Origin: Bacteroidota bacterium | Lineage (GTDB): Bacteria > Bacteroidota > Bacteroidia > Palsa-948 | Assembly (NCBI GenBank): GCA_003164895.1 | Contig: PLUL01000071.1 | Span: 6,679-70,678 of the forward strand | Length of the DNA: 64,000 bases | Direction: 5' to 3' | In this document: positions 1 through 64,000 of the stretch, in pieces | Numbering within the stretch: position 1 is the first letter of the stretch | How the letters are laid out: the number at the start of each line of letters is the position of its first letter | Notes under the pieces: generated by a model | Told to the model about the DNA's origin: nothing | Databases searched by the model: none | The model's input: the letters and a program-made list of their open reading frames with translations, nothing else | Position numbers and translations under genes: made by a program

Positions 1-1140
1 GCTTTCAGCATTTGCAAATATTACTCCACCCAATAATCCATTCTTGGTAAGACGGAACCGATATTCTGCTTCGAGGTAAAGCATACCAGGACCTCTTAAT
101 CTGCTCTGAATATATCCTCTTCCGGTGTTGGAGTAAGAATCCCATCCGGTGCTTGGCAGATCAAAATAAGGCGGCAATCCTCCGAAAGTAAACCAATTCA
201 AATTCCAAAAAGCCAAAACATTATCTGAATTTGGTGAGAGCTTAAAATATTTTTTAAATTCCAATTGAGCAGATTGCCAGTTTTGATCGCTTCCCAATAA
301 AGTGGAATTGTAACGATAAGAAAAACTTCCGTAAAAAGCATTTTCGGGATAGTTTGTATTTTTCCTATTATCATAAAGTAGATGGAATAGCAAACCCGAT
401 GAAACCGTTTTTTGAGCAGTTCCATTATAAGTTTTAAAATCTGTTGCGCCGCCGCCTTCATCTTCAATACCAAAATGGTAATCGAGATCATACCCAAATC
501 CGGCATAAAACTTGGATGAAGAAATTTCTTTTAATACTTCCTGATATACCCTGATATATGAATAATCAATCAAGTCAGCATTGTCCAAGGAAGTATGTCC
601 ACCTAAACCGTAAGTGTAAGTTGGATACCTATAATATCTCCAATCACCCAAGAAATTTAATTTGTTTCCTTTTGTCCAAATATTTGCAATTACCGGCAAT
701 AAAAATTGATTATGGTCAAGAGACATGGTAGGATTTATTGCAAATGATGAAAGATTAGTAGTTGAGATTGCACCAGTATAAAAAGATAAATTCATAGCTA
801 AAATTGCTGTTGTTCCTGTTTGTAGAGCATATCCTATTGCAGGAAAAGGAGCAAAAAGTAATTTTCCGGGTTTTACAGAATCAGTCTTCAATACCGGATG
901 AGTTAATGGGTGAATTACAAACACGCTGTCCTCCGGTGATGCTTGCTGCGTTACATGGTGTCGTGTTTGAAATATTTTTTTGATTACATCTTTTATATCT
1001 TTTTGTTCGTGTTGTTTTTCAGATGAAGAAAGTACAGTATCTTTTTTGGAATTATTTTCTTGCGCAACGGCATAAGTAGTAATAATCATTTGTAAAGTGC
1101 AAATGAGAATTACCACCCAAATCATTTTTTTAAATCCCAT
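1..1140 (-). CDS. Omp85/bacterial-surface-antigen-like outer-membrane beta-barrel protein (5' complete, 3' end runs off window); paralog of the next gene
   Basis: Minus-strand ATG at 1140 gives MGFKKMIWVVILICTLQM (signal-peptide-like). The same frame at positions 1-190 translates to ...PPYFDLPSTGWDSYSNTGRGYIQSRLRGPGMLYLEAEYRFRLTKNGLLGGVIFANAES. This is clearly homologous to the C-terminal part of ORF 1156..2409, including the RGY loop motif. Absent from the ORF track, presumably because it touches the window edge. Internal frame continuity was not fully verified. Confidence 0.45.
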   Translation of the reverse strand, partial: MGFKKMIWVVILICTLQMIITTYAVAQENNSKKDTVLSSSEKQHEQKDIKDVIKKIFQTRHHVTQQASPEDSVFVIHPLTHPVLKTDSVKPGKLLFAPFPAIGYALQTGTTAILAMNLSFYTGAISTTNLSSFAINPTMSLDHNQFLLPVIANIWTKGNKLNFLGDWRYYRYPTYTYGLGGHTSLDNADLIDYSYIRVYQEVLKEISSSKFYAGFGYDLDYHFGIEDEGGGATDFKTYNGTAQKTVSSGLLFHLLYDNRKNTNYPENAFYGSFSYRYNSTLLGSDQNWQSAQLEFKKYFKLSPNSDNVLAFWNLNWFTFGGLPPYFDLPSTGWDSYSNTGRGYIQSRLRGPGMLYLEAEYRFRLTKNGLLGGVIFANAES

Positions 1141-1155
1141 AAAATTCACTGCCAA

Positions 1156-2409
1156 TTAAAAAACCTCAGCCAAGTTGAAAAGTAAACCTCCTGCACCACT
1201 TGTTGTAAAACCATAATCAACACAAAAATTAGTTTTTGACATCCTGTTGATTTTAACTCTTAACCCAAATCCGGAACATGGATTTATTTTTTCAAATTTA
1301 TTGCTCGGCCATTCAGTAAATGTTGAAGCATTAGCAAATACCACACCTCCAAGAAATCCATTATTCATGATACGAAAACGATATTCAGATTCTAAAAAAA
1401 CCATATTCAATCCTGAGAACCTGCCTTGCACATAACCTCTGCCTGTATTATTATAGCTGTCCCACCCTAAACTTGGCAAATCAAAATAAGGAGGTTTGCC
1501 CGACAATGTAATATAATCATAACTCCAAAAAGCTAAAACATCATCAGATTTGTTGGAAGTTTTAATGTAATGTCTTGCATCCAACAAAATAGATTGCCAG
1601 TTAACATCGCTTCCTAAAGCTGTTAAATTATCCCTTATGTGAAGATTGGCGTAGCTGCCTTGATCGGGATTGTTACAATTTAAACGACTGTCGTATTGCA
1701 AATTAAAACTGATTCCTGACGAGACGGATGAATTATTTATTATTGGCTTATTATCATATTTCTCAATGTCTGTTACTATAACTCCTGTAGGATTTATTTC
1801 AGAAATATTCCAATGGTAATCAGCAATGGCACCCATTCCGCCTGATAAATTTCCCACAATCTTTCGCATCACTATTTCGTAAAATCTCACATACATGTAA
1901 TTAACCGGATCCTGATTACTCAAAGTGCTTTTACTTCCTAATCCGAAAGTATTAGTAGGAAAATTCAGGTAACGCCAATCTCCCAGCAAATTAAATTTTG
2001 CATCTTTTGTCCAAATATTTGAACTGATTGTGCTCACATACTGATTTTGTTGAGAATAATAATTATCTAATAAGATGGACGAAATTTTTCGATCATTGCC
2101 ACTGTAAGTGAAAAATGAAACATTGGCTGCCAATCCAATAATAAATTGTGTAACCAAAGTATATCCCGGATAAAGGAACGGAGCAATAAATGGACCAAAA
2201 GATTTTTGACGGGACGTATCCGCTTTGGTAGTATGAGTTTTGTGAGTAATGATTTTCAAATAATCTAGAATATCCATCTGAGATTTTTGTCCGCTTATAT
2301 TTTTTGCAGTATCTGCAAGATTAACCTGCGCGAATAGAATATTTGTTTCAGATGTTAAAACAAAACAAATCATAAGAGTAAAAACATTAAAAAAAACTAT
2401 TTTCAACAT
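1156..2409 (-). CDS. Omp85-superfamily (surface antigen D15-like) outer-membrane beta-barrel protein
   Basis: 417 aa with an N-terminal signal peptide. C-terminal region has the NTGRGYVQGRF (RGF/Y loop-6-like) motif, GGVVFANAS, and alternating hydrophobic strands ending ...GLLFNLAEVF with a terminal aromatic, typical of OM barrels. Lies 15 bp from the upstream paralog, so a tandem pair on the same strand. Confidence 0.6.
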   Translation of the reverse strand: MLKIVFFNVFTLMICFVLTSETNILFAQVNLADTAKNISGQKSQMDILDYLKIITHKTHTTKADTSRQKSFGPFIAPFLYPGYTLVTQFIIGLAANVSFFTYSGNDRKISSILLDNYYSQQNQYVSTISSNIWTKDAKFNLLGDWRYLNFPTNTFGLGSKSTLSNQDPVNYMYVRFYEIVMRKIVGNLSGGMGAIADYHWNISEINPTGVIVTDIEKYDNKPIINNSSVSSGISFNLQYDSRLNCNNPDQGSYANLHIRDNLTALGSDVNWQSILLDARHYIKTSNKSDDVLAFWSYDYITLSGKPPYFDLPSLGWDSYNNTGRGYVQGRFSGLNMVFLESEYRFRIMNNGFLGGVVFANASTFTEWPSNKFEKINPCSGFGLRVKINRMSKTNFCVDYGFTTSGAGGLLFNLAEVF

Positions 2410-2706
2410 AGGGGGTTATTTTCTCGAATTCAAAAATACAGAATCCAATTCGTTGACAATTCAAATTGCTTTAAAACATTCCAGTAATAAAAGAAAAGTG
2501 TAAGTTTCATTCCCAACATCATTGATGTTAGACGTCTATCAAATTGAAAGTTTAATAGATGCCTGATGATTAATTACATTTTTCAGTTCTGAAATATTCC
2601 AATGTTATTCAAATACAATTATTTTAACAAAGGTAACACAATGTAAAGAGTTGTGGAGATAATTTAAGCCGAAGTAAAATTACAATCCAGAAAAAATAAA
2701 GTTACA

Positions 2707-4224
2707 TCAAACTAATATTTTTCCATTCATTTCTTTAGGAATTTTCAATCCGAGAATTTTCAGGATCGTGGGTGCGAGGTCTGCCAATTTTCCATTTGAA
2801 ATATTTTTGTAATCCTTATCAATCAAAATACACGGAACCGGATTGGTGGTGTGTGCTGTGTTGGGCGAACCATCCGAATTTATCATGAACTCCGCGTTGC
2901 CGTGATCTGCAATGATGATGAATGAATATCCATTTTCAATTCCCGTTTCCACCACACGCTTGTTGCAAGCGTCAACGGTTTCAACTGCTTTTGTTACAGC
3001 TTGAAAAACTCCGGTGTGTCCAACCATATCAGGATTTGCAAAATTCAAACACACAAAATCTGCTTCTGCTTTTTTTAGTTCGGCAACAATAGCATCTGTA
3101 ACCTCCGTTGCACTCATCTCTGGTTTCAAATCGTATGTGGCAACTTTCTGAGAAGGAATCATGATTCGTTTTTCCCCGTCAAATTCTTTTTCTCTTCCAC
3201 CCGAAAAGAAAAAAGTAACATGCGGATATTTTTCTGTTTCGGAAATACGGATTTGTTTTTTACCAGTTTTGCTCAGAACTTCTCCGAGCGTCATACTTAA
3301 ATTTTCTTTCTCAAAGATCACATGCACATTTTTGAAAGTATCATCATAACGCGCCATCGTAACATAATGAAGCGATATCGTTTTCATTCCAAAATCAGGG
3401 AAATCTTTTTGTGTCAACACAGTTGTAATTTCCCTGCAACGATCAGTTCTGAAGTTGAAACAAATCACTGCATCGCCTTCTTTAATTTTTCCTTCTTCCG
3501 AAATTATGCACGGCTTGATAAATTCGTCAGTTACATTTTCTTCGTAAGATTTTTTTACTGCCTCAACAGCGTTGGAGAATTTTTTACCAACTCCATTCAC
3601 TAGCAGATCATAAGCAAGTTTGATCCGCTCCCAGCGTTTGTCTCTGTCCATTGCATAATATCTTCCAAGAACGCTTGCTATTTTTCCTACAGAAGTTTTT
3701 AAATGATTTTCAAGATTGATAATGTGTTTCAATCCGCTTTTCGGATCGCAATCACGCCCGTCCATAAATGCGTGAATGAAAACATTTTTTAGCCCATGTT
3801 CTTTTGCAAGATCACAAAGTTTGTAAAGATGTTGTTCGTGCGAATGGATTCCTCCGGGAGAAAGCAATCCCATCAGATGAAGCGACTTGTTATTTTTCTT
3901 TGCATACTCAAGTGCTTCGAGCAATACCGGATTTTTATCGATCGTTTTTTCGCGAACCGCTTTATTTATTTTTGCCAGATCCTGATAAACAATTCTACCG
4001 GCACCAATGTTCAAATGCCCAACTTCGGAATTTCCCATTTGACCTTCGGGTAATCCCACATTTTCTCCGTCAGTTAAAAGTTGAGAATGAGGATACGTTT
4101 TCAGAAGATGGTCATAAAACGGAGTTTTGGAATTTGCAATGGCATCTGCTTTGGAACCATCTCCGATTCCCCAGCCATCAAGAATTATTAGTACCAGTTT
4201 TTTAGCCATGAAAAGAAATTTCAA
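2707..4224 (-). CDS. gpmI: 2,3-bisphosphoglycerate-independent phosphoglycerate mutase
   Basis: 505 aa. MAKKLVLIILDGWGIG...NVGLPEGQMGNSEVGHLNIGAGRIVYQDL is the canonical iPGM N-terminus, and the protein is full length. True start is probably the Met at 4209 (MAKKL). Confidence 0.93.
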   Translation of the reverse strand: MKFLFMAKKLVLIILDGWGIGDGSKADAIANSKTPFYDHLLKTYPHSQLLTDGENVGLPEGQMGNSEVGHLNIGAGRIVYQDLAKINKAVREKTIDKNPVLLEALEYAKKNNKSLHLMGLLSPGGIHSHEQHLYKLCDLAKEHGLKNVFIHAFMDGRDCDPKSGLKHIINLENHLKTSVGKIASVLGRYYAMDRDKRWERIKLAYDLLVNGVGKKFSNAVEAVKKSYEENVTDEFIKPCIISEEGKIKEGDAVICFNFRTDRCREITTVLTQKDFPDFGMKTISLHYVTMARYDDTFKNVHVIFEKENLSMTLGEVLSKTGKKQIRISETEKYPHVTFFFSGGREKEFDGEKRIMIPSQKVATYDLKPEMSATEVTDAIVAELKKAEADFVCLNFANPDMVGHTGVFQAVTKAVETVDACNKRVVETGIENGYSFIIIADHGNAEFMINSDGSPNTAHTTNPVPCILIDKDYKNISNGKLADLAPTILKILGLKIPKEMNGKILV

Positions 4225-5176
4225 ATATACTTCCTCTCGGAGAATTATTCTTCACAAAAACAGATCCTCCATGTTTTTCTGCCAGATATTTTACAATATA
4301 CAATCCCAATCCTGTTCCTTTTGCTCTGCGCGTTTCTTCGTTTCCCACTCTGTAAAATTTTTTAAATATATTTTGTTTTTCTTCATCCGGAATTCCCATG
4401 CCTTCATCACTGACGGACAAAATTAATCCATTTCCTTGTTCTTTTAAAATGATCTTTATCACTGAATTTACGGGAGAATATTTCAAAGCGTTTTCAAAAA
4501 GATTCAGAATAATGGATGGGAAAGTTGTTTTGTCAATGCTAAAAAAAATATTGGGTTGAATATCAAGCGTCACTTTATGTTTCGGATTGAACGCCTCAAT
4601 CGTTTGATTCATTCCTTCTTCTATGTATTCCGAGAGGTTGACATTCTCTTTGTGAAGTTCGTATGAGCCATTTTCTATCTTGGATGCAAGTAAAATATTT
4701 TCCACCAGTTTGTTCAGCCGTTCGGTGTCGCTAATGGCATTCGAAATAAGTTCTTTTTGTTTTTCTTTTTCCAGATCGCGCTTCAGCAAAGTTTCCAACT
4801 GGAGTTTAGCCGAAGCGATGGGAGATTTTAATTCATGAGTGACCGAAAGCAAAAAATTTTTCTGCTGTGCGGCAAGCTGCGCTTCTTTTTGAAATGTATT
4901 TCTTACCCGCAAAAATGCGATCGAAAGTAAAATAATAAATACCAATCCTTCGCCTGCAATCATCATCCAACGCTGATGAAGTTTTTTTTCAAGATCGTTT
5001 CCTTGTTCTATAACCAATTGCGGGTCTTCATGGTGAAGAAGATTGATTTCGCTTTTCAAATGATAGATTTCGTTGTTCTGCTCGATCATCAGAAATCCCC
5101 ACCATGCAAATTGGATGAGAACATAGGAGACAAGAATATAAAAAAGTAAAAGCGGACGGGATTTTTCAGATTGCAT
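4202..5176 (-). CDS. sensor histidine kinase (2 TM, HisKA + HATPase_c)
   Basis: H-box VTHELKSPIASAKLQLETL, and G-box GTGLGLYIVKYLAEKHGGSVFV near the C-terminus. Two hydrophobic segments at the N-terminus. No cognate response regulator adjacent. Its stop overlaps the gpmI start. Confidence 0.85.
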   Translation of the reverse strand: MQSEKSRPLLLFYILVSYVLIQFAWWGFLMIEQNNEIYHLKSEINLLHHEDPQLVIEQGNDLEKKLHQRWMMIAGEGLVFIILLSIAFLRVRNTFQKEAQLAAQQKNFLLSVTHELKSPIASAKLQLETLLKRDLEKEKQKELISNAISDTERLNKLVENILLASKIENGSYELHKENVNLSEYIEEGMNQTIEAFNPKHKVTLDIQPNIFFSIDKTTFPSIILNLFENALKYSPVNSVIKIILKEQGNGLILSVSDEGMGIPDEEKQNIFKKFYRVGNEETRRAKGTGLGLYIVKYLAEKHGGSVFVKNNSPRGSIFEISFHG

Positions 5177-5185
5177 TCTGTAAAA

Positions 5186-6436
5186 TTATGATTTCTCCTC
5201 CCAAATCATGCAAAGATTTACAATTGCCTCAACTGCTTTTTGCATATCCTGAACCGAAACCCATTCCTGTTTGGAATGAAACGCATGTTCGCCAGCAAAA
5301 ATATTTGGACATGGAAGTCCCATATAGGAAAGTCGTGAGCCGTCCGTGCCGCCACGAATGCTAGAGCGCAATGGTTTAATGCCGCTTCGTTTTATTGCTT
5401 CAAGCGCGTAATCAACAACCTGCGGATGTTTCTTCAAAACATTTTTCATGTTCCGGTATTGTTGTTGCACCTGAAATTCAAACGAACACTTTTTATATTT
5501 TTTCAAAATGTTTTTCGTGTGATTCTTCAAAAATGATTCGTGCTTTTTTAATCCACTCTCTGAAAAATCACGGATGATAAATTTCAAAACCATTTTCTCG
5601 ATTGAACCACTTATTGAAGTCGGATGAATAAATCCTTCCATCTTCTCTGTTGTTTCTGGCGAAAGTTTTTTCTTCGGAAGTGCATCAATTAATTCAGAAG
5701 CAATTTTTATCGCGCTTTGCATTTTTCCTTTTGCAAAACCCGGATGAGTACTCAAGCCATTAATTGTAATCGTAACTGCATCCGCAGAAAAAGTTTCATC
5801 TTCAATGTGCCCGAGCGTTTCACCGTCAATCGTATAGCCGAAATCTGCGCCCAATTTTTTCATATCCACTTTGTCAACGCCTCTTCCAATTTCTTCATCG
5901 GGGGTGAAAAGAATTTTTATTGTACCATGTTTAATTTCAGGATGAGAAACTAAATGATGAACGGCATCCATAATTTCTGCAACTCCTGCTTTGTTATCTG
6001 CGCCCAAAAGTGTAGTGCCGTCAGCGGTGATAATATCATTCCCGATTTGATTCAGCAAATCAGGATGATCTTTTGGAGAAAGAATTACTTTTTGTTTATC
6101 GGTTGTTTTCGGCAATACAATATTTTTTCCGTTATAATTTTTATGAACGATCGGTTTCACATCTTTCCCTGAACAATCCGGCGATGTATCCATGTGCGAA
6201 CAAAAACAAATTGTCGGAATTTTTTTGGTGGTGTTGGAAAGAATCGTTGCATAAATATATCCGTGTTCATCCAGATGAGCGTCTTTAATTCCAATCTCCA
6301 GAAATTCTTCCACAAGAACTCTTCCGAGATTTTTTTGTTTTTCTGTAGATGGGCAACTTGTAGATTCAGGATCAGATTGCGTATCAATCTGAACATAGCG
6401 AAGAAACCTTTCAGTAACAGTATGATTGATTTTCAC
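5186..6436 (-). CDS. pepT: peptidase T (tripeptide aminopeptidase, M20B family)
   Basis: 416 aa. N-terminus ERFLRYVQIDTQSD, with HMDTSPD and other M20 metal-ligand motifs. Length and domain order match PepT. Confidence 0.9.
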   Translation of the reverse strand: MKINHTVTERFLRYVQIDTQSDPESTSCPSTEKQKNLGRVLVEEFLEIGIKDAHLDEHGYIYATILSNTTKKIPTICFCSHMDTSPDCSGKDVKPIVHKNYNGKNIVLPKTTDKQKVILSPKDHPDLLNQIGNDIITADGTTLLGADNKAGVAEIMDAVHHLVSHPEIKHGTIKILFTPDEEIGRGVDKVDMKKLGADFGYTIDGETLGHIEDETFSADAVTITINGLSTHPGFAKGKMQSAIKIASELIDALPKKKLSPETTEKMEGFIHPTSISGSIEKMVLKFIIRDFSESGLKKHESFLKNHTKNILKKYKKCSFEFQVQQQYRNMKNVLKKHPQVVDYALEAIKRSGIKPLRSSIRGGTDGSRLSYMGLPCPNIFAGEHAFHSKQEWVSVQDMQKAVEAIVNLCMIWEEKS

Positions 6437-6500
6437 AGGATAGAATTAGAATGAATGATGATAATTTTTTAGGTGCAAATGTAAACATTTCGTTATAGGT

Positions 6501-6530
6501 AAAAAAAATGGCACCCTAAAGAGTGCCATT
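6501..6530 (-). terminator. Rho-independent terminator of the 901-aa adhesin gene
   Basis: 8-bp stem AATGGCAC / GTGCCATT with an 8-nt loop. On the minus strand it is followed by an 8-nt T-run (A8 at 6501-6508 on the plus strand). Lies about 30 bp downstream of the stop at 6559. Confidence 0.6.
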
Positions 6531-6558
6531 AATGCATTGCAAGAAAATATTTAACTCA

Positions 6559-9264
6559 TTACTTCACCACGGTCACAGTTCCTATGTAATCATGCGTTGT
6601 ACCAAACACATTGAGAAAATGAACTTTCCAAACATAGACATCTTCATGAACAATTATGTTGGTTCCACCCGCCACGGTACCATTCCACATACATGGAAGC
6701 GATTGCGGTGGACCATTCACTTTGCAATTAAATAAAATATTTCCCCATCTGTCAAATATCCACATTTCGTATTCTGTAATACCTAAACCTTTTCCATAGA
6801 AAGAATCATTTATCCCATCTCCATTTGGTGTAAATGAATTTGGAATATAAAACATATAATCCTTTGTTTCTATCACATGCTTAATGCTATCCACGCATCC
6901 ATATTGTGATGTTACGATTTGCGTAACAATATATGTTCCTGTGTCTGCATATATATGTATTGGATTCTGCAATGTTGAAGTAACTGTATCTCCAAAATGC
7001 CATACCCATTGCACTCCTCCGGTAGAAAGATCATTAAATATTACATTATCCGTAATGGAAATTATCGATCCGGGTGAAGTAGAGAAACTAGGTTGAGGCA
7101 AAGGACGTACAATGGCTGCTTGTTGAAGAGAATTTGTACAACCCTGATTTGAAGTAAGAGTCAGGGTAACAGGATATGTTCCGTCAGATGCATATAAATG
7201 AGTAGGGTTTTGCAGTGTCGAAGAATTCCCATCGCCAAAATTCCAGTTCCAAGTTGTAATATTTCCTGATGGAATAAACGATGGGTCTGAAAAAATGGTT
7301 GTATCTCCTTTGCAAATTGCAACCGAACTGAAATTCACAACCGGAAGGGGATATACAGTAAGAGTAACCGCCGTAGTATCAACACATCCTCCGGAAGAAA
7401 CAATAAGAGCTGAAATATAATTCCCATAACTAGGATAAGTATGAGTTGGGTTTTTAAGTGTAGAAACATTTCCATCTCCAAATGACCAATTCCATTGCGT
7501 TGCAAAAGCCGATGAGTTATTAGTGAAAACAGTTGGAATGTTTTGACAAACATTTGTCGCAGTAAATGACGCAGTCGGAATAGGATTAACCAACACATTT
7601 AAATTAGTGAGGTTCTGACAGCCATTGTTTGAAGTTACGGTAAGCAAAACAGAATATGTTGCAGCATTAGTAAAAACATGGCAGGGGTTCTGAAGAGTGG
7701 AAATATTATTTGGACCTGAAGCTGCGTCTGCAAAATTCCAACCCCAACCCGTAATGCTTCCTGAAGATATAGTTGAAGAATCGTGGAAGCAAGTTTGGTT
7801 GCCAATGCAAACGGTGGGTGCAGAAAAATTTGCAACAGGTAAAGGATTTATTAACGCATTTGCCTTGATAGAATCTATGCAACCAAAATTATTGGTAACA
7901 ATAAATGATACATTGTATGTGCCGGAAGCATTGTAAGTGTGTGATGGGCTTTGAACGGTGGAAGTATTTCCATCGCCAAAATTCCATGCCCATTGCGTAG
8001 CGCCTCCGGTGGAATTATCTGTAAATGCTGTTGGATTATTAAAGCAAACAGTTGTTGAGCTAAAGTTAACCACTGGTGCAGGATTAACTGTTACAGTTTG
8101 TGTAGTAGTGTTTGTGCAACCGGGTGTATTCGCAACTGTAAGAGTTGCTGTATAACTTCCGGGTGCAGTATAAGTGTGAGTTGGATTTGGAGCTGTAGAA
8201 GTATTACTGGTAGAAGTTGGATCGCCAAAATCCCAATTCTGACTAATTGCACCGGTTGACGAATTTGTAAATTGTGTGGGTGTTGTATTAAAGCAAGTAG
8301 TATTTGCGCTGAAGATTGCCGTAGGTACCGGAAGAGGATTATAATATATTTCTATAAAACCATTTCCACCTGCAGTAGAAGTTCCTCCTCCAACCGCTGC
8401 CCCTGTAGGCAGATCAGGATCGGTATTATTACCTGGAGTTTGTCCATTTCCATTTAAAATAGTGGTATTAAATCCCGCAGAAAAATTTCCACCACCACCA
8501 CCACCACATGCACCGCAATCGCAACCTGATGCCACTCCTCCGCCCGTACCACCATTATATCCGCCGCCGCCGCCGCCGCCGCCGCCGCCATCTTGCCCAC
8601 CTTTATTTGCTCCCACTACGCCGAATGCATTGGGGCTTGCTCCGGTTAATCCGGGTGTGGTGCAAGAAGCACCGGCTGGATTTCCATCTACTCCGCCTCC
8701 GCCGCCGGTTGCCCCACTGCTAAACTGTCCGCCACCACTGCCTCCGCCTCCGCCGCCTGCTACTAGTAAAGGTGTAGCTCCATTGTATAAACCACTGCCA
8801 CCACCGCCTCCGCCACCTCCGCCCGAAGTTCCGGAGCCTCCCGCAGCACCACCGGCACCACCATCAAGAATTCCGCTGCCAAATCCTGCAGCTCCGCCAC
8901 CAGTCCAAGCCACATGATTACCTCCCGGTCCGGCTCCTCCTCCAATTATTATAGTTAAAACCTGCCCCGGCGTAACAGTTAAACTGCTTTGCACAAATGC
9001 ACCGGCTCCACCCACCGCACCAGCAAAATCATCAGCACCTCCGCCACTACCTCCACCACCCCATGCTTTAATGGTAATTGTGTCTGTGCAGGGAACAGTA
9101 TATGTTTGAGGAACACCTGTATAATTATATACTTGTTTTACCGGTTGGGCAAAAGTCATTGTACAAGCTGCAAACAAAAAATAACACAGTAAAAAATAAG
9201 AATAATTATTAAGCTTTGGCATTGTGTAATCGGGGGTTTTAAAATTATATTTTATATATCTCAA
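6559..9264 (-). CDS. T9SS-secreted cell-surface protein with an N-terminal glycine-rich domain, several PKD domains, and a C-terminal gliding-motility-associated (CHU_C, type-B) sorting domain
   Basis: 901 aa with a signal peptide. The first ~300 aa are extremely Gly-rich with interspersed hydrophobic strands (VQSSLTVTPGQVLTIIIGGGAGPGG...). About 7 PKD-type repeats carry WNFGDGN / WDFGDP motifs. C-terminus YMFYIPNSFTPNGDGINDSFYGKGLGITEYEMWIFDRWGNILF matches the CHU_C / gliding-motility C-terminal domain. Confidence 0.85.
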   Translation of the reverse strand: MRYIKYNFKTPDYTMPKLNNYSYFLLCYFLFAACTMTFAQPVKQVYNYTGVPQTYTVPCTDTITIKAWGGGGSGGGADDFAGAVGGAGAFVQSSLTVTPGQVLTIIIGGGAGPGGNHVAWTGGGAAGFGSGILDGGAGGAAGGSGTSGGGGGGGGGSGLYNGATPLLVAGGGGGGSGGGQFSSGATGGGGGVDGNPAGASCTTPGLTGASPNAFGVVGANKGGQDGGGGGGGGGGYNGGTGGGVASGCDCGACGGGGGGNFSAGFNTTILNGNGQTPGNNTDPDLPTGAAVGGGTSTAGGNGFIEIYYNPLPVPTAIFSANTTCFNTTPTQFTNSSTGAISQNWDFGDPTSTSNTSTAPNPTHTYTAPGSYTATLTVANTPGCTNTTTQTVTVNPAPVVNFSSTTVCFNNPTAFTDNSTGGATQWAWNFGDGNTSTVQSPSHTYNASGTYNVSFIVTNNFGCIDSIKANALINPLPVANFSAPTVCIGNQTCFHDSSTISSGSITGWGWNFADAASGPNNISTLQNPCHVFTNAATYSVLLTVTSNNGCQNLTNLNVLVNPIPTASFTATNVCQNIPTVFTNNSSAFATQWNWSFGDGNVSTLKNPTHTYPSYGNYISALIVSSGGCVDTTAVTLTVYPLPVVNFSSVAICKGDTTIFSDPSFIPSGNITTWNWNFGDGNSSTLQNPTHLYASDGTYPVTLTLTSNQGCTNSLQQAAIVRPLPQPSFSTSPGSIISITDNVIFNDLSTGGVQWVWHFGDTVTSTLQNPIHIYADTGTYIVTQIVTSQYGCVDSIKHVIETKDYMFYIPNSFTPNGDGINDSFYGKGLGITEYEMWIFDRWGNILFNCKVNGPPQSLPCMWNGTVAGGTNIIVHEDVYVWKVHFLNVFGTTHDYIGTVTVVK
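8561..8589. repeat. (CCG)n trinucleotide microsatellite (~9.5 units) inside the Gly-rich coding region
   Basis: ccgccgccgccgccgccgccgccgccgcc read directly. Encodes a poly-Gly run (GGGGGGGGG) on the minus strand. Neighbouring shorter CCA/CCG triplet runs. The antisense proline-rich ORF 8462..8917 is an artefact of this composition. Confidence 0.8.
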
Positions 9265-9561
9265 ACTTATTTTGTTTAGAAGTTAGGTTAATATTTCGCT
9301 ACAAAGTAACAAAAATTTATTCACTCAATAAAGAAGACGTAAATATTTGAAAAGGTTGCCTCTATTTAAATGAGGAAGCATCTTTTCAATTTTACTTTAC
9401 TCTGTCTTTTACGATAACAAATATCCTTGAATCTCCGAATGAAAATACCTTATTTTAACTCTAACACAGTTAATTGAACAGACTCATACATGAATAATGG
9501 ATAATTAATAATGGAAATCACATAATCAATTGGTCGTATCACATCGTAAGTTTATCATCAC

Positions 9562-9960
9562 GCATGGTCAACCCTACATCCGGTTTAATCAATTGATCGT
9601 ATAACTTAATCAATACATGATCTCATATGATCAACCTTGAATGTGTCATAATCAATACATCATTCTGCATAATCAACCTTGCATCTAACATGATGAATAC
9701 ATCATCGCGCATGATCAACCTTGCATCTGTCATAATCAATACTTCATTCCACATGATCAACCTTGCATCTAAAATGATCAATCTTCCATCTCACATGATG
9801 AATACATCATCACGCATGATCAATCTTGCATCTGGTATAATCAATTGATCCCATCATATCGTTAATACATCATATCACTTAGTTAACCCTGCATCCGGTT
9901 TAATCAATTGATCGTATAACTTGATCAATACATCATCTCACATGATCAATTAATGGTAGT
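9562..9960. repeat. Exactly phased array of 19 x 21-bp iteron-like tandem repeats with two alternating subtypes (effective 42-bp unit), GATC/TGATCA cores, and 63-bp terminal direct repeats
   Basis: Units begin at 9562, 9583, 9604 and so on to 9940, with no phase slip. Subtype A is catgatcaaccttgcatctnn. Subtype B is cat(a/g)atcaatac(a/t)tcatnnnn. About 11 GATC sites fall within 400 bp. A 10-bp palindrome ATCAATTGAT occurs at 9587, 9839 and 9902. The first three units (9562-9624) are nearly identical to units 9877-9939. Confidence 0.85.
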
Positions 9961-9998
9961 GTATGGAAATGTGTGAAAATTGTTTAAAGATGAATGCA

Positions 9999-12900
9999 TC
10001 ACCTCACAAGCTGCACAAAACCTTTATAGGTAGAGTCGGGCAGGGCATGTGCTTTTTTATCTACTTGTCCGGCTATTTTTACAATAAAATAATACACGCC
10101 ATCGGGCGCTTCTTCTCCGGCAGTGGTTTTGCCATCCCATCCGTTGTTGCGCTGGGTGGAGGTGAACATGAGTGTTCCCCATCGGTCAAATATTTGCAGG
10201 GAATATTTTTCGTACGGGCAAACTCCGGGTATGTAAAACATATCGTTTATTCCATCTCCGTTTGGCGAGAAAACATTGGGGATTAATTTTTTCTGAAAGC
10301 AGGGTTCGGATAAAACTATAATGGAATCAACGCCTTTGCATCCTGCCGTATCGTAAATGGCAAAGGTATAAACCATGGTATCGCCCAGTCCCATAATAAG
10401 CACCGAAGGACAATTGCTGCAGCTCAATCCGGTATCGGGGCTCCAGTGAAAATTATAAGGTGGCAAACCTCCGCTGTAATTTGTGGTAACGCTGATAATG
10501 CTATCCAACGGCACATGCACTATGTGCGGACCATTTATTGAAACATTTATCACATTGGTAACCGTAACAGAGCCGGTGAGATTGGTTGCCTTAATCTGGC
10601 AGAGACTACCATCGGGTAAGGTATTTCCAAGAGAAAGAACAGGATTGAAATTTCCAGGATTGGTGTAGATATGACAGGTATCTCCGCCAAGGGTATTTAC
10701 AACAATTCCGTCTCCGAAACTCCATTCAAAATACTGCGCATTAATACTGGTGGCATGAAAGCACACTTTAAGCGGATTGCATCCGGCAGTGGGAGCAAAG
10801 CTGAACGACCCAACAGGACCCGGCACCACAATAATGCTGTCGAGTATAAGTGAATCTGTACAACCTCCGGGATTTGTTACAGTGAGTGTAACATTATAAA
10901 CTCCCGGAAGAGTGTAAGTGTGTGTGGGGTTCTGAAGAGCAGAACTGGAACCGTCACCAAACAACCAATTCCAAGCTGAAACAAATCCCTGCGATGAATC
11001 TTTGAATGTTACTACAAGATTTCCGCATCCTACACTTAAAATTGTATCTCTAAAGTGAGCAGTGGGTTTGAGAATGCGAACTTTTTCTTTTATGGTGCTG
11101 TCGCATCCGTTTGTATCGCGCACCGTTAATATTACAGTATATAAACTGTCGTGCGAGTAGGTGTGAGTAATGCTGCTGATGGGATTATGTGTGGAATCAA
11201 TGCTGCCATCGCCAAAGTTCCATAAATAAGTTCCACCCACCACATTGGTGCCCGATGCATTAAATGTGAGCTGAATTCCTTTGCATGAAAAAGTATCTAC
11301 CGTAAAAGCAGGGTAGGGGAATGTGGCTTGAATGTAATTAGTTTTAACAATTGTTTTGGTGCATTGGTTGGTATCCTTCACCGTCATTGTTACGGAATAA
11401 ATTCCGGTAGATGTATAGGTGTGTGTGATAGAATCTTTGTGAGTGGTAAAGATGGGAGAACCATCGCCAAAATTCCATGTCCAAAGTACAAGCGCTGAAT
11501 CCGGAACCGACTTATCAGTAGAAGTGTCGTGAAAAGTTACTATCAGCGGACGGCACCCTGTAAGTTTGTTGGCATAAAAATAGGGATAAGGACCCAGCGC
11601 TCTAACCGTATCAATCACGGAGTTCTTGCACCCGTTCACATCGGTGATGATAAGTTTAACCGGATATTGCCCCGTAGCATTATAGGTATAGGCAGGATTT
11701 ACGATGATGGAAGTATCTGCCAGTGTGGATGGGTCGCCAAAGTTCCAGAACACAGAGTCTGCATCCTGTGAAGTGCTTGTAAAGTTTTCGGTGAACGGAT
11801 AACAACCGCTTGTATTTGCTACCGTGAAATTTGCAATAGGTTTTGCAATAACTAATGGACTGGAAATGGTATTAGAACATTTAGAAGAATAATTATATGC
11901 CGTGAGTGAAATTGTATATGGTCCTCTCACCAGATAGGTGTGAACAGGAGTTTTATTGTTCGATGTATCCACTTTCCCGTCTCCAAAATTCCAGACAAGA
12001 GAATCCGCACCTTCCGATGTGCTGGAGAAATGAACGGTAAAATAAGTTGTACAACTCAGCGTGAATGTAAATGCTGCTTTAGGCGGAAGTATCACCACCT
12101 TCTTTTTTATGGAAGTATCTGCACAGCCGTGATTGTAGGCGATCAAATATACTTTATACGTTCCGGTGTCGCCATAAACATAAATAGGATTTTGCATGAT
12201 GCTCGAACCGCCATCACCAAAACTCCAATGCCATCCAGTTACATTTCCGGTTGATGAATCAGAAAAAGTTACAGGTAATCCGTAACAAACTGTATCCTTC
12301 AATATTCCGAAATTGGCAACGGGAGTACTTCCCACTTTGATGCAATTTGCACAAATAAAAGAATCCACACATCCGCTTACAGTATGAATAATTAATTTCA
12401 CAGTATAAACTCCGGTGGCTGTATAAGTGTGAGAAGTTCCGGGAACAGTAAAAGTGGCATTGTTACCATCTCCATAATACCATTGATATGTTGCAATTGC
12501 GCTTAATGGACTGGTGCTAGTACTCAAAAAATTTACGGTGAGTGGAGCGCATCCGCTGTCAGGCGCATGAGTAAATCCTGCAATTGGAGGAGAAATCATG
12601 ATGAAACTATTCTTCCTGATGGTGTCTGAACAGGGTCCGCTGCTATTCGTTGCGATAAGAGAAACGGAATAAGTTCCGATGGCTGTGTAGGTGTGTGCAG
12701 GATTCTGAATATTGGAAGTCGGACTTCCATCGCCAAAGTTCCAAATATAATTTGTTGCTCCTGTAGAATTATTTGTGAAATGAACGTTGAACGGAACAGA
12801 ACATGCAATCATTGTATCGGCAACAAAATTTGCAACTGGAGTTTGGTTTACGGTAACAATTCCGGTAGTGGTGCCATTGCAACTTCCATTACTCGCGTTA

Positions 12901-13958
12901 AGTGTAACCGTGTAAGTGTTTGCGGCAGTATAAGTGTGGCTTGGACTGATTGCAGTGGAAGTTCCTGCATCGCCAAAATTCCAGCTTGCCGTTGTGGCAA
13001 TAGGAACAGAAGTATTATTGAATATTATTGGCTGACCAGTGCAGACAACGGTGGGAGTTGCAGCAAAACTTGCAACCATATTCTGAAGCAGAATGTAATT
13101 TGGTTTTACGAGCGAGTCAATGCATCCGTTCTGATTGACAACGAGCGTTACGGTGTAGGTTCCGTTTGCAGCATAAGTATGTGTGGGATTAGTGGATGTA
13201 GAATTGGATCCGTCACCAAAATGCCAGGTGTAAGTGGTATGGCCAATGGACGTTGAAGTATTTGTGAAAGTTACATTGAGCGGAGGTGTGCAGGCAAATA
13301 AAGGGGTAGCAGTAAATGCAACTGTTGGCATTGGAACAATCAAAATATTCTGAGTGATGGTACTTATGCATCCGTTGAGATCGGTAACAATTAAACTTAT
13401 TGGATAAAGCCCTTGAGTTGTGTAAGCATGAGAAGTAGAAGTTGTTGTTACGGTAGTTGCATTGCCATCACCAAAATCCCAATGCCAGGTGGCAATGGTA
13501 GCGCCTCCTGTAGAAATTACAGTTGCATCGGTAAAAGTTACAGTTTGCCCTATACAGGCAGTATCGGTACTCATTGTAAATCCGGCAGTGGGCGGATTGT
13601 AAACATTAATGTAATTTGTTTTTACAATTGTGCTGGTTGAAACTCCATCGGAAACAGTGAGTGTTACAGTCCATAATCCTGAAGAATAAATATCTCCTGG
13701 ATTTGGTATAATAGGAACGGGTCCATTACCCAAATTCCAGCTCCATGATGTAGGATTTCCTGTTGATAAATCAGTAAACGTAACATGAAGTGGAGCGCAT
13801 CCGGCAGTGGGTGTTGCAGAGAAAGAGGCAACAACTTGTGCGAAAACAGAATTACCACTCAATAGCCAAAAGCTGATAGCAAAAATTACAGCTTTCAACT
13901 TGTAGATTGAATTAATAAATCGCAACGTGTGTTTTGAGTAAAAATGTTTCAAGCACAA
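9999..13958 (-). CDS. giant T9SS-secreted adhesin-like protein: >=12 PKD domains plus a C-terminal gliding-motility-associated (CHU_C, type-B) sorting domain
   Basis: 1319 aa with a signal peptide. Repeated ~85-aa PKD units carry W(N/H)FGDG...Y.V.L.V motifs. C-terminus KKLIPNVFSPNGDGINDMFYIPGVCPYEKYSLQIFDRWGTLMF is the CHU_C domain. Confidence 0.88.
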   Translation of the reverse strand: MCLKHFYSKHTLRFINSIYKLKAVIFAISFWLLSGNSVFAQVVASFSATPTAGCAPLHVTFTDLSTGNPTSWSWNLGNGPVPIIPNPGDIYSSGLWTVTLTVSDGVSTSTIVKTNYINVYNPPTAGFTMSTDTACIGQTVTFTDATVISTGGATIATWHWDFGDGNATTVTTTSTSHAYTTQGLYPISLIVTDLNGCISTITQNILIVPMPTVAFTATPLFACTPPLNVTFTNTSTSIGHTTYTWHFGDGSNSTSTNPTHTYAANGTYTVTLVVNQNGCIDSLVKPNYILLQNMVASFAATPTVVCTGQPIIFNNTSVPIATTASWNFGDAGTSTAISPSHTYTAANTYTVTLNASNGSCNGTTTGIVTVNQTPVANFVADTMIACSVPFNVHFTNNSTGATNYIWNFGDGSPTSNIQNPAHTYTAIGTYSVSLIATNSSGPCSDTIRKNSFIMISPPIAGFTHAPDSGCAPLTVNFLSTSTSPLSAIATYQWYYGDGNNATFTVPGTSHTYTATGVYTVKLIIHTVSGCVDSFICANCIKVGSTPVANFGILKDTVCYGLPVTFSDSSTGNVTGWHWSFGDGGSSIMQNPIYVYGDTGTYKVYLIAYNHGCADTSIKKKVVILPPKAAFTFTLSCTTYFTVHFSSTSEGADSLVWNFGDGKVDTSNNKTPVHTYLVRGPYTISLTAYNYSSKCSNTISSPLVIAKPIANFTVANTSGCYPFTENFTSTSQDADSVFWNFGDPSTLADTSIIVNPAYTYNATGQYPVKLIITDVNGCKNSVIDTVRALGPYPYFYANKLTGCRPLIVTFHDTSTDKSVPDSALVLWTWNFGDGSPIFTTHKDSITHTYTSTGIYSVTMTVKDTNQCTKTIVKTNYIQATFPYPAFTVDTFSCKGIQLTFNASGTNVVGGTYLWNFGDGSIDSTHNPISSITHTYSHDSLYTVILTVRDTNGCDSTIKEKVRILKPTAHFRDTILSVGCGNLVVTFKDSSQGFVSAWNWLFGDGSSSALQNPTHTYTLPGVYNVTLTVTNPGGCTDSLILDSIIVVPGPVGSFSFAPTAGCNPLKVCFHATSINAQYFEWSFGDGIVVNTLGGDTCHIYTNPGNFNPVLSLGNTLPDGSLCQIKATNLTGSVTVTNVINVSINGPHIVHVPLDSIISVTTNYSGGLPPYNFHWSPDTGLSCSNCPSVLIMGLGDTMVYTFAIYDTAGCKGVDSIIVLSEPCFQKKLIPNVFSPNGDGINDMFYIPGVCPYEKYSLQIFDRWGTLMFTSTQRNNGWDGKTTAGEEAPDGVYYFIVKIAGQVDKKAHALPDSTYKGFVQLVR

Positions 13959-14234
13959 AAAATTAATTGTAACTCAACAAGAGTGGCTACGCTACAAAGA
14001 TAATGTTATGTTTTGAATATTTAAAACCCCCACAAAAGTTAGTTGTTAGCTGTCAATTGTTAGTTTATTTTCATCATTGTATTTATTCATCTCCTGATAG
14101 ATATTACGAAGATGAAATAAAGAGTTATAAGGTTGCACCAATTTTTTCGCCTTGGGGTCGTTTCTTGTTAGATTTTTTTTCTTCTTAATCACCTGATTTT
14201 AGGATTTGGCTACTTTTACGATTAATTTTTTTTC

Positions 14235-15749
14235 TTGAATCCATTTAAACGCATCGCATCGCAAACAGCCATCTACGGTTTGCCTACTATTGTTGGGAGG
14301 CTGCTGAATTATTTACTCGTTCCGATTTACACGCGTTGTTTTTCTCCGCCCGAATATGGAACCGTGAACGAGATGTATGCTTACGTTTCTTTTCTGCTGA
14401 TTGTACTTACTTATGGAATGGAAACTGCGTTGTTTAATTTTTCGCGTTTGCACGACGACAAACAAAAAGTGTATTCTACTATTCTTGCGTGCATCACCAT
14501 CACATCAGGAGTTTTTATTGCGGGACTTACAATTTTCAGCCAACCTATTGCGGATTTAATTCGTCATCCCGAACATCCTGAATATATCACATGGTTTGCG
14601 CTCATTCTCGGACTGGATGCAATTTCAGCTATTGCTTTTGCAAAATTAAGGGAGCAGAACAAAGCAAAAAAATTCGCCGTTATTAAAACCCTGAACATCG
14701 GAGTAAATATTCTTTTCAATTTATTTTTCATCGTCATCTGCCCGAAAGTTTTGCATCATCCCAACAGCACATTCTATCCGTTCATTCAAAAAATATATTC
14801 CCCAGAGATTGGCATCGGATATATTTTCATTTCAAATCTTATTGCAAGTGTGGTAACACTTCTTGTTCAATTACCATCTATTATCACTGCTTCATCAATT
14901 TTTCAAAAGGGCGAAAGAAAGATTTTTGATTTTTCAATGCTCAAACTTATTCTTCCCTACGCACTTCCGTTGCTCATTGCAGGTCTTGCCGGAATGACGA
15001 ACGAAACGATTGACAGAATTCTTCTCAAATATCTTCTTCCATCAAACATTGCTCTCACGCAAGTAGGAATTTACGGAGCTTGTTATAAAATTTCTATCAT
15101 CATGACCATGTTCTGGCAAACATTCCGCTACGCTGCCGAACCATTTTTTTTCGCACAGGCAAAAGAAAAAGATGCGAAAAAAACTTACGCGCATGTGATG
15201 AATTATTTTGTAATTGTTTGCATGATTATTTTTCTTGGCACGATGGCGAATCTAAGCTGGATAAAATATTTTGTCGGAAAAGATTATCGGGTTGGACTGA
15301 ACGTGGTGCCGATACTTTTGCTCGCCAATTTTTGCATCGGTGTATTTTTCAATCTTTCCATCTGGTACAAACTTTCTGATAAAACAAAATATGGTGCATA
15401 CCTCACTGTGTTTGGAGCAGCCATTACATTGATTGGAAATTTTGTTTTCATTCCAATTTATGGATACATGGCATCCGCCTGGGCAACGCTTGCTTGTTAT
15501 GCAGCAATGATGGTTGTCTCTTACATTCTTGGAAACAAACATTACCCTGTGAATTACGACCTGAAAAGATTCTTAGGATACGTTACATTATCGTTAATTT
15601 TGTACGCTTTAAGTGAATACTTTGTGTTTGAATCTCATAAAGTAGAATTGGTGATGAAGAATTCACTGTTGTTAGTTTTTGTAATTGTTGTTTTTATTTT
15701 TGAACGAAAGAATTTATCTGTCAATAGAAATGAAAGTCAGAATAATTAA
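14235..15749 (+). CDS. oligosaccharide/polysaccharide flippase (Wzx-like, MOP superfamily)
   Basis: 504 aa and polytopic (about 12-14 hydrophobic segments). N-terminus [38 protein letters not shown] is typical of Bacteroidetes Wzx-like flippases. Apparent TTG start: an in-frame stop lies 4 codons upstream and there is no upstream ATG. Confidence 0.8.
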
Positions 15750-16164
15750 TAAATCAAAACATGCTCTGCCAACTTATGCCACAGGTGCATCTGCGGGAAT
15801 GGATTTGAGAGCAAACTTAGATTCTCCCATTGTACTGAAATCATTAGAGCGCACACTGGTGCCAACGGGTTTATTTATTGAATTGCCTGTAGGAAGCGAA
15901 GCGCAGGTTCGTCCGCGCTCAGGACTTGCATTTAAAAACGGATTGACAGTTCTGAATTCTCCCGGCACCATTGATGCAGATTACCGAGGTGAAGTAAAAG
16001 TGATTCTTGTAAATCTTTCGAAAGAAGATTTTACAATAAACGATGGCGAGCGCATTGCTCAAATGGTCATTGCAAAACATGAACAGGCGGAATGGATTGA
16101 AGTTCAGGAATTATTAGAAACCGAAAGAGGTGCAGGTGGATTTGGAAGCACAGGAAAAAAATAA
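15730..16164 (+). CDS. dut: dUTP diphosphatase
   Basis: [28 protein letters not shown]...[35 protein letters not shown] carries the canonical dUTPase motifs. The ORF-track start at 15685 is an upstream extension; the ATG at 15730 is the likely start. Overlaps the flippase stop by 20 nt. Confidence 0.92.
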
Positions 16165-16173
16165 AAAACATTT

Positions 16174-17193
16174 TTGGATATGAAAATAATAATACCGATG
16201 GCAGGAATGGGAAAACGGATGCGTCCGCACACGCTTACAATTCCCAAGCCTTTGATTCCAATTGCAGGCAAGCCGATGGTTCAGCAAATTGTGGAAGACC
16301 TTTTAAAAATTTGCCCTGAAAAAATTACGGAGATTGCTTACGTGATTTCACGTGCATTCGGAAAAGAAGCGGAAAAAAATCTTGTTGCAGTTGCAGAAAA
16401 ACTCGGAGCAAAAGGAAAAATATATTATCAGGATGAACCTCTGGGAACTGCACATGCCATTCTTTGTGCAAAAGATTCTTTGGATGAAAAGACACTTATC
16501 GCGTTTGCTGATACACTTTTTATTCCTGATAAAAATGCAAAAGTTGATACAAATAAGGATGGAATTATCTGGGTTCAAAAGATTGCCGATCCTCGACAGT
16601 TCGGTGTGGTGAAACTGGATAAAGAGGGATTCATCACTGATTTTGTGGAAAAGCCGCAAACTTTCATCTCTGATTTAGCAATCATCGGAATTTATTATTT
16701 CAAAGACGGAACTTATTTGAAAAAAGAAATGCAATTTCTGATTGATAATAACATCAAAGAGAAAGGTGAATATCAACTCACCAATGCGATGGAGAACATG
16801 AAGAAAAAGGGAACGAAGTTTGTTACATCGCAGGTGGCAGAATGGCTCGATTGCGGAAATAAGGATGCAACGGTTTATACTAACAAAAGAATTTTGGAAA
16901 CATATTTCAGTAATGGAAAAAGTTCTAATCCGAAAACGGATTCAACTTCAAAAATAATTGCACCGTGTGTGATTGGCGAAAATGTGCAGATAATAAATTC
17001 AACGGTTGGTCCTTTTGCTTCGATTGGAGATAATACGGTGATTGAAAATTCTACTGTGGAAAATTGCATTGTACAAACAAACTCTAAAATAAAAAATGCA
17101 AACCTTTCGAATTCCATGCTTGGCAATTTTGTAGAGTTCTCGGGAAATTCAAACGATGCGAGTGTGGGCGATTATTCCATTATCAAGAATTGA
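16174..17193 (+). CDS. sugar-phosphate nucleotidyltransferase family protein (N-terminal NTP_transferase domain plus C-terminal hexapeptide / left-handed beta-helix region)
   Basis: MKIIIPMAGMGKRMRPHTLTIPKPLIPIAGKPMV is the G-x-G-x-R nucleotide-binding motif of sugar nucleotidyltransferases. C-terminus has Ile/Val-Gly-x hexapeptide-like repeats (IGENVQIINSTVGPFASIGDNTVIENSTVENCIV). Confidence 0.8.
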   Translation: MDMKIIIPMAGMGKRMRPHTLTIPKPLIPIAGKPMVQQIVEDLLKICPEKITEIAYVISRAFGKEAEKNLVAVAEKLGAKGKIYYQDEPLGTAHAILCAKDSLDEKTLIAFADTLFIPDKNAKVDTNKDGIIWVQKIADPRQFGVVKLDKEGFITDFVEKPQTFISDLAIIGIYYFKDGTYLKKEMQFLIDNNIKEKGEYQLTNAMENMKKKGTKFVTSQVAEWLDCGNKDATVYTNKRILETYFSNGKSSNPKTDSTSKIIAPCVIGENVQIINSTVGPFASIGDNTVIENSTVENCIVQTNSKIKNANLSNSMLGNFVEFSGNSNDASVGDYSIIKN

Positions 17194-17227
17194 AATTTTT
17201 GTATCTTTCATTCGTTATCGGTTCATT

Positions 17228-18976
17228 ATGAAAAAAAATATTCTTTATACTTTCTTTTTGTTTTCGTTGCTTTTTGCTTTCGGATGCAAATCTTCGCACA
17301 CTGTTACTCAAACTTCAAGCGGAAATAAAAAAGATAAACTTCCGCTTTCTTATGGCGAACAGTTAAAACTTGACCACACTTTTACCGATGGATTGATTCA
17401 GAAGATGCAGGGAAATTTTCCTGAGGCAATTGATAAATTTAAAAAATGTCTGGATGTTTATCCGAATCATTCTGCTTCCATGTACGAGATTGCCTACATT
17501 TATAACAATCTTGGAAAAAGCGAAGAAGCGATTCCTTATGCGCAAAAAGCGGTTTTGTTGGATGGAGAAAATGAATGGTATCGGTTGCTTCTTGCAAAAA
17601 GTTTAATGGATAAAAATAGGTTCAATGAAGCTACGGATGCTTTTCAACACTTAGTTAAAAGCAATCCGGAAAAAATTGATTATTATTTTATGTTGTCTGC
17701 TGCTTTGCTTCACGCGAATAAGGTGAAGGAAGCGCTGGAAGTGTATGACCGCATTGAAGAAAAAATCGGAGTAACGGAAGATATCTGCGTTCAGAAAGAA
17801 CGGATTTATATTTCGTTGAATCAATTTGACAAAGCGGTTGCCGAAGCCCAGAAACTTATCAATTCATCTCCGAAAGAAATAAATTATCACCGCATGCTCG
17901 CGGAATTATATTTTGAAAATAAAAAAACGGACAAAGCAATTGAAGTTTGCAAACAGATTTTTGAAATTGAACCTAACGACCCGCAAACACATCTGATGAT
18001 GGCGGATTACTATGAAAGTCAAAATGAAAATGAAAAAGCATTTTCTCATGTAAAGATAGCTTTTCAAAATCCTGATTTGAATATTGATGATAAAATAAAA
18101 ATTCTTATTTCGTATTTTAATATTCCGAAACAATCCGCATCTGAAAAAGCGGAATCCGATACGCTGGTTAATGTTCTTCTTCGAACTCATCCGCACGATG
18201 CGAAATCATTCAGCATACAAGGAGATTTTTTAACTCGTGACGGAAAAAATTCAGAAGCCCGCGATGCGTTTCGCAAAGCGATTGCGTTTGACAAAAGTCG
18301 TTATCCTATATGGCAGCAAGTGCTTGCGTTAGATGAAACATTAGGTGATTTCAGTTCTATGGAATCTGAAAGTCGTCAGGCAATAGAATTATTTCCTTCC
18401 GAACCTCTGCCGTATATTTTTAACGCAAGTGCAAATTATCAGAAGAAAAATTACAAGCAGGCAATAGAAATAGTTAATTCGGGAAAAGATTATGTGGCAG
18501 GAGATAAAAAATTGCTCGCGCAGTTTTATTCCATACTTGGCGATTGCTACAATGCAATGAAAGAATATAAACTCTCGGATGATAATTATGAAAAGACATT
18601 GAATCTTGACCCTGAAAATGCAAACGTGATGAACAACTGGGCATATTATTTTTCGCTGAGGAATGAGAAACTTGACAAAGCGGAAAAGATGGGATTAAAA
18701 GCAAATCAGTTGATAAAAGATAATTCTTCCTACGAAGATACTTATGCTTGGGTGCTTTACAAACAAAAAAATTATGAGGAAGCAAAAAAGTGGCTTGAAA
18801 AAGCGATTCAACACGGTGGAGAAAAAAACGGTGTGGTATTGGAACACTTTGGAGATGTTCTTTTTCAGATGGGACAAACCGATAAAGCGTTTGAGTATTG
18901 GCAGAAAGCAAAAGCTGCCGGAAAATATTCTGACCTACTTGAAAAAAAGATTTCTGATAAAAAAATGTACGAATAG
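17228..18976 (+). CDS. tetratricopeptide-repeat (TPR) lipoprotein
   Basis: MKKNILYTFFLFSLLFAFGCKSS is a lipoprotein signal with a lipobox Cys. Many TPR-like A/Y/W-rich 34-aa repeats follow (AIDKFKKCLDVYPNHSASMYEIAYIYNNLGKSEEAIPYAQKAV...). The ORF-track start at 17156 overlaps the previous gene, so the ATG at 17228 is preferred. Confidence 0.8.
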   Translation: MKKNILYTFFLFSLLFAFGCKSSHTVTQTSSGNKKDKLPLSYGEQLKLDHTFTDGLIQKMQGNFPEAIDKFKKCLDVYPNHSASMYEIAYIYNNLGKSEEAIPYAQKAVLLDGENEWYRLLLAKSLMDKNRFNEATDAFQHLVKSNPEKIDYYFMLSAALLHANKVKEALEVYDRIEEKIGVTEDICVQKERIYISLNQFDKAVAEAQKLINSSPKEINYHRMLAELYFENKKTDKAIEVCKQIFEIEPNDPQTHLMMADYYESQNENEKAFSHVKIAFQNPDLNIDDKIKILISYFNIPKQSASEKAESDTLVNVLLRTHPHDAKSFSIQGDFLTRDGKNSEARDAFRKAIAFDKSRYPIWQQVLALDETLGDFSSMESESRQAIELFPSEPLPYIFNASANYQKKNYKQAIEIVNSGKDYVAGDKKLLAQFYSILGDCYNAMKEYKLSDDNYEKTLNLDPENANVMNNWAYYFSLRNEKLDKAEKMGLKANQLIKDNSSYEDTYAWVLYKQKNYEEAKKWLEKAIQHGGEKNGVVLEHFGDVLFQMGQTDKAFEYWQKAKAAGKYSDLLEKKISDKKMYE

Positions 18977-18985
18977 TAACAATGA

Positions 18986-19894
18986 TTGATGGTTTTTGTT
19001 GAATGGATGATGGAAAACTATAAATTGAAAATTGGCAACTTAAAATTTTTCTACTGCTGCCTGCTTCTTACTTCCTACTTTTTACTCTTCTCTTCTTGCA
19101 AATCGAAAAAACATCTTCCTGCTCAAACTTCGCGTTGTAAACTTGAACACAAAAGTGCCAGAATTCTTACTGCGCTTCTGAAGAAAAATCAGGCAGATTA
19201 TAAAACATTCAACGGAAAAATTAAAGCGAATATTTCGATAGATGAAAAGGAAACAGAGTTTTCTATTTCACTTCGCATGAAAAAAGACAGCGTTATCTGG
19301 GCATCGGTTTCTTCCTATGGAATTGAAGGCATTCGTTTTGTTGCAACGAAAGACACGCTTAAATTTATTGACCGCCTGAACAGCAGGTATTTTATTGGTG
19401 GTTACGATACGCTTACAAAAATGCTGAATACGGAAATTGATTTGGAAATTCTGCAATCTCTTTTGGTTGGAAACAGCGTTGAGTTTTATGAAGAAGATGA
19501 AAAATTACGCGGAGGAATTGATTCCTGCAAATATATTCTTGGAACCATTCGCAAAAGAAAATTAAGAAAAGTAATTCGGGGAAAAGAATTGCGAGAACCG
19601 GCGCAAAATATTTGGATGCTCGACAGCACGTTCAAAATATCGCGAATACTTTTTCGGGAATTTGATTCACGAAGAGAATTTGACGCACACTTTTCTGATT
19701 TTCAACCTGCGGAACTTCCCGAAGGAGAATCTAAACAAATTGTTGTGCCGAATAATCTCACATTTTACATTAAAACAGATAATATTATTCGTGTGGATTT
19801 TAAATATACCAAAGCGAGCGCCGATAAACCTCAAACATTTCCGTTTTCGATTCCGGAATCGTACCAGCGAATTGAATTAAGAAAAGGAAAATAA
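18986..19894 (+). CDS. DUF4292-like lipoprotein (LolA-fold-like) of the conserved Bacteroidetes TPR / DUF4292 / M23 trio
   Basis: Lipoprotein signal ...LLFSSCKSKK. About 300 aa. Sits between a TPR protein and an M23 peptidase. The family name is recalled from memory of this gene order, not from a search. Confidence 0.65.
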   Translation: MMVFVEWMMENYKLKIGNLKFFYCCLLLTSYFLLFSSCKSKKHLPAQTSRCKLEHKSARILTALLKKNQADYKTFNGKIKANISIDEKETEFSISLRMKKDSVIWASVSSYGIEGIRFVATKDTLKFIDRLNSRYFIGGYDTLTKMLNTEIDLEILQSLLVGNSVEFYEEDEKLRGGIDSCKYILGTIRKRKLRKVIRGKELREPAQNIWMLDSTFKISRILFREFDSRREFDAHFSDFQPAELPEGESKQIVVPNNLTFYIKTDNIIRVDFKYTKASADKPQTFPFSIPESYQRIELRKGK

Positions 19895-19897
19895 AAA

Positions 19898-21142
19898 ATG
19901 AAAAGCCGAATGACCTATTACAGATTTATTCTTCGCTGGATTTTTTGTTTGGTTATTAGTATTTTCTTTTTTCAGCTTTCATTTTCTCAGACACAAAAAA
20001 AGAAAGACCTCGAAAATAAAAAGCAGGAACTCCAAAAGGAAATAGAATACAAGAATAAACTTTTGGCGGAAGTGAAGAAGAATAAAAATCGTTCGATGAT
20101 TGAACTGGCAATTCTGAATAATAAAATTGCCCGTCAGCAGGAACTCATCGCTACCATCGGCAGAGAATTGGAAATGATTGAAGGAGATATTTCCGAAACA
20201 CAACATAATATCCGGCTAAAAGAAACCGAACTGAAAATTCTGAAAGACGATTACGCACGGATTATTTTTGCTTCTTATAAAAATCGTGATTCCTATTCGC
20301 GGCTAATGTTTTTATTTGCCTCCAGCGATTTCGGGCAAGCATATCAGCGAATAAAATATCTTCAATATTATTCCGAAGCGAGAAAAAAGCAAGCCAGTTT
20401 GATTGAAGATAATCAGCGCCAGCTCCAGACAAAAAAACAAGAGCTCGAAACAAAAAAAGAACAGCAAAGCAAATCGCTTGGAGAAAAAGAAAAAGAAACA
20501 GGAAAATTATCTGTTCAGAAAAAAGATAAGGAAGTGGTGCTGACCGATTTGCAATCAAAAGAAAAAGACATTCGTGCCGATATAAAAAAGAAAAAAGAAC
20601 AGGCAGAAAAACTTCGCAAAGCAATTGAAAAAGTAATTGATGACCAGATAAAAAAATCAAATCCTTCTTCCAAAGGAGACACGAAGGAATTGAAAAAAAT
20701 TATTTTGACGCCCGAAGAGAAAGAATTGTCGGATAATTTTGAGAGCAACAAAGGAAAACTTCCGTGGCCACTTTCGGAAGGTGTCATCACGGAATCTTTT
20801 GGCACACATGACCATCCTGATTTGCCGGGAATAAAAGTAAGTAACAACGGTATTAACATCGGTACCAACAAAGGCGCGAATGTGAGAGCCGTGTTTAACG
20901 GAACAGTAGTGGCAGTTGCATCTGTCGGTGGTTTGGAAGGAAAAGTTATCATCATCAAGCACGGAGAATACCTGAGTGTGTATTCAAATATCGAAGAAGC
21001 TTTTGTGAAATCGGGTGAAAAAATAAAAACAAAACAATCTGTCGGAAAAGTGCTGACTGACGATAAATCAGCAACCGAACTTCATTTTGAAATATGGAAA
21101 GGACAAGCCATGCTGAATCCTGAAAGCTGGATTGTGAAGTAG
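19898..21142 (+). CDS. M23-family peptidoglycan metalloendopeptidase / murein hydrolase activator (EnvC-like, N-terminal coiled coil)
   Basis: N-terminal ~250 aa are Lys/Glu/Gln-rich coiled coil. C-terminal LytM/M23 domain: NGINIGTNKGANVRAVFNGTVVAVASVGGLEGKVIIIKHGEYLSVYSNI...ELHFEIW. Confidence 0.85.
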   Translation: MKSRMTYYRFILRWIFCLVISIFFFQLSFSQTQKKKDLENKKQELQKEIEYKNKLLAEVKKNKNRSMIELAILNNKIARQQELIATIGRELEMIEGDISETQHNIRLKETELKILKDDYARIIFASYKNRDSYSRLMFLFASSDFGQAYQRIKYLQYYSEARKKQASLIEDNQRQLQTKKQELETKKEQQSKSLGEKEKETGKLSVQKKDKEVVLTDLQSKEKDIRADIKKKKEQAEKLRKAIEKVIDDQIKKSNPSSKGDTKELKKIILTPEEKELSDNFESNKGKLPWPLSEGVITESFGTHDHPDLPGIKVSNNGINIGTNKGANVRAVFNGTVVAVASVGGLEGKVIIIKHGEYLSVYSNIEEAFVKSGEKIKTKQSVGKVLTDDKSATELHFEIWKGQAMLNPESWIVK

Positions 21143-21148
21143 AGTGAT

Positions 21149-22072
21149 TTAACCCAATTCAATTTCAAACTGAACCAAATCAACAAATTCCTGAACGCGC
21201 TCGTCCACTTCCTTTTTAGTTAACCCGATCAATTTTTCAGTTCCGAATTTTTCTACACAAAAACTTGCCATTGCCGATCCGAAAATTATTGCGCGTTTCA
21301 TGTTATCAAAAGAAATATCTTTTGTTTTGGCGAGATAACCGATAAATCCGCCTGCAAAAGAATCTCCGGCGCCAGTAGGATCAAACACATCTTCGAGCGG
21401 AAGGGCAGGAGCAAAAAATACTTGTTCTTTGTTAAAGAGCAATGCACCATGTTCCCCTTTTTTTATGATAAGAATTTTTGGTCCCATTGCTAAAATTTTC
21501 TGCGCTCCTTTCACGAGAGAATATTCCTTTGAAAGAATCCTTGCTTCTTCGTCATTGATAGTTAGGACATCCACCATCTTCAAAGTTTTTATTAATTCAT
21601 CCAATGCTACGTTCATCCAGAAATTCATAGTGTCGAGCACAATAAGTTTTGGACGATTTGGAAGTTGAGCAATAACTTTTTGTTGAACAGCAGGCGTGAG
21701 GTTTCCAAGCATAAGGAACTCGCAGTTTTTATAGGAATCTGGAACGATGGGATTAAAATCTGCGAGCACATTTAATTCTGTCGCGAGTGTGTCGCGTGTA
21801 TTCATATCGGTATGATATTTTCCAGACCAAAAAAAACTTTTTTCTCCTTTTTTGATCTGTAATCCATCGGTATTCACGTGATGGCGATGCATCATCTCGA
21901 TAGATTCTTTTGGAAAATCATCACCTACCACTGACACTAAATTAATTTTATTGGTAAAATAAGATGCGGCAAGCGAAATATAAGTAGCTGCGCCTCCAAT
22001 AATTTTATCGGTTTTTCCAAATGGAGTTTCGATGGCATCAAATGCAACGGTTCCTACAACAAGTAAACTCAT
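21149..22072 (-). CDS. PfkB-family carbohydrate kinase
   Basis: 307 aa. Gly-rich N-terminal sugar-binding region (VVGTVAFDAIETPFG...IGGAATY) and a C-terminal DPTGAGDSFAGGFIGYL anion-hole / ATP motif characteristic of ribokinase/PfkB kinases. Confidence 0.85.
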   Translation of the reverse strand: MSLLVVGTVAFDAIETPFGKTDKIIGGAATYISLAASYFTNKINLVSVVGDDFPKESIEMMHRHHVNTDGLQIKKGEKSFFWSGKYHTDMNTRDTLATELNVLADFNPIVPDSYKNCEFLMLGNLTPAVQQKVIAQLPNRPKLIVLDTMNFWMNVALDELIKTLKMVDVLTINDEEARILSKEYSLVKGAQKILAMGPKILIIKKGEHGALLFNKEQVFFAPALPLEDVFDPTGAGDSFAGGFIGYLAKTKDISFDNMKRAIIFGSAMASFCVEKFGTEKLIGLTKKEVDERVQEFVDLVQFEIELG

Positions 22073-22234
22073 AGTTTTATTTTATATCCTTCAAATAGCT
22101 GAGGATATTCAAAATTATTAAAAAATCAATCTCTGCGTATTGTATTAATTCCTGACTTGAAAATATTTTGGAAGGCAGATAAAAATTACATTTGTGGTGA
22201 AAATAATTTTTTGGGTACACTTTATAAAATCACA

Positions 22235-23524
22235 ATGAAATATATTTTTAATAGCATCTTCTTTTATTTGTCGTTTATATTTCTGATTTCCCGTGTTGAC
22301 TCATGCTCAAATTCAAAACCTCGTTCTTCAAGTAATTCAAATCTTTCGCATATTTATAAAACGGAGCAAAATATTCTTCATCCTAAATTCGCAATTTTTC
22401 ATCGCACAAATACAACCTCTGAATTACATTTCAAAGTAAACTCTAAAGAACTTTTATACAGCAAACAGGCAGGTAGTGAAAATTTTACGGCGCACATAAG
22501 CATTCACTATAAATTAATTTCTTCCTACGAAACAAAAGATATTATTGACAGCTCCACTGTTGATCTCACCGATCCGTATTCAAAAACTCCAAAAGATTTG
22601 ATAGGGAAAATTGATTTCAGCGCAAACTTTACCAACAGCTATGTTCTTGAAATAGATTTTTCTGATCTGAACCGAAATGTTACCGATAAAGCGTTTATCA
22701 CCGTTGACAAAATGGATCATAACACACGGCAGAATTTTTTGGTTCTTTCCGCAGAAAACAAATCTCCCATTTTCAAAAATACTATTGGCAAGAATGAAAA
22801 AATTATTATTCGCTACAGGAAATCCGATACAAAAGTTTTTGTCCGTTACTATCATCGCGATTTCCCATTGCCATCTTTGCCGTTTTCTTACAGCAACATG
22901 ATTCCGTTTGATTATCGGGCGGATAGTTTATTCACACTTCAGTTAGATGAAAAAGATACCGCAGGAATTGTTTTTAAAAAGCAAGGGTTTTATCATATTC
23001 AGGCGGATACAAATACAAAAGACGGACTAACACTTTTCAGATTTTACGACGAATTTCCGAATGTGAAAACTCCGGAGCAACTTCTAAAACCCTTGCGTTA
23101 TCTCACTACGAAACAGGAATACGATGCAATGAGTTCCAATAAAAATTTAAAAGCCGCAGTAGATAGTTTTTGGTTGAGCATTGGAGGAAGTACAGATCGA
23201 GGACGCGAGCTGGTAAAAAAATTCTATAACCGAGTTCAGAATTCAAATACATATTTTTCTTCTTATCTGGAAGGATGGAAAACAGATCGCGGATTGATAT
23301 ATTTAATTTACGGTCCGCCAAATGTTGTCTATAAAAATACAGATTCTGAAAATTGGGTTTACGGTGTGGAAAATAATCCCAACTCGCTTACTTTTCCTTT
23401 CATTAAAGTAATAAATCCATTTACAGATAAAGATTATCGCCTCGACCGCTCGCAACTCTTCAAGACAAGCTGGTATAATTCTGTTGAGGCGTGGAGACAA
23501 GGGAAAATATATTCGGAAAAATAA
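22235..23524 (+). CDS. GWxTD domain-containing lipoprotein
   Basis: C-terminal region has EGWKTDRGLIYLIYGPPNVVYKNTDSENWVYG, which matches the GWxTD signature family found in Bacteroidetes. N-terminal signal with Cys (MKYIFNSIFFYLSFIFLISRVDSCS). The ORF-track start at 22157 is probably an extension. Confidence 0.7.
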   Translation: MKYIFNSIFFYLSFIFLISRVDSCSNSKPRSSSNSNLSHIYKTEQNILHPKFAIFHRTNTTSELHFKVNSKELLYSKQAGSENFTAHISIHYKLISSYETKDIIDSSTVDLTDPYSKTPKDLIGKIDFSANFTNSYVLEIDFSDLNRNVTDKAFITVDKMDHNTRQNFLVLSAENKSPIFKNTIGKNEKIIIRYRKSDTKVFVRYYHRDFPLPSLPFSYSNMIPFDYRADSLFTLQLDEKDTAGIVFKKQGFYHIQADTNTKDGLTLFRFYDEFPNVKTPEQLLKPLRYLTTKQEYDAMSSNKNLKAAVDSFWLSIGGSTDRGRELVKKFYNRVQNSNTYFSSYLEGWKTDRGLIYLIYGPPNVVYKNTDSENWVYGVENNPNSLTFPFIKVINPFTDKDYRLDRSQLFKTSWYNSVEAWRQGKIYSEK

Positions 23525-23602
23525 TTTATAGTTTTTAATATGGAAAGCAGCGAACCGGAAAGAAAAAAATCTTCATATTTCAGAGAAGATAAAAATACCG
23601 CT

Positions 23603-24340
23603 ATGAAATTAATTTTCGGAATTCGTCCGATTATTGAAGCGATACGTTCTGGCAAAGAAATTGAAAAAATTCTTTTTCAGCAAGGAACAGGTAGTAAGCT
23701 GATGAGCGAACTGAACGATGAAATAAAAAAATATAAAATTCCATTTCAGTTTGTTCCTGCCGAAAAATTAAATCACCTTATCAAATCGCGCAATCATCAG
23801 GGAGTAATCGCTCAACTTTCGCCCGTAACCTACAGAAATATTGAAGATATTCTTCCGACAGTTTTTGAAAAAGGAGAAATTCCGCTTGTCATTATTCTTG
23901 ATAGAATCACAGATGTGCGAAATATCGGAGCCATCAGCCGGAGCGCAGAATGTGCCGGAGTGCACGCGATGATTGTTCCTTCGCGAGGAAGTGCCCAGAT
24001 AAATAACGATGCGATAAAAGCATCTGCCGGAGCGATTTATCAGATTCCGATTTGTAGAAGTGAAAATTTGAAACAGACAATTGATTTTTTGAAAAGCAGC
24101 GGACTGAGAATTATTTCTTGTACAGAAAAATCTGAGAATACAATTTATGAAATGGATTTTTCTATTCCATCAGTTTTAATTTTTGGTTCTGAAGAAGATG
24201 GAATTTCGGAAGAGTATTTGAAAATTTCGGATGAGAAAGCGAAAATTCCACTTTACGGACAAATTGAATCCTTGAATGTGTCTGTCTCTGCCGGAATTAC
24301 GCTTTATGAAGTGGTGAGACAGAGAAATTTTTCTAAATGA
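23603..24340 (+). CDS. rlmB: SpoU/TrmH-family RNA 2'-O-methyltransferase (23S rRNA Gm2251 methyltransferase RlmB-like)
   Basis: N-terminal substrate-binding domain IFGIRPIIEAIRSGKEIEKILFQQG, then a SPOUT domain with NIGAISRSAECAGV and IPLYGQIESLNVSVSAGITLYE motifs. The track start at 23540 adds a Lys/Glu-rich leader, so the Met at 23603 is more likely. Confidence 0.8.
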   Translation: MKLIFGIRPIIEAIRSGKEIEKILFQQGTGSKLMSELNDEIKKYKIPFQFVPAEKLNHLIKSRNHQGVIAQLSPVTYRNIEDILPTVFEKGEIPLVIILDRITDVRNIGAISRSAECAGVHAMIVPSRGSAQINNDAIKASAGAIYQIPICRSENLKQTIDFLKSSGLRIISCTEKSENTIYEMDFSIPSVLIFGSEEDGISEEYLKISDEKAKIPLYGQIESLNVSVSAGITLYEVVRQRNFSK

Positions 24341-25779
24341 AAAAATTATTTTCCGAAAACATAATTGTCCAACTCATTTTTCTTTCTCTTGTAGTTTTTT
24401 TATCGCGACTTCCATTTTTATTTGCAGGTTATGGCTCAGAAGAAGATGCGTGGCTTCTTCCGCTCACTGCAAAACACATTGCGCTCACCGGACAGTATGA
24501 ATTATCCCGCGCACCCGGACATCCGCTTCAGGAAATAATTTATTCGTTGATGTGGAATGCCGGGCCATTCGCCTATAATTTACTCACCGCGATTGCAAGT
24601 GTAATTGCAGTTTTATTTTTTGCATTATCGCTCAGGCAACTTGACTTCAAATATTATTTATTTGCGTCGTTTGCTTTAGCATTCACGCCAATTATTTTTA
24701 TTTCTTCCACGTATGCGATTGATTACATGTTTGCAATGGCATTTGTAATGGGAAGTTTTTACTTCTTGTTGACTTGGATTAAAAATTCTTCTTCCGAATC
24801 TTCCGCTTGGAGACAATTGATTCTTTCAGGAATAGTGCTTGGTCTTGCCATCGGTTTCAGAATTACTTCGGGAGCAATACTGATTCCATTTTGCATTTTA
24901 CTTCTTCCGATTTCGAAAAATGGATTTAAAGGAATTCTTATTTTCAGTTTTACAACGGTGGCAATCGGATTGCTTACATATATTCCTGTAATTAAAACTT
25001 ACGGATTTTCTTTTTTTACTTTCTCCGACCAATTTCCATATCCAAATCTTCCGAAGGTGTTTTACAAACTCACAATTGGTGTTTTTGGAACAGTCGGATT
25101 CTTAGCTATGATATTTTATAAGATAAAGATTCTTTATAAAAAAATTTCTTTGAAAGAGAACATGTTTTCTTCTGAAATGTCTGGAAAATTATTTTTCTCC
25201 TGCTTGGCGGTTATTTTGATATACATTATTTCATATCTGCGTTTGCCGCAGAAGTCGGCTTACTTCATTCCTGCAATTCCGTTTCTCATCATTTTATATG
25301 GATATTTTCTTTCGAGCCGAGCGTTCAAAATATTTTGTGTTTTGATTACGATGTCTTCATTTTTCTTTAGCATTAATCTTACCGATTCACTTCGAGGTTC
25401 GGCACATTCATCCCTTGCGATGAAATTTAAAATTTCAGGACAAGAAATATTTATTGACCCGCTCACCGGACCTGTTTTTTCTGATTATACAAAACGATTA
25501 AATAAAATTGCATTTACAGAAGATGTTTTTCAAAAAACAAAAATCGAACAAAAGAAAATAGTTTTAATTTGCGGTTGGTGGTATAATGAATTGAAAGTGA
25601 GAAATTGGAATTGTGTTCAAAACCAAAATGTGCTGCTTGTGTTTTACATAGATAAAACAGAAATCGAAAAATATATTTCAAAAGGTTACGAAATATTTTA
25701 TCTGCCGGAACAAAATATTTATAACGACCAATATTCAAAGATAAGCTATACAGATTCAATTGCTAAACTTTACATGTAA
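24337..25779 (+). CDS. polytopic membrane protein, GT39/ArnT/PMT-like glycosyltransferase family (putative)
   Basis: 480 aa with about 11-12 TM segments. An early periplasmic loop holds an acidic motif (GYGSEEDAWLL) analogous to the DE/DD loop-1 motif of PMT/ArnT-type GT-C enzymes. 4-bp ATGA overlap with the upstream gene. Confidence 0.55.
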   Translation: MKKLFSENIIVQLIFLSLVVFLSRLPFLFAGYGSEEDAWLLPLTAKHIALTGQYELSRAPGHPLQEIIYSLMWNAGPFAYNLLTAIASVIAVLFFALSLRQLDFKYYLFASFALAFTPIIFISSTYAIDYMFAMAFVMGSFYFLLTWIKNSSSESSAWRQLILSGIVLGLAIGFRITSGAILIPFCILLLPISKNGFKGILIFSFTTVAIGLLTYIPVIKTYGFSFFTFSDQFPYPNLPKVFYKLTIGVFGTVGFLAMIFYKIKILYKKISLKENMFSSEMSGKLFFSCLAVILIYIISYLRLPQKSAYFIPAIPFLIILYGYFLSSRAFKIFCVLITMSSFFFSINLTDSLRGSAHSSLAMKFKISGQEIFIDPLTGPVFSDYTKRLNKIAFTEDVFQKTKIEQKKIVLICGWWYNELKVRNWNCVQNQNVLLVFYIDKTEIEKYISKGYEIFYLPEQNIYNDQYSKISYTDSIAKLYM

Positions 25780-25806
25780 ATCAAAATCATTGTTTAAGTT
25801 TGCCGC

Positions 25807-26277
25807 ATGAAAACACATCACACCTCATTTACGTTGTTTCTTTTAATTTTCCTTTCTCTTGCCTCTTGCAAAAAGGAAAAAAATCTTCATGAGTTTAAGT
25901 TTCTTCTTGGAAAATGGGAAGGTAAAAGAGATGAAATGATATTACATGAGTTATGGAATAAGGAAAACGATTCTTTGTTTTTAGGAAAAGGAATTGTTTT
26001 TTCCGGCAAGGATACTTTGTTTAATGAAAAGCTGAAATTGGAAATTCGCAATAATGAAATTTTTTATACAGCCATCGTTCCTAATCATACTAAGCCCATT
26101 TCCTTCAAGCTGAATTCATCTCAAAATGCCCAATGGACTTTTGAAAACAAAGAGCAGGATTTTCCACAAACAATAATTTATCGCTTTGTTCAGCCCGACT
26201 CCCTTTATTCAATCATAGAAGGCAATGATAAAGGAAAACCTTCCAAAGAAGAATTTCATTTCAAGAAAATTAATTAA
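25807..26277 (+). CDS. small lipoprotein of unknown function
   Basis: MKTHHTSFTLFLLIFLSLASCKKEK is a lipoprotein signal. 156 aa. Sandwiched between two GT39-like membrane proteins. Its stop overlaps the next start. Confidence 0.6.
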   Translation: MKTHHTSFTLFLLIFLSLASCKKEKNLHEFKFLLGKWEGKRDEMILHELWNKENDSLFLGKGIVFSGKDTLFNEKLKLEIRNNEIFYTAIVPNHTKPISFKLNSSQNAQWTFENKEQDFPQTIIYRFVQPDSLYSIIEGNDKGKPSKEEFHFKKIN

Positions 26278-28223
26278 TGCGGGATATTTTAAAAAAGGAA
26301 AATATTTTTTTCTGGCTAATAATTTCCATTGCATCTGTTCTCCGAATTTACAATTATTACAATTGGTCTTTCTCCCACGATGAATTGAGTGCGTTTGTAC
26401 GGCTTCGTTATAATTCTTTTGCTGAATTATTTGAAAATGGAATCCGCCCGGATGGTCATCCGGCATTTGTGCAGCTATTTCTTTTTATCTGGACAAAACT
26501 TTTTGGTTTATCCGAAGCTGCCGTTCGTTTTCCTTTTGTAGTTGCAGGAATTGGAAGTGTTGCATTGCTGTATTTTATTGCGAAAAAATGGTTTGGGTTT
26601 ACAACCGCTTGTTTTTCATCCCTCACACTTGCCATTCTTGATTTTCCGATTCTATATAGTCAATTGGCGAGACCTTATTCGTTTGGTTTATTTTTTTCTT
26701 TGCTTGCAGTTTGGTGCTGGACAAATCTCCTGTTCGGTTCAGGAAAAAGAATTTATTTGAAAATGATTTTGTATGGAATCGCAACCGCACTCTGCATGCT
26801 CACACATTATTTCGCTTTTTTCTTTGCGGTGATTGTCGCAATTACGGGATTTTTATTTTTGAAAAAAGAAACATTGAAACCTTATTTATTTTCTGGAGTA
26901 ATTGCAGTTTTAATTTTTCTTCCGCATCTTTCTATTTCTATTCATCAACTTAGTTTAGGTGGAGTAGGTGAGTGGCTTGCAAAACCGGAAAAGGATTATT
27001 TGTGGAAATTTATTTTATACAGTTTTAATGATTCGCCTTTTGTTTTAATTGTGGTGATGATTCTTTTTATTTTATCGCTTCTCATTTATCATCTTGATAT
27101 TTCGTTTTCAAAATTTCAATTCATTTGTATTGCGTGGTTTTTACTCCCATTTATTGCAGGATATTATTACTCCTTGAACGTAAACCCTGTTTTGCAATAT
27201 TCCACACTTCTTTTTTCCTTTCCGTTTTTTCTGATATTTTTATTTTCATTCTTTAAAGAAGGAAATATAAAAATCAATAGAATCTTTTTGATTTCTTTAG
27301 GAATTGTTTTGTTGTTCAGTACTGTGGTTGAATCAAAATTTTATAATCGTGAATATTTTGGAGTCTTCAAGGAAATTAATCAAGCGGTAGTTGATATTCA
27401 AAAAAAATATGGAAAAGAAAATGTAACCACAGCATTGAATACTTCAGACAGAAACATCATGAATTTTTATTTCGAACGATGGAGCGATAATGTTCCTTTT
27501 GATTTTTATGCTGGGGATAGTTCCTCGTTTATTTCTGACATGCTAAAAAAAATTGATTCTTGCAAAACTCCATATTTTATTTATGGTTGGTCAAATTTTA
27601 TGAGTCCATACGAAATTCCTGAACTGATAAAAAGAAAATTCCCTTGTATTGTGTATGACGAAAAACATTTTAATTCTCAAATCACATTGTTTGGCAAGAA
27701 TGATACTTGTAAGCGTGATACACTGTTTTATTCTCATATCAGCTTTGAAAAAGATCATCGTAACTTTCGAATTCCAACTCATATGGAATTTGATTCAACC
27801 AAAATAGATTCCACCCATTCGCATTCAGGAAAATATTCTTTGACTAGTGAATCAAAAAATAAATTCTGCATTACACTACGCACTTCTGTTAAAAGAATTT
27901 TTATAGACAATGCGGGTTGTGTGAATGTGAGCGCTTGGATTTATTCAAACGATAAATTTAATGCGCAGCTTGTATTGGAGATTGGCGATCCCAACAGCAA
28001 ACGGGACTGGCATGCAAAACTTCTTCCGAAATTTATAAAGCAAACTGGAAAATGGCAGGAAGTATTTGCCACTTTTGAACTGCCGTCTTCAGCGTATCCT
28101 GATGATGAACTGAAAATTTATTTATGGAATCCGGGCAAAAATTCTTTCTATCTTGATGACTTTACTGTCTCTTCGTTTGCCGACAGCAAGTATGATTATT
28201 ATGCTCCAAGTTTCAGAAAATAG
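26277..28223 (+). CDS. GT39/ArnT/PMT-like membrane glycosyltransferase (dolichyl-phosphate-mannose protein mannosyltransferase-like) with a C-terminal soluble domain
   Basis: 648 aa. N-terminal ~400 aa polytopic, with the loop motif SFSHDELSAFVRL...RPDGHPAFVQLFLFIWTKLFGLSEAAVRFPFVVAGIGSVALLYFIAKKWFG, which is strongly reminiscent of ArnT/PMT GT-C enzymes. C-terminal ~250 aa are hydrophilic. Confidence 0.7.
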   Translation: MRDILKKENIFFWLIISIASVLRIYNYYNWSFSHDELSAFVRLRYNSFAELFENGIRPDGHPAFVQLFLFIWTKLFGLSEAAVRFPFVVAGIGSVALLYFIAKKWFGFTTACFSSLTLAILDFPILYSQLARPYSFGLFFSLLAVWCWTNLLFGSGKRIYLKMILYGIATALCMLTHYFAFFFAVIVAITGFLFLKKETLKPYLFSGVIAVLIFLPHLSISIHQLSLGGVGEWLAKPEKDYLWKFILYSFNDSPFVLIVVMILFILSLLIYHLDISFSKFQFICIAWFLLPFIAGYYYSLNVNPVLQYSTLLFSFPFFLIFLFSFFKEGNIKINRIFLISLGIVLLFSTVVESKFYNREYFGVFKEINQAVVDIQKKYGKENVTTALNTSDRNIMNFYFERWSDNVPFDFYAGDSSSFISDMLKKIDSCKTPYFIYGWSNFMSPYEIPELIKRKFPCIVYDEKHFNSQITLFGKNDTCKRDTLFYSHISFEKDHRNFRIPTHMEFDSTKIDSTHSHSGKYSLTSESKNKFCITLRTSVKRIFIDNAGCVNVSAWIYSNDKFNAQLVLEIGDPNSKRDWHAKLLPKFIKQTGKWQEVFATFELPSSAYPDDELKIYLWNPGKNSFYLDDFTVSSFADSKYDYYAPSFRK

Positions 28224-28235
28224 TTCAGGAAAAAA

Positions 28236-30233
28236 TTATCTTGCGATGGATATTTTTTTATTTATCTCTCCGTAATCAGTAGTAATTTTTATAAAGTATG
28301 AACTTGCAGGTAATGTTGAGCAATCAAAAGTTATATTACTTAACTTGTTAGAATACATTTTTTCATAGACAATTTCACCGAGAACATTTATCAACTTAAT
28401 GGATTCTATGTGCGGAAGATGGTCGTCTGTATTAATTAATATTTCGGAAGAAGCTGGATTTGGATACACAGATACATTATGAGATAAAGTTGAGATGGAA
28501 GATATTTCCGTAACTGTATTATTTGCTGAAATGAGCCACTGGTTTGGATCAAACTTTACAGAATCAGCATGAAAAGAAAGCTGGATGGAAAAAACTTGTC
28601 CAGAAGAAGTGTTTGTCAAACGGACGATTGTATCCTTTGTAGAATTTTTAAATTCAACCGGAATGTCAAGACCAAAAAATGAAACTGAAGATGGTTTGGA
28701 AGCGGACTGCATCACATTAAGTGTAACCAAATTGGAAACATCCTGCGACCAGATTAATTGATAACTAGGAAAACCTTCTCCATAATACCACTGAATAAAA
28801 TAAGTTGTGAGATTTTTTCCAGATGCAGATTCAATATGTGCTTTCAGATCGGATGTTCGCGCAAAATTATATGAAAGCAAAGGATCGTTCAAATAATTTT
28901 TAACTCCTGCAAAAAAGCCGGAGTCGCCAACCTGATAACGCAGTTGATGTAGAAAGTAACCGGCTTTTTGATAGGTTAGTCGTTGATCAAAAATTCTTTT
29001 TACCGATGAAGTATCACTCACCCAAATTGCTCCATCCGGCTGGCTGGTAATACTGCCAAGTAGATTATTTTTCCAGATGTGCCACCAATAACCGTTGTCA
29101 AGGTATTCATAGCAAAGATCGGTGAGATAAACAGCAAATCCTTCATTGAGAAAAATATCTTCCCAACTTCCGCAGGTAACTTTATCGCCAAACCATTGGT
29201 GTGCGCATTCGTGCACAAGCAGTTCGAAATAAAAATTTCCGGCATAACTCATAGTTTGATGTTCCATCCCGCCTCCCCAACCGAATTTCGCATGACCATA
29301 TTTTTCTTTTTGAAATGGATAAATTTCAAAAAGAGAATCAAATAAAAGTAATCCAGGAATCATGCTTTGAATGGCACCATGATCACCGGCGGAATCTTCG
29401 GTCCAGAGATAATTCAGAATCTGTAATGTATCGGTTTTAAAAATTGCTTTGTCGGAACAAACAGAAAATTTTGCAACATCAATTGCCACAAGGTAAGTTG
29501 CAATTGGATATCGGTGTTTCCAGTGATAGGTTGTAAATCCACTGGAAATATTTGAAGAGACAAGCAACCCATTACTTGCGTCTTTGTATTGAGAAGGAGT
29601 GGTAACAAAAATATCAATCGAATCAATTTTATCGGTGAGTGAATTTTTGCAAGGCCACCATTCTCTTGCACCATAAGGTTCTGATAAAGTCCAGATGGTG
29701 TAGGTGGAATCAGGTCCATGTTTTTTTTGCCCGAAAGAACCAAAGCCGGAAGTATCGGTTGGTGGAATACCGTGATAATAAATATCTGCATTGTATTTAG
29801 TTCCTGAATTAAGTGAAGACGGGAAATTAATAGTGAGCATATTTCCGCTGTGAGAAAAAGTAGTTTTCTGATTTTGATAAAGCACGGAATCTGCCACGAG
29901 CGAATCGGACATGTCAAGCGTGATGGAAGAAAGATTGTTTGCGGGAATAAAATAAGTATTGATATGACCTGAAATAAATTTTATTGCTGGGTCAATGTTC
30001 CAATAGCATTGATCGTAAACAATATTGTAATTTGTTGTGAGCGGATTCTCGTGAAAATTTATTCTTGCCTGAGCTGAGCGCTGTTCCCCTTCAATGATTT
30101 TATTTTCTACTTCTAAAGATGGAGGTTGAATATTGGATAATCCGATTGGGTTTTTATTCTGAGAAATACAGTGAGTGAAAGGAGAAAAAAAAGTGATGAA
30201 AAAAAGAAAACCGATGCTGCGAATTTTTTTCAT
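28236..30233 (-). CDS. M1-family zinc aminopeptidase with a C-terminal T9SS (type-A, Por_Secre_tail) sorting domain
   Basis: HExxH-(18)-E zinc site: VHECAHQWFGDKVTCGSWEDIFLNEGFAVY. GAREWWPC resembles the GAMEN exopeptidase motif. The last ~80 aa (SVYPNPASSEILINTDD...YFIKITTDYGEINKKISIAR) are the T9SS CTD. Confidence 0.85.
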   Translation of the reverse strand: MKKIRSIGFLFFITFFSPFTHCISQNKNPIGLSNIQPPSLEVENKIIEGEQRSAQARINFHENPLTTNYNIVYDQCYWNIDPAIKFISGHINTYFIPANNLSSITLDMSDSLVADSVLYQNQKTTFSHSGNMLTINFPSSLNSGTKYNADIYYHGIPPTDTSGFGSFGQKKHGPDSTYTIWTLSEPYGAREWWPCKNSLTDKIDSIDIFVTTPSQYKDASNGLLVSSNISSGFTTYHWKHRYPIATYLVAIDVAKFSVCSDKAIFKTDTLQILNYLWTEDSAGDHGAIQSMIPGLLLFDSLFEIYPFQKEKYGHAKFGWGGGMEHQTMSYAGNFYFELLVHECAHQWFGDKVTCGSWEDIFLNEGFAVYLTDLCYEYLDNGYWWHIWKNNLLGSITSQPDGAIWVSDTSSVKRIFDQRLTYQKAGYFLHQLRYQVGDSGFFAGVKNYLNDPLLSYNFARTSDLKAHIESASGKNLTTYFIQWYYGEGFPSYQLIWSQDVSNLVTLNVMQSASKPSSVSFFGLDIPVEFKNSTKDTIVRLTNTSSGQVFSIQLSFHADSVKFDPNQWLISANNTVTEISSISTLSHNVSVYPNPASSEILINTDDHLPHIESIKLINVLGEIVYEKMYSNKLSNITFDCSTLPASSYFIKITTDYGEINKKISIAR

Positions 30234-30281
30234 CCGAAAAATTATTGATAAATATACAATAAAATAAATGAATGAACAGTT

Positions 30282-30974
30282 TTACGATTTAGAATTTGTA
30301 TTTCTATATCCGATTAATTCGCCGCCGGCTCTTTTAATAAGTTGCACCGCCCAGCTTGTGATTACGATCGAGCCAATTATTCCGCTAAGTGCATCAAGCC
30401 AAAAAATATTATAATACATTCCAATTGAAAGCGCAATGATGGCTGTAACACTCGTCAAACCGTCTGCCAAAACATGAATGTATGCCGAACGAATATTGTG
30501 ATCGCTGTGTTCGTGATCGTGATGAAGAAGAACTGCGCTCAATCCATTTACTACCATCCCGATGAAGGCAATAAAAATTGCTTCACTGAATTTGATCGGC
30601 AGCGGATGAATTAATCTATCTGCCGATTCTAAAATCATAATCACCGCAACGATCTGAAGCACGATGGCGCTGCTGAAACCGGACAATGAAAGCAATTTTT
30701 TTTTATCAAAAGAAATCTTTTCATGATTGGAATATTTTCTTGAAAAAAAATAAGCAAGCCAAGTAAGCCCGATTGCAAAAACATGAGTGGACATGTGCCA
30801 GCCCTCCGCAGTCAATGCCATGGAATTGGAATAATAACCAAAACCAATTTCCAGAATCATTGTAATAATCGTCAGGATGACAACCCATCGCGTTTTATTT
30901 TCGTGATGCGCGCTATGATCGTGATCTTCGTGCGAATGATGATCGTGGTCGTGGCTATGCTCGTGCTCGCTCAT
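30282..30974 (-). CDS. cation diffusion facilitator (CDF) family divalent-metal efflux transporter, short form with His-rich N-terminus
   Basis: MSEHEHSHDHDHHSHEDHDHSAHH His-rich tail, 6 TM segments, and the conserved HVLADGLTS motif in TM5. Lacks a long cytoplasmic C-terminal domain. Confidence 0.85.
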   Translation of the reverse strand: MSEHEHSHDHDHHSHEDHDHSAHHENKTRWVVILTIITMILEIGFGYYSNSMALTAEGWHMSTHVFAIGLTWLAYFFSRKYSNHEKISFDKKKLLSLSGFSSAIVLQIVAVIMILESADRLIHPLPIKFSEAIFIAFIGMVVNGLSAVLLHHDHEHSDHNIRSAYIHVLADGLTSVTAIIALSIGMYYNIFWLDALSGIIGSIVITSWAVQLIKRAGGELIGYRNTNSKS

Positions 30975-31001
30975 TTTTTTTATTTAGAAAATAAAGTTCG
31001 G

Positions 31002-33491
31002 TTATTCTTTTGGCTTCTTTATATCTAATGGAACAACTAATTTAATACTAATATTTCTTCCCATGTTATAAATGCCGCTTCGCCCTGTCCAGTTATTCGG
31101 ATAGTTATCGAAATATTTTAGGCGATTCATGTTGGACTGATAAGCAACATTCGCCAGATTTGTCCCGAGAATATTCAGCGAAAAAAGAGTATTCCCTTTT
31201 TTGTCCACCACGTTTCCGCCAATTCCGGCATCAAACAAAGTGTAACTCGGAGTTTTTGTTTCCGTTCCATACGCGGAATAAAAATGATTTTGTTCAGCAT
31301 AATATTGTACACCTGCTTTTACAAATATATTTGCAAAAGAACCGACTCTTTTCTTGAACTCCGCACGTAATTCGGTGTTGGTGTGAAATGGTGGAATGAG
31401 CGGAAGAAATTTTGTACTGTCGGTAATTTTTATGCCATTCCCGCCTAAGTTCACTGCGTAAATATAAGAGATGGAATTTTCAAAATGCAGCCAGTCGAAC
31501 GGATGCGGATGAATATCAAGATTTAATTCTCCTCCGTAAAGTTGCGCGGTGGTTTGAAAGAATTTGAAGACAGGATATTTATCTCCGCCTTGTGTGAAGA
31601 TAGAATCTCCGCCATGAACACTCTGAAGTTTTGCATCGTAAATATAATTGCTGATGTTGTTATTGAAAACTCCAGCGCTTCCCGAAACGTGTGTGCTGTT
31701 GAAAAAAATTCCGACATCTTCCTGCAAACTGAATTCGGGTTTGAAATCCGCATCGCCTAATTGTTCAAAGCCGGTTCCGGGATGAACACCTTTTGCCGAA
31801 ATCTCATCAATGTTTGGCGCACGATAACCGCGGGCAATGTTTCCTTTTATTCCGATATGATCGTTGAAATTATAGGTGGCACCAACACTTCCGCTTGCTC
31901 CTGAAAAAGTGTGTTTGTAATAATCAAATTGTTTTTTAACTGAAGTGTCCTTAGGATTAGCTTGAGTTGCCATATCAAAACCTGTTGTTGGATTTGGCTT
32001 GGTAAACATGGAATCATTTTGAAACATTCGTACATCGTATCTTACTCCGGCAGATAAATCCAGCTTGCCAAAAGTTTTTTTCACCTGCACAAAAGGACCA
32101 ACATCAAAAGAATGATAAGATGGAATTACCATTTCAGTTCCTTTGCTCGCGCTATTATCCTGATACATTCCATTCACGCCAACGGTTGTTTCCCATTTTT
32201 TTACTTCCGGCAAATAATATTTTATATCGTAAGAAAATGTATTGAGAATTAAATATAATCCTGCAACATCAGGATACAAAGGATGACTAAATTCCTGACG
32301 AATGCTTTGTTGCAATCCCACATTCACCGCCAACTTACTCTTTCCGAAAATAAAATTGCTGGTAGAAAAAGCTCGGTAATGCTGAACATGCTGATGCAAA
32401 ATTCCAATCTTGTATGAATTTAATTCCTGATTGCTTACGATTTGCCGCACGGTATCTGCTTCAGAAATTTGTTTGGTAAATTTTCTGGTTGCGGAATCTC
32501 GGCTTCCGTCAGGAATTTCCTGCAAGTTGTCATACACGCTGAAATTCAGGTGAGAATATCCCCAGGAGCGATGCAATCCCAAGTAAGCATTCAAATCGTT
32601 CTCATTGTATTTTGTTCCATAAACTCTTCCGTCAAATTTATTTTCATAATCGCTTGCTTGTTTATGCGAACCTCGGAATCCCCACACAAAACCATTACTG
32701 TTTCCGTCAAGATTAATTGATGCAGCAATTTGTTTATTGTTCGTTTGATAATTAGTTAACACATTTCCTTTTATTGTTCCGTCAGGAACCGGATTTGCAG
32801 GAATCAAATTCACAACGCCTGCCAGCGCATCGCTTCCATACATCAAACTTGCTGGACCTTTCACTACTTCAATATGGTCAATCAGAAATTGGTCAACTTC
32901 AATTCCGTGTTCATCGCCCCACTGCTGCCCTTCCTGTCTAACTCCGTCAAATAAAGTAAGCACGCGGTTGTATCCAAGTCCGTCAATAAATGGTTTTGAA
33001 ACATTTGGTCCGGTGGTTAGTGTACTCACGCCCGGAATTTTATTCATGGTTTCAATAATATTTGTGGAGGCATTTTGAGTGAGATATTGCTGGCTGAGGG
33101 CAACCATCGGCACAGGATTCTTTTTTATCTCTGTTGCTTTGGATGTGCCGGTAACCACCACTTCGGTAATTTCTGTAACGGCAGTTTGCATCACAAAATC
33201 TTTTGTTGTCGTGACGGAGAGGTCAATGGTTTCGGTGATGGTGGCATAACCTTCCATGCTCACTTTCACCAGCACTTTTGAAGTGGGAAGATTGTCAATG
33301 AAATAAGTTCCATCGGGTTTGGACATCGCTCCTGTTTTCAAATCAGGAATATAAATTTGAACGCCGGGTAAAGTTTCTTTTGTGTCTTTATCTGTAATTT
33401 TCCCAGATAAAGAAGTTTTGCCAGGTGAGGCAAAGGCAATGTGTGAGACACTTATCAGAATTCCTATATATATGTGAAAGATAGTTTTCAT
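31002..33491 (-). CDS. TonB-dependent outer-membrane receptor (CarbopepD_reg-like N-domain, plug, 22-strand barrel)
   Basis: Signal peptide, then SGKITDKDTKETLPGVQIYIPDLKTGAMSKPDGTYFIDNLP (carboxypeptidase-regulatory-like domain). Plug motifs VVVTGT...IDHIEVVKGPASLMYGSDALAGVVNLI. C-terminal barrel ends with an aromatic-rich final strand. Confidence 0.88.
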   Translation of the reverse strand: MKTIFHIYIGILISVSHIAFASPGKTSLSGKITDKDTKETLPGVQIYIPDLKTGAMSKPDGTYFIDNLPTSKVLVKVSMEGYATITETIDLSVTTTKDFVMQTAVTEITEVVVTGTSKATEIKKNPVPMVALSQQYLTQNASTNIIETMNKIPGVSTLTTGPNVSKPFIDGLGYNRVLTLFDGVRQEGQQWGDEHGIEVDQFLIDHIEVVKGPASLMYGSDALAGVVNLIPANPVPDGTIKGNVLTNYQTNNKQIAASINLDGNSNGFVWGFRGSHKQASDYENKFDGRVYGTKYNENDLNAYLGLHRSWGYSHLNFSVYDNLQEIPDGSRDSATRKFTKQISEADTVRQIVSNQELNSYKIGILHQHVQHYRAFSTSNFIFGKSKLAVNVGLQQSIRQEFSHPLYPDVAGLYLILNTFSYDIKYYLPEVKKWETTVGVNGMYQDNSASKGTEMVIPSYHSFDVGPFVQVKKTFGKLDLSAGVRYDVRMFQNDSMFTKPNPTTGFDMATQANPKDTSVKKQFDYYKHTFSGASGSVGATYNFNDHIGIKGNIARGYRAPNIDEISAKGVHPGTGFEQLGDADFKPEFSLQEDVGIFFNSTHVSGSAGVFNNNISNYIYDAKLQSVHGGDSIFTQGGDKYPVFKFFQTTAQLYGGELNLDIHPHPFDWLHFENSISYIYAVNLGGNGIKITDSTKFLPLIPPFHTNTELRAEFKKRVGSFANIFVKAGVQYYAEQNHFYSAYGTETKTPSYTLFDAGIGGNVVDKKGNTLFSLNILGTNLANVAYQSNMNRLKYFDNYPNNWTGRSGIYNMGRNISIKLVVPLDIKKPKE

Positions 33492-33557
33492 GAATAATAA
33501 ATTAGAGTATGAAACCTGCCAATTTGCCTAAGGCAAATGACTTAAATTAAATGGGGT

Positions 33558-33881
33558 TCAGGAAATTGCAGGAGGCGCTCTTAGCGAAGCAGAAGAAAAT
33601 TGAGAAGAAGAAAAATAAACTCCAGCTTGATTAGGAAAAATTGTGGATGCAAAATAAAACAGAGAAAAATTATTGTCGGCATTGGAAGGAGAAGAAACTA
33701 CCGGAAGAACAAAATCGCAAAGCGTACAATCGTGATGCTGGGTATGGAGGTGCTGCTCCCCATTGGCATCGCAGTGAAATGCTTTTTCATGATTAATGGC
33801 ATGAACATCCTGAACAACTGCCGGAAATAGAAAAACCGTGAGAAAGAAAAGAGAAAAATATAATTTTAATTTGCCAAGCAT
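33558..33881 (-). CDS. small secreted His/Cys-rich protein (putative metal-binding), first gene of the TonB-receptor/CDF cluster
   Basis: 107 aa. Signal peptide MLGKLKLYFSLFFLTVFLFPAVVQDVHA, then HEKAFHCDANGEQHLHTQHHDCTLCDF (7 His and 4 Cys within 27 aa). 66 bp upstream of the TonB receptor on the same strand. Confidence 0.5.
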   Translation of the reverse strand: MLGKLKLYFSLFFLTVFLFPAVVQDVHAINHEKAFHCDANGEQHLHTQHHDCTLCDFVLPVVSSPSNADNNFSLFYFASTIFPNQAGVYFSSSQFSSASLRAPPAIS

Positions 33882-34314
33882 GCAACAAAGATAGGAAATA
33901 TAATTGAATTTACCTTCATTATAACTTGTTTCTTGTTTGAAACTTGCATGAAGTTGTGTGCCGTTACCCTAACAAAACCACAACGAAAAAAGGTTTTGTT
34001 ACGCTGTTGAGGTAGATTAATTATGTATTTTCTGATATTGTTCTCGGAATATGGTTTTACAAACTCTCCTCATTAAAAGATATTATTTCGATTGGAAAGT
34101 TTTTTGTCGAATAATGTTATAACATCCATTCTATTTTTTTTCTCTCTACAATTTGCTTTAAGTTGCAGTATATTTATTTATTATTGCAAAGATATTTAGC
34201 ATGATGTGAATTCTTGTTTGAAGAATTCTTTTTTACATACCCCCATCTTTTTTGGTTAAACAATTGAAGTCATTCATGTGATTTTGGTTTTGATATAGAA
34301 TATATAATAGTAAC

Positions 34315-37300
34315 ATGAAAAAAATAATTATTCTCTTTTTTCTTTTTATCATTTTTAAAATTTCATTAGCGCAGACAGGAACTGTTACCATTACCCCAAC
34401 ATATTCTGTTTGTCTCGGCACAGTTGTAACCATGACAGCGAGCGGTTTTGTTGCGCCAACCATTACACGATGGGAAACATCACCTAATAATAATCCGCCA
34501 TGGACTGCGATTGCTTCTTCTAATTCTCCTACGATCACAGTTACGGCATCAGCTTCTCTTTATTATAGAGCGGTGGCTACAACAGGTCTTGCTGCAACCA
34601 ACTCCGCACTTCTAACTATTAATCAGCCATCAGCAGGAACAGTTTCATCAAATGCAACCGTATGTTCAGGAATTAACAGCGGAACATTAACACTATCAGG
34701 AACTTTTACTTCTGTTAATTTCTGGGAATATTCTATTGATGGTGGAAATACCTGGACTCCAATTTCAAATACAACCACTTCACAAAATTATTTGAACTTA
34801 ACAACATACACTCAATACAGAGTCGATATGACAAACGGAATTTGTCCGTCAGCAAAGGCAACACCTGCCATAATCACTGTGAATCCAACTTCTATCGGAG
34901 GAACAGCTGCGGGAACTGCAACTGTTTGTTCCGGCTCAAATGGCGGAACATTACTATTGAGTGGATATTCTGGAAGTGTTATCAAATGGCAATCATCAAC
35001 TGATGGAGATATTACATGGACAAATATTACGAATATTACAAATACAAATAATTATTCCAACATCACGCAAACAACCGATTACAGAGCGGTGGTTCAAAGT
35101 GGAACATGCGCTTCAGCAAATTCATCGTCTGCAACCATTTCTGTTTCCCCTGTTTCGGATGGAGGAACAATTTCTGGAGCGGCTTCGGTTTGCAGTGGAG
35201 CAAATAATGGCACATTAACTTTAAGCGGACAGACAGGAACTATTTTGAATTGGAGTTCCTCAATTGATGGCGGAAATACTTGGACACCGATTGCAAACAC
35301 AACATCTTCACAAAATTATTCCAACTTAATTGCGACAACAATGTATTTGGCAACGGTGCAGAACGGTTCATGTGCTTCTGCAAATTCAACTTCAGCAACA
35401 ATTACAGTTTCTCCTGGATCAATTGGTGGTATTGTTTTAGGAGCAACTTCAACTTGTGCAGGTTCAAACAACGGAACATTGACTTTAAGCGGATACACTG
35501 GAAATATTGTCAGATGGCAATCATCGGTTGACGGAGGAATAACTTGGGCAAACATTACAAACACATCCGCTTATAATAATTATTCAAACTTGGCACAGAC
35601 TACTGATTTCAGAGCGGTAGTTCAAAACGGAATTTGTGCTGCTGCAAATTCTTCCATAGCAAGAATAACCATCGTTCCCATTTCTGATGGCGGAACTGTG
35701 AATAGTAACGCAACGGTATGTTCAGGTGCAAATAACGGAACGCTTCAACTTATTAATTACACCGGTACTGTTGCTCAATGGGAAAAATCCACCGACAATG
35801 GCTTTAACTGGAATATAATTTCAAACGGGACCGATACGCTCAGTTATTCCAACCTAACAATAAAAACTTTATTTCGAGCGCTTGTTCAAAGCGGAACTTG
35901 CACTGCAAATTATTCCACACCAGCAACTATCACAATAAATTCTCTATCTGTCGGTGGAATTATTTCAGGTGCTGATACAATTTGCAGCGGTTCTAATAGT
36001 GGTAATTTAATTTTAAGTGGATATTTTGGCAGCATTGTGAGATGGCAGTCATCAACAGATGGCGGTGTATCGTGGAATAATATTTCCAACACCACAGCAA
36101 TTTATAATTATGTAAATATTGTTACCACTACAAATTATAGAGCGGTGATTCAGAACGGAGGATGCCCTGCTGCGAATTCTGCCGATGCAATTATCACCGT
36201 GTTTCCTGTTTCGGCTGGAGGAAATCTTTCTCCCGCAGCATTTTCTGCTTGCAATGGAATCAATAACGGAACAATTATTTTAAGCGGACATTCTGGAAAT
36301 ATTATCAAGTGGCAATCATCGATTGATGGCGGAGTAACATGGATGGATATTGCAAATACATCTATTGCTCAGGATTTTCAAAACCTTACTGCAACTACAA
36401 TTTACAGAGCTGTTGTTCAGAACGGACAATGCGCGCCTGCTTATTCGGCAGTATCAACAATCACTGCATCTCCTCAAACTGTTGGCGGAACTGTTTCTGG
36501 AAACGATACCGTTTGCACCGGAACAAATAATGGTTCACTTGTGCTGAATGGATTCACTGGAAGTATTCTCTACTGGGAAAAATCTATTGATGGAGGGTTA
36601 ACCTGGACAACAATTTCAAATACTACTGCGATGCAGAATTATTCCAACCTTTTAATTACAACAATGTATCATGCCGTTGTTCAAAGCGGTTCGTGTGCAA
36701 CAGCAAATTCGGCAAGTGCAACAATTTTAGTTTATCCTGCAACAATTGGCGGAAGTGTTCTCGGAAGTAAAGTTGTCTGCGACAGTTCTTCAACTGGATT
36801 ATTAACTTTATTTGGACATACAGGAAATATTCTTCGCTGGGAAAAATCTTTTGATAGCGGAATTACATGGACTCCTATTGTTAGCGCATCAAATACAATT
36901 TCTTATTCTGGAATTAAAACAGTAACTATGTTCCGTGCAGTGGTGCAAAGCGGAATATGTGTTTCTGCTGTTTCTGCACCGGCAACTGTTTCACTTTCTT
37001 TGCCTGTTCAAGCGGCATTTACCGATGTGATTAACGGAGCAACGGTTATTTTCACCAATACAAGTAATGGAAATATCGGAACAAGTGCTTGGGATTTTGG
37101 AGATGGAACTACAAGTGCTACTACCAACACAGCGCACAATTACATTGCAAACGGAACTTATCTTGTAAAATTAATTGTTGCCGATTCCTGCGGAAGCGAT
37201 ACGACAGCGCATATTGTTACCATAAATGGAGTTGGAATTAAGGAATTGTCATATAACAATCCTGAAGTGAAAGTTTTTCCGAATCCATCCAATGGGGTTT

Positions 37301-37494
37301 TCAATTTGCAGATGAATAAGTTTGAAAATGTGCTAATTAAAATATATGATATTTTGGGCGAATGTATTTATCAGCACATATGCCAATCTTTAAATCTTCA
37401 AATTGATTTATGCAATTCGCCTCGTGGAATTTATTTTTACACGCTCCAATCTCAAAACGAAATAATTGCAACAGGGAAGATTGTGAAAGAATAA
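34315..37494 (+). CDS. T9SS-secreted surface protein with 10 tandem ~93-aa Cys-containing repeats, one PKD domain, and a C-terminal T9SS (type-A) sorting domain
   Basis: 1059 aa with a signal peptide. Each repeat has GG(T/I)..G...VCSG.N.GTL.L.G..G.I..W(Q/E).S.DGG.TW..I.NTT...NYSNL..TT.YRAVVQ.G.C..ANS..A.ITV.P. PKD region has WDFGDGTTS...YLVKLIV. C-terminus VKVFPNPSNGVFNLQMN...IYFYTLQSQNEIIATGKIVKE is the Por_Secre_tail. Confidence 0.85.
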   Translation: MKKIIILFFLFIIFKISLAQTGTVTITPTYSVCLGTVVTMTASGFVAPTITRWETSPNNNPPWTAIASSNSPTITVTASASLYYRAVATTGLAATNSALLTINQPSAGTVSSNATVCSGINSGTLTLSGTFTSVNFWEYSIDGGNTWTPISNTTTSQNYLNLTTYTQYRVDMTNGICPSAKATPAIITVNPTSIGGTAAGTATVCSGSNGGTLLLSGYSGSVIKWQSSTDGDITWTNITNITNTNNYSNITQTTDYRAVVQSGTCASANSSSATISVSPVSDGGTISGAASVCSGANNGTLTLSGQTGTILNWSSSIDGGNTWTPIANTTSSQNYSNLIATTMYLATVQNGSCASANSTSATITVSPGSIGGIVLGATSTCAGSNNGTLTLSGYTGNIVRWQSSVDGGITWANITNTSAYNNYSNLAQTTDFRAVVQNGICAAANSSIARITIVPISDGGTVNSNATVCSGANNGTLQLINYTGTVAQWEKSTDNGFNWNIISNGTDTLSYSNLTIKTLFRALVQSGTCTANYSTPATITINSLSVGGIISGADTICSGSNSGNLILSGYFGSIVRWQSSTDGGVSWNNISNTTAIYNYVNIVTTTNYRAVIQNGGCPAANSADAIITVFPVSAGGNLSPAAFSACNGINNGTIILSGHSGNIIKWQSSIDGGVTWMDIANTSIAQDFQNLTATTIYRAVVQNGQCAPAYSAVSTITASPQTVGGTVSGNDTVCTGTNNGSLVLNGFTGSILYWEKSIDGGLTWTTISNTTAMQNYSNLLITTMYHAVVQSGSCATANSASATILVYPATIGGSVLGSKVVCDSSSTGLLTLFGHTGNILRWEKSFDSGITWTPIVSASNTISYSGIKTVTMFRAVVQSGICVSAVSAPATVSLSLPVQAAFTDVINGATVIFTNTSNGNIGTSAWDFGDGTTSATTNTAHNYIANGTYLVKLIVADSCGSDTTAHIVTINGVGIKELSYNNPEVKVFPNPSNGVFNLQMNKFENVLIKIYDILGECIYQHICQSLNLQIDLCNSPRGIYFYTLQSQNEIIATGKIVKE

Positions 37495-37728
37495 CGAAAA
37501 TATTTCTTCAATGACAATATATTTTCTATTTTTGTCTACCTCCATTTTATTAAATGACACAATTGTTTCATTTTTAAAATATTTGCTGCATATATATGCA
37601 TGCTTTTTGTTTTATAAATTCTGCCAAAGAATAAATAATCAATGCAAATAATAATTCAGAAATATTAAATGTTTACAGATAGTAACATCACGCATTATAA
37701 AACTAACATACTTACTAATTTATTAAAG

Positions 37729-40473
37729 ATGAAAACAATCCAATTACTTTTCGTTGTTATGCTTATTTTTTTACGTATGAGCATTCATGCGCAAAACGTT
37801 GTTCCTGAAAATAACAGCGCAATGTATTTTAATCGTTGTGGGCAAGTAGAGTATGAGAATTTTTTGCGTGAAAAAGACCCTATGTATGACATCAAAAGGC
37901 AAGAGGCAGAAAAAACTATTGCCAAGAAAATAAATGAAATGAATAATGCGAGGCAGAGTGGTATTCCACAACCACAATCGCAATATATAATTCCAATTGT
38001 GTTTCATGTGTTGTATAATACAACAGCGCAAAATATTTCTGACGCACAGGTGCAATATAATCTTAATCAATTAAATCAGGATTGGTCGCGTACAAACACC
38101 GATGCAAGTAACACTCCTTCGGCATGGCAAAGTATTGCTGCCAATATGAATGTAACGTTTTGTCTTGCAACGCAAGACCCCAGTGGAGCTCCCACCACCG
38201 GTATTATTCATAAGTCAACAACGGTTACTTCCTTCTCATCGAATGATTATGTAAAAAGTTCTGCCCAAGGTGGCGATGACCCTTGGGATAATACCAAGTA
38301 TTTGAATATTTGGATTTGTAATTTGGGAGGTGGATTACTTGGTTACAGTGCATTTCCGCCTGTCACTTCAACATGGGGTGCAGTAATATATTATACCACA
38401 GTTGGAAGTTTAGCACAACCTAATTCTGCAGGGGGTGCTTACGGTTACGGTCGAACACTTTCACATAACGTTGGACACTGTTTTAATCTTTATCATACTT
38501 GGGGAGATGATGCCGGAGCGTGCACGGGTACTGATTATGTAAGTGATACTCCAAATATGGCAGATGCTACATACGGTTGTCCAAGTGGAGTAGTAACCGA
38601 TGCATGTGGTGCTGGTTCTGACGGTAGCCCTGGTTCAAATATTGCACCGGGTCGAATGTATCAGGATTTTATGGATTATACCGATGATATGTGCTATAAT
38701 ATGTTCACTACAGGTCAACGAACAAGAGTGCAAAGCGCAATTACATCTTACTTAATGACGGTAGCGAACAATTCCGCAACTGCATGTAGTGCATCACCCT
38801 CATTATCCGTTTCCATTATAGGCGGGAATAACAGTATTTGTAATGGAAATTCAGATTCGCTTTTTGCATCAGTGAGTGGCGGCACATCTCCTTATAATTA
38901 TTCGTGGAGCACAGGTCAAACCGATGCACTAATATTAACGAGTCCAACTTCCACCACCACGTATACCGTAACTGTTACAACCGGCAGCCTTGTTGCAACA
39001 GCAACAACTGTAGTTACAGTAAATTCTGTTTCTGCTACAATTACAGGCAATACTTCAATTTGTTCGGGACAAAATACAACTCTCTCTGCATCCGGTGGAG
39101 CAACTTATTCTTGGAATACAGGAGTAACAACAACTTCCATCATTGTAAATCCAACCGTACTTACCACTTATACCCTAACCTCCGCTACTGCCTCTTGTGT
39201 TGCAAAGGCAACTACAACTGTTACCGTAAATCAATTGCCAACTGTTTCCATATCGGGCAACACGACTATTTGCCTTGGGCAAAACACAACTCTAAGTGCA
39301 TCAGGAGGGGGAACGTATCTTTGGAACACAGGACCAACTACATCTGCAATTACTGTTATGTCAACAGCTTTTACAACCAATTCGTATTCGGTTACAGTTT
39401 CAAATGGAAATTGTTCAAGTGTAGCTTCTGTTGCAGTAACTGGTACATATCCAACTGCTAATTTTACATCGAACACCCCACTTTGTCTTGGTGATCCGGC
39501 AGTATTTACAGATTTATCTACCGGAGGTATCAGTTCTTGGTATTGGAATTTTGGTGATGGAGAAATATCAAATTCACAAAGCCCATCACACGCATATTCC
39601 GTTGCAGGAACTTATACTGCCTCGCTGACAGCAACGAGTCAATATGGATGTAAGGACTCACTCACACAAACTGTAGCAGTAAATCCAAAACCTGCTTCAA
39701 GTTTCATGTCTAATACTCCGGTTTGTCTGGGTGTTCCAACTGTATTTACCGATGGTTCAACCGGTGGAGTCGTTTCATGGTCTTGGACATTTGGTGAGGG
39801 CGGCAATTCCACATTACAAAATCCTGCATTTACTTATACGTCAGCTTCCACTTATACCGTTGCTGAGATTGTAACAAATCAGTACGTATGTAAAGATAGC
39901 AGTACAAAAAGTGTAACCGTAATGAACGGGCTAAATGTAAATTTAACTTTGGTTCAAGACATATCAAATCCATTATTGTGGAATGTGTACGATACAATTA
40001 CCGGAGGCACTGCTCCGTTTACATATCTATGGAACTTTGGCGATGGCAATACTTCTACGCTCCAATATCCATCACATACCTACTCTGTGTCCGGACATTA
40101 TGCTATATCGTTAACTGTTACTGATGCCAATGGATGTATCAGTTCCGTAGATGATTCCACTTATAGAATTTCTTCTGCCGGCATAATTCAATATGTTATT
40201 GTTGTAGATCCGCTTGTAACTGCTACTCAGAATTTACAATTCACAAATGACATTAGTATTTTTCCAAACCCATCAAACGGAAGCTTCATTTTTAACTGCA
40301 CGGTTTCAAAAGGAGAGTTGGAAATTTATAATGTAATGGGAGAAAAAGTGTATTCATCTTTAATAACAAATCAATCTACTTCTATAAATATTGATGCGCC
40401 CAATGGCATTTACTTTCTACAATTAAAAACGGAGCAGGTGATAGCAACAAAAAAAATTGCGATAAATAAGTAA
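37729..40473 (+). CDS. M43 (pappalysin/cytophagalysin)-like metzincin homolog with a non-canonical zinc site (HNxxH), SprB-type repeats, two PKD domains, and a C-terminal T9SS (type-A) sorting domain
   Basis: Signal peptide plus pro-region. Catalytic-region motif LSHNVGHCFNLYHTWGDDAGACTGTDYVSDTPN aligns with the M43 HExxHxxGxxH...DTP block, but the DNA reads CAT AAC (His-Asn). SprB-like repeats (ICNGNSDSLFASVSGGTSPYNYSWSTGQTD and similar). PKD motifs WNFGDGEIS and WTFGEGGNS. C-terminus ISIFPNPSNGSFIFN...IYFLQLKTEQVIATKKIAINK. The track start at 37669 is probably an extension. Confidence 0.8.
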   Translation: MKTIQLLFVVMLIFLRMSIHAQNVVPENNSAMYFNRCGQVEYENFLREKDPMYDIKRQEAEKTIAKKINEMNNARQSGIPQPQSQYIIPIVFHVLYNTTAQNISDAQVQYNLNQLNQDWSRTNTDASNTPSAWQSIAANMNVTFCLATQDPSGAPTTGIIHKSTTVTSFSSNDYVKSSAQGGDDPWDNTKYLNIWICNLGGGLLGYSAFPPVTSTWGAVIYYTTVGSLAQPNSAGGAYGYGRTLSHNVGHCFNLYHTWGDDAGACTGTDYVSDTPNMADATYGCPSGVVTDACGAGSDGSPGSNIAPGRMYQDFMDYTDDMCYNMFTTGQRTRVQSAITSYLMTVANNSATACSASPSLSVSIIGGNNSICNGNSDSLFASVSGGTSPYNYSWSTGQTDALILTSPTSTTTYTVTVTTGSLVATATTVVTVNSVSATITGNTSICSGQNTTLSASGGATYSWNTGVTTTSIIVNPTVLTTYTLTSATASCVAKATTTVTVNQLPTVSISGNTTICLGQNTTLSASGGGTYLWNTGPTTSAITVMSTAFTTNSYSVTVSNGNCSSVASVAVTGTYPTANFTSNTPLCLGDPAVFTDLSTGGISSWYWNFGDGEISNSQSPSHAYSVAGTYTASLTATSQYGCKDSLTQTVAVNPKPASSFMSNTPVCLGVPTVFTDGSTGGVVSWSWTFGEGGNSTLQNPAFTYTSASTYTVAEIVTNQYVCKDSSTKSVTVMNGLNVNLTLVQDISNPLLWNVYDTITGGTAPFTYLWNFGDGNTSTLQYPSHTYSVSGHYAISLTVTDANGCISSVDDSTYRISSAGIIQYVIVVDPLVTATQNLQFTNDISIFPNPSNGSFIFNCTVSKGELEIYNVMGEKVYSSLITNQSTSINIDAPNGIYFLQLKTEQVIATKKIAINK

Positions 40474-40597
40474 ACTTCCTTGCTTCTTCTTAAATATTAA
40501 GTAAGTATCTATTCCGTCTGTTGGAGTTGCCATAGGTCGTCATGCAAGAAACAAAAAATTAAACTATTAGTATATTTGTCGCAATTAAAATAAGACT

Positions 40598-41446
40598 ATG
40601 AAAATATTTAAATGGATAGGGATAATTATTCTGACTTTAATTGTAGTAGGTGTAACTGCATATTTTGCTTACGTCCGTCCGTTCATGAAAAAGATGGAAG
40701 AAACAACTGTCGTGCAATACGACAAAGAACTTACACTTGTTTTAGGCGGAGGTGGCAACAGCGGAATATTAGTGTCGGATAGTTTGGTTGTTGTGATTGA
40801 TACTAAAATGCATGAAGCTGCTGATCTGCTTTTTAAAAAAGTAGAAGAGCTTGCTGGTAATAAACCAATTATTGTTATTAATACACATTTTCATCCCGAT
40901 CATACCGGAGGAAATAAATTTTATAAAGGTCAAACCATTATTGCAGGAGGTAATTACACGAAAGAATTCTGGATAGGAGAAGCCGATGAAGAAAGTTTGC
41001 CAACTCAATGGTTAAAAGACAGAATGGATATTAAAATGGGAGACGATACCATAACCCTGATCAATATCGGTCGAAATGCTCACACTGCAAGCGATGTTGT
41101 TGTTTATTTACATAAAAGAAAAATGTTGTTTGGCGGAGATGTAATTCTCAACAAACAAGCCCCGGTGTTTATGGGAGTTGCAGATCCCGATGGTTATTTG
41201 TACGCATTGGATATGTTGCCAAAACAATTCGATATTCAGAAAATAGTTCCGGGTCACGGGGCTGTAGGAGGAATTGAAATCATAACCAACTTCCGTCAAT
41301 ATTTTGTTGATATGAATACCGCAGCAAATGATGATTCAAAAAAGGATGAACTTGTTACAAAATATAAAGACTGGGTTCAGATGCCAATTTTTATGTCTCC
41401 GGGCGCTACAATAAGTGCAATCAAAAAGAAAGCACAGAAAAAATAA
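40598..41446 (+). CDS. MBL-fold metallo-hydrolase (metallo-beta-lactamase superfamily), membrane-anchored
   Basis: N-terminal TM helix IGIIILTLIVVGVTAYFAY. HxHxDH metal-binding motif INTHFHPDHTGGN, and a downstream His (VPGHGAVGG). 282 aa. Confidence 0.85.
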   Translation: MKIFKWIGIIILTLIVVGVTAYFAYVRPFMKKMEETTVVQYDKELTLVLGGGGNSGILVSDSLVVVIDTKMHEAADLLFKKVEELAGNKPIIVINTHFHPDHTGGNKFYKGQTIIAGGNYTKEFWIGEADEESLPTQWLKDRMDIKMGDDTITLINIGRNAHTASDVVVYLHKRKMLFGGDVILNKQAPVFMGVADPDGYLYALDMLPKQFDIQKIVPGHGAVGGIEIITNFRQYFVDMNTAANDDSKKDELVTKYKDWVQMPIFMSPGATISAIKKKAQKK

Positions 41447-41483
41447 TTTTTAGTTGGTCTTTCCTCATCGAAGATCTTTTCGG

Positions 41484-41553
41484 TAGGTTAACCTTTACCA
41501 AATTTAATAGTTCATCACCAATCAAATAATTTTTGGGCACTGCTTTTATTCAA
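41484..41553 (-). pseudogene. remnant of the 3' end of a paralog of gene 46897..47355 (direct-repeat copy A)
   Basis: 41487-41553 is about 90 percent identical to 46900-46966. On the minus strand it reads HLNKSSAQKLFDW*, against HLNKTNAQKLFDWLGTIKFGKG* in the intact gene. Lies in the 86-bp gap between the MBL gene and the TPR-kinase gene. Confidence 0.55.
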
Positions 41554-41563
41554 ATGATTTATC

Positions 41564-43524
41564 AAAAACATATTTTGTATCGGAATATTTTGATGATATG
41601 CGTTATCCTGTTCGGCATAACTTCTTTTGCTCAAGAGCAGTATAACATGGACTCGCTTCAAACAATTCTTAAAAAGACAGGACAAGATACAAATCGCGTA
41701 ATCATTTTAAGCGATTTTGGGTTTGAAAAATACAAACTGGGTGATTATGATAAATCCATGTATTATTTATTGATGGCTAATTCGCTTGCAGAAAAATTAA
41801 ATTATAAAAAAGGTATTGCTTCTTCTCTGAACAGGATTGGAAATATTTGTTGGAGTCGAAGCAAATGTGTTGAGGCACTTGAATATTATTCAAAAGCCCT
41901 TGCAATCCGAAAACAAATTGGCGATAAACAAGGAGCAGCAGGCACCATCAGCAACATGGGAAATATTTATGGCAATTGGGGAGATTATGCAAAAGCGCTT
42001 GAGCAATATTTAGAAGGATTAAAAATGAGGGAAGAAATTCACGACACGTTAGGTGTTGCAAAATCATTGACCAATATCGGAAATATTTATTTGCATGAGA
42101 AAAACTTTTCAAGAAGTTTGGAGTATTATTTTCAATCTCAAAAAATATATGAGAGGATTGATGACCAATACAACAATGCGATGGTGTTGACCAATATCGG
42201 CATTACCTATTTGCAGATGAAGGAATATTCTCAATCACTCGTCTATTATTTAAAAAGTTTAACTATTGAGGAAAAGATAGGAGATAAATTGGGAATTGCT
42301 AATTCGCTAAACGGTATTGGTAACATTTATGAAAACAAAAACAGCAATGAAAAAGCGATAGAATATTTTTTGAACGCCAATCGTATTTTAAGTGAATTAG
42401 AAGATAAAAAAGGGATGGCGGAAACATACAATAGCTTGGGAAATATTTATGAAAAACTGAATGACAGCGAAAAAGCGTTGAATTGTTTTCGAAAACAAAT
42501 GAAGTTTGCAAAGGAAAGTGGCAACAAGGAAAATATTGCTGCCAGTTATCAGAGCATTTCGGACCACTATTACAAAAAAATGGATTATAAAAATGCGTTT
42601 GATAACTACAAATTTTTTTCCATAGAAATGGATTCTTTCCTAAACGAATCAACCATTAGTAAAACATCTGAAATGGAAGCAAAATACCAAAACGAAAAAA
42701 AGCAAAAAGAAATTTCTATATTAACAAAAGACAATGAGATAAAAGAAATCCTTCTCAAAAAAAATCGCATACAAATTTTTGCACTTGCAACCGGCGTTGC
42801 GGTTTTATTTCTCTTGGGCTTTTTGCTTTATCAGTGGAATCAATTACAACACAGACAGCGAATAAATGCCGAAATAGTAAAACAACAAGATATGCAATTA
42901 AAAACAATTATCGAAACGCAGGAAAAAGAACAAAACCGTATTGCAAAAGATTTGCACGATGGTGTGGGACAAATGCTTTCTGGTTTAAAATTATCATTGC
43001 AAAGTGTATCGGAAGAAATAAATAATAACAGTTTTCTTTCAGAAAAAAAATTGCATTCCTCCATAAAAATAGTAGATGATGCCGTCAGCGAAGTTCGTTA
43101 CATCGCGCACCAAATGATGCCGCATGCATTGAATATGTTAGGTCTTATCCCCGCCATTGAAGATATGCTTGACAAGAGCTTGAGTAATACGAATATTAAA
43201 TTTGAATTTGAACATTTCAATGTCTCAGGTCGTTTTGAAAAAAACATAGAAATTAATTTATACAGAGTAACTCAGGAGTTGATAAATAACTGCATGAAAC
43301 ACGCACAAGCAAGCGAAATAATTCTTCAATTATTCAAAAATGAAAATCAATTGGTATTGGTAATGACCGACAACGGAAAAGGTTTTAATGCTGATGAATC
43401 AGGATATAAAGGTTTAGGATTAATGAATATTTCGACAAGAATTAAATCAATTAACGGAGACGTGAAGTTTCAACCCGGAATGGATTGCGGAACAACAGTT
43501 ACCATAAAAATTCCATTAACATGA
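41564..43524 (+). CDS. TPR-repeat sensor histidine kinase (TPR array, one TM segment, HisKA_3, HATPase_c; NarL/LuxR-class partner)
   Basis: N-terminal signal/TM, then about 8 TPR repeats (GNIYxNxGDYxKALEYYxK pattern). TM segment IFALATGVAVLFLLGFLLY. H-box KDLHDGVGQMLSGLKLSL (HisKA_3). C-terminal GLGLMNISTRIKSINGDVKF ATPase motifs. The track TTG start at 41533 is probably an extension; the ATG at 41564 is preferred. Confidence 0.85.
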
Positions 43525-44171
43525 AGCGAATAAAAACTTTAATTGTTGACGACCATCAATTAGTTATAGATGGGATAAAATCACTTATAAAAAATATTCC
43601 GGAGATTGAAGTGGTTGCCGAAGCAAATAACGGAAAAGAAATTTTCGACCTTGCTTCTCTTTCGCAAATAGATGTTGCGCTGATGGATATTAACATGCCC
43701 GTTTTAAACGGCATTGATGCTACGAAACAATTAAGGCAACTCCACCCTCAGATAAAAGTATTGGCGCTTTCCATGCACGATGATAAAACCATGATTGAAA
43801 GTATGCTGAACGTAGGAGCTTTGGGATACATTATGAAGAATGCAAATAAAGACGAATTAATCTTAGCGATAAAAAAAATAGCAGCAGGACAAAAATATTT
43901 TTCAAGCGATGTGGCGCTTACCCTAATGGGAAAACAATCCACCGAAATCATTTCCGAGAAAAATAAAACAGAAATTGATACGCTCACAAAACGGGAAATA
44001 GAAATTATGAAATTAGTCGCACTCGGTTTTTCCAGCATAGAAATCGGAAAAAAACTTTTTATCAGTCCGCGCACAGTTGAAACACACCGCACTAATCTGT
44101 TTGAAAAATTGCAAGTAAAAAACGTAGCAATGCTAATCAGGTACGCCATGAAAAACGGGTACATGGATTAA
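43521..44171 (+). CDS. response regulator, NarL/LuxR family (REC + HTH_LuxR)
   Basis: MKRIKTLIVDDHQLVIDGIKSL...VALMDINMP is the receiver domain with the phospho-acceptor Asp. C-terminus LTKREIEIMKLVALGFSSIEIGKKLFISPRTVETHRTNLFEKL is a LuxR-type HTH. ATGA start/stop overlap with the kinase. Confidence 0.9.
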   Translation: MKRIKTLIVDDHQLVIDGIKSLIKNIPEIEVVAEANNGKEIFDLASLSQIDVALMDINMPVLNGIDATKQLRQLHPQIKVLALSMHDDKTMIESMLNVGALGYIMKNANKDELILAIKKIAAGQKYFSSDVALTLMGKQSTEIISEKNKTEIDTLTKREIEIMKLVALGFSSIEIGKKLFISPRTVETHRTNLFEKLQVKNVAMLIRYAMKNGYMD

Positions 44172-44290
44172 TCGGTTCTTCTTTCTTTCAAATCAATTTA
44201 CTAAAAACACGAGTATTCTCGTAGATGATTTACGAGTAATCCCGCATATTTATATTAAGCCGCTATCTTATATTTGAATGTATAAAATCA

Positions 44291-45265
44291 ATGAACGAAC
44301 CCCAAAAACTTATGCCTATGAAAAAAATAATTCTACTCTTTGTGTGCTTTGCATCTTTAATTATTAAAAATCAGGCACAAACCGTATCCGACTTGGACGG
44401 CAATGTTTACGACACCGTAAAAATTGGCACACAAGTTTGGTTAAAAGAAAATTTAGCAACCACCAAATACAATGATGGTACTTTAATTCCATTGGTAAAA
44501 GATAGTATGCAATGGATTGGTTTGACTACTCCCGGATATTGCTGGTATAGAAACGATTCTGCTACTTACAAAAATCCTTATGGCGCTTTATATAATTGGT
44601 ACACGGTAAATACTGGCAAACTGTGTCCTACTGGTTGGCATGTGCCATCAAATGCAGAATGGCATACCTTGATTTTATTTCTTGACCCAAGTGCAACAGA
44701 TTGTTATTGCACAGAAAGTGCAACAGCGGGAGACAAATTGAAAGAGGCAGGAATAACTCATTGGGGTACAGGAAACACTGCAACTAATAGCAGCGGGTTT
44801 ACTGCTATGCCTGGCGGTTTCAGGAATTATTATGATAAAAATTTTGAAGGACGTACTTCGGTTGCATATTTTTGGAGTTCAACAGTAGGCGCATCCGGCA
44901 CCACAATATGGCACAGATGGATGCCGAATAATAACGCCAATATATTCGAATATCTTGATCAAAAAATTCAGGGCATGTCGGTACGCTGTTTAAAAGATTC
45001 TATATCTACCGGATTAAATAACATTAATTATGAAAACAGATTAAAAATATTTCCTAATCCAGCAACTGATATTATAAATATTAATTGTACTGAAAAGCAG
45101 ATTATAAAAATGCAAGTTTATAATGCAATTGGAGAATGTGTAATCCAAAAAGAATTGAATAATTATACAAATCAAATTGATGTTAGTTTTTTGCCGAAAG
45201 GAATTTATGTGATTAAACTTACAGGAGTAAATTGGACAGAGCAACATAAATTGACTAAAGAATAA
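44291..45265 (+). CDS. FISUMP (Fibrobacter succinogenes major paralogous) domain protein with a C-terminal T9SS (type-A) sorting domain
   Basis: Signal peptide. LDGNVYDTVKIGTQVWLKENLATTKYNDGTLIP...YGALYNWYTV...CPTGWHVPSNAEWHTLI are characteristic FISUMP motifs. C-terminus RLKIFPNPATDIININCTEKQ...GIYVIKLTGVNWTEQHKLTKE is the Por_Secre_tail. Confidence 0.8.
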   Translation: MNEPQKLMPMKKIILLFVCFASLIIKNQAQTVSDLDGNVYDTVKIGTQVWLKENLATTKYNDGTLIPLVKDSMQWIGLTTPGYCWYRNDSATYKNPYGALYNWYTVNTGKLCPTGWHVPSNAEWHTLILFLDPSATDCYCTESATAGDKLKEAGITHWGTGNTATNSSGFTAMPGGFRNYYDKNFEGRTSVAYFWSSTVGASGTTIWHRWMPNNNANIFEYLDQKIQGMSVRCLKDSISTGLNNINYENRLKIFPNPATDIININCTEKQIIKMQVYNAIGECVIQKELNNYTNQIDVSFLPKGIYVIKLTGVNWTEQHKLTKE

Positions 45266-45318
45266 TATTATATCTGAAATAAAAATTCATTCAAACAACA
45301 ACATTAAAACTAACTACC

Positions 45319-46617
45319 ATGAAAAAAATCATACTCCTAATTATGCTGATTTTTACGATAGTAAAAATTCAAGCTCAGAATTATCAAATCAGTTTTGCAG
45401 GAACAGGCGCAAGCGCAACTGTTGATTCTGTAAAAATTGAAAACCTATCTCAATGCACCGATACTTCCATTGGCGGAAGCAATATTTTAAATCTCACTCC
45501 AATGGTAACGGGAATAAACGAAAATACGATGGCAGATAATGTGATACACATTTATCCTAATCCAATTTCAGGTTTTTGTTCGGTAGAATTTAATGCAATT
45601 GATGGAGGCAATACAACTCTTGAACTTGATAACATAAACGGAAAAAAAATTGTGCAAGTACATGAATTATTATCACAAGGAAATCATACTTACTACCTGA
45701 GCGGGATCAGCACCGGAGTTTATATTCTGAAAATAGAATCGGATAAATATTCTTATTCGTCAAAAATTGTAAGTATAAATGCAGAATCAGGTACTGCCGA
45801 AATAAAACATATTGGAACAAATCCTATCACAAATAAACAAGATACTTTGATTGGGGGAAAAATAAGTGGATTGGAAAATAACAATATCCTTTCTCTTATT
45901 TCAATGCAATACAACACAGGCGACACCCTGAAGCTGACTGGAAAATCTGGTAACTATCGTACTGTTGTTATGTTAATGCCATCCCAAAGCCAAACTGTAA
46001 CTTTTACTTTTGTTAATTGTACCGATGCCGATAATAACCATTACGCTGTGGTGCAAATAGGCACTCAGGTGTGGATGGAAGAAAATTTAAAAACCACCAA
46101 GTATCGCGATGGCTCAAGCATTCCGAATGTGCCAGACAGCGCTACATGGAGAAATACAACCTCCGGAGCATATTGCGATTATCACAACCTTCCTGCCGAA
46201 GGCGCTGCTTATGGTCATATCTATAATTTTCGTGCAGTAGCAGATGTTCGTAACATGGCGCCCGTTGGCTGGCACGTAGCGAGTGATTCAGAATGGACGG
46301 TATTTACAAATTTTCTTGGAGGCGCCAACATTGCAGGACGCAAGCTGAAAGAAAATTGCAACACGCGTTGGGCATACCAGGATACCACTTGGGGAAACAA
46401 TATAAGTGGCTTCACAGCACTTTGTGCAAACTTCCGCAACACATCAGGAGCTTGGAGTATGGCACCGAACAATGACCACGACTGTGGCTTTTGGACTTCT
46501 ACTTCGGACGGTACAGCATTTGCGTGGGCAAGATTGCTGCGTTGGTGTTATGGTGATGTGTGGATTGGACCTCCCATGTATAATTCTGGATATTCCGTTC
46601 GTTGCATAAAAGATTAG
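45319..46617 (+). CDS. FISUMP domain protein with an internal T9SS-CTD-like beta-sandwich domain (inverted domain order relative to the neighbouring paralog)
   Basis: Signal peptide MKKIILLIMLIFTIVKIQAQ. Residues ~75-150 IHIYPNPISGFCSVEFNAIDGGNTTLELDNINGKKIVQVHE...GVYILKIESDKYSYSSKIVSI resemble a Por_Secre_tail domain but sit mid-protein. C-terminal half has FISUMP motifs: AVVQIGTQVWMEENLKTTKYRDGSSIP...GWHVASDSEWTVF. Confidence 0.75.
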   Translation: MKKIILLIMLIFTIVKIQAQNYQISFAGTGASATVDSVKIENLSQCTDTSIGGSNILNLTPMVTGINENTMADNVIHIYPNPISGFCSVEFNAIDGGNTTLELDNINGKKIVQVHELLSQGNHTYYLSGISTGVYILKIESDKYSYSSKIVSINAESGTAEIKHIGTNPITNKQDTLIGGKISGLENNNILSLISMQYNTGDTLKLTGKSGNYRTVVMLMPSQSQTVTFTFVNCTDADNNHYAVVQIGTQVWMEENLKTTKYRDGSSIPNVPDSATWRNTTSGAYCDYHNLPAEGAAYGHIYNFRAVADVRNMAPVGWHVASDSEWTVFTNFLGGANIAGRKLKENCNTRWAYQDTTWGNNISGFTALCANFRNTSGAWSMAPNNDHDCGFWTSTSDGTAFAWARLLRWCYGDVWIGPPMYNSGYSVRCIKD

Positions 46618-46743
46618 AGAAACAAAATGAGCAACAATATTTTTATTTTTTTGCACACTCATTTTTCACTTTATTAAGATAAAGCACTATTGTTTCTTCA
46701 AAATTATGGCGAACAAGAAAAAGTTCTTTAAAAAATATATGCC

Positions 46744-46860
46744 ATGAAAACTTCTACGAACCAAGCTTTAACTTTTTGGGAAAAGTATTTTGTAGTAATG
46801 GTTGTTATCTTTTTTGTTGTCTTTGTATCAGTAATTCTTGCAGTAGCAGCATTTTTATAG
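46744..46860 (+). CDS. possible small single-TM membrane peptide (38 aa)
   Basis: ATG at 46744 gives MKTSTNQALTFWEKYFVVMVVIFFVVFVSVILAVAAFL*. Hydrophobic C-terminal half. Lies in a ~280-bp intergenic gap. Below the ORF-track length cut-off. No other support. Confidence 0.25.
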   Translation: MKTSTNQALTFWEKYFVVMVVIFFVVFVSVILAVAAFL

Positions 46861-46896
46861 TGTACAAAGATTAGCTATTGAGAATTTGTATTTGAA

Positions 46897-47355
46897 TCAA
46901 CCTTTACCAAATTTAATTGTTCCTAACCAATCAAATAATTTTTGGGCATTGGTTTTATTCAAATGAGTATATCCGTTTCCTTTTTCCTGTTTTTCGGCAA
47001 AGCATAACTCATTGTTAAAATCATTTTTATATAACCTGTAATTCTCTCTGCTCCAATTTATAGGAGCATTTGTTCCTGCCTCTTGTATAGCCAAATTCAG
47101 ATCTTTAACCAATTCATCAAATTCATCTTTGTTTTTTATGTACACCGATTTAATGTCGGGTTTTTTCCCGGCAGCAATATTTTGAAACGACAAATGAATG
47201 AAATAAGTACTGTCTTCTATTTCTGCATTAATCTCCTTGGTATAGCTTGCCGTAATGGTGCCTATGCTGTCTTTACTAATATCAACCCATCTTATTTGAG
47301 CAGTTGCAGAAATAGATATTAAAGCAAATAAGGAAAATGTAATTATTGTTTTCAT
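46897..47355 (-). CDS. secreted protein of unknown function
   Basis: 152 aa. Signal peptide MKTIITFSLFALISISATAQ. Its 3' 67 bp are duplicated at 41487-41553. Confidence 0.55.
   Translation of the reverse strand: MKTIITFSLFALISISATAQIRWVDISKDSIGTITASYTKEINAEIEDSTYFIHLSFQNIAAGKKPDIKSVYIKNKDEFDELVKDLNLAIQEAGTNAPINWSRENYRLYKNDFNNELCFAEKQEKGNGYTHLNKTNAQKLFDWLGTIKFGKG
46900..46966. repeat. 67-bp direct repeat, copy B (pairs with 41487-41553), bracketing the 5.4-kb kinase / regulator / FISUMP module
   Basis: ACCTTTACCAAATTTAAT(A/T)GTTC(A/C)T(C/A)ACCAATCAAATAATTTTTGGGCA(C/T)TG(C/G)TTTTATTCAAATGA in the same orientation at both sites. No similarity extends beyond either end. Confidence 0.8.
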
Positions 47356-47599
47356 ATTAGTATTGATTTATAGAAGCAATGGGGATGGAATGTTTACTTC
47401 TGTTCGGTTGTAAAAGTATTAAAATTATTTTTCAGCGATAAAGTTGTAAAGAATGTTTTCATTTTTCTTTCCTGTGGGAGGCAGATTGGTAATGGCAATC
47501 TGGTCTTTACAGGAATGAAATTAGAAGAGCGAAAAATAATTTATCCGACTTCTTTCTTTCTGTGATATAATTCAGAAAGTGTTGCAATTCATCAGCTAT

Positions 47600-47995
47600 T
47601 CACTTTTCCGTTTTTAATGTCTTGAGCCAATCCAATGCCTCACTCTTTTTATTGAACGCTCTGAATTTAAAAGTATTATTAAAAAATTTATTAAATATAT
47701 CTACCAGCAACTTAACAGCTATCGAATTATTCACAATGGCAGATGCGATAAAATAATCCTTTAAATATTTGCTTGCATATTGCATGGCTTCCTCGTTGAA
47801 ATTAAAAAACACGCCTCCTTCAAAAAGATGCAAGGTCTCTTTAGAATTACAACCTAGCTTTTTATAAATATCAAAGTGTATTTTAATTTCTTCAAGATTA
47901 ACTTTTCCGTCTTCTTTCATTCTCATGTGAACGATCTTTTCATCATCCACCCAAATAGTTGCCGATTTGGTATCTATTATTTCAGTTCTACTCAT
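47600..47995 (-). CDS. hypothetical cytoplasmic protein (STAS/SpoIIAA-like fold suspected)
   Basis: 131 aa with no signal peptide. Clean ORF with a Bacteroidetes-like codon bias. No recognisable catalytic motif. Confidence 0.45.
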   Translation of the reverse strand: MSRTEIIDTKSATIWVDDEKIVHMRMKEDGKVNLEEIKIHFDIYKKLGCNSKETLHLFEGGVFFNFNEEAMQYASKYLKDYFIASAIVNNSIAVKLLVDIFNKFFNNTFKFRAFNKKSEALDWLKTLKTEK

Positions 47996-48197
47996 GAGTG
48001 AATAAAAATAGTTATTCTCTTAAACTAAAGGAATCTGTGGTTATATTGTCGGAATCATTAGTGTTAGAAGAACTATTTTCTATCATTTACTTGCTGTTAT
48101 TACAATATCGTTAAGGTAAGAATATTGCTTTTCATCACGCGCCAAAATTAAACCAAAAAGAGAAACAGAAAATAATTATTGAAAGTTTGTGTGCACC

Positions 48198-49568
48198 CTA
48201 ACCCTTTCTCACAAACAACTGTGCCGTTTCATATTTCACGACAAGGATTTTTTCACCTTTATCAATGAAACCTGATTCTGCTGTGGCATCGTAAACATCT
48301 CCATCAATTTCTACTTTTCCGGATGGGCGCAGAACGGTGAAAGCAGATCCTTCTTTGCCAACTAAGTTAAGTGAGGTCATGTCAACTCCCACGAATCCAT
48401 GTGCTTTTGAGTTTACTGATTTCACAGAAACTCTGCTGAATGCAGATGATTTAATAAATCGTCCGAATAAATAAAACGACAAGCCGATGGAAATGGTCGT
48501 GGATGCAAGCACGATGAATAGTGCGCTGATAAAAGCATTTCCTTCAGGAAGATTTACAGGAAAATTTGTCGGAACGCTTTTTACGAGCGAAAGTGCGAGC
48601 CCAAGTACGATAAATAAAACCCCCAGCGCGCCAGCCACTCCAAATCCCGGTATTACAAAAACTTCGAGAGCAAGTAAAATTACTCCAACAAAAAAGATAA
48701 GTATCTCCCAATTTTCCGCCAGTCCTTGCAAATAATGCGGAGCAAAATAAAGCAGCGCTGCAAGCATGGATGCCGCGATTGGAAAAATTGTTCCAGGTGC
48801 CTGAAATTCATAATAGATCCCGGCAATGATGATCATGATCAGAAATCCGCTGATAGCAGGATTGATAAGCCAGTCAATAGCAGTTCCTACACCTGAAATT
48901 TCGTATGTGATAATTTCATAATTTTCAACGTGCGCGAGTTTCAAAACTTCTTCCACCGATTTTGCTTCTCCTTCGCAGAAATGATTCTTAATTGCTTCGC
49001 TAGTGGTGAACGTCAATACTTTTCCTGAATCATTCACCCCTGGAATATATGCGCGTGAATCGTTCATTGCTTCAGCAATTTTTTGGTCACGTTTATTTTG
49101 TTCGGCAGTAGAACGCAGGATGGAACGCATATAGCTCTGGTATTTTTCAGGAGCAGGTTTTCCGTCCTGTCCGACCACCGTTGCTGCGCCAATATTTGCA
49201 CCCGGTGCCATGTAAATACTGTCGCATGAAATGGCAATAAGCGCTCCGGCAGAAGCTGCGTTGTTATCTACATAAGCATATACCGGAATCTTGCAATTTA
49301 GAATTGCGGTGCGCATTTTATCTGCATCGTCCACCGCGCCTCCGTAGGTATTCAAATAAAGAATAATGTAATCTGCTTTTGCATCAGACGCTTGTTTTAA
49401 TCCTTCCAGCAAATGACGCGAAGAAACGGGACCGATCTCTTCTTTGATGGGAAGAACGTAAACAATCGGTTTCAGGTTTTTGGGTCTGAATGTTTCTTGA
49501 GCAAATACAGAGTAGCAGGTAGCAAGTATTAAGTAGCAAGTAAGGAGAAAAGAAAAAATATTTTTCAT
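48198..49568 (-). CDS. NfeD-family membrane-bound serine protease (long form: ClpP-like domain, TM bundle, C-terminal OB-fold)
   Basis: Signal peptide. ClpP-class region ILYLNTYGGAVDDADKMRTAILNCKIPVYAYVDNNAASAGALIAISCDSIYMAPGANIGAAT. Four or five TM segments in the middle. C-terminal soluble beta-rich domain. Confidence 0.85.
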   Translation of the reverse strand: MKNIFSFLLTCYLILATCYSVFAQETFRPKNLKPIVYVLPIKEEIGPVSSRHLLEGLKQASDAKADYIILYLNTYGGAVDDADKMRTAILNCKIPVYAYVDNNAASAGALIAISCDSIYMAPGANIGAATVVGQDGKPAPEKYQSYMRSILRSTAEQNKRDQKIAEAMNDSRAYIPGVNDSGKVLTFTTSEAIKNHFCEGEAKSVEEVLKLAHVENYEIITYEISGVGTAIDWLINPAISGFLIMIIIAGIYYEFQAPGTIFPIAASMLAALLYFAPHYLQGLAENWEILIFFVGVILLALEVFVIPGFGVAGALGVLFIVLGLALSLVKSVPTNFPVNLPEGNAFISALFIVLASTTISIGLSFYLFGRFIKSSAFSRVSVKSVNSKAHGFVGVDMTSLNLVGKEGSAFTVLRPSGKVEIDGDVYDATAESGFIDKGEKILVVKYETAQLFVRKG

Positions 49569-49583
49569 TTGTTATATCCGGAA

Positions 49584-50744
49584 CTAAGTTAACTTCTTTT
49601 TTTCAAGCTTTCTAAAATAAAATATACCGACTATTCCCAAAAAGAAAAGCAGCGTTGAAATAATTTCTGCCTGTGTAATATGATTTCCAAAGATGTTGTA
49701 CGTTGTATTGATGCGAATTTTCTCTATGAAAAATCGTTCTACTCCGTTTAAAATAAGATAAACGCAAAACATAACACCGGGAGTTGTAATTTTTTTGCGC
49801 AGACTCCATAGAACAAAAAATAACGAGATACAAATTATCGCTTCCCAAAGCGGAGTAGGGAAGACAGGATTTTCAAGTACAGAACAATATTTTCCGGTGC
49901 AATCAGGAATCGGAATTCCAACGTTGTTCACATTGTGAGGATATTTATAAGCCCAAGCCCAGTCCGGAAGAAAAAACCAAGATGGTTTTGCTGATAGATT
50001 ATCAATTCCCCAATCGCCATCGCCAGCCATCTGGCAGCCGAGCCTGCCGACACCGTAAGCAAGCATGAGCGAAGGAGCGCATGCATCAATGAGATGCGTG
50101 GTGGTGATTCCATTTTTTCTTGCGTAATAGATAACAGAAAAAGCCGCAACGATCAAACCTCCGTACATCGTGAGTCCGCTGAAAGAAAAAATACTTCCCA
50201 TTGGATCGCGTATAAATTCATCCAGGTTTTCAAGATTGTGAAATATTTTTGCTCCGAGAATGCCAGCAACGGCAGCGATGAGCGTCATGTTCGGAACGTG
50301 CTCGTAAGGATGAAGTTTTACGACGACCAGCTCAGGTTTTGGAAGCTGTGCTTTTTTCATTTCGCTGTAACGCATCCAGCCAAGTAATGCAGCTCCGGCA
50401 ATTCCTCCTATGAGATTTCCCTGAAGAGAAAGAATGAATCCTTGCGTGTCGCCTGAGAAAGCAGAAAAATTAAACGCGATGTAAACAAGTTTGTAAAATA
50501 AAATGAATCCGAAAACAGAAGAAAGAACTATCTCGGAAGTTTTTGGTGCTTCACCTTTCAAATATTTTTTTTCTCCGGCGGAAACAAGACCTTCATTTTC
50601 TTTTCGCTGAAGTTCTTTGGAGAAAAAGTAGGCGGCAAACAAAAAAGAAATTGCTACCAGCACTCCGAAGCTTTGGAATATCTGCAGGAAGCCAAGCTTT
50701 ATGCCAAAAAGGTCTTGAAAAAAATAATAGAGATTTGGATACAT
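49584..50744 (-). CDS. lgt: prolipoprotein diacylglyceryl transferase
   Basis: Polytopic. YGGLIVAAFSVIYYARK and the Lgt signature ...YGVGRLGCQMAGDGDWG (G-R-x-G-C motif). 386 aa, the long Bacteroidetes form. Confidence 0.88.
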   Translation of the reverse strand: MYPNLYYFFQDLFGIKLGFLQIFQSFGVLVAISFLFAAYFFSKELQRKENEGLVSAGEKKYLKGEAPKTSEIVLSSVFGFILFYKLVYIAFNFSAFSGDTQGFILSLQGNLIGGIAGAALLGWMRYSEMKKAQLPKPELVVVKLHPYEHVPNMTLIAAVAGILGAKIFHNLENLDEFIRDPMGSIFSFSGLTMYGGLIVAAFSVIYYARKNGITTTHLIDACAPSLMLAYGVGRLGCQMAGDGDWGIDNLSAKPSWFFLPDWAWAYKYPHNVNNVGIPIPDCTGKYCSVLENPVFPTPLWEAIICISLFFVLWSLRKKITTPGVMFCVYLILNGVERFFIEKIRINTTYNIFGNHITQAEIISTLLFFLGIVGIFYFRKLEKKKLT

Positions 50745-50753
50745 TTAGAAAAA

Positions 50754-52091
50754 TTATGAATGTTGAAAAACGAGGGATGAATCATGTTCTTTAATTAATA
50801 CGCTTCCGTCTGTGTCAATTTTTTTTAAAGTTACGATTTGAAGTTCATTCCAGAGTTCAGGATTGAATTTTGTTTTCACTTTCACATAATTTTCTGTAAA
50901 GCCATGCATGATCCCATCTTTTCCTTCTCTCTCAAATAAAACTGTTCTTTCGGTGCCGATATTTTCAGTATAAAATTTTTGTTGTTTTACCTCAGAAAGA
51001 TTTCTCAGCACACGATTTCTCTTTTTTCGTTCTTCGATCGGAACAATAGGTTTGAATCCGATGGCTTCGGTGTTGTCGCGTTCGGAATAAGTGAAAACGT
51101 GCAGGTAAGAAATATCCAGCGAATCAATAAAATTGTAAGTGTCTAAAAAATCTTCTTCTGTTTCTCCCGGAAATCCTACGATCACATCCACTCCAATGCA
51201 GCAGTGAGGCATGAGGGATTTTATTTTCTGAACGCGCTCCACATATAACTCACGCTGGTAACGTCTGCGCATCAGTTTTAGGATTTTATCCGAACCAGAT
51301 TGCAATGGAATATGAAAATGCGGGACAAATCGTTCGGAAGTAGAGACAAATTCAATAATTTCATCTGTGAGAAGATTTGGCTCGATGGATGAAATTCTGA
51401 ATCGTGAAATACCTTTTACTTTATCAAGCGCTTTCACCAGATCAAAAAAAGATTCTGAATTATTTTTACCTGCTTTATTCCCAAAGTCTCCCACATTCAC
51501 ACCCGATAAAATAATTTCTTTCACACCTTGTTCGGCAATTTTTTCTGCATTGAGAACAATATTTATTATAGAATCACTTCGACTGGTACCGCGAGCCATC
51601 GGAATGGTGCAGTAAGAACAGTTGTAATCGCAACCATCCTGTATTTTTAAAAACGCCCGCGTGCGGTCACCGGAAGAGAATGCGCTGTTAAACAAATCAA
51701 CATCTTCTATTGCACAGGAATGAATTTCGGCTTTCTCTTTTTTATTTCCGTCTTTTATGAATCCAACCACATTAAATTTTTCTGAAGCGCCAATTACCAG
51801 ATCAACGCCTTTAATATTCGCGATCTCTTCGGGTTTTAATTGCGCGTAGCATCCGGTCACGATCACAAATGCATTGGGAGAATTTCTGAGCGCTATACGG
51901 ACGAAACGTCTGCACTCGCGGTTGGCATCTTCGGTAACCGAACAAGTGTTGATGACAAAAATATCAGCACCATTCTCAAAATCGGTTTTCACAAAACCAT
52001 TTTGCTCAAACTGCCGTGCAAGCGTAGAAGTTTCAGCAAAATTTAATTTGCAACCGAGCGTATGAAAAGCAACTAATTTTTGAGCGTTCAT
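50754..52091 (-). CDS. mtaB: tRNA (N6-threonylcarbamoyladenosine37-C2)-methylthiotransferase MtaB (radical-SAM methylthiotransferase)
   Basis: N-terminal MTTase domain VAFHTLGCKLNFAETS (MtaB-type), radical-SAM CDYNCSYCTIP cluster motif, and a C-terminal TRAM-like region. Confidence 0.85.
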   Translation of the reverse strand: MNAQKLVAFHTLGCKLNFAETSTLARQFEQNGFVKTDFENGADIFVINTCSVTEDANRECRRFVRIALRNSPNAFVIVTGCYAQLKPEEIANIKGVDLVIGASEKFNVVGFIKDGNKKEKAEIHSCAIEDVDLFNSAFSSGDRTRAFLKIQDGCDYNCSYCTIPMARGTSRSDSIINIVLNAEKIAEQGVKEIILSGVNVGDFGNKAGKNNSESFFDLVKALDKVKGISRFRISSIEPNLLTDEIIEFVSTSERFVPHFHIPLQSGSDKILKLMRRRYQRELYVERVQKIKSLMPHCCIGVDVIVGFPGETEEDFLDTYNFIDSLDISYLHVFTYSERDNTEAIGFKPIVPIEERKKRNRVLRNLSEVKQQKFYTENIGTERTVLFEREGKDGIMHGFTENYVKVKTKFNPELWNELQIVTLKKIDTDGSVLIKEHDSSLVFQHS

Positions 52092-52210
52092 AATAAGGAG
52101 GGCAAAGATAAAGGAAAGAAGCTAAATGTGTTAATAAACTTGTTCATCATTACTTCAGCATGGTAAGATTTTCTCGGTTATGTTTTTCTAAACTTGCTTT
52201 TCAAACTATC

Positions 52211-53854
52211 ATGATGAAAATATTTTTCAAATTATCTTTACTGCTATTTCTGTTTCCACTTTTTTATTCTTGCGGTCCTTCGGGAAGCGAATCGGGAAAG
52301 AAATTTTTTCGCTATAATGAGTCAGGGGAAATTACCTCGTTGGATCCGGCATCGGCAAAAAGAGTGGAGAATATCTGGGCAGTGAATCAGATGTTTAATG
52401 GATTGGTTCAGTTGGATGATAATCTTCAAATAGTTCCCTGTATAGCAAAAAGCTGGACAATTTCAGACAGCGGCAGAACTTACACTTTTCACTTGCGTAA
52501 CGATGTGTTCTTTCACGATCATCCATTTTTTCCGAATGGAAAAGGAAGGAAAGTAGTGGCGCAGGATTTTGTGCTTTCGCTTTTCCGCCTGATGGATATG
52601 GACGAGGAGCAAAGTGCAAAATATCTTTTCTCCAATATTGCCCGTGATGATCGAAGTGACAATCTGGGGTTCATTGCGCCCGATGATTCTACATTCAAAA
52701 TTTTCCTTATCGATCCGTTTCCTCCTTTCCTGAATATTCTCACAATGCAATATTGTTCGGTCATTCCGAATGAAGTGGTAGAACATTACGGAGCTGACTT
52801 CCGCAGAAATCCTGTAGGCACAGGACCGTTTATGTTCAAAGCATGGGAAGAAGGGGTGAAATTGGTTTTGGTGAAAAACGAACATTATTTTGAAAAAGAA
52901 AAAGATGCAGCTCTTCCATATTTGGATGGCATCACCGTGAATTTTGTAAAAGACAAACAGAGTGCGTTCATCGATTTTGAAAAAGGAGATGCCGATATGC
53001 TTTCAGGTGCAGATATGGTGAACATTGATCTGATCATTGATAAGGATGGAAAATTAAAACCGGAATACGCAGGGAAATTTAAAATGCAAACCGGTTCTTA
53101 TTTGAAAACAGATTACCTCGGATTTTTAGTTGATGCAGATTCTGTAATTGTGAAAAAAAGTCCGCTGAGAATAAAAGAAGTGCGTGAGGCGATAGGATAT
53201 GCCATCGATCGAGAAAAAATTGTAAAGCATCTGCGAAACAGCATCGGCACGTCTGCTGCACAGGGATTTCTTCCGAAAGGAATGCCTTCGTTTGATTCTA
53301 CACTTCAAGGATTCAATTACAATCCCGAAAAATCGCGTGAGCTTTTGAAAAAAGCCGGATTCCCCGGAGGAAAAGGAATTGACGAGATCACTCTTAATAT
53401 TACCGAGCAATATCTTGACCTGAGTCAGTTCATTGAACATGAACTGGAAGAAGTTGGAATCCCTGTGAAGATATATTTGAATCGCCCGATCGTGCAGATC
53501 GAATTGATTGCGAATGCTAAAGTGAATTTCTTTCGCAAATCGTGGGTGGCGGATTATGCCGATGCTGAAAATTTCTTTGCTTGTTTCTATAGCAAGAATT
53601 TTTCTCCGAAAGGACCGAACTATACGCACTTTAAAAATATTGCGTACGATCAGTTATTTGAAAAGGCGCTCAATGAATCGGATAATGCAAAACGATTTGC
53701 CATTTACAATCAGCTGGATAAAATTCTGATTGAAGAAGCGCCTATCGTTCCGCTTTTCTACGACCAGGTGTTTCGCCTTGTGAACAATGACATTGAAGGA
53801 TTTACTCTCAACCCGATGAATCTTTTGAATTTGAAGAGGGTGAAGAAAAAATAA
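52211..53854 (+). CDS. ABC transporter substrate-binding lipoprotein, family 5 (peptide/nickel/oligosaccharide type), orphan
   Basis: Lipoprotein signal MMKIFFKLSLLLFLFPLFYSCG. SBP_bac_5-like fold length. No permease or ATPase genes adjacent. Confidence 0.8.
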   Translation: MMKIFFKLSLLLFLFPLFYSCGPSGSESGKKFFRYNESGEITSLDPASAKRVENIWAVNQMFNGLVQLDDNLQIVPCIAKSWTISDSGRTYTFHLRNDVFFHDHPFFPNGKGRKVVAQDFVLSLFRLMDMDEEQSAKYLFSNIARDDRSDNLGFIAPDDSTFKIFLIDPFPPFLNILTMQYCSVIPNEVVEHYGADFRRNPVGTGPFMFKAWEEGVKLVLVKNEHYFEKEKDAALPYLDGITVNFVKDKQSAFIDFEKGDADMLSGADMVNIDLIIDKDGKLKPEYAGKFKMQTGSYLKTDYLGFLVDADSVIVKKSPLRIKEVREAIGYAIDREKIVKHLRNSIGTSAAQGFLPKGMPSFDSTLQGFNYNPEKSRELLKKAGFPGGKGIDEITLNITEQYLDLSQFIEHELEEVGIPVKIYLNRPIVQIELIANAKVNFFRKSWVADYADAENFFACFYSKNFSPKGPNYTHFKNIAYDQLFEKALNESDNAKRFAIYNQLDKILIEEAPIVPLFYDQVFRLVNNDIEGFTLNPMNLLNLKRVKKK

Positions 53855-53867
53855 TCATTCGCTCATT

Positions 53868-54989
53868 TTACTTTTCAATTTCATTCTTCTTAATGATAGT
53901 ACTTATCGCATAATGATCCGATAATTCTTCCGGATGAACTTGAAAATCTGAAGAAGTGAATTCATCGGAATGAAAAATATAATCAATCCTGTAGGATGGA
54001 AAATCCCCGATATAAGTGTTGCCGATACCGCTTCCGCTTTCCATGAACGCATCTTTATATTTTTCAGAGAATGTATGATAGGAATATGAAAAAGGGGTGT
54101 CGTTGAAGTCTCCGCAAATGATCACAGGATATTTGCAGGAATTGATGTGAGCAATAATTTTTTCCGTTTGACTTGCGCGTTTCACAAATGCGCGTTTTAC
54201 TCGCCTTAGAATATTTTTAGATTCGATCTCAATATCCTCCACATCCAGCGTATCGTTATTTTCATTCAGCGCTTCAATAAATTTATAATCAGAATTATTG
54301 AAACTGATGGATTGTAAGTGCATGTTATACACGCGAATTGTATCGTTATTAATTTTCAGATCAGAAAAAATGCAAATGTTGTTGCTTCGGTATTTGAATG
54401 GAACTTTCCCTTTTTTTATAATCGGGAATTTGCTGAACGTTGCAATTCCCCAGTGTTCTTTTTTTCTTCTCGTAAGTGTGTATTCAATGTGATGATTTGT
54501 TGCTTGAGTAAGATCAACGAGCGGATTTATGGTCTCATAAAATCCGCTGTCACCCTGAAAAAATTCCTGAAGACACAATATGTCGGCTGATTCTTCTTTT
54601 AAGAATGAAAAGATTTTGCTCTTAGTTTGTTTATGGTGCGTCCAATTATATAAATCAAAATCTCGAACGTTGTAGGATAGAACTTGAATTCCTTTTTCAT
54701 TTGTGTTTTTGTTGAAAATACCAAAGTGGAAAAGATGTTTCATATTATTCCATCCTATCAGAATGATAATAAGCGACACCCAGTATAATTTTTTCCAGCG
54801 AATAAGCCAATAGATAAGGAATAAAAAATTTACAATCAGCAGCCAGGGGAATGCCAGTCCGAAGAATGCAAGCAGCCAAAAATGTTTTGGATTTGCATAA
54901 GGTGAAAAATAAGAGAAAAAAAGTGCGGCAAGAAAAATAAAATAAACTATGCGCAAGCAAAACGATGCGATGGATTTTAACTTTCCCAT
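53868..54989 (-). CDS. endonuclease/exonuclease/phosphatase (EEP) family protein with an N-terminal membrane anchor
   Basis: Two N-terminal TM helices. EEP motifs DILCLQEF, ...NMHLQS..., and the C-terminal SDHYAISTII (catalytic His). Confidence 0.8.
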   Translation of the reverse strand: MGKLKSIASFCLRIVYFIFLAALFFSYFSPYANPKHFWLLAFFGLAFPWLLIVNFLFLIYWLIRWKKLYWVSLIIILIGWNNMKHLFHFGIFNKNTNEKGIQVLSYNVRDFDLYNWTHHKQTKSKIFSFLKEESADILCLQEFFQGDSGFYETINPLVDLTQATNHHIEYTLTRRKKEHWGIATFSKFPIIKKGKVPFKYRSNNICIFSDLKINNDTIRVYNMHLQSISFNNSDYKFIEALNENNDTLDVEDIEIESKNILRRVKRAFVKRASQTEKIIAHINSCKYPVIICGDFNDTPFSYSYHTFSEKYKDAFMESGSGIGNTYIGDFPSYRIDYIFHSDEFTSSDFQVHPEELSDHYAISTIIKKNEIEK

Positions 54990-54992
54990 AGG

Positions 54993-55862
54993 TTATTTCT
55001 TTCCGCTCGCTTTGAACAAAAAATCTTTTTCATCTTTCGTCAGTGCATCGTATCCCGATTTCGAGATTTTGTCGAGTATCGAATCAATTCGTTGTTGCTT
55101 TGCTTTCTGATTCAGATTGTATTCGTCATCGTTCACTTTTCGGCTGTAACTGACTTTTATTTTCGGTCGTTTTGAAAACAAACCGACAATCCAATCAAGA
55201 AAAGCGGTTACTGGTTTTGTAATATCGTTCCCATTTTTGTATTGCAGCATGAATATCATTCCGAAAAGCGCTCCGCCAATGTGTGAAATTTTCCCTCCTG
55301 TGTTTTGCGAAATATCGAGAAGACTTGTAAGAATGAATGAAGCAAGAGCAAGGTATTTGAGTTTAACTCCGCCGAAGAACACAAGATGAATCATATAATC
55401 GGGAAGAAGAATTGCAATGGCAACCACCACCGCCATCACTCCGGCAGAAGCGCCAAGTAAAATTGTATTGGAAAAATAAATTGGAAAAATCATTGATGTA
55501 AGTGTGAAAAGAATTCCCCCGCTGATTCCACCAAGAAGATAAACAGCTACCAGTCTTTTACTGCCCACATATTCCACGAAAATTTTACCGAGCCAATAAA
55601 GCCAAAGCATGTTGAATAAGATGTGCATCAATCCTTCGTGCAAAAACATGTATGTAAAAAAAGTCCAGCCATGTGTAAGAGCAAGAATTGTATCGCCGGG
55701 AAGTGCAAGCCAGTAAACCAATGAATGACCGTTTCCGGTAAATCGGATTAATTCACCAACAACATTTACGATAAAAAACACAATCACATTGATGAGAATG
55801 ATTCGCATCAATCCGTTTCCGCTTCCGGAGAAAACATTTTTCAGGTCGTCTGTTACTGACAT
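54993..55862 (-). CDS. rhomboid-family intramembrane serine protease
   Basis: Six TM segments. Catalytic GxSG (LLGASAGVMAVVVA) in TM4 and the TM6 His (ISHIGGALFG). Also HILFNMLWLYW. Confidence 0.85.
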   Translation of the reverse strand: MSVTDDLKNVFSGSGNGLMRIILINVIVFFIVNVVGELIRFTGNGHSLVYWLALPGDTILALTHGWTFFTYMFLHEGLMHILFNMLWLYWLGKIFVEYVGSKRLVAVYLLGGISGGILFTLTSMIFPIYFSNTILLGASAGVMAVVVAIAILLPDYMIHLVFFGGVKLKYLALASFILTSLLDISQNTGGKISHIGGALFGMIFMLQYKNGNDITKPVTAFLDWIVGLFSKRPKIKVSYSRKVNDDEYNLNQKAKQQRIDSILDKISKSGYDALTKDEKDFLFKASGKK

Positions 55863-55940
55863 AATAAATTTTTCGCTTCAAAGTTAATTGATTTTATGCG
55901 ACATTTGTCAAATCTACAATTTACGAATGAGAAAAATTTT

Positions 55941-57185
55941 ATGAGTTTACAATTTCAAAAATTCACTCTCGATAATGGTTTGCGTGTCATCTATCACGAA
56001 GACAAATCCACTCCACTGGTGTGCATGAATATTTTGTATGATGTTGGCGCACGCGATGAAGATTCCAATCGTACCGGCTTCGCGCATTTGTTCGAACATC
56101 TGATGTTTGGCGGAAGCGTGAATATTCCAAGCTACGATGAGCCGTTGCAGCGAGTTGGTGGCGAGAACAATGCTTTTACTTCAAACGATATTACAAATTA
56201 TTACCTCACCGTTCCGACTGCAAATCTTGAAACTGCGTTTTGGTTGGAGAGCGATAGAATGTTATCGCTCGCATTTTCTGAAAAAAGTTTTGAAGTGCAG
56301 CGCAATGTGGTGATTGAAGAATTCAAGCAGCGATATTTGAATCAACCATACGGAGACATTTGGCTTTTGATGCGACCGATGGTTTATAAAGTTCATCCTT
56401 ATTTGTGGGATACGATTGGCAAAGATATTTCTCATATTGCTGAAGCCAAGATGGAAGATGTAAAAGCGTTCTTTAAAAAATTCTATTGTCCGAATAATGC
56501 CATCATGGTTCTGGCGGGAAATACTACGCTTGAAGAAGTGAAACGACTTGCGGAAAAATGGTTTGCACCGATTCCAAAAGGACCGGATAATAAGCGCAAT
56601 CTTCCTGCGGAACCGGAACAAAAAGAATTTCGTTCGCTCACTGTTGAGCGTGAGGTTCCTTTCAATGCCATTTATCAAACGTACCGTATGTGTTCTCGTA
56701 AGGACAAGGAATTTTACGCGGTGGATCTGCTTTCAGATATTCTCTCAGATGGAAATTCTTCCCGACTCTACAACGAATTAGTAAAGAACAAAAAAATGTT
56801 TTCCGAACTCAGCGCGTATGCCGATGACAGCATGGACAAAGGAATGTTTGTGATAAGCGGAAAAGTGTTGGACGGATTTACGTTAGAGCAGGCAGAAAAA
56901 GCAATTGCAGAAGAACTGGATAAACTGAAAATGGAAAAAGTTCAGGAAAAGGAATTGCAAAAAGTTCAGAATAAAATTGAAGCTACGCTTGAATTCTCGG
57001 AAATGAATATCATGAATAAGGCTCTGAACTTTGCGATTGCAGAATTGCTGGGCGATGCTGATTATGTGAACCATGAAGCGGAAAAATATCTTGCTGTTAC
57101 CACCGAGCAAATTCAGCAACAGGCAAAGCAGATTTTTAGAAAAGAAAATTGTTCAACTTTGTATTATTTAGCGAAGAATAATTAA
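55941..57185 (+). CDS. M16 (pitrilysin/insulinase) family zinc peptidase, active-type subunit
   Basis: Inverted zinc motif HxxEH: GFAHLFEHLMFGG, with the downstream Glu (NAFTSNDITNYY...E). About 415 aa. Confidence 0.85.
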   Translation: MSLQFQKFTLDNGLRVIYHEDKSTPLVCMNILYDVGARDEDSNRTGFAHLFEHLMFGGSVNIPSYDEPLQRVGGENNAFTSNDITNYYLTVPTANLETAFWLESDRMLSLAFSEKSFEVQRNVVIEEFKQRYLNQPYGDIWLLMRPMVYKVHPYLWDTIGKDISHIAEAKMEDVKAFFKKFYCPNNAIMVLAGNTTLEEVKRLAEKWFAPIPKGPDNKRNLPAEPEQKEFRSLTVEREVPFNAIYQTYRMCSRKDKEFYAVDLLSDILSDGNSSRLYNELVKNKKMFSELSAYADDSMDKGMFVISGKVLDGFTLEQAEKAIAEELDKLKMEKVQEKELQKVQNKIEATLEFSEMNIMNKALNFAIAELLGDADYVNHEAEKYLAVTTEQIQQQAKQIFRKENCSTLYYLAKNN

Positions 57186-57191
57186 AAAATT

Positions 57192-58472
57192 ATGGAAGTA
57201 ATCGACAGAAAAAAAAGTCCATCCATCAACGAAATTAAAAAAGCGGAAATCATCCGTGCTGCTGAATTTCGTTTGAGAAATAATATTCCAGTTTACCATA
57301 TTAATGCAGGCACGCAGGATCTGGTAAAGATAGAACTGCTTTCCCCTGCGGGAATGTGGCAGCAGCCTTCGCCTCTTGTCGGTTCGGCAGCAAGTGCGAT
57401 GCTTCAGGAAGGAACTTCCAAGCGTTCTTCAAAAGAAATTGCGGAGATGGTGGATTACTACGGAGCTTTTCTGGAAACAAATATCACTCACGATTTTGCT
57501 TCGGTGGGAATTTATTCTCTCAATAAACATCTTCATGAAGTGCTTCCAATTGTTGAAGAGATTATTTCTGATTCTGTTTTTGGGCAAAACGAATGGGATG
57601 TGTATCTGGGGAATAAAAAGCAATCGTTCATTGTCAATGAAAAAAAAGTAAGTTTTGTTTCCCGTAAAAAATTTGCTGAACTTTTATTTGGAAACGAACA
57701 TCCTTACGGACACAATGTTTCTGAAAAAGATTTTGATGAGCTAAAAAAAGCAGATGCGTATAATTTTTACAAACAAACATATACTTCAAAGGATACCATT
57801 ATTGTTGCTTCGGGAAATGTGACGGATGCAACGCTGAAATTAATCGAGAAACATTTTGGCGGAATGAATTCGGGAGATAAAATTCAGCACGCAAAACCTG
57901 CAGATATAAAAGCAGCTAAAGGCGAACATTACATAGAGAAGAAAGATGCTCTTCAGTCTGCTATTCGAATTGGAAAAATACTTTTCACCAAACAACATCC
58001 GGATTATCCTGTCATGCTGGTGCTGAACACAATTTTTGGAGGATATTTCGGTTCACGTTTGATGGCGAATATTCGTGAGGATAAGGGTTACACTTATGGA
58101 ATCGGTTCAGCGATGGTTTCTTTCAGCAATGCCGGCTATTTCACCATCTCCACAGAAGTTGGAGCCGATGTTACAAAAGATGCGGTGAAAGAAATTTATT
58201 TTGAATTGAACAAAATTCAAACTGAAAAAATCTCTGACAGCGAACTGGCTTTGGTGCGCAACTATATGCTCGGCACTTTCCTCAGAAGCATTGATGGTCC
58301 TTTTGCTCTTGCTGATCGATTTAAAGGAATTCATTTCAACAATCTTGATTATAATTATTACGAGCGATATGTGGAAACCATCCGTTCAATCACCGCTGAA
58401 AAATTAATGAATCTCGCAAACAAGTACTGGAAAAAAGAAGAGATGATTGAGTTGGTTGTAGGAAAAAAGTGA
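57192..58472 (+). CDS. M16 family peptidase-like protein, non-catalytic-type subunit
   Basis: Same two-domain M16 fold length (426 aa), immediately downstream of the active M16 gene. Lacks the HxxEH motif. Confidence 0.8.
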   Translation: MEVIDRKKSPSINEIKKAEIIRAAEFRLRNNIPVYHINAGTQDLVKIELLSPAGMWQQPSPLVGSAASAMLQEGTSKRSSKEIAEMVDYYGAFLETNITHDFASVGIYSLNKHLHEVLPIVEEIISDSVFGQNEWDVYLGNKKQSFIVNEKKVSFVSRKKFAELLFGNEHPYGHNVSEKDFDELKKADAYNFYKQTYTSKDTIIVASGNVTDATLKLIEKHFGGMNSGDKIQHAKPADIKAAKGEHYIEKKDALQSAIRIGKILFTKQHPDYPVMLVLNTIFGGYFGSRLMANIREDKGYTYGIGSAMVSFSNAGYFTISTEVGADVTKDAVKEIYFELNKIQTEKISDSELALVRNYMLGTFLRSIDGPFALADRFKGIHFNNLDYNYYERYVETIRSITAEKLMNLANKYWKKEEMIELVVGKK

Positions 58473-58475
58473 GGA

Positions 58476-59093
58476 TTACAGTCGTTCAAAATAAAATCCT
58501 TCCTTTGAAAAATGCTCCAGAAATTTTGGCAGTACAAAAAATAAATTCTTCTTCGCTTTCAAACTGTCGTGAAAAACTACGATTGAACCTTCGCGGGTTT
58601 TACTCAGAACATTCTTCAGACATTTTTCTTCAGAAATAGTTTGATCGAAATCTCCGCTGAGAACATCCCACATTATAATTGAGAATTGAGAATTGAGGGT
58701 GGAAAATTGAGAGCGTTTCATTTTTCCATACGGAGGTCGAAAAAATTGTTGATGGGTATTACCCATTACTATTTTGCATCTCTTTATATTTTCAAGATAA
58801 TCTTTCGTCTTCGTTTTCCAACCGTTCAAATGGTTGCAAGTATGATTGCCAACAGAATGTCCTTCAGAAATTATTTGCAGAAATATTTCAGGATGCTTTT
58901 CAATGTTTGCTCCAACGCAGAAAAAAGTTGCTTTCGCATTGTATTCTTTTAGTGTGGAAAAAACCCATGGAGTTACTTCGGGAATTGGTCCGTCATCAAA
59001 AGTGAGAAATATATATTTTTCTTTCGTAGGGACACGCCAAATTGCCGATGAGTATAATTTTCTCATCAGCAAATTCGGGCGGACTGAATACAT
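58476..59093 (-). CDS. polysaccharide deacetylase (NodB homology domain) family protein
   Basis: FLTFDDGP (motif 1 with catalytic Asp-Asp), HSVGNHTCNH (His-His metal motif), and RPPYG. 205 aa. Confidence 0.85.
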   Translation of the reverse strand: MYSVRPNLLMRKLYSSAIWRVPTKEKYIFLTFDDGPIPEVTPWVFSTLKEYNAKATFFCVGANIEKHPEIFLQIISEGHSVGNHTCNHLNGWKTKTKDYLENIKRCKIVMGNTHQQFFRPPYGKMKRSQFSTLNSQFSIIMWDVLSGDFDQTISEEKCLKNVLSKTREGSIVVFHDSLKAKKNLFFVLPKFLEHFSKEGFYFERL

Positions 59094-59100
59094 CGAAAAA

Positions 59101-62100
59101 TTATTTCCTTCTCATTCTTGGCTGTTGCTGCTGCGGAGGAGCTGCAAGCGATTCATACTTTTTAAATCTGCCTTCAAAATCTTTTGCAAGCGCATCTGCA
59201 TTAAAACGATGAGCATCCGAAATTAGCTGCTGCATCAATTCTATGCGTTCATCCATATAAGATTGAAGAGCGCCCGATTCTTTTTTGCGAACAGAAAGCG
59301 CATACTCGGTATCTTCCTCCAGAATGTCGAAAAATCTTTTTGAAAGTTTTATCGCATCGTCTTTTCCATCTGCCATGTAAAATGCCTGAATCAAATAATA
59401 TGTGTAAGTGATCGGATCATAATAATATGGAATGTTTCTTTCAGGAAGTCCTTCCAATTCTTTTTTCAAAACTTTCATCGCGGCTTCTTTTTTTCCTTCC
59501 TGAATGAGCGACATGGCAAGTGTCCGCATCTGCATGCGCATTGTTAGTGCCATGCGAATATTATTCTCGTCCATCCACAATTCGTTTTTATCCAATCCGC
59601 CCCATTTAACTTTGTTCATCAGATTATCATACATGATTGAGGTGTTAACGCGTGGCTGACCGCTTTGTGTTTCGTAAGGAACCAATCGGTAAGCAAGACC
59701 TTCGATCTGAAAATGATTTTCAAGTCCGACAAATGCTTCCGGTCCAACCGTCACGGCAAAATAAACCGGACGGGTCCAATTATTTGCAGCGAGAATGTCA
59801 AGCACAAGCATATCATTTTTCATGATATAGCTTTTCTTGCCCATATCCCAATCAATAGAGGGAAGAATTTTAGGATGAGAGTTTGCATTCTGAATATCAC
59901 CTATCGGATTGGTGAGAGAATCTTTCTTGGCAATTTCTTTTGTAGCCGAATTATCAGCAACTTTTTGAATTGTATTCAAGAAATTTGCGGAGTCAACCGG
60001 CAAATGAAATTTTGTGGTTGGCAAATAATTTATTGGTTTTTCTCCCCAAGACATTTTTGCACGCTGGTCATCACTTCCCATGAATTGAACCATTTCTTTT
60101 AGGTCAACAAACTGGTCTTTCACTTCATCGCGCGGACGAACAGGAACAAAATCGTGATTGCCTTCAGCATATTCGTTTTGACCGAGCAAAAGTGGAATCG
60201 GTGCTGATTCATATTGCTGTCTTCTCAACTGATCAATGTACCAATCTGTGTTTGCAAGCGAAAGATTAATTACACGAACATCGGTTCGGATTCCTTCCAC
60301 TTCCTGAACATACCATAAAGGGAATGTGTCGTTATCTCCATTAGTAAACAGAATGGCATTCTTCGCACAAGAGTTGAGGTAAGCTGCCGCGAAATCACGC
60401 ATCGTGTAACGATTAGCACGAGTGTGATCGTTCCATTCTTCTTTTCCCATAAGTGCAGGAACGGCAAGAAAGCAAACTGTAGTCGTAAGAACTGCCCGCA
60501 TTTTTTCGTTCGACATTTTTGTACTGAGAAATTCAAAAATAGCAGCAACTCCCAAACCAATCCACATAGCGAATGCATACGTTGAACCCGCATACGCGTA
60601 ATCACGCTCACGAGGTTGAAACGGATATTGATTCAGATAAATTACAATGGCAAGTCCGGTAAGAATGAATGTAAGAAATACAACAAACCAATTTTCTTTA
60701 TCGCGCTTAAACTGAAAAATAAGTCCAATCAATCCTAGAATAAGCGGAAGGCAATATAATTTATTATTCGCTTTGCTTTGCGTTACACTTTCAGGAAGAT
60801 GGTCTTGTGGTCCAAGGCGCTGTTCATCTAAAAGAGGAATTCCGCTTATCCAGTTTCCTTCTATTCGGCTGGCAGGTTCAATTCCGTGACCTTGAACATC
60901 GTTCTGTCTTCCTGCATAGTTCCACATAAAATACCGCAAATACATATGCACGATCTGGTAATTCCAAAAATACGTTAGGTTTTCTCCAAACGTGGGTTTC
61001 ATTATTGTTTGGTATTCTCCTGTATTTGGACTTCTGGCTTTTATAGGGGTACCTTTTATATCTGCCCATGTTTTATAAGCACGTTCATGATTTCCCTGCT
61101 GGCTCCACATGCGCGGAAAATAAGTGCAAAAGCGTTTATCGTAATTCGGTATCTGATCTTTTCTATCATCTACAATTACATATTTTTTTGTTTTCAGATC
61201 ACGCGCATAAACAGGATTTCCATCTACATAATGCGGAGTCGGATCGTCTTTGTCAACATGGTAAAGCGGTGCCGCTGCCGGATCATCATCGTTTCCGTAA
61301 TAAAGCGGAGCATTATAATATTGCCCGTATCCAATTGGCCAATCGCCATATTGTTCACGATTCAAATAGGAAAGCAGGTTGATTGCATTCTCAGGAGCAT
61401 TTTCATTGATAGGAGTTTTTGCCTGTGAACGAATAATAAGAACAAAAAAAGACGAATATCCGATGAGCAAAGCAGTGAAAGAAAGCAGCGCAGTGTTCCA
61501 GAGCACTTTTTTCTTTTTCATTGTGTACATTAATCCCCATGTAAGTCCTCCGATAAGAACCATGAAATAAATTATTGTGCCTGAGTTAAAAGGCATTCCC
61601 ATTGAATTCACAAAGAACAATTCAAACTTTGCCGACAGAGAAACCACTCCAGGAATAATTACGCTTTGAACAATTCCAAGCATAAGAACAGAAATTATTC
61701 CGGTGATGATAAATCCATTTCTGGTCGGCTTGTATTTTTTGAAATAATAAATAAAAACAAAAACAGGAACAACTAAAATTCCCAGCAAGTGAACTCCGAT
61801 GGCGAGACCAAGCAAAAAGAAAGCAAGAACAATCCATCTGTCAGCATGCGGTTGGTCGGCTTTTTCTTCCCATTTCAAAACCGCCCAAAATATTACTGCG
61901 GTGAAGAAAGATGACATTGCATATACCTCGCCTTCCACTGCGGAAAACCAAAATGAATCTGAAAAACAATAAGCCATGGCTCCCACTATTCCGCTTCCAA
62001 GAACTGCATACATTTTTCCATCGGTGAATTCAGCACCACTTTTCAGAACTATTTTTTTTGCGAAATGTGTGATTGACCAGAACAGGAATAGAATAGTTGC

Positions 62101-62367
62101 GGCACTGCAAAGTCCAGACATGGTATTTACCATGATCGCCACTTTGCTTGTATCGCCCATAGCCAAAAGAGAAAATAATCTTCCAATCACAATAAACAAC
62201 GGAGCTCCGGGCGGATGCCCAACTTCTAATTTATAAGAACATGCAATATATTCACCGCAATCCCAATAGCTGGCAGTGGATTCAATGGTTAAGAGATAAA
62301 CGATTGCCGATGCGATAAAAACTGCCCAGCCAACGATGTTATTGTACTTCTGATACTTTTGATTCAC
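59101..62367 (-). CDS. DUF2723-type large polytopic membrane protein (PMT/GT-C-like putative glycosyltransferase with a large C-terminal periplasmic domain)
   Basis: 1088 aa. N-terminal ~330 aa polytopic with an early loop ESTASYWDCGEYIACSYKLEVGHPPGAPLF, then further TM segments and a ~500-aa soluble domain. The family name is recalled from this conserved N-terminal motif. Confidence 0.7.
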   Translation of the reverse strand: MNQKYQKYNNIVGWAVFIASAIVYLLTIESTASYWDCGEYIACSYKLEVGHPPGAPLFIVIGRLFSLLAMGDTSKVAIMVNTMSGLCSAATILFLFWSITHFAKKIVLKSGAEFTDGKMYAVLGSGIVGAMAYCFSDSFWFSAVEGEVYAMSSFFTAVIFWAVLKWEEKADQPHADRWIVLAFFLLGLAIGVHLLGILVVPVFVFIYYFKKYKPTRNGFIITGIISVLMLGIVQSVIIPGVVSLSAKFELFFVNSMGMPFNSGTIIYFMVLIGGLTWGLMYTMKKKKVLWNTALLSFTALLIGYSSFFVLIIRSQAKTPINENAPENAINLLSYLNREQYGDWPIGYGQYYNAPLYYGNDDDPAAAPLYHVDKDDPTPHYVDGNPVYARDLKTKKYVIVDDRKDQIPNYDKRFCTYFPRMWSQQGNHERAYKTWADIKGTPIKARSPNTGEYQTIMKPTFGENLTYFWNYQIVHMYLRYFMWNYAGRQNDVQGHGIEPASRIEGNWISGIPLLDEQRLGPQDHLPESVTQSKANNKLYCLPLILGLIGLIFQFKRDKENWFVVFLTFILTGLAIVIYLNQYPFQPRERDYAYAGSTYAFAMWIGLGVAAIFEFLSTKMSNEKMRAVLTTTVCFLAVPALMGKEEWNDHTRANRYTMRDFAAAYLNSCAKNAILFTNGDNDTFPLWYVQEVEGIRTDVRVINLSLANTDWYIDQLRRQQYESAPIPLLLGQNEYAEGNHDFVPVRPRDEVKDQFVDLKEMVQFMGSDDQRAKMSWGEKPINYLPTTKFHLPVDSANFLNTIQKVADNSATKEIAKKDSLTNPIGDIQNANSHPKILPSIDWDMGKKSYIMKNDMLVLDILAANNWTRPVYFAVTVGPEAFVGLENHFQIEGLAYRLVPYETQSGQPRVNTSIMYDNLMNKVKWGGLDKNELWMDENNIRMALTMRMQMRTLAMSLIQEGKKEAAMKVLKKELEGLPERNIPYYYDPITYTYYLIQAFYMADGKDDAIKLSKRFFDILEEDTEYALSVRKKESGALQSYMDERIELMQQLISDAHRFNADALAKDFEGRFKKYESLAAPPQQQQPRMRRK

Positions 62368-62535
62368 AGGAAAGAGATTTTAGTTTTTGGGTTTTCGTTG
62401 GCGAATGTATGAAATATTTTCTCGAAGGAATGGCGTTAACAAAAATTAACAGAAGAGAAATTATTCTACCGCAAGGTAAAAATCCGTTGGTTCAGGAATA
62501 TTTTTAATTTTGCTCCCCGTTCTTAAAAGTATGAT

Positions 62536-62611
62536 TGACCCATGGTGTAATTGGCAACACGACTGATTTTGGTTCAGTAGAGTCTAGGTTCGAGCCCTAG
62601 TGGGTCAACCA
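62536..62611 (+). tRNA. tRNA-Gln (anticodon UUG)
   Basis: Cloverleaf folded by hand. Acceptor TGACCCA / TGGGTCA (U1-A72, typical of bacterial tRNA-Gln). D-stem GTGT / ACAC with loop AATTGGCA. Anticodon stem ACTGA / TCAGT with loop TTTTGGT, giving anticodon TTG with U33 and G37. 5-nt variable loop. T-arm CTAGG-TTCGAGC-CCTAG. Discriminator A plus an encoded CCA. 76 nt. Confidence 0.85.
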
Positions 62612-64000
62612 AATAGGGGATGATGGTTTTTTAACCTCATCCCCTTTTTTATTTTTACCCTCCGCCTCCGCCAATTTCTTGTATTTAGCTATGAGAGAAT
62701 AAGGCGCAACTAAATTCATCTGGATTTTTTTATCCCTTAAAATTAGGTTCGAGCCGATTTTTTCGAGCAAAGATTTTTCACAGCAAAAATCTTTTGAAAA
62801 AGCGAGTGTTCCTGCAAGCTGTGCTGATTCTATCCAGTTTTTCATAGGTTCGAGCCGACTATTGCTCTTTTGCCCAAAGTCATCTTTTTGCTGTGAAAGA
62901 TTTGTTTTCAGCTTAATAAGTTCCTCTTTCTTTTTCAGATATATATCTTTTTCAATCGTCTCTTCAAGGAAAGCATTCACGAGTTTGTCTAATCTTTCTT
63001 CCGTGTCTTTAATTTTATTTTCAATGCTTTGGGCAAAAGAGATCAAGTTTTTTTGTTCTTCTCTTTCCAATTCTTCCACGTGGGCAAGCATCTCGTGTGC
63101 CCATCCATCCGGCAGGGCAACCGTTTTCAGCACGTCCCTTAATTGATTTTGCATTCGGTCTTCACGCAAATATCCTTGTGAACACTTACACTTTTTCTTT
63201 GTACATCGGTAGTAGCGGTAAGTGCCTCCATGCCCTTTTGCAAACTGAGCAGTTATGGAACAACCGCACTCACCGCACGTGAAGATTCCTGTTAATGCAA
63301 AATCATGTTTACTTTTTATTACTCTTGGTCTGGAACGAAGTTTAAATAATTTTTGGACGGCTTCAAAGGTTGCCCTGTCCACGATTGGTTCATATTTTCC
63401 CTCGAAAGATTCACCTTTGTATTTTATTATTCCTGTGTATAGCCAATTAGTAAATATCCAATGCATATGTGACAGACTTAATAAATTACCTGACTTACTT
63501 GCAATGCCAAAAAAACTCAGGCGTTGTCTTGCACTATCAAGAGAATGTTTTCCTTCGGCAAATTCTTTGAAAAGTTTTTTTATGACTTTTGATTTAACCG
63601 GATCGGGGTCTATGTTTCGTGTTTTAGGATTATTCAAATATCCGACTGGCGCTTTTCCAATCCACTCACCACGCCTGAGTTTTTGACGAACGCCCCGCTT
63701 TACATTCTCTGATAAATTGTCCGAGTAATATTTGCTTTGTCCAAAGGCAACTTGCAACATGAACAACCCCTGCGGTGTTGGTTCAAACCAAAAAGTAGAA
63801 AACTTTAGTCCGCAAATCTTTTTAAGGTCAATGAGGTAAATAATTTGCCCTCCGTCTATGGAATTGCGCGCGAGCCTGTCAGGATGCCAAGCTAATATAC
63901 TGACAGGCTCTTTGCTTGCATATATCTTCTCTATCATGCGGGCAAATTCTTTACGGCCCGGAATTTTTGCGCTTTTGCTTTCTATAAAAGTTTCTGCTAT
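62597..64000 (-). CDS. large serine recombinase (resolvase/invertase-type catalytic domain, recombinase domain, zinc-ribbon); N-terminus beyond the window end
   Basis: In-frame translation continues past the ORF-track Met to the window edge: ...IPGRKEFARMIEKIYASKEPVSILAWHPDRLARN is the serine-recombinase catalytic-domain motif. Downstream, a Cys cluster (FTCGECGCSITAQ...YRYYRCTKKKC) forms the zinc ribbon, followed by a C-terminal coiled coil. The 3' end, including the stop, overlaps the terminator and 3' end of tRNA-Gln. Confidence 0.85.
   Translation of the reverse strand: MAETFIESKSAKIPGRKEFARMIEKIYASKEPVSILAWHPDRLARNSIDGGQIIYLIDLKKICGLKFSTFWFEPTPQGLFMLQVAFGQSKYYSDNLSENVKRGVRQKLRRGEWIGKAPVGYLNNPKTRNIDPDPVKSKVIKKLFKEFAEGKHSLDSARQRLSFFGIASKSGNLLSLSHMHWIFTNWLYTGIIKYKGESFEGKYEPIVDRATFEAVQKLFKLRSRPRVIKSKHDFALTGIFTCGECGCSITAQFAKGHGGTYRYYRCTKKKCKCSQGYLREDRMQNQLRDVLKTVALPDGWAHEMLAHVEELEREEQKNLISFAQSIENKIKDTEERLDKLVNAFLEETIEKDIYLKKKEELIKLKTNLSQQKDDFGQKSNSRLEPMKNWIESAQLAGTLAFSKDFCCEKSLLEKIGSNLILRDKKIQMNLVAPYSLIAKYKKLAEAEGKNKKGDEVKKPSSPIWLTH
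62597..64000. mobile_element. left end of an integrated genetic element (serine-recombinase-mediated) inserted at the 3' end of tRNA-Gln; the rest lies outside the window
   Basis: The recombinase gene abuts and overlaps the tRNA 3' end, which is the classic tRNA-targeted island junction. Everything to the left is conserved housekeeping/core-like sequence. Confidence 0.5.
62615..62656 (+). terminator. Rho-independent terminator downstream of tRNA-Gln
   Basis: 9-bp stem AGGGGATGA / TCATCCCCT with a 13-nt loop, followed by TTTTTTATTTTT. Confidence 0.6.

Follow-up and report, generated by a model that had tools for sequence, protein, structure and literature searches.

A 64-kb stretch of DNA from an uncultured Bacteroidota bacterium, referred to here as the window, carries at positions 9520-9960 an intergenic array of 21 head-to-tail 21-bp units without a single indel. 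We read this array as a minisatellite that was built by recombination and whose two-helical-turn phase may have been kept because each unit binds a protein on one face of the DNA; judging from sequence, we put the probability of this reading at roughly 0.4. We infer all three of its elements: selection on phase, protein binding and an effect on expression. The same spacing recurs in related genomes beside similar genes, which hints that such arrays may be protein-binding scaffolds rather than accidents.

To lay out the array, we arranged the forward strand in 21-bp rows from 9478. The first-pass annotation had counted 19 exactly phased units from 9562; the phase indeed holds without a slip, but two degenerate units at 9520 and 9541 precede them, so that the count is 21. 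TRF picks up the array at periods of 21, 42, 63 and 84. Its main features, none assigned to a strand, are as follows.

9520..9960: whole array, 21 units of 21 bp, subtypes A, B and C, no indels (TRF and row layout)
Subtype A: GCATGATCAACCTTGCATCTG, 8 units
Subtype B: ACATAATCAATACATCATCTC, 8 units
Subtype C: GTTTAATCAATTGATCGTATA, 5 units
9520..9645: left six-unit block, C B A C B A, partner of 9835-9960
9625..9834: central A-B part, the most homogeneous, with an extra A at 9772 (TRF period 42, 4.6 copies, 79% matches)
9835..9960: right six-unit block, C B A C B C, partner of 9520-9645
9588..9597: 10-bp palindrome ATCAATTGAT, in a C unit

The units run in the order C B, A C B, A B, A B, A B, A A B, A C B, A C B, C; towards both ends A-C-B repeats every 63 bp, whereas the middle repeats A-B every 42 bp. 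Two alternating subtypes with a 42-bp period, as originally proposed, describe the centre well, whereas the array as a whole has three subtypes and a 63/42-bp hierarchy. The left and right blocks are identical at 96 of 126 positions at an offset of 315 bp, and their inner A-C-B triplets (9562-9624 and 9877-9939) at 56 of 63, which bears out the terminal direct repeat noticed earlier and extends it outwards. The array centre is more homogeneous than the edges. Because the longest exact repeat within the array is 31 bp, an assembly at k=141 was not forced to collapse it.

Units are 72-75% identical within a subtype and 47-57% between subtypes, and despite this substitution divergence of 25-53% between units there are no indels across all 21. 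Positions T4, T7 and A9 are invariant, and A10, C16 and T18 nearly so. The subtypes share the core cATnATCAAy, followed by variable positions 11-15. Subtypes A and B agree at positions 2-4, 6-10 and 16-20 and differ at 1, 5, 11-15 and 21, the longest run of mismatches being five (permutation p=0.047). Within-subtype (recent) substitutions amounted to 13% versus 18%, the core not being significantly depleted of them (p=0.19).

Eleven GATC sites lie between 9595 and 9944 in the 441-bp array (25 per kb), in agreement with the cluster of about 11 first reported. Outside the array the tetranucleotide is depleted (122 observed versus 225 expected, O/E 0.54), and its enrichment within the array is about 13-fold. 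G is nevertheless the least conserved core position, with GATC in 10 of the 21 units and AATC in nine. TGATCAA, which had been taken for the conserved core, occurs seven times in the array and 11 times in the whole window; a conserved core does exist, but the part common to all subtypes is ATNATCAAY. The perfect 10-bp palindrome ATCAATTGAT is present in three units as described (9588-9597, 9840-9849 and 9903-9912), and these are its only copies in the window. Palindromes in the units span only 6-10 bp, stable hairpins are absent, and the array contains no IHF site WATCAANNNNTTR.

The array lies, as the first-pass annotation had it, between two T9SS adhesin genes, whose products of 1319 and 901 aa become 1287 and 887 aa after correction of the starts. 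These genes and the promoter-like elements next to the array are:

9999..13862, reverse strand: upstream T9SS adhesin gene, 1287 aa as called, with 12 PKD domains and a CHU_C sorting domain
6559..9222, reverse strand: downstream T9SS adhesin gene, 887 aa, with a signal peptide, a Gly-rich region, PKD domains and CHU_C
9334..9361, reverse strand: AGGCAACCTTTT-N10-CGTCTT motif, ECF-sigma-promoter-like, between the array and the start of the 887-aa adhesin gene
9302-9309, reverse strand: candidate Bacteroidetes-type -7 box, TTACTTTG
9262-9269, reverse strand: candidate Bacteroidetes-type -7 box, TAAGTTTG

Only 39 bp separate the stop codon of the 1287-aa gene from the array, and no intrinsic terminator was found between them. 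On the other side, the ATG of the 887-aa gene is 298 bp from the proximal array end, placing the array about 300-740 bp upstream of that ATG. The AGGCAACCTTTT-N10-CGTCTT motif is outside the repeat and marks the beginning of the conserved promoter region; it recurs upstream of adhesin genes at the related loci L029 (twice) and L082 and, from its sequence, may be an ECF-like promoter element. Within the -7 box candidates, GTTACTTTGTA is conserved at L028 and L029. The array ends about 160 bp upstream of these promoter-like elements (9262-9361) and does not overlap them, its GATC sites are at least 225 bp away from the promoter boxes, and it contains no TAnnTTTG box of its own. The context is ordinary chromosome: by Pfam annotation, other genes of the window include pepT, a histidine kinase, iPGM, a flippase, a dUTPase and further housekeeping genes, gene orientation switches at about 14.1 kb, and the only response regulator, of NarL type, is at 43.5 kb. 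The same annotation yielded no LytTR, AraC, Rep, Par or dnaA gene in the 64 kb, and no methylase gene was found in the window.

To determine whether the units occur elsewhere, we searched for further copies. Subtype motifs gave seven and six matches, all within the array, where shuffles predict 0.22 and 0.56, and there is no second array copy in the window. The A/B/C family was absent from 185,579 GTDB species representatives, a collection in which MAGs tend to lose repeats; a two-unit pattern matched 13 loci there, once each, which is about the chance expectation. Several of these matches fall within unrelated 21-bp arrays (for example L018, L019 and L024). JGI metagenome contigs likewise held no member of the family, the two-unit pattern matching only unrelated 21-bp arrays; one of these is apparently a eukaryotic satellite, and others lie upstream of a BREX operon. 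Viral contigs scanned with a 17-mer gave 13 single chance matches, and neither plasmids nor phages resembled the array. A generic dispersed repeat family, which the first-pass annotation had named as the finding that would count against it, was thus sought in the window, genomes and metagenomes with a negative result. A literature search for 21-bp intergenic repeats in Bacteroidota returned only BrickBuilt and TAACTGA heptamer repeats.

The closest homologous adhesin loci (L028, L029-31 and L084-86) lack the array, which is therefore dispensable for the adhesin family. Adhesin identity is 72% at L028, 68% at L029, 53% at L084 and 55% at L086, and the upstream spacers at these loci measure only 187-270 bp. 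Close relatives by pepT (L080 and L082) have different upstream genes, and the adhesin pair is missing beside pepT. Other assemblies of the same organism break within the Gly-rich part of the adhesin gene.

We then asked which tandem arrays accompany related genes, using nine loci that total 233 kb, of which the window makes up 64 kb and related Bacteroidota MAGs about 170 kb, and counting as strong any array with a TRF score above 100. Five strong arrays were present, all with a base period of 21, the four in relatives being:

L087, 7521-7745: two subtypes in alternation over about 10 units; a Por_Secre_tail gene on either side, with the next ATG 65 bp beyond its end
L089, 14492-14848: two subtypes in alternation over about 16 units; the stop codon of a PKD/CHU_C adhesin gene lies about 100 bp before its start
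L082, 4898-4974: flanked by a CHU_C gene on either side
L082, 18638-18746: upstream of a SprB/PKD/CHU_C gene

All four are intergenic and flank T9SS cargo genes, an association biased by the sampling of relatives around adhesin genes and drawn from a small sample. Two of the four show a 42-bp alternation of two subtypes. Unit sequences of the five arrays are unrelated, with GC contents from 34% to 64%, and three of the five come from a single MAG. Prokaryotic arrays at control loci, those unconnected with the search pattern, have periods of 10, 12, 14, 15, 18, 45, 48 and 75, and never 21. The pattern of conserved and variable positions in window units A and B agrees with that of the two L089 subtypes at 19 of 21 positions (p=0.02 over all rotations and both orientations), but no such likeness is seen for L087 (p about 0.9). 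GATC is absent from the L087 and L089 arrays; the GATC cluster is specific to the window array and not to the class of 21-bp arrays. Spurious ORFs are called in the L089 and L082 arrays; when copy-number variants were sought through them, their exact sequences proved absent from the protein collection. Because the 21-bp period recurs with unrelated sequences, the proposal that the array is a platform for a regulator or nucleoid protein is indirectly strengthened.

Under the binding-site reading, a lineage-specific intergenic minisatellite would have grown by repeated unequal recombination or slippage, first as a 63-bp A-C-B array within which a 42-bp A-B sub-array later expanded. The exact 21-bp register would probably be maintained because each unit is one binding site, made of the roughly 10-bp core cATnATCAAy and a short CAT(C) element with the variable block between them. 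Twenty-one such sites on one face of the DNA could allow cooperative loading of a sequence-specific protein, and this platform, 160-600 bp upstream of the ECF-like and sigma-A-like elements, would probably adjust transcription of the 887-aa gene or insulate it. The indel-free units, the blocked subtype differences, the recurrence of period 21 and the footprint agreement with L089 argue for this reading. Against it stand the lack of a candidate binder among the window genes near the array, the closest adhesin homologues without an array, and a core that is not depleted of recent substitutions.

The last two observations fit a functionless minisatellite (VNTR), which we regard as nearly as likely: slippage and unequal crossing-over, in a spacer that is long and under weak constraint within a fast-evolving adhesin island, would suffice to create and homogenise it. 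Core, spacer and exact phase would go back to the founding unit, and mutational bias or small-sample luck would account for the shared 21-bp period. An orphan sequence with no second copy in the window, genomes, metagenomes, plasmids and phages or protein space is what this tentative alternative would predict, as is its absence both from homologous adhesin loci and, with the adhesin pair, from beside pepT in relatives. A homogeneous centre and a nested 63/42-bp hierarchy are likewise typical of neutral array turnover. What neutral turnover leaves unexplained is that five strong arrays with unrelated units have a common 21-bp base period, that no unit has gained or lost a base amid heavy substitution, and that subtype differences are blocked rather than scattered. 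In the BrickBuilt elements of Porphyromonas gingivalis, a leader and a tail that bear IS5-like inverted ends enclose tandem repeats of 23 nt (Klein et al. 2015, PMC4596501); there are about 19 copies per genome, many of them beside T9SS (PorSS CTD) cargo genes, and they have promoter activity (PMC4596501). Like the window array, they are found in Bacteroidota and are intergenic and species-restricted, with up to about 23 spacer-less units, each of some 22 nt, and a mixture of conserved and variable positions. That the array is the internal minisatellite of a BrickBuilt-MITE-like non-autonomous element would account for its strictly intergenic position adjoining T9SS cargo genes, in the same phylum, with units nearly as long (21 versus 23 nt) and about as numerous (21 versus up to 22.8). 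We nevertheless consider it quite improbable: the window array has three interleaved subtypes and a single known copy, neither the rest of the 64 kb nor any scanned collection yielding another, and no terminal inverted repeats, a search of 9330-10080 giving only the palindromic cores of the array. The IS5-type end GAGACCTTTGCA is absent from the window even with two mismatches, no TAnnTTTG promoter (-7) box is inside the array, and BrickBuilt repeats contain up to 6% indels (PMC4596501) where the window array has none.

The remaining explanations each take up one feature of the array. Its 11 GATC sites, enriched over depleted surroundings and held at a fixed unit position and hence on one helical face, could be where a Dam-type methylase competes with a regulator to set heritable ON and OFF adhesin states. 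In the pap and agn43 switches, two or three GATC sites lie within Lrp or OxyR sites that overlap the promoter. The clustering upstream of an adhesin gene is similar, but half of the window units lack the G (core GATC in 10 of 21, AATC in nine), the sites are at least 225 bp from promoter boxes that known switches overlap, and the genome otherwise avoids GATC, which may fit restriction pressure better than regulatory use of Dam. The window contains no methylase gene, and we know of no Dam gene in the source organism. Since arrays of relatives (L087 and L089) lack GATC and the window array stands about 160 bp off the promoter elements, methylation as the organising principle, suggested in the first-pass annotation, is not supported, and we rate such a switch as very doubtful. 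Origin or partition iterons, whether of a chromosomal oriC, an integrated replicon or a centromere-like site, were suggested by geometry. Plasmid and phage iterons (seven 22-bp copies in R6K gamma-ori, 19-bp repeats in P1, usually three to nine copies) sit in a replicon origin by the rep gene, an AT-rich unwinding element and DnaA boxes. As in the window, their 17-22-bp direct repeats stand about two helical turns apart on one face, with a conserved core in a looser frame, and the cumulative GC-skew minimum at about 9-11 kb and the orientation switch at about 14.1 kb point the same way. The window array is, however, chromosomal, with 21 copies and no rep gene, AT-rich unwinding element or DnaA boxes: DnaA box TTATCCACA (at most one mismatch) is absent between 6764 and 13761 and for 3 kb around the array, and the 11 one-mismatch boxes in 64 kb, against about 20 expected, form no cluster. 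With rep, par and dnaA absent from a housekeeping context, no plasmid or phage similarity, skew within the adhesin genes dominated by Gly and PKD codon composition, and several arrays with different units in one related MAG, the replicon-iteron proposal was rejected and any origin function is most improbable. Centromeres of the sopC type and REP/BIME clusters offer further parallels: sopC of the F plasmid has 12 copies of 43 bp, and BIMEs lie just after stop codons with two alternating unit types. These too are long tandem arrays of protein-binding units, and the alternating inverted 6-9-mers of L089 resemble BIMEs, but par genes are absent and window units form no stable hairpins (z about -1). 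Transcription of the array, to encode a small repeat protein with a 7-aa period or to serve as structured or sponge RNA within the 3'UTR of the transcript from the upstream adhesin gene, would accord with the forward-strand ORF at 9627-9848, open through A and B units, and with the missing terminator after the upstream stop codon. A six-frame pseudo-protein (stops as X) found no homologue among 5.8 billion protein clusters, however. In the source contig the gene caller predicts nothing at this place, the substitutions are not periodic by codon, the array folds with z-scores of -1.0 and -0.5, and Rfam returns nothing, whether at gathering thresholds or at E<=1. These tests largely refute protein and structured RNA for the array, uphold the earlier view of the ORF as an artefact and make a transcribed element most unlikely. 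The units abut without spacers and every subtype recurs, which excludes a CRISPR, as had been said from the start.

If the units do bind protein, known operators suggest what the partner might be. Iterons, LytTR operators (9-bp direct repeats with 12-bp spacers) and AraC sites (17-bp half-sites plus 4 bp) all have direct repeats spaced about 21 bp from centre to centre. Like LytTR and AraC operators, the array presents a site every 21 bp, each pairing a core of some 9-10 bp with a degenerate spacer, and paralogues of these regulators, recognising different sequences at equal spacing, would explain unrelated arrays with one period. Known operators differ in having two or three sites that abut the -35, whereas the arrays have 10-21 sites hundreds of base pairs upstream, and no such regulator is encoded next to any array. 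The lineage might carry a class of cis-elements, 21-bp helically phased minisatellites free in sequence but fixed in architecture, often ordered in 42 or 63 bp by several subtypes, that flank T9SS genes. Each would load a different LytTR- or AraC-like paralogue at many sites on one face, and unequal recombination in 21-bp steps would tune the number of sites, and with it adhesin expression, at constant helical phase, as a phase-preserving kind of contingency locus; this wider proposal is rather unlikely. Contingency loci such as the 7-bp repeats of H. influenzae hmw1A and hmw2A and the uspA repeats of M. catarrhalis (summarised in PMC4679880) resemble the array in lying upstream of surface-adhesin genes as tandem repeats whose number can shift by slippage. 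Those repeats are of 1-7 bp and lie between promoter and start or in the promoter spacer, so that copy changes shift spacing or phase, whereas a 21-bp unit keeps helical phase and the window array is upstream of the promoter region.

Taken alone, the window array is one more orphan bacterial minisatellite; its value for follow-up comes from the 21-bp register that recurs with different units beside T9SS adhesin genes in related genomes. If this pattern survives an unbiased census, the period itself would be constrained. Environmental Bacteroidota might then possess a previously undescribed way to build large, evolvable protein-loading platforms by surface-adhesin genes, with a copy-number dial that spares helical phasing. 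If the pattern fails, the only use of the array would be in strain typing, as a VNTR, and as a warning to those who annotate repeat-derived ORFs.

Intrinsic curvature was also considered as the selected property, using a wedge model with dinucleotide parameters, and was rejected, no array being more curved than column-permuted periodic controls. By the same model, which is indicative only, the window and L089 arrays are curved and the L087 and L082b arrays are not.

The intergenic array between the two adhesin genes holds 21 units, each exactly 21 bp long and abutting the next without a single insertion or deletion; TRF calls it at periods of 21, 42, 63 and 84. The first-pass annotation had described an alternation of two subtypes; A and B are both present, but there is also a third, C, and the units run C B / A C B / A B / A B / A B / A A B / A C B / A C B / C. 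Units of the same subtype are 72-75% identical, units of different subtypes 47-57%. The first-pass counts of GATC sites (11 in the array) and of the 10-bp palindrome ATCAATTGAT (three, with no others in the window) are borne out; TGATCAA occurs 7 times in the array.

Features of the array and its surroundings (window coordinates)
9520-9960, plus-strand layout: array, 21 units of 21 bp
Subtype A, 8 units: GCATGATCAACCTTGCATCTG
Subtype B, 8 units: ACATAATCAATACATCATCTC
Subtype C, 5 units: GTTTAATCAATTGATCGTATA
Stop at 9999, minus strand: PKD/CHU_C adhesin gene, 1287 aa, with 39 bp between stop and array
6559-9222, minus strand: Gly-rich PKD/CHU_C adhesin gene, 887 aa, start at 9222
9334-9361, minus strand: ECF-sigma-like motif AGGCAACCTTTT-N10-CGTCTT
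About 9300-9310: GTTACTTTGTA, promoter region
9262-9269: TAAGTTTG, promoter region

Because T4, T7 and A9 of the unit are invariant and A10, C16 and T18 almost so, we assign to all three subtypes a common core, cATnATCAAy; after it come a block that varies (positions 11-15) and a short conserved CAT(C). The differences between A and B form a single contiguous block (longest mismatch run 5, p=0.047). The ends of the array are copies of one another, with 56/63 identical positions between 9562-9624 and 9877-9939 and 96/126 between 9520-9645 and 9835-9960, and the centre is made of more homogeneous 42-bp A-B repeats. This nested structure makes it clear that the array was built by unequal recombination or slippage, most simply by expansion of a 42-bp sub-array inside an older 63-bp array. 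Exact repeats within the array reach 31 bp at most, so nothing in it would lead an assembly at k=141 to collapse or invent it.

The surrounding sequence is ordinary Bacteroidota chromosome, with pepT, a histidine kinase, iPGM, a flippase, dUTPase, TonB-dependent receptors and many T9SS cargo genes. The same organism is represented by NCBI MAG GCA_003168055.1 and several Logan and ENA assemblies (the window's own contig is ENA ERZ27254241 k141_255138, of metagenomic origin and 71.7 kb long). Most independent assemblies break within the Gly-rich region of the 887-aa adhesin gene, not at the array; this N-terminal region (8480-8760) is encoded by triplet repeats of CCA, CCG and GCC type on the plus strand. 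No terminator-like hairpin was found between the stop of the 1287-aa gene and the array. The promoter region between the array and the 887-aa start is conserved: homologous adhesin genes of other genomes have it too. The array therefore sits upstream of this promoter, about 160 to 600 bp from the ECF-like -35 element. The conserved motif AGGCAACCTTTT-N10/11-CGTCTT also stands upstream of further PKD/SprB/CHU_C adhesin genes, four in all from three genomes: at 9334-9361 (minus strand) in the window, at 877-905 and 5350-5378 in a homologous adhesin locus (L029), and at 19002-19030 in a related MAG (L082). Its layout, AAC, about 15-16 nt, then CGTC, resembles an ECF-sigma promoter and suggests that these adhesins share an ECF-dependent promoter.

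Within the 64 kb, the subtype motifs occur in the array only, at counts far above shuffle expectation. A degenerate two-unit pattern, which matches the array itself 8 times, found just 13 single-match loci in 185,579 species-representative genomes, none with the A/B/C family, and only unrelated 21-bp arrays in JGI metagenomes. Upstream of the closest homologues of the 887-aa adhesin (72%, 68%, 53% and 55% identity) the spacer measures 187-270 bp and contains the conserved promoter and no array, and in relatives with pepT 86-87% identical the adhesin pair is not adjacent to pepT. These results imply that the array sequence is an orphan within a variable adhesin island and is limited, so far as can be judged, to one species.

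The period, by contrast with the sequence, recurs. TRF on loci from related MAGs (GCA_016213405.1 and GCA_016195025.1) added four strong intergenic arrays; their base period is 21 bp throughout and their units are unrelated.

Arrays in related MAGs
L087, 7521-7745: AAAGCCAGATTAACCAAACGG alternating with ATAGCCAGCTAACCAGCTTGA, about 10 units, between two Por_Secre_tail genes, 65 bp from array end to next ATG
L089, 14492-14848: AACGCTGACGATTGCCGTACC alternating with AACGGTGACGTGGTTGGTACG, about 16 units, starting about 100 bp past the stop of a 1462-aa PKD/CHU_C adhesin gene
L082, 4898-4974: ATGTACATACATCGCTCTCTT, 3.7 copies, between two CHU_C genes
L082, 18638-18746: TCCTCACGAGCGGAGGAGTGT, 4-5 copies, 520 bp upstream of a SprB/PKD/CHU_C gene

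All are exactly phased and lie beside T9SS cargo genes, an association biased by the sampling of relatives around adhesin genes; the sample is also small. Three of the four come from a single MAG with unrelated units, and the common period is therefore not inherited from a single element family. Two are 42-bp two-subtype alternations, and autocorrelation in L087 and L089 is similar to that of the window array (identity about 0.55-0.62 at lag 21, higher at lag 42). No base period other than 21 occurs among the tandem arrays with a TRF score >100 in nine loci (233 kb, the window among them), the remaining repeats being tiny (periods 14-15, scores <=53); control prokaryotic arrays unconnected to the search pattern have periods of 10, 12, 14, 15, 18, 45, 48 and 75. 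In L089 the subtype differences again form one contiguous block (longest mismatch run 6, p=0.010), and its conserved/variable footprint agrees with that of the window at 19/21 positions (p=0.02, rotations allowed for), a footprint not shared by L087. L089 units also end alternately in CGTACC and GGTACG, giving BIME-like hairpin potential.

How might a two-turn register be maintained? Our leading reading, to which we give a probability of roughly 0.4, is that each unit is a putative protein-binding site, that all such sites would face one side of the DNA, and that the register would be kept for that reason. It is favoured by the absence of indels despite heavy substitution, by the core and variable-block layout of the units, and by a 21-bp period that recurs while the sequence is free. 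The same direct-repeat spacing is known from iteron-binding Rep proteins, LytTR regulators (9+12 bp) and AraC half-sites (17+4 bp), and paralogues of direct-repeat binders recognise different sequences; such paralogues would explain unrelated arrays with one period. Against protein binding, no cognate protein is encoded nearby, homologous adhesin loci do without the array, which is dispensable there, core depletion among recent substitutions is not significant, and curvature modelling gave no class-wide signal. A minisatellite with no function is almost as likely. A GATC methylation switch is improbable: GATC sites are indeed strikingly clustered in the array (25 per kb, against 0.54 of expectation elsewhere in the window), but A replaces G at the core position in half of the units, the sites are far from the promoter, and sister arrays lack GATC.

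Several other readings were rejected. The array is not coding: a search of its six-frame pseudo-protein against 5.8 billion clusters yielded no homologue, the gene caller places no gene in the array, and substitutions lack codon periodicity. Folding z-scores of -1.0 and -0.5, and no Rfam match even at E<=1, dispose of a structured RNA. The array has no spacers and, as had been stated from the sequence, is not a CRISPR. For a replicon origin or centromere, a DnaA-box cluster, rep and par genes are all absent, and none of 72,556 plasmids or 50,697 phages shows similarity; the array works like iterons or multi-site operators in its geometry but does not belong with replicon iterons.

The nearest described element is BrickBuilt, a 23-nt minisatellite MITE of Porphyromonas gingivalis, which the array resembles in phylum, unit size, copy number, intergenic placement and closeness to T9SS cargo genes (PMC4596501). 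Unlike that MITE, which is defined by terminal inverted repeats, the array has no detectable flanking inverted repeats or IS5-type ends, nor a -7 box within it, and is probably not a MITE of this type; for dispersal, another defining feature of BrickBuilt, the 64 kb, the species-representative genomes and the JGI metagenomes gave no second copy. We class the array with bacterial intergenic minisatellites; its 21/42/63-bp architecture beside T9SS genes, putatively phase-constrained and free in sequence, is possibly new.

The searches and the window yielded further observations. In sediment-metagenome contigs (L062, 12-200 and 495-660; also L060, L070) a BREX defence operon (BrxA/BrxB/BrxC) has, 0.5-1 kb upstream, two 21-bp arrays of AGATGATGAATATCGCATAAA that enclose a segment of about 300 bp. 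An Erysipelotrichaceae contig near gyrA (L019, 94-366 and 514-618) has 13 exactly phased 21-bp units in two families with a common AAAWTATTYTC core, another case of conserved core and variable remainder, and also an unrelated second array of 21-bp period. A 21-bp satellite, CATAATGAATGAGTCATGTCA, abundant and interspersed with long (TG)n tracts (L033, L048, L054, L055, L057, L066; JGI Ga0105051-53, Ga0335396/8, Ga0209390), looks eukaryotic and was recovered only because it fits the degenerate pattern. Cumulative GC skew in the window has its minimum at 9-11 kb, and genes are all on the minus strand left of about 14.0 kb and on the plus strand immediately to the right (about 14.2-21 kb); this region (about 9000-14200) is origin-like but lacks a DnaA-box cluster, and its skew is confounded by adhesin codon composition. 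The window is nearly devoid of GGCC (7 sites against 69 expected), and CTAG (O/E 0.37) and GATC (O/E 0.54) are also depleted, which suggests restriction-modification pressure on these sites. At 62536-63937, a tRNA-Gln gene and, directly beside it, a gene for a large serine recombinase (Resolvase, Recombinase and Zn_ribbon_recom domains) probably mark the border of an integrated element.

Follow-up and report, generated by a model that had tools for sequence, protein, structure and literature searches.

A T9SS cargo protein from uncultured Bacteroidota with asparagine at the catalytic glutamate position of its M43B domain, probably an inactive protease

Pseudoenzymes are found in most protease families. 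Metzincin proteases carry the motif H-E-x-x-H-x-x-G/N-x-x-H/D (PMC11674741). In the M43B family, mirolysin from Tannerella forsythia (PDB 6r7w, 6r7u) and ulilysin from Methanosarcina acetivorans (PDB 2cki, 8cdb) share a fold, and both have a pro-segment with a Cys-Gly pair, H..xxHxx(N/D)xxH zinc ligands, a Met-turn methionine, a tyrosine switch and an S1' aspartate. The catalytic glutamate is E225 in mirolysin and E229 in ulilysin. Activation of mirolysin is autolytic, and the E225A variant is without activity (PMC6949598). The pro-form of this variant with an intact Cys23 (proM-E225A) can hardly be activated, even in trans (PMC8259862). Replacement of the glutamate hampers catalysis while the geometry is kept (PMC11674741), and E-to-A versions of mirolysin, ulilysin and cytophagalysin serve as inactive forms (PMC6949598, PMC11674741; PDB 6r7u, 8cdb).

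Cytophagalysin CPL1 from Cytophaga sp. L43-1 comprises a signal peptide, a cysteine-switch pro-segment, an M43B domain and a string of Ig-like domains, and its last domain is CTD-like and has been proposed to be a T9SS signal (PMC11674741). Its motif is HExxH (E232), and the enzyme is reported to degrade collagen and gelatin (PMC11674741). Metzincin domains that have lost the catalytic glutamate alone, with the three zinc histidines and the Met-turn kept, are found in ADAM7 (HQLGHNLGMQHD) and ADAM29 (HHLGHNLGMNHD) (PMC11266112). M43 is absent from the coverage of the pseudopeptidase review, and no metalloprotease with an HNxxH motif, functional or not, turned up in our literature search.

The window analysed here, a stretch of 64,000 nucleotides from an uncultured Bacteroidota bacterium, encodes a protein with all of the mirolysin and ulilysin features listed above except the glutamate, which is replaced by asparagine. 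In this it is a natural mimic of the engineered E225A and E229A variants used for trapping zymogens. Mirolysin is also secreted and comes from a Bacteroidota species, but it has a KLIKK-type C-terminus, whereas in the window protein a long Ig-like/PKD stalk leads to a type A CTD. The architecture matches that of CPL1, although the stalk has fewer and different domains (three Ig-like and three PKD) and the motif is HNxxH. The window protein resembles ADAM7 and ADAM29 in the loss of the glutamate alone and in having a metzincin domain on a multi-domain cell-surface protein. Unlike it, the two ADAM proteins belong to the M12B family, are eukaryotic and membrane-anchored; in them the substitution is shared across species and non-catalytic roles have been documented. 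The substitution in the window protein is a singleton. The features of the gene are as follows.

37669..40473, forward strand: whole ORF, 934 aa including the stop, with the likely true start at M21 (37729), from the ORF list and translation
37729..37794, forward strand: putative signal peptide MKTIQLLFVVMLIFLRMSIHAQ, read from the sequence, with homolog N-termini aligning
37795..37965, forward strand: pro-segment with the Cys-Gly 'cysteine switch', boundary to the mature domain approximate
37837-37842, forward strand: the Cys-Gly switch itself, C57-G58; 'RCGQVEYENFL' aligns with 'RCGAMEVHHRLL' of pro-ulilysin (8cdb)
37966..38787, forward strand: M43B (unicellular pappalysin) catalytic domain, from PF05572, phmmer, AF2 and Foldseek
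38464..38496, forward strand: extended zinc-binding motif HNVGHCFNLYH, with zinc ligands H266, H270 and H276
38467..38469, forward strand: codon AAC, Asn267, in the column of the general base/acid glutamate
38665..38688, forward strand: Met-turn DFMD (Met335), Tyr-switch Y337 and S1' Asp340, aligned to ulilysin and mirolysin
38788..39438, forward strand: three Ig-like repeats of ~70 aa each, SprB-like with a match below the Pfam threshold
39439..40218, forward strand: three PKD domains (PKD_4, E = 3e-38 over 3 stretches)
40258..40464, forward strand: T9SS type A C-terminal sorting domain, residues 864-932 of 934

The start at M21 was chosen because the N-termini of homologs such as P0001 line up there. 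The Ig-like repeats resemble the GhpA repeats in 9flp (E = 4.5e-22, phmmer against solved structures). The initial annotation described a T9SS cargo protein with SprB repeats, PKD domains and a CTD. The PKD domains, the CTD and the DTP segment downstream of the zinc motif are indeed found; the SprB match scores 24.2 bits, under the Pfam cut-off of 28. The sorting domain lies at the extreme C-terminus, as in T9SS type A cargo, and is recognised by both PF18962 (39.3 bits against a cut-off of 27) and TIGR04183 (44.8 bits against 23). No T9SS core genes were identified within the 64-kb window, which encodes six or more further CTD- or CHU_C-bearing proteins, so that a T9SS is implied.

The catalytic domain is a member of M43B, with a match far above chance. 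It scores 43.1 bits with Pfam Peptidase_M43 (PF05572, cut-off 23), and phmmer against solved structures matches mirolysin (E = 2e-67, ~46% identity over the catalytic domain) and ulilysin (E = 5e-58, ~39%). The AF2 model (pLDDT 89, pTM 0.87) has a metzincin fold, with Foldseek giving TM 0.87 (rmsd 1.5 A) to 6r7w and TM 0.91 to 2j83. In the same model the pro-segment forms two confident helices, as described for the M43B family (PMC11674741). The pro-segment contains the conserved Cys-Gly pair (R56-C57-G58), whose cysteine is kept in at least 90% of 60 homologs.

The nucleotides at 38464-38478 read CAT AAC GTT GGA CAC in frame, giving H-N-V-G-H. The segment 'grtlsHNvgHcfNlyHtwgdd' pairs residue for residue with mirolysin 6r7w and ulilysin 3lum (the 3lum chain is an M290L mutant), and the alignment is ungapped around the motif. 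Asn267 is in the column of ulilysin E229 and mirolysin E225, which confirms the placement in the initial annotation, and the three histidines align with the family's zinc ligands in HExxHxx(G/N)xxH, as was also claimed. An alternative HExxH elsewhere is ruled out, as HNVGH is the sole HxxxH in the whole protein. Downstream, DFM335D-Y337-T-D-D340 aligns with ulilysin N-Y-M290-D-Y292 and with mirolysin N282-D285, Y286 and D289 (mirolysin numbering from PMC6949598). The Met-turn methionine, the tyrosine switch, the S1' aspartate, all conserved cysteines, the Cys-Gly switch and the DTP segment are therefore kept with the three histidines, and an essential residue has been lost from an otherwise intact homolog, as in pseudopeptidases in the sense of PMC11266112. 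The asparagine at the turn position (Asn273), which had been taken for a second defect in place of glycine, is the family norm. It is present in 338 of 448 motifs overall, in 99 of the 119 nearest homologs and in ulilysin.

The initial annotation had also suggested that a uniform HE among orthologs would indicate a sequencing error. Homologs from other organisms do all carry HE, and three other assemblies break within the gene at 38678-38686, so the locus is hard to assemble. Yet the breaks come 210 nt after the AAC codon. The identical codon stands in L003/L016, L017 and L018, contigs of three other assemblies (ERZ27254241, ERZ28664818 / WOOD18-1_SAMN07124986 and ERZ27254141) with 0-1 mismatches to the window over ~7.7 kb. 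The nearest relatives, P0001 and P0003, have GAG, from which AAC differs at two bases. The double change in itself shows only that the substitution was no single-step lesion. Taken with the recurrence in three further assemblies, it argues that the substitution is not a sequencing error, and the match with solved structures leaves no ambiguity in the alignment. An error of sequencing or assembly is effectively refuted, and an artefact of any kind, a misassigned column included, is highly improbable.

HE is found in all 119 of the closest homologs and, where the strict motif is present, in 353 of 355 homologs. HN is absent from the best 150 of 12,685 family members in a representative search (E <= 1e-3). 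The HN-bearing contigs are all at least 99.6% identical, so they count as one evolutionary observation, and homologs outside this near-clonal population are at most 71% identical. HN is thus a singleton, seen in a single species-level lineage of uncultured Bacteroidota. The substitution shows no conservation among orthologs of the kind that would indicate a maintained non-catalytic function, as HN occurs in this one population only. A search of reference genomes, in whose representatives the source species is not included, gave only relatives at 42% and 33% identity; orthologs at intermediate divergence did not turn up, which leaves little depth for a test of conservation. JGI metagenome contigs searched with the pattern H[N/K/Q/H]xGHx5HxWGD[D/E] gave two matches, both due to chance (out of frame or stop-ridden).

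Other M43B homologs have lost the glutamate, zinc ligands or both. P0128, P0142, P0266 and P0419-P0424 have a Bacteroidota-type M43 domain and a CTD, with the motif replaced by HL, HM, HT, YF..R, HE..N or SE. Most of them are also without a zinc ligand and the tyrosine switch. Apart from P0142, all of these Glu-less or degenerate homologs have a complete N-terminus, and in each of those the pro-segment has been lost. P0128 is a tandem-domain protein. P0266 and P0419-P0424 form a clade with 45-50% mutual identity, so the loss there is older. We considered whether the E-to-M change of P0142 (HMIAH) is a clade trait; its nearest relatives have HE, so P0142 is a singleton. In contrast to P0128 and the P0266/P0419-P0424 clade, with their more extensive active-site loss, the window protein keeps its pro-segment, which fits a younger event. 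A literature search found no description of any of these proteins.

No acceleration was detected relative to the sister P0001, the lineage-specific changes numbering 35 against 24 (p = 0.15). With five outgroups, p values of Tajima relative-rate tests against P0001 were 0.15-0.89 for the alignment as a whole. For the catalytic domain alone, one outgroup of the five (P0003) gave an isolated, uncorrected p = 0.03, and we treat the result overall as negative. Relaxed selection or accelerated evolution was set aside for this reason. The window protein has five deviations at conserved active-site columns, a number within the range of HE-bearing homologs; P0042 also has five. A candidate remodelling of the active site (I257T, N313D and Y314F, all specific to the window protein and close to the zinc site; post-hoc hypergeometric p = 0.018) was rejected, as HE homologs deviate equally in those segments. 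An intact ORF and a catalytic domain with no excess divergence are equally compatible with continued selection for some function.

The nearest relatives with HE are two short proteins, P0001 and P0003, whose genes adjoin dnaE; P0003 consists of a catalytic domain and a CTD. In an 83%-identical relative an M43 gene also adjoins dnaE, and the synteny of this relative with the window ends at 48205. The window gene lies in another place and carries additional Ig-like and PKD domains, which fits a paralog, and from its context the gene is probably one.

We favour, with a probability of about 0.7, the reading that this is a T9SS-exported M43B homolog in which the glutamate has become asparagine, a lineage-specific inactivated paralog whose domain is a latched, inert zymogen. 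The general base/acid was replaced through two nucleotide substitutions in one lineage. As the fold, the zinc site and the parts of the S1' pocket are intact, the domain is expected to fold and bind zinc normally. Asparagine is unable to serve as a general base. The carboxylate that takes a proton from the zinc-bound water and passes one to the leaving amine is missing, so that peptide hydrolysis should cease or slow by orders of magnitude. The same applies to the self-cleavage by which family members shed their pro-segment and become active. Loss or strong reduction of both endopeptidase activity and autolytic activation is also predicted by analogy with E225A mirolysin (PMC6949598, PMC8259862), and the zinc-binding but hydrolytically impaired domain proposed in the initial annotation is a reasonable expectation from sequence and analogy. 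The product would be a permanently latched, proteolytically inert 'zymogen' domain, displayed at the cell surface on the N-terminal end of an Ig-like/PKD stalk. The gene is probably a paralog that was inactivated not long ago, in a genome and phylum rich in redundant M43 cargo proteases. It does not resemble a long-established, conserved pseudoenzyme dedicated to a new function.

It is unlikely that the domain is a pseudoenzyme maintained for a new non-catalytic job, in which the zinc cleft or the domain surface would act as a cell-surface binding module, a non-cleaving 'substrate trap' for peptides or proteins that contain Lys/Arg, or a decoy or regulator of active M43 paralogs or their inhibitors. 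Such a role would suit the intact ORF, the retention of the fold residues, zinc ligands and S1' aspartate, the two substitutions in the codon, a rate no faster than that of the active sister, and a stalk and CTD typical of surface display. The P0266/P0419-P0424 clade and P0128 indicate that dead M43B domains can persist for long, and ADAM7 (HQLGH) and ADAM29 (HHLGH), which keep all three histidines, provide a precedent (PMC11266112). It fits poorly with the restriction of HN to one near-clonal population, with no diverged ortholog carrying it, and with a gene neighbourhood that suggests no partner or ligand. The established dead M43B homologs have dropped the pro-segment, whereas the window protein has kept it together with its cysteine switch. 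As the Glu-less, Cys-intact mirolysin zymogen resists activation in trans (PMC8259862), the cleft may stay occluded and would be blocked to a ligand; the binding or adhesin module suggested in the initial annotation is unsupported.

The same latency apparatus, complete and accompanied by an S1' pocket, could be read as a sign that the protein is still a hydrolase, slower or altered, whose latency therefore still needs control by the pro-segment. Asn267 would position the zinc-bound water, and a hydroxide, the tyrosine switch or a group of the substrate would transfer the proton. The surroundings of the active site have decayed no more than the family range. Glu-to-Gln/Ala mutants of some metzincins (matrilysin) retain ~0.05-0.5% of kcat/Km, and 'dead' may here mean 'very slow'; a literature search for kinetics of matrilysin E198 mutants gave nothing relevant. 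Against this stand the near-universal glutamate of strict-motif homologs, the use of E-to-A mirolysin, ulilysin and cytophagalysin as inactive forms (PMC6949598, PMC11674741), the unsuitability of asparagine as a general base and the lack of a functional HNxxH metalloprotease in the literature searched. We consider continued hydrolysis quite improbable.

If the domain is inert, it is the natural counterpart of the E225A/E229A mutants built to trap M43B zymogens, and a clean minimal case of a secreted bacterial metzincin turning into a pseudoenzyme, with one residue changed and the latency device intact. The window protein would be an ordinary kind of pseudoenzyme, probably an inactive protease. 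No major question is opened or settled by it, and conservation or a new function is unsupported here. For annotation, the window gene and ~1% of the ~360 homologs inspected (about four proteins and one small clade) are probably not proteases. This bears on 'M43 family zinc metalloprotease' entries in Bacteroidota genomes and on metagenome-based counts of secreted degradative capacity. A more speculative idea, which we regard as doubtful, is that a surface-displayed, 'permanently latched' or substrate-trapping M43B domain has been selected, an early-stage bacterial pseudo-metzincin that binds zinc and a Lys/Arg ligand (or a protease inhibitor) uncleaved. If true, this protein and the dead clade without a pro-segment would document successive stages of pseudoenzyme formation among T9SS cargo.

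An origin in a foreign island was considered from composition and rejected, as the GC content is unremarkable. In the public protein collection the exact product is P0121. No contigs encoding the exact 934-aa product are on record; a 1014-aa variant and the neighbouring genes did yield contigs. The protein from another assembly (P0123/L003) has four PKD domains, with one extra 80-aa repeat.

The codons at 38464-38478 read CAT AAC GTT GGA CAC and are in frame within a 934-codon open reading frame (37669..40473, + strand). Twenty codons of this frame precede a putative signal peptide, MKTIQLLFVVMLIFLRMSIHAQ. Since a typical signal peptide is found only after these codons, and the N-terminus of the closest homolog is the same Met, the true start of the gene is probably 37729. 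The features of the encoded protein are as follows.

Domains of the M43 protein
Residues 203-358: Peptidase_M43 (Pfam 43.1 bits, cut-off 23)
Residues 374-590: three repeats of ~70 amino acids each, similar to the Ig-like repeats in GhpA, a grappling-hook protein of Aureispira (9flp, E = 4.5e-22)
Three PKD domains (E = 3e-38)
SprB match of 24.2 bits, under the cut-off of 28
Residues 864-932: T9SS type A sorting domain (PF18962, 39.3 bits against 27; TIGR04183, 44.8 bits against 23)

The number of PKD domains varies by assembly (window 39885-39922; 5205-5254 of L003, the ENA contig k141_255138). The window protein has 934 amino acids and three PKD domains, that of L003 has 1014 amino acids and a fourth, 80-residue PKD; the DNA upstream of the extra repeat is otherwise identical between the two. 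Either the length truly varies, or a repeat was collapsed in the window's assembly.

The initial annotation placed the protein in the M43 family with Asn in the general-base column, and this is borne out. A phmmer run against all PDB sequences, used for column assignment, matched mirolysin (E = 2e-67) and ulilysin (E = 5e-58) over residues ~100-358. No gaps interrupt these alignments around the motif, where GRTLSHNVGHCFNLYHTWGDD pairs with mirolysin (6r7w), its E225A mutant (6r7u, 'GRTATHAVGH...') and ulilysin. These ungapped alignments place Asn267 in the column where mirolysin (E225) and ulilysin (E229) have the general base/acid Glu. The chain 3lum, an M290L mutant of ulilysin, has L exactly at the wild-type M of 'NYMDY', which checks the ulilysin numbering within the phmmer output and therefore fixes the column of the Met-turn Met; the window protein reads 'DFMDY' here. 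From an alignment of 61 sequences an AlphaFold2 model was made (pLDDT 89, pTM 0.87), and it superposes on mirolysin with a TM-score of 0.87 and an rmsd of 1.5 Å, and on ulilysin with a TM-score of 0.91. HNVGH is the sole HxxxH among the 934 residues, there is no alternative HExxH elsewhere in the protein.

Apart from this one defining residue, the protein is an M43B unicellular pappalysin. Compared with 60 homologs, it keeps every invariant column and all Cys conserved at 90% or more. The zinc-ligand His (H266, H270, H276) are retained, as are Met335 of the Met-turn, Y337 (Tyr switch) and Asp340 (S1'); in mirolysin the last two have as counterparts Y286 and D289, residues with described roles (PMC6949598). 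The pro-segment Cys-Gly (C57-G58) is also present and aligns with 'RCG' of pro-ulilysin, and the AlphaFold2 model predicts the two long pro-segment helices that are a feature of the family (PMC11674741). The closest architectural match is cytophagalysin CPL1, which has a signal peptide, a pro-segment, a catalytic domain, Ig-like domains and a CTD (PMC11674741). A Gly to Asn change in the motif had been proposed as a second defect, this does not hold. For the family the motif is given as H-E-x-x-H-x-x-G/N-x-x-H/D (PMC11674741); its eighth position is Asn in ulilysin, in 99 of the 119 homologs closest to the window protein and in 338 of all 448 motifs.

The AAC codon recurs outside the window, which confirms the Glu to Asn observation. 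The exact protein is present in the public protein collection (P0121), in a 90% cluster that includes a 1014-residue HN version from an ENA assembly (P0123). Further contigs were located through neighbouring genes. Contigs of three other assemblies span the active site (ERZ27254241, k141_255138; ERZ28664818, WOOD18-1_SAMN07124986 scaffold_646; ERZ27254141, k119_143058), and all read CTT TCA CAT AAC GTT GGA CAC, with 0-1 mismatches over ~7.7 kb. All HN contigs are at least 99.6% identical and count as a single population rather than as independent samples of evolution. At this codon the two nearest HE relatives have GAG; AAC differs from it at the first and third bases, therefore a one-base error cannot yield it. 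HE in all orthologs had been expected to indicate a sequencing error. The homologs are indeed HE, but given the recurrence of AAC and its distance from GAG an artefact is very improbable.

Each of the 119 closest homologs in which the motif can be recognised has HE; P0001 (69% identity) and P0002 (71%, over a fragment) match best. Among all sequences collected, Glu is found in 353 of 355 with a strict H-x-x-x-H-x5-H-x-W motif. When 1.84 billion cluster representatives were searched exhaustively with HMMER, 12,685 belonged to the family (E <= 1e-3), and HN occurs in none of the best 150 of these. A degenerate DNA pattern, H[N/K/Q/H]xGHx5HxWGD[D/E], matched JGI metagenome contigs twice, both times by chance. 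GTDB representative genomes contain relatives at 42% and 33% identity only. Across the collections searched, HN is thus a lineage-specific singleton.

Loss of catalysis is likely by analogy with mirolysin E225A, which 'lacked activity' in a family whose activation is autolytic (PMC6949598). With Cys23 intact, proM-E225A was nearly refractory to in-trans activation by active mirolysin (PMC8259862). E-to-A zymogens of mirolysin and ulilysin have enough stability for crystallisation (6r7u, 8cdb). By the same analogy the HN protein would fold, bind zinc through three His and the pro-segment Cys and fail to auto-activate; after T9SS export the domain would stay a latched zymogen on its Ig-like/PKD stalk. 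The proposed adhesin or binding role of the protease domain is unsupported, and the idea of the cleft as a binding module is weakened because the pro-segment's own residues would occupy it. Matrilysin Glu-to-Gln and Glu-to-Ala mutants reportedly retain a fraction of 1% of kcat/Km; residual, slow catalysis is conceivable here but improbable. The metzincin pseudopeptidases ADAM7 (HQLGH) and ADAM29 (HHLGH) resemble the window protein in keeping three His and lacking Glu; the review that describes them has no M43 example (PMC11266112). A literature search found no paper on an HNxxH metalloprotease.

We consider it most likely that one of many secreted M43 paralogs was recently inactivated, in this lineage only (probability about 0.7). 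A maintained pseudoenzyme is unlikely. Dead M43B domains do occur among T9SS cargo proteins, some of them persisting. P0128 has two tandem M43 domains (HLVGH and HMVGH) without a pro-segment, and P0142 (HMIAH) is another singleton, its nearest relatives (P0321-P0324) being HE; their losses of the general-base Glu are independent and sporadic. In P0128 the tandem domains are followed by FN3 repeats and a CTD. Degenerate sites are also found in a clade of 366-369-residue proteins, P0266 and P0419-P0424, which share 45-50% identity with one another (YFVGH..R, HEVGH..N, HTLAH..N, SEVAH..H), and in all members the pro-segment is absent, the signal peptide leads straight into an 'ITIPVVVHV' strand. 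This clade, of which no description was found in the literature, looks like a pseudoprotease lineage that Bacteroidota have maintained. An M43 domain is present in all these inactive-looking homologs, and a CTD accompanies it in the five that were scanned with Pfam or had precomputed domains. The well-established dead homologs lack the latency device, whereas the window protein keeps a complete one, which is one reason to regard its inactivation as young.

Tajima relative-rate tests in which the window protein was compared with P0001, using five outgroups, gave no significant acceleration over the whole alignment (e.g. 35 against 24 lineage-specific changes, p = 0.15). For the catalytic domain alone one of five outgroups (P0003) gave p = 0.03, an isolated and uncorrected value. 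Where the window protein alone departs from columns conserved at 80% or more (E247N, I257T, N313D and Y314F, counting from M21), the changes are grouped near the zinc site (post-hoc p = 0.018). Active-site remodelling was rejected, several HE-bearing homologs deviate as often in the same segments (P0042 five times; P0003, P0004, P0010 and P0048 four times each). The Glu to Asn change itself is the sole unique feature.

T9SS cargo genes abound in the window.

Genes around the M43 gene
6559-9264 (-) and 9999-13958 (-): two large PKD/CHU_C proteins (6 and 12 PKD_4 matches)
28236-30233: M1 aminopeptidase with CTD, HECAH intact
31002-33491: TonB-dependent receptor
34315-37494: 1059-residue PKD/CTD protein, immediately upstream of the M43 gene
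40598-41446: MBL-fold gene, directly downstream of the M43 gene
Downstream, with the MBL-fold gene: TPR-histidine kinase/LuxR pair
44291-46617: two Fib_succ_major/CTD proteins

A 483-kb JGI contig of a relative (L019, Ga0500033_000006) is ~83% identical in DNA and collinear with window 48205-59334; the collinearity stops at nfeD. Beyond this the contig reads DUF58-thioredoxin-dnaE-M43(HE, 424 amino acids)-cofH-rpsT; in place of this, window 28236-48205 holds the T9SS cargo block, the TonB receptor, the MBL-fold gene and the TPR-histidine kinase/LuxR pair. P0001 and P0003, the nearest HE relatives, likewise adjoin dnaE. P0003 is short, with a catalytic domain and CTD, and the tail of P0001 has no match to the window protein's stalk. 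The different location and expanded architecture of the window gene suggest that it is a paralog of the dnaE-adjacent M43 gene. GC content is unremarkable and not distinctive.

The proteins at 6559-9264 and 9999-13958 are almost wholly PKD repeats, with CHU_C-type T9SS signals at the end; counting these and the other cargo genes, the T9SS substrate density of the window is unusually high. A T9SS sorting domain normally sits at the extreme C-terminus. In the 432-residue frame at 45319-46617 (+) the Por_Secre_tail (T9SS CTD, residues 78-151) is N-terminal to Fib_succ_major (245-431), an order also recorded for this gene as called in other assemblies; it could be a mis-called start, a two-gene fusion or an odd architecture. 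Within the 'MDYTDD' (Met-turn) coding sequence at 38678-38686, contigs of the same organism from three other assemblies break (L017 ends at 38680, L018 ends at 38678, L009 starts at 38686); the breaks may come from paralogous M43 genes that tangle the assembly graph or from strain variation, and the 71-kb contigs pass through unbroken.

Follow-up and report, generated by a model that had tools for sequence, protein, structure and literature searches.

How does a small gene come to have what looks like a second, damaged copy of its own end lying 5.4 kb away, on the far side of four other genes? This question is raised by a locus in the window (the whole 64-kb stretch of DNA that was analysed), where direct repeats bracket a TPR-HisKA_3 kinase gene, a LuxR regulator gene and two genes for FISUMP/T9SS proteins, a gene content proposed by an earlier sequence-only reading and upheld by Pfam (Table 1). 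The 5.4-kb block appears to be what an old insertion of DNA left behind, an ordinary scar and not an active mobile element. The layout had already been regarded as the footprint of an insertion or recombination, a view that is supported here; copy A denotes the repeat copy away from the intact gene, copy B the one at its end.

Table 1. Features of the repeat-bracketed block and its flanks, in window coordinates.
Feature	Position	Strand	Remarks
Metallo-beta-lactamase-fold (MBL) hydrolase gene, left flank	40598..41446	+	Pfam
Copy A, putative displaced and decayed 3' end of a 152-aa-family gene	41488..41557	-	22 codons plus TAA, two in-frame TGA; between MBL gene and kinase
TPR-repeat HisKA_3/HATPase_c sensor kinase	41554..43524	+	656 aa from ATG 41554; alternative start 41593 gives 643 aa
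Response regulator, receiver and LuxR/GerE domains	43521..44171	+	Start overlaps kinase stop
FISUMP (Fib_succ_major) protein FIS1, C-terminal T9SS sorting domain	44291..45265	+	Pfam
Second FISUMP protein, FIS2	45319..46617	+	Por_Secre_tail-like domain, residues 78-151, N-terminal to FISUMP domain
279-nt spacer between the converging FIS2 and 152-aa genes	46618..46896	.	98-99% identical in sister lineage
Copy B, working 3' end of the 152-aa gene	46897..46966	-	22 codons plus TGA stop
152-aa gene, signal-peptide protein	46897..47355	-	No Pfam match; predicted PUR/Whirly-like fold
Upstream leader/promoter stretch, 80 nt	47356..47435	-	Travels with the 152-aa gene; outer edge is the synteny break relative to sister lineage and L013
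DUF7793 gene, right flank	47600..47995	-	Pfam; 92%-identical sister-lineage counterpart adjoins a holA-like gene, not the 152-aa gene

The repeat pair and the gene end

The two copies (A, 41490-41557; B, 46899-46966) are 68 nt long and identical at 63 of 68 bases (93%), with perfectly matching in-register stretches of 23 and 19 nt and a start-to-start distance of 5409 nt. The direct orientation and the roughly 90% identity first reported were retained, and the similarity survived exact alignment; the length, given as 67 nt, and the coordinates of copy A, which were off by 3-4 nt, had to be corrected. A 50-nt probe from the repeat, with up to 3 mismatches allowed, matched exactly two sites in the window, for an expectation of 0 derived from 100 shuffles.

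Read on the minus strand, copy B gives HLNKTNAQKLFDWLGTIKFGKG followed by a stop, that is, the last 22 codons and the stop of the intact ORF 46897..47355, as had been claimed. Copy A gives, in the same frame as the gene end, HLNKSSAQKLFDW, two in-frame stops, TIKFGKG and a terminal stop, in agreement with the isolated gene-end fragment carrying a premature stop that was described earlier; a tblastn search with the 152-aa protein recovered it as a 22-residue match, and no further copy of the gene was found in the window. The terminal stop is kept in both copies, as TAA in copy A and TGA in copy B. Homology is limited exactly by the stop codon on one side and, on the other, by the likely start codon of the kinase, which is contained in the final 4 nt of copy A. 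The copies differ at 5 positions, at least 3 of which are derived in copy A when outgroup homologues are taken as reference, and in comparison with the homologues of loci L013 and L011, introduced below, copy A carries the derived state at 3 of the 4 polarisable substitutions, both nonsense codons included. Such a predominance of derived states fits a released pseudo-end, and the sequence supports an interpretation of copy A as a decayed gene-end remnant.

More than 10 contigs from independent assemblies (ENA, JGI, NCBI, Logan), up to 71 kb long, carry both copies with 100% identity, and therefore the structure is not an assembly artefact. At the inner edge of the repeat a weak similarity, CAAATGA[T/G]T[-/A]TATC, extends for some 10 nt and could be junction microhomology. 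Next to the MBL gene, a weak hairpin (about 41456-41493) overlaps the stop codon of copy A.

The bracketed module

The four module genes are intact, co-oriented with the left flank and so tightly packed that only about 450 nt of the bracketed segment are non-coding. Their GC content (0.31-0.37) is similar to that of the flanking MBL, 152-aa and DUF7793 genes, which makes the compositional signal uninformative. The closest kinase homologues are 48% identical and keep the kinase-regulator pair, with neither FISUMP nor 152-aa genes near them.

Regarding mobility functions, Pfam revealed no integrase, excisionase or remnant thereof among the segment genes, and nothing matching the integrase of L011 was found across the 64-kb window. 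Likewise, there is no transposase among the module genes (Pfam), there are no terminal inverted repeats or additional repeats at the segment ends, and neither a tRNA nor an Rfam family was detected nearby. The viral contigs searched for relatives yielded none. A transposon or insertion sequence with target-site duplication was rejected, given the missing transposase and end inverted repeats and a duplication of 68 nt, when 2-14 bp are required. A dispersed intergenic repeat of the REP/MITE kind was also discarded, with only two copies in the window and a 23-nt core that was not found at the loci of 80 related genomes; a metagenome DNA scan for this core returned a single match, an already-known contig. 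The 68-mer being a common intergenic repeat, a possibility considered in the sequence-only reading, is thereby excluded.

The 152-aa gene family

The 152-aa protein is a member of a so far uncharacterised family, with about 230 representatives, whose fold is predicted by modelling to be PUR/Whirly-like, and its closest family comprises four clusters only among 5.8 billion proteins. Together with a leader of 80-90 nt, the gene makes up a portable unit present in at least four contexts. The family member at L013 matches the window from position -90 through the stop codon of the gene and nothing beyond, with about 75% conservation in the repeat stretch compared with about 78% in the rest of the gene, and its gene unit is itself bracketed by roughly 35-nt direct repeats. 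At L011 (metagenome contig Ga0500033_000390), direct repeats of 78 nt (about 90% identical) begin 6 nt past the stop of a 173-aa homologue and bracket 5.1 kb that include a truncated Phage_integrase gene, i.e., a tyrosine integrase. This island resembles the block of the window in the small gene family concerned, in its size, in its location on the 3' side of the gene and in being bracketed by direct repeats. On the other hand, the L011 repeats begin beyond the stop codon, cover a terminator-like hairpin and have an unrelated sequence, and a truncated tyrosine integrase is kept. In three out of three family members with a readable, comparable downstream flank (the window, L011 and L013), direct repeats are present at the gene end or directly behind it.

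Sister lineage and related genomes

A sister lineage, about 8% diverged, has both HK-LuxR-FIS1-FIS2 and 152-aa gene-spacer-FIS2, on contigs that were assigned to one genome by inference from shared samples and similar coverage (3.4-4.1x) in a fragmentary assembly. The 152-aa gene and the module are linked in this lineage, and thus the linked block exists as a unit outside the window locus. A TonB-dependent receptor lies there upstream of the 152-aa gene in place of DUF7793; the unit that changes context includes the 152-aa gene, with its limit at 47435, 80 nt upstream of the gene, and not at copy B. The kinase fragments of the sister lineage found in the cluster are identical C-terminal pieces.

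Divergence between both lineages forms a mosaic, in which stretches with about 1.6% (44577-45444 and 46495-47435) contrast with 7-13% per 200 nt in the stretch 43177-44576 (Poisson P = 3e-8). The low-divergence part marks a recent recombination tract, 2.9 kb or longer, that ends at the synteny break at 47435, so that recombination with one non-homologous end has already occurred at this locus.

Within the host species the 5.4-kb segment is fixed and identical in every contig recovered, and the population is near-clonal across the region (about 99.8% identity). It is for this reason that the segment was not seen coming and going, and the proposed presence or absence of 41554-46899 as a unit in relatives was not observed. 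Exact-protein look-ups of the 152-aa, MBL and DUF7793 proteins gave no empty site, all contexts being occupied. In an NfeD-anchored scan of the GTDB species genomes, MiaB-Lgt-NfeD was conserved, and nothing of the stretch from DUF7793 to MBL was found near NfeD in 80 related genomes. The description of the module as accessory holds in that this stretch is absent beside NfeD in those 80 genomes, but not in the sense of a strain-variable cassette, and it carries no mobility gene. A second insertion site of the module was found neither in the exact-protein contexts nor in the metagenome scan or the loci of the 80 related genomes.

A proposed recombination into a resident gene end

The explanation that we tentatively prefer, at somewhat less than even confidence, is that a single old recombination event left the block as its scar: within the last ~70 bp of a resident gene, an incoming gene copy together with the module displaced the old end. 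A resident copy of the 152-aa gene would once have converged on the MBL gene, and the incoming DNA would have carried its own intact 152-aa gene linked to FIS2-FIS1-LuxR-HK. One incoming end may have paired homologously with the resident gene or its promoter, which would have served as the anchor, and the other, at the kinase start, would have been joined by an illegitimate event at a point 68-78 nt ahead of the resident stop codon, a one-sided process that would correspond to homology-facilitated illegitimate recombination. Ending in copy B, its own 3' end, the incoming gene would then have taken over. Moved 5.4 kb away, the last 22 codons of the resident gene (copy A) would have lost selection and gained two nonsense codons, and would now make up the leader of the kinase gene and probably also its start codon.

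What was observed in favour of such an anchored recombination is the repeat with its frame, decay and sharp limits, along with the absence of mobility genes and the occurrence of the gene plus module as a block in another context. An intact gene, foreign DNA and the end remnant of the same gene follow each other in direct orientation without any recombinase, and the linkage of anchor gene and module expected for a donor is present in another context, the sister lineage, on contigs joined by inference. Since homology between family contexts ends at the stop codon, as seen with L013, donor and resident copies would share exactly that limit. On the other hand, a single transfer would predict equal divergence of the gene and the module from the sister lineage, but they are unequally diverged, so that at least one later exchange must be assumed. 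Among the exact-protein contexts and related loci, no genome was recovered with the ancestral adjacency of the MBL and 152-aa genes, nor one in which the kinase has an upstream region of donor type.

A further point against this explanation is that measurements have shown homology-facilitated illegitimate recombination to be a rare event (PMC5361080, PMC3240628). Orphan gene ends have been proposed to result from this kind of recombination in the Rhs, CDI and Vibrio T6SS effector-immunity arrays (PMC5361080; mechanism PMC3240628). As proposed for the window, in these arrays resident sequence gives way to an incoming module that has its anchor in a conserved stretch, and a resident remnant is shifted downstream without the help of a dedicated recombinase (PMC5361080). 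They contain, however, polymorphic toxin ends and immunity genes, often with several stacked remnants, whereas the window has just one remnant, 22 codons long and from the gene of a small secreted protein, and its inserted genes have regulatory and cargo roles.

Alternative explanations

A site-specific integration of the att type is in our opinion only somewhat less likely. A circular element with a 68-nt gene-end att would have entered the 3' end of the 152-aa gene by means of a tyrosine recombinase; copy B would have restored the frame, copy A would be the other att, and the island would lack an integrase because the enzyme was later lost or worked in trans. Classical attachment sites look much like this 68-nt repeat, whose limits are sharp and in one case coincide with a gene end, and together with the integrase-bearing island that follows the L011 homologue this likeness speaks against an anchored recombination. 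The discrete 5.4-kb segment lies between one working gene end and one pseudo-end, repeat homology halts at the stop codon, and the L013 unit also sits between direct repeats. A precedent is found in e14 and phage 21, which integrate in icd of Escherichia coli: the prophage supplies the 3' terminal codons of a protein gene, as the inserted DNA does in the window, and the old end comes to lie beyond the insert as a direct pseudo-end of 163 bp (pseudo-icd), with homology confined to the coding end (PMC6379469). Nevertheless, those elements have their own integrase and can excise, whereas no integrase, excisionase or remnant is present in the segment or the 64-kb window, whose shorter repeat brackets a two-component system and two T9SS-type secreted proteins. 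Further arguments against an att-type event are that the segment is filled with four intact ordinary genes in the orientation of the left flank, that the kinase start codon falls inside the repeat and that HK-LuxR-FIS1 is at baseline divergence from the sister lineage, as if vertically inherited. Moreover, neither an empty nor a second insertion site appeared in the exact-protein contexts, the metagenome scan or the 80 related loci, and the L011 repeat, besides being placed past the stop codon, is unrelated to the 68-mer.

Cis-mobilisable elements (CIMEs) are integrase-less islands with flanking att repeats, recognised by an att shared with a co-resident or related integrative element. The block of the window is similarly a discrete segment that lacks an internal recombinase gene and lies between direct repeats, of which one coincides with a gene end, but no co-resident or related element or matching att was found.

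We consider it improbable that two full 152-aa paralogues once flanked the module and that the left one later lost its body and promoter in a deletion of ~470 nt, which fused its last 68 nt to the kinase start. The pair would have its origin in a segmental duplication, or else in a circle with gene and module that entered the resident gene by Campbell-type homologous integration. The portability of the gene with its leader is favourable to this history, the divergence of the two copies (7-9%) resembles the baseline between lineages, and two long direct repeats are unstable, so that the loss of one would be expected. Two events are nonetheless required, and their limits would have to be precise, the kinase start for the deletion and the stop codon for the duplication; no known relative has two intact copies, within a closest family of just those four clusters, and the window lacks another copy of the gene.

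That the repeat is a selected DNA or RNA element (a shared promoter, an operator of the LuxR regulator or a structured RNA) and not a rearrangement scar seems very improbable. Copy A lies directly upstream of the kinase start and overlaps it, and both copies contain TAATTTTTGG, close to the -7 box of Bacteroidota (consensus TAnnTTTG). Both are also invariant in the population, which carries no weight in view of its near-clonality. However, neither strand of either copy folds better than shuffled sequences (z from -0.9 to +0.8), there is no Rfam match, the similarity tracks the codon frame of the gene end, stop position included, although a regulatory site has no need of this, and the repeat stretch is no better conserved within the family than the rest of the gene, as noted for L013. 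Finally, chance similarity or an assembly artefact, for which only the AT-rich composition could be invoked, is refuted, as 0 of 100 shuffles gave one extra match, the exact runs are in register and independent assemblers and samples agree on an identical structure.

Significance

The locus reflects ordinary genome plasticity and reveals neither a new kind of mobile element nor a new mechanism. In an uncultured lineage of Bacteroidota from peat or soil, it lets one follow base by base the attachment of a regulatory and secreted-protein module to a small gene, with a discarded gene end that would have found new use as the leader of a kinase gene and probably as its start codon, and it helps in reading the history of a variable region rich in T9SS cargo. 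As an unlikely but wider possibility, the 3' end and immediate downstream flank of the 152-aa family may be a recurrent attachment hot spot for ~5-kb integrase-mobilised islands in uncultured Bacteroidota. If so, it would be a protein-gene counterpart of tRNA att sites, of which the two-component/FISUMP module would be a domesticated, integrase-less member. The 3' side of this small uncharacterised family borders rearrangements repeatedly.

The repeat pair and its surroundings

The four-gene module of kinase, LuxR regulator and two FISUMP proteins is bracketed by two direct 68-nt sequences, copies A and B, which are identical at 63/68 positions and spaced by 5409 nt. A 50-nt probe allowing up to 3 mismatches matched only these two sites in the window, with 0 expected from 100 shuffles. 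In the minus-strand reading, copy B makes up the final 22 codons of the 152-aa ORF (HLNKTNAQKLFDWLGTIKFGKG, then TGA), and copy A keeps the same frame and stop position but reads HLNKSSAQKLFDW, two nonsense codons in a row, TIKFGKG and then TAA; tblastn with the 152-aa protein also recovered copy A, as a 22-residue match. The outer limit of the similarity falls exactly at the stop codon, and the inner one at ...TTCAAATGA, beyond which at most ~10 nt of weaker similarity follow. A previous sequence-only reading of the region had described 67-bp repeats, with copy B as the coding 3′ end of the 152-aa gene: the similarity survives exact alignment and the minus-strand reading bears out that identity; the coordinates of copy A were off by 3-4 nt, and the rest of that reading stands.

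Features of the repeat-bracketed segment and its flanks (window positions)
Feature	Position	Strand	Assignment
Metallo-beta-lactamase-fold (MBL) gene	40598..41446	+	Pfam
Copy A	41490-41557		
TPR + HisKA_3 + HATPase_c kinase	probable start ATG 41554		Pfam
Receiver + LuxR/GerE regulator	43521..44171		Pfam
FISUMP protein (FIS1), C-terminal T9SS domain	44291..45265		Pfam
Second FISUMP protein (FIS2), T9SS-like domain N-terminal to FISUMP domain	45319..46617		Pfam
152-aa gene	46897..47355	-	no Pfam match
Copy B	46899-46966		
DUF7793 then NfeD		-	Pfam

Comparison with homologues showed that the kinase has a normal charged-then-hydrophobic N-terminus when read from ATG 41554, whereas a start at 41593 lacks the charged part, which suggests that translation begins at the former; the start codon would then fall within the final 4 nt of copy A, with copy A itself as the leader. 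Pfam and repeat scans of the segment detected neither an integrase or transposase gene nor terminal inverted repeats, and a search with one tyrosine integrase, that of contig L011 (below), found no relative anywhere in the 64-kb window. A search for Rfam families found none, the single tRNA lies 15 kb off, and the base composition of the segment is not distinct from that of its immediate flanks.

Occurrence within the species and in a sister lineage

Exact-protein look-ups with the 152-aa, MBL and DUF7793 proteins gave more than 10 contigs from ENA, JGI, NCBI (MAG GCA_003168055.1) and Logan, all with the same gene order, and every contig spanning both copies was 100% identical in copies and flanks. 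The arrangement is thus fixed within the species, and its recurrence in several assemblies, together with the probe result, excludes an assembly artefact or chance similarity as the source of the repeat. Neither is it a common intergenic element, a possibility raised at the outset: the 23-nt repeat core is absent from the loci taken from 80 related genomes, and its single hit in the metagenome collection falls in a contig known before, so the repeat is not a dispersed one. Relatives with an NfeD 69-85% identical keep the order MiaB-Lgt-NfeD, and within 10 kb they have no homologue of DUF7793, the 152-aa family, the FISUMP genes, the kinase or MBL. The whole stretch past NfeD is lineage-specific, so an empty site is not reconstructable from species-level relatives.

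A sister lineage was found in three samples, with a coverage of 3.4-4.1x in one assembly. One of its contigs (L126) matches window 43177-45444 (kinase 3′ end, regulator, FIS1 and FIS2 start) at 94.7%, and four others (L014-L017) match 46495-47435 (FIS2 3′ end, spacer, 152-aa gene and 80 nt upstream) at 98.3%. Upstream of the counterpart of 47435 these four carry a TonB-dependent receptor gene in place of DUF7793, whose sister counterpart, 91.7% identical, adjoins a holA-like gene. All four stop within 8 nt, at 46495-46502 inside the second FISUMP gene, across three samples and assemblers, perhaps through strain branching or a repeat. As far as 44576, mismatches amount to 7-13% in each 200 nt (about 8-10% overall), and over 44577-45444 and 46495-47435 to ~1.6%; at the average rate, so few in the low-mismatch region have a probability of 3e-8. 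These alignments point to a baseline divergence of ~8%, to a kinase-to-152-aa-gene block common to both lineages, and to a recent exchange of a tract no shorter than 2.9 kb (44577-47435), the sister lineage being a mosaic. The right end of this tract is the synteny break at 47435.

The 152-aa gene family and its contexts

A word-index search with the 152-aa protein returned only three close clusters, in each of which the gene appears to be a portable unit. In metagenome contig L013, a homologue with 78% nucleotide identity is similar from -90 to the stop codon, where similarity ends, and ~35-nt direct repeats (1668-1702, 2367-2401) enclose it, its leader and a GC-rich hairpin stretch; the contig opens with a tandem array of a 21-nt unit, in about eight copies (1-168). 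In contig L011 (Ga0500033_000390), a 173-aa homologue is followed, 6 nt past its stop, by the first of two 78-nt direct repeats, ~90% identical (10528-10605, 15626-15705), which bracket 5.1 kb including a truncated tyrosine integrase (11247..11822, minus strand). The 78-nt repeat contains a hairpin, CCCATATTACTATATGGG, and a 226-nt paralogous stretch encoding a 67-aa ORF is present at 6839-7064 and 10897-11122. A 40%-identical member (P0125) sits just downstream of a Zn_ribbon_16/DUF6371 gene in the short contig L120 (553-2504), which may be another mobile-element-like context. There is a modest chance that the 3′ side of the family is a recurrent integration hot spot.

In an exhaustive profile search the family grew to ~230 representatives, around 150 aa long and 109 of them at E <= 1e-10; a Pfam domain was found in none. 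The structure predicted from a 66-sequence alignment is confident (pLDDT 92), with PUR-alpha repeats I-II as top PDB matches (TM ~0.5, E 9e-4) and a Whirly-like fold in which two halves, each of beta sheet plus helix, follow a signal peptide.

Age and origin of the scar

With the L013 and L011 gene ends as outgroup, three of the four polarisable differences are derived in copy A (AAT to AGT, TTA to TGA, GGA to TGA). The working form, which is conserved, is copy B, and copy A has drifted. Over 68-70 nt, the latter has gathered 5-6 changes, and intergenic bins differ by ~13% in total between window and sister lineage. As a rough inference, this load resembles the per-lineage non-coding change since the split, dating the event to about the split or earlier, in agreement with the gene-FIS2 junction common to both lineages.

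The layout of the locus shows that a copy of the 152-aa gene had DNA joined into its last ~70 bp, and that a second gene-end copy is now the working one. The original observation is confirmed, and its interpretation in part: the locus is a scar, left by insertion or recombination, in which a gene-end remnant has decayed. The proposal of an accessory 5.4-kb unit is only partly borne out: the module is old, fixed and common to the sister lineage, and the unit switching context takes in the 152-aa gene, up to the sister synteny break at 47435. Nothing suggests present-day mobility of the module.

We tentatively favour one-sided, anchor-type recombination. Incoming DNA, with an intact 152-aa gene linked to FIS2-FIS1-LuxR-kinase, would have paired with a resident 152-aa gene convergent on MBL, and illegitimate joining of the kinase end would have displaced the resident gene end. 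No recombinase is needed, and the homology limit at the stop codon would be explained because family members in different contexts diverge there. Moreover, the sister lineage does show the donor-type arrangement, and an independent sign that fits is the recombination tract at this locus, one end of which is non-homologous. Comparable scars have been proposed for Rhs, CDI and T6SS arrays (PMC5361080), by a mechanism described in PMC3240628; the footprint type is already known, and ours is a further instance.

Att-type integration, as for the e14 prophage, which provides the terminal codons of icd and leaves a pseudo-icd (PMC6379469), is the main rival and somewhat less likely: the sharply bounded 68-nt repeat speaks for it, as does the L011 island with its direct repeats and truncated integrase, but a recombinase is wholly absent with no room for one, the cargo looks ordinary, and most of the module is at baseline divergence from the sister lineage. 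A paralogue-plus-deletion history, which takes two steps, is a less likely possibility. That the repeat is kept as a selected regulatory element is very improbable, and in RNA folding both strands of copies A and B did no better than shuffled sequence.

Domain order and repeats in neighbouring genes

T9SS sorting domains are usually C-terminal; in the second FISUMP protein a Por_Secre_tail-like domain (residues 78-151) stands ahead of the FISUMP domain (245-431). At 34698-36916, within a large gene upstream of the studied region, a 264-nt coding repeat occurs eight times in register, and its translation has an SxDxGxTW-like motif. In the M43/PKD T9SS protease gene (37669..40473), the ERZ27254241 contig carries an additional PKD repeat of 240 nt (window 39633-39922), giving 1014 aa against 934 aa in the window and thus repeat-number variation within the species.

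What the first reader, a model, noticed from the sequence alone, without database searches (positions are those of the whole stretch)
62536..64000. tRNA-Gln(UUG) 3' end overlapped by a large serine recombinase gene: junction of an integrated element
The tRNA, folded by hand into a good cloverleaf, ends at 62611. The convergently oriented recombinase ORF reads through the tRNA terminator and into the last 15 nt of the tRNA before hitting a stop. This is the arrangement expected where an integrative element has recombined within the tRNA 3' end and regenerated it (att site). The recombinase is of the large serine type, unlike the tyrosine integrases most often seen at tRNAs. Its N-terminus and the rest of the element lie to the right of the window. 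Everything to the left looks like core genome.
Basis: partly seen in the sequence, partly recalled or inferred. Interest (0 to 1): 0.6.

Follow-up and report, generated by a model that had tools for sequence, protein, structure and literature searches.

The report
Serine-integrase element junction at tRNA-Gln
The right end of the window is one edge of a mobile DNA element that a large serine integrase inserted into the last 7 bases of a tRNA-Gln gene, and its whole enzyme family, found across several bacterial phyla, keeps an unexplained extra upside-down copy of its own attachment site next to the integrase gene.

Summary
tRNA-Gln(UUG) lies at 62536-62611. A convergent large serine recombinase (LSR) ORF stops at 62597, 15 nt inside the tRNA, and runs off the window at residue 41 of 507.

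In eight sibling metagenome contigs, sequence identity breaks exactly after TCAACCA (62605-62611), which are the last 7 nt of the tRNA. Beyond the recombinase the content is variable or mobile: a MobA/MobB relaxase operon, metal-resistance genes, or decayed remnants. To the left, the genes are syntenic core.

Relatives at 37-85% identity sit at at least 12 different tRNA genes. One splits a GH53 gene with base-pair precision in a HiFi genome. Two complete 5-6 kb elements have the native tRNA terminator and a 5-nt core at their far end.

One feature was unexpected. In 15 of 15 evaluable loci, the recombinase gene is bracketed by long inverted repeats. The upstream arm forms an intact, inverted copy of the attP-type junction, 146 nt and 100% identical in this strain. 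The roughly 80 nt next to the crossover stay near-identical even where the rest has drifted. Both orientation isomers occur. I found no description of this layout, and its function is unknown. The far end of this particular element was not recovered.

The parts
62536..62611 (+). tRNA-Gln(UUG) gene. The first 69 nt are chromosomal. The last 7 nt are supplied by the element.
   Evidence: ARAGORN. The identity breakpoint falls at 62604/62605.
62605..62611 (.). Common core O (TCAACCA; TGGTTGA on the recombinase strand). This is where the element and tRNA sequences are joined, so the crossover lies in or next to it.
   Evidence: The junction panel covers 8 contigs plus the window, 11 junction instances in all. 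The outer edge of the perfect inverted repeat lies here.
62605..62750 (.). Arm U, 146 nt. It is the element-side (P-type) arm of the attR-type junction and also the last ~48 codons of the recombinase gene. A 100% identical inverted copy, U', lies about 1.77 kb further right, outside the window.
   Evidence: In L014 the arms are 130-275 and 2042-2187, 100% complementary. L014 130-275 matches window 62605-62750 at 100%.
62614..62656 (+). Element-supplied intrinsic terminator for the tRNA: a hairpin followed by TTTTTTATTTTT. The recombinase ORF reads through it on the other strand.
   Evidence: The fold is -20.4 kcal/mol with z = -4.95.
62597..64000 (-). Large serine recombinase gene, residues 41-507 plus the stop codon. 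The start codon is expected about 120 nt beyond the window end.
63662..63994 (-). Catalytic (Resolvase) domain from profile position 36 onward. The catalytic Ser is outside the window.
   Evidence: Pfam PF00239, E = 1e-10. S12, R10, D81, R82 and R85 are invariant in alignment A1.
63341..63601 (-). Recombinase domain (PF07508).
63140..63295 (-). Zinc beta-ribbon domain (PF13408). Its four Cys are invariant in the family.
62744..62755 (+). Second copy of the 12-mer TAGGTTCGAGCC, which is also the tRNA T-arm at 62585-62596. The inner edge of arm U falls inside this copy.
   Evidence: Three copies in the window against 0 expected. U edge.
62845..62856 (+). Third copy of the same 12-mer, in a different reading frame of the recombinase gene.
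   Evidence: The frames were read (SRLEPM versus IGSNLI).

Best explanation
Bases 62605-64000 are the right-hand (attR-type) end of an integrated mobilizable element. Its integrase is a large serine recombinase.

The element recombined with the chromosome inside the acceptor-stem 3' strand of tRNA-Gln. It replaces the last 7 nt of the tRNA (TCAACCA) and supplies a new terminator, so the tRNA stays intact. The integrase gene has no stop codon of its own. It reads across the attachment site and stops in whatever DNA it is joined to, which here is the tRNA.

Shown:
- the enzyme class;
- the exact breakpoint;
- mobile or variable content on the element side and core synteny on the other;
- precise, complete insertions of relatives at other tRNAs and in a gene.

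Inferred:
- integration occurs by attP x attB double-strand exchange, as in characterised serine integrases;
- this copy can still move.

In sibling contigs of the same strain, the element also carries an intact inverted copy of the attP-type junction (flank X' + core + U'). It lies about 400 nt upstream of the integrase start. The excised circle would therefore hold two inverted attP regions separating an integrase segment from a cargo segment. Both orientation isomers are found in nature. My preferred reading is that this second site is bound by the integrase and is kept by selection, but what it is for is not established.
For: **Enzyme.** The ORF has Resolvase, Recombinase and Zn_ribbon_recom domains. 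The best PDB relatives are the SPbeta SprA and A118 serine integrases.

**Breakpoint.** Eight contigs share the recombinase 3' end up to TGGTTGA and then diverge into either the tRNA or flank X.

**Element side.**
- MobB-family relaxase, NF041495, E = 1e-51, with a Mob operon in L024.
- Metal-resistance genes in L019.
- A decayed 325-nt remnant plus an excisionase-like gene in L015.
- A second, diverged recombinase stacked on a 270-nt remnant in L016.

**Core side.** The TMEM260-like, deacetylase, M16 peptidase and rhomboid genes are syntenic in L014-L018.

**Relatives.**
- Convergent tRNAs lie at the recombinase 3' end for Pro, Trp, Ser (three genes), Asp, Gly, Ala and Leu.
- The ORF reads 12-163 nt into the tRNA in 8 of 10 such loci.
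- In L023, from a HiFi genome, a 9.2-kb insertion splits a GH53 gene. The reconstructed attB restores the ORF.
- L010 and L004 have the native tRNA-Ser terminator plus the core TGCGG at the far end.

**Inverted attP copy.**
- It is present in 15 of 15 evaluable loci.
- The outer ~80 nt are 95-100% identical even where the inner parts are only 50-75% identical.
- In L007, one whole circle's worth of sequence lies between direct U repeats.

**Isomers.**
- L029 has tRNA-Met joined to U' on the spacer side.
- L001 is probably the same arrangement.
- L021 and L019 differ only in what follows the core.
- P0132 is a full-length protein with the alternative C-terminal tail.
Against: - The far (attL-type) end of this element was never seen. 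Every short-read contig breaks at or just beyond U', and the single metagenome scan gave only one hit.
- No empty tRNA-Gln site was found. All related strains carry the recombinase or a remnant of it. The element could therefore be an old, vertically inherited and now immobile resident.
- There is no G+C shift across the junction.
- The part that makes the enzyme catalytically competent, and the inverted attP copy itself, lie outside the window. They are known only from sibling contigs (L014, L017, L020).
- No recombination directionality factor was identified.
Confidence: 0.8

Rival explanations
1. A resident DNA-inversion switch. On this reading the recombinase is an invertase sitting inside its own invertible segment, as Hin does, flanked by inverted recombination sites. 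The tRNA is only a neighbour.
For: - A perfect 146-nt inverted repeat brackets the gene.
- The two sites have the polarity that gives inversion rather than excision (sequence read).
- Both orientations exist.
- Some sources name relatives 'DNA invertase Pin-like'.
Against: - The protein has the integrase-type architecture, with recombinase domain and zinc ribbon at 507 aa, not the ~190-aa invertase architecture.
- Relatives are precise insertions with two chromosomal junctions and unrelated cargo.
- They occupy at least 12 different tRNAs in several phyla.
- The repeat's outer edge coincides with the tRNA breakpoint.

Inversion may well occur, but as a property of an integrative element.
Confidence: 0.07
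2. A minimal IS-like transposon of about 2.06 kb. It would consist only of the recombinase gene between 146-bp terminal inverted repeats and would target tRNA 3' ends.
For: - The U'-spacer-gene-U unit is 2058 bp.
- Very many family members sit on contigs of 1.7-2.3 kb.
- In L029, core genes and a tRNA reach right up to U'.
Against: - Serine recombinases cannot excise a segment bounded by inverted sites.
- The ~2-kb contigs are what a de Bruijn assembler yields at any inverted repeat longer than k (inference).
- In L023, L004, L010, L007 and L012, U' is contiguous with Y', whose partner Y lies at the far end of 1.7-6.7 kb of cargo. The whole unit, not the 2-kb part, precisely interrupts the target.
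- The 2-8 nt overlap of the Y' and U' repeats is what an attP-type junction predicts.
Confidence: 0.03
3. A fossil junction. The element integrated in an ancestor of this lineage and is now fixed and immobile. On this reading the recombinase ORF is intact here only by chance, or it has been co-opted.
For: - The recombinase or a remnant lies at tRNA-Gln in every related contig, including a second species.
- Independent decay is seen: a 5' deletion, a 325-nt remnant, an in-frame stop, a group II intron insertion, and frameshifts in L010 and L029.
- There is no compositional shift across the junction.
Against: - The ORF in the window strain is intact over all 507 codons, with all family-invariant residues.
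- The two 146-nt arms are 100% identical in L014. In L017, where only 70 nt of the upstream arm is on the contig, they are also 100% identical and carry strain-specific variants.
- The content beyond the gene differs between strains.
- The junctions U|tRNA and U|X both occur with near-identical recombinase sequence.
Confidence: 0.25

Closest known systems
Tn4451/Tn4453 family (TnpX large serine recombinase plus TnpZ Mob) of Clostridia
   Same: Both are small integrative mobilizable elements. Their only recombination enzyme is a large serine recombinase, and they carry their own relaxase and oriT but no transfer apparatus (PMC5704250; MobB next to the site).
   Different: TnpX has low target specificity, with a GA dinucleotide core. 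Neither tRNA regeneration nor an internal inverted copy of the joint is described for Tn4451 in that review. My belief that neither has been reported elsewhere rests on my own knowledge, not on a tool result. Tn4451 itself was not compared here; no relative in the phage or plasmid collections exceeds about 31% identity.
Phage and prophage serine integrases (phiC31, Bxb1, A118, SPbeta SprA)
   Same: The domain order is the same: catalytic domain, recombinase domain and zinc ribbon. The inferred coiled-coil insert was not tested. The cores are short, 2-8 nt. The insertions are precise.
   Different: This clade is essentially absent from 2.9 million viral contigs, with 1 hit. It mostly targets tRNA 3' ends and restores them, whereas the serine-recombinase IMEs reviewed in PMC5704250 disrupt the protein-coding gene they target. 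That characterised phage serine integrases also target protein-coding genes is from my own knowledge. Its ORF crosses the attachment site. It keeps a second, inverted attP. The PDB matches are distant, E about 1e-12.
Tyrosine-integrase islands and IMEs at tRNA genes (NBU1, P4-like islands, tycheposons)
   Same: The target logic is the same: the element inserts in the tRNA 3' end, the tRNA end is regenerated from element DNA, and the integrase gene lies at the tRNA-proximal edge. Tycheposons include a small minority with a large serine recombinase, 27 of 937.
   Different: The recombinase superfamily and chemistry differ. The shared core is only 5-7 nt, whereas tyrosine systems typically have longer direct repeats (this comparison figure is from my own knowledge). 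The elements also carry the inverted attP copy.
Hin/Gin invertible segments and the yeast 2-micron circle
   Same: The recombinase gene is bracketed by inverted recombination sites. The predicted circle has two unique segments separated by two long inverted repeats, and both isomers exist.
   Different: Those systems do not integrate. Hin and Gin are small serine invertases with an enhancer. Flp is a tyrosine recombinase, and its flipping serves copy-number amplification. No replication function is known for the present element.
CcrB, CcrA, CcrC and XisF (NCBIfam equivalogs)
   Same: These are the best-scoring curated large-serine-recombinase models.
   Different: The scores are 30-73 bits against cut-offs of 375-900, so the protein is not a member of any of them.

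Membership tests
Large serine recombinase (serine integrase) | N-terminal serine-recombinase catalytic domain with the catalytic Ser and the DRLxR motif | tested here: met
   PF00239, E = 1e-10, in the window from profile position 36. The catalytic S12 lies outside the window but is present in the identical full-length P0001. R10, S12, D81, R82 and R85 are invariant in 14 family members.
Large serine recombinase (serine integrase) | Recombinase domain followed by a zinc beta-ribbon | tested here: met
   PF07508, E = 1.3e-12, and PF13408, E = 1e-8. Four Cys are invariant.
Large serine recombinase (serine integrase) | Coiled-coil motif inserted in the zinc-ribbon domain | not tested
   A ~100-residue charged, heptad-like stretch follows the ribbon and aligns with that region of SprA. 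No structure prediction was run.
Large serine recombinase (serine integrase) | Short att sites, a 2-bp crossover, and precise conservative insertion | tested here: met
   This was tested in relatives only. In L023, attL, attR and the reconstructed attB restore the GH53 reading frame. L010 has a 5-nt core and L004 an 8-nt core. For the window element only one junction is known.
Large serine recombinase (serine integrase) | Catalysis of attP x attB integration | not testable with these tools
   This needs an in vitro or in vivo assay.
Integrative mobilizable element (IME) | Own integrase, plus own relaxase or oriT, without a conjugation apparatus | tested here: inconclusive
   The integrase is present. 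A MobB-family relaxase (176 bits, cut-off 200, E = 1e-51) and an upstream Mob gene lie next to flank X in sibling contigs L020 and L024. The full gene content of this element is unknown.
Integrative mobilizable element (IME) | Flanked by attL and attR sharing a short direct repeat | tested here: inconclusive
   attR is seen. attL was not recovered for this element. It is present in relatives L004, L010 and L023.
Hin/Gin-type DNA invertase | Protein of about 190 aa with a catalytic domain and a C-terminal helix-turn-helix | tested here: not met
   The protein is 507 aa, with recombinase and zinc-ribbon domains.
Hin/Gin-type DNA invertase | Inverted sites flanking an invertible segment | tested here: met
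CcrB / XisF equivalogs | Score above the NCBIfam curated cut-off | tested here: not met
   72.7 bits against cut-offs of 900 and 375.

The most novel reading that the evidence does not exclude
The intact inverted attP copy kept beside the integrase gene may be a working third recombination site of a previously undescribed, phylum-spanning class of serine-integrase elements. On this reading it makes the excised form a 2-micron-like two-isomer circle that can integrate through either site. Once integrated, the third site either drives inversion of the integrase and cargo segments or acts in cis as a DNA-encoded directionality control. Such control could allow excision without a separate directionality protein. 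It might work together with the state-dependent C-terminal tail of the integrase, whose ORF ends in whatever DNA the site is joined to.
Probability: 0.35. Interest if true: 0.75.

Novelty: new variant of a known kind. Interest (0 to 1): 0.6.

Why it matters
Serine integrases are prized genome-engineering tools because they need only two short sites and are strictly directional. How natural elements without an obvious directionality factor get back out is still poorly understood.

This clade is large: more than 120 clusters at 56% identity or above, and about 7,800 homologues scored. It spans Bacteroidota, Patescibacteria, Verrucomicrobiota and other phyla. It combines three unusual features:
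- It targets tRNA 3' ends and restores them, a habit typical of tyrosine integrases.
- The integrase ORF crosses the crossover point.
- It keeps a conserved third site, an intact inverted attP.

If the third site is functional, it would be a new design principle for controlling serine-integrase reactions. It would also provide a ready set of tRNA-specific integrases with defined att sites.

On the practical side, the inverted repeats explain why these elements systematically break short-read assemblies about 0.5 kb upstream of the integrase gene.

Tried and rejected
**Getting the source contig beyond base 64000.**
- The look-up of P0001 found no record.
- The 71.7-kb contig was collapsed with L014.

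**Finding every context of the U outer end.** The single metagenome scan gave one hit, L024, a 44-nt U remnant joined to X and the Mob genes. It showed no far end and no empty site.

**Phage origin.** No close relative was found in IMG/VR. A profile-based scan gave one hit. Nothing in the phage or plasmid collections exceeded about 31% identity.

**The T-arm 12-mer as the crossover.** I considered that the copies inside the gene mark the crossover and explain the breakpoints. I rejected this as a general rule for three reasons:
- No such copies occur in relatives at other tRNAs.
- The family motifs LEP and GSN partly explain them.
- The breakpoint in P0121, P0127 and P0131 turned out to be a group II intron insertion.

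**Rfam on the flank and spacer.** This gave only spurious miRNA-like hits, caused by a long hairpin.

**A folded single-stranded attP, as in CTX phage.** I considered that the inverted arms might form such a site after conjugative entry. I rejected it by reasoning: a serine recombinase exchanges both strands, which would leave the chromosome linear with looped ends.

**The small ORF in U' (P0123, 54 aa) as a regulator.** It is not conserved in relatives.

**The IS-like and pure-invertase readings.** See the rival explanations.
Full report
**Observation.**
ARAGORN finds a single tRNA in the 64-kb window, tRNA-Gln(UUG) at 62536-62611 on the + strand. On the minus strand an ORF ends with TAG at 62597-62599. 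It stays open to the last base of the window, giving 467 codons.

The ORF reads through a strong hairpin at 62614-62644. On the tRNA strand this hairpin is followed by TTTTTTATTTTT. It folds at -20.4 kcal/mol with z = -4.95.

Pfam finds Resolvase (from profile position 36), Recombinase and Zn_ribbon_recom. The nearest solved structures are the SPbeta SprA and A118 serine integrases, at E about 1e-12 to 1e-7. NCBIfam's CcrB and XisF models score far below their cut-offs. The protein is thus a large serine recombinase (LSR) of an uncharacterised clade.

The complete protein, P0001, is 507 aa and identical to the window from residue 41. The catalytic Ser12 lies about 100 nt beyond the window.

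**Sibling contigs define the junction.**
The neighbouring 1088-aa TMEM260-like protein occurs, with identical sequence, on six metagenome contigs. Further contigs came from the recombinase's 90% cluster and from one DNA scan.

On the tRNA's left, the genes are the same everywhere: TMEM260-like, polysaccharide deacetylase, two M16 peptidases and a rhomboid. This holds even in a second species, L018.

On the recombinase side the content varies:
- L014 and L017 carry the full gene.
- L015 carries a 325-nt 3' remnant, then an excisionase-family HTH gene, tRNA-Glu and dnaE.
- L016 carries a second, diverged recombinase stacked on a 270-nt remnant.
- L019 carries a 5'-deleted gene preceded by at least 10 kb of metal-homeostasis genes.
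- L025 carries a group II intron inside the gene.

A panel of all junctions shows that the recombinase 3' end is identical up to TGGTTGA. TGGTTGA is the reverse complement of TCAACCA, the last 7 nt of the tRNA. After it the sequence continues in one of two ways:
- into the tRNA (window, L014-L019);
- into an unrelated flank X that leads to a MobB-family relaxase (NF041495, E = 1e-51) and a further Mob gene (L014 minus strand, L020, L021, L024).

L021 and L019 are 96.6% identical over 2379 nt up to exactly that heptamer. This is a site-specific recombination breakpoint. The element supplies the last 7 nt of the tRNA and its terminator.

**The unexpected repeat.**
In L014, which is the same strain as the window (its arm U and TMEM260-like protein are identical to the window's, and its recombinase is 100% identical to P0001), the recombinase gene is bracketed by a perfect 146-nt inverted repeat. 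The arms are L014 130-275 and 2042-2187. The right arm equals window 62605-62750.

The upstream arm U' is joined on its outer side to flank X'. X'-core-U' is therefore an inverted copy of the U-core-X junction seen in L021.

Three independent assemblies, L014, L017 and L020, show this. L017's arms are identical to each other while differing from L014's.

**Family-wide architecture.**
A scan of one genome per species found relatives at 37-62% identity in Bacteroidota, several Patescibacteria lineages, Verrucomicrobiota, Tepidisphaerales and a gammaproteobacterial MAG. The protein database holds more than 120 clusters at 56% identity or above, and about 7,800 homologues.

In ten loci a convergent tRNA abuts the recombinase 3' end: Gln, Pro, Trp, Ser-gct, Ser-tga, Ser-gga, Asp, Gly, Ala and Leu-cag. 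In eight of these the ORF runs 12-163 nt into or through the tRNA.

In all 15 loci with enough sequence on both sides, the gene is flanked by an inverted repeat of 62-367 nt. The right arm is the gene's 3' end and reaches 4-10 nt into the tRNA.

Where the arms have diverged overall to 81-85% identity, the ~80 nt next to the crossover are still 95-100% identical. This argues for selection on, or continual correction of, that part.

**Complete elements in relatives.**
- **L023** comes from a HiFi assembly of a 4.4-Mb genome. A 9.2-kb insertion splits a GH53 glycosidase gene. The junctions read attL ..tacacGG-GC-attattgaacg.., attR ..cttggtGG-GC-cgtatcgtg.., and internal inverted copy ..cttggtGG-TC-attattgaacg... 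Joining the outer halves restores the GH53 reading frame.
  - The layout is attL(B|Y), then cargo, then [Y'U'], then spacer, then recombinase, then attR(U|B').
  - Y/Y' is 339 nt at 99.4% identity. U'/U is 161 nt at 84% identity.
  - The cargo is a methyltransferase, an SNF2 helicase and a NOV_C protein.
- **L010 and L004** are 5.3-6.0-kb elements in two different tRNA-Ser genes. The two share about 90% identical Y, Y'U', spacer and recombinase, but their cargo is unrelated.
- **L007** has exactly one circle's worth of sequence (U-X-cargo-X'-U'-spacer-gene) followed by a second direct U. This is as expected if a circle carrying both attP copies integrated at a solitary U remnant.

**Both isomers exist.**
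If the circle has two inverted attP regions, or if the segments flip after integration, a second arrangement is predicted: tRNA, then U', then spacer, then recombinase.

L029 shows this arrangement. Its recombinase is 85% identical to the window's. The order is core genes, tRNA-Met(CAU), U' (100% identical to the gene's 3' end over the 91 nt available), spacer, then recombinase. L001, with tRNA-Leu(UAA) 296 nt upstream on the same strand, is probably the same.

Within the window's own cluster, the full-length protein P0132 ends ..PIWLSLWSESRTLI, a homologue of the X-flank-encoded tail ..PIWLSLLSEARNLV, where the window's protein ends ..PIWLTH. Its gene therefore runs into flank X rather than the tRNA.

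**Mechanism.**
Shown:
- the enzyme class;
- the exact breakpoint;
- regeneration of the tRNA end and terminator from element DNA;
- mobile or variable content beyond the gene;
- precise two-ended insertions in relatives;
- a conserved inverted attP copy;
- two isomers.

Inferred from the established chemistry of serine integrases:
- integration is by attP x attB double-strand exchange at a dinucleotide in or next to the core;
- the excised form is a circle with two inverted attP regions, topologically like the yeast 2-micron plasmid;
- the integrase's C-terminal tail differs between states, because the ORF has no stop of its own.

The role of the extra site is not established. Four candidates remain:
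- segment inversion;
- cis-acting control of excision;
- an autoregulatory operator, since it sits 190-400 nt upstream of the start codon;
- insulation, since U' carries the bidirectional terminator hairpin.

**Rivals.**
- A pure invertase reading fails on protein architecture and on the precise two-ended insertions.
- An IS-like 2-kb transposon fails for two reasons. Serine recombinases cannot excise between inverted sites. Also, U' is contiguous with Y', whose partner lies beyond the cargo.
- The abundance of ~2-kb contigs, and contigs ending about 0.5 kb upstream of the gene, are what inverted repeats do to short-read assembly.
- A fossil, no-longer-mobile copy cannot be excluded for this genome. 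Every related strain has the gene or a remnant at this tRNA, and no empty site was found. The ORF here is nevertheless intact.

**Comparison and novelty.**
Serine-recombinase mobilizable elements are known, notably Tn4451. The 2017 review of IMEs states that those with specific serine recombinases disrupt the genes they target, whereas insertion at tRNA 3' ends is the habit of tyrosine integrases (PMC5704250). A few tRNA-associated elements with an LSR are recorded among tycheposons.

Five full-text searches found no description of an integrated serine-integrase element carrying an intact inverted attP, or of an integrase gene bracketed by such repeats.

I therefore rate the window finding itself as a new member of a known kind. 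I rate the family architecture as a new variant of a known kind.

**Limits.**
The inverted copy, the N-terminus and the cargo are outside the window and known only from sibling contigs. The far end of this element and an empty site were not found. L020 combines a Gln-type U' with a Met-type gene end and may be a chimeric assembly. No experiment was possible.

Noticed in passing
window 62585-62596, 62744-62755, 62845-62856: The 12-mer TAGGTTCGAGCC, which is the tRNA-Gln T-arm, occurs three times within 272 nt, against 0 expected in 64 kb. The two copies inside the recombinase gene are in different reading frames (IGSNLI and SRLEPM). The inner edge of the 146-nt repeat falls inside the second copy. 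The conserved family motifs GSN and LEP explain the copies only partly. Relatives at other tRNAs lack such copies.
   Followed up: partly
L025 1188-2510 (minus strand), insertion point near L025 985: A group II intron (RVT_1 plus GIIM reverse transcriptase/maturase) has inserted in the recombinase gene of some strains (P0121, P0127, P0131). The insertion point is 10 nt before the third 12-mer copy.
   Followed up: partly
L016 2-1294 and 1264-1539: A second, diverged recombinase gene (about 77% nucleotide identity to its relative in L029) ends directly on a 270-nt remnant of the window-type gene. The remnant starts 7 nt before the third 12-mer copy. This looks like a later element that used the resident gene's tRNA-like motif as a pseudo-target.
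   Followed up: partly
L014 313-448 (also L017, L020; palindromes in the spacers of L022, L028, L005 and L002): A ~55-bp imperfect hairpin lies between U' and the recombinase start codon. It folds at -48.7 kcal/mol with z = -7.0. It gives only spurious miRNA-like Rfam hits. It could be an operator, an oriT or a single-strand initiation signal.
   Followed up: partly
L015 5284-6305: In one strain the whole region between tRNA-Glu and tRNA-Gln is only 1.3 kb. It holds an excisionase-family HTH_17 gene, a 125-aa ORF with no family match, and the recombinase remnant. dnaE follows directly, so the native locus is probably dnaE, tRNA-Glu, then tRNA-Gln.
   Followed up: no
L004 6420-9285 versus L010 5766-9280; L023 2653-9319: Two elements with ~90% identical integrase modules and inverted repeats carry completely unrelated cargo, which suggests cassette exchange between the Y/Y' arms. 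L010's cargo includes a frameshifted gene with a DGQHR motif (IIDGQHRLYSF, read by eye; possibly DndB-like, not tested). L023's cargo is a methyltransferase, an SNF2 helicase and a NOV_C protein, which looks defence-like.
   Followed up: no
L020 3022-3146 versus L029 9390-9514: The recombinase in L020 has a 3' end of the tRNA-Met type, like L029, while its upstream inverted copy is of the tRNA-Gln type. This is either a natural hybrid with two different attP specificities or a chimeric metagenome assembly.
   Followed up: no
L018 6677-7301: In the second species, a HepT/MNT-type toxin-antitoxin pair sits between the two M16 peptidase genes. These genes are adjacent in the window strain.
   Followed up: no
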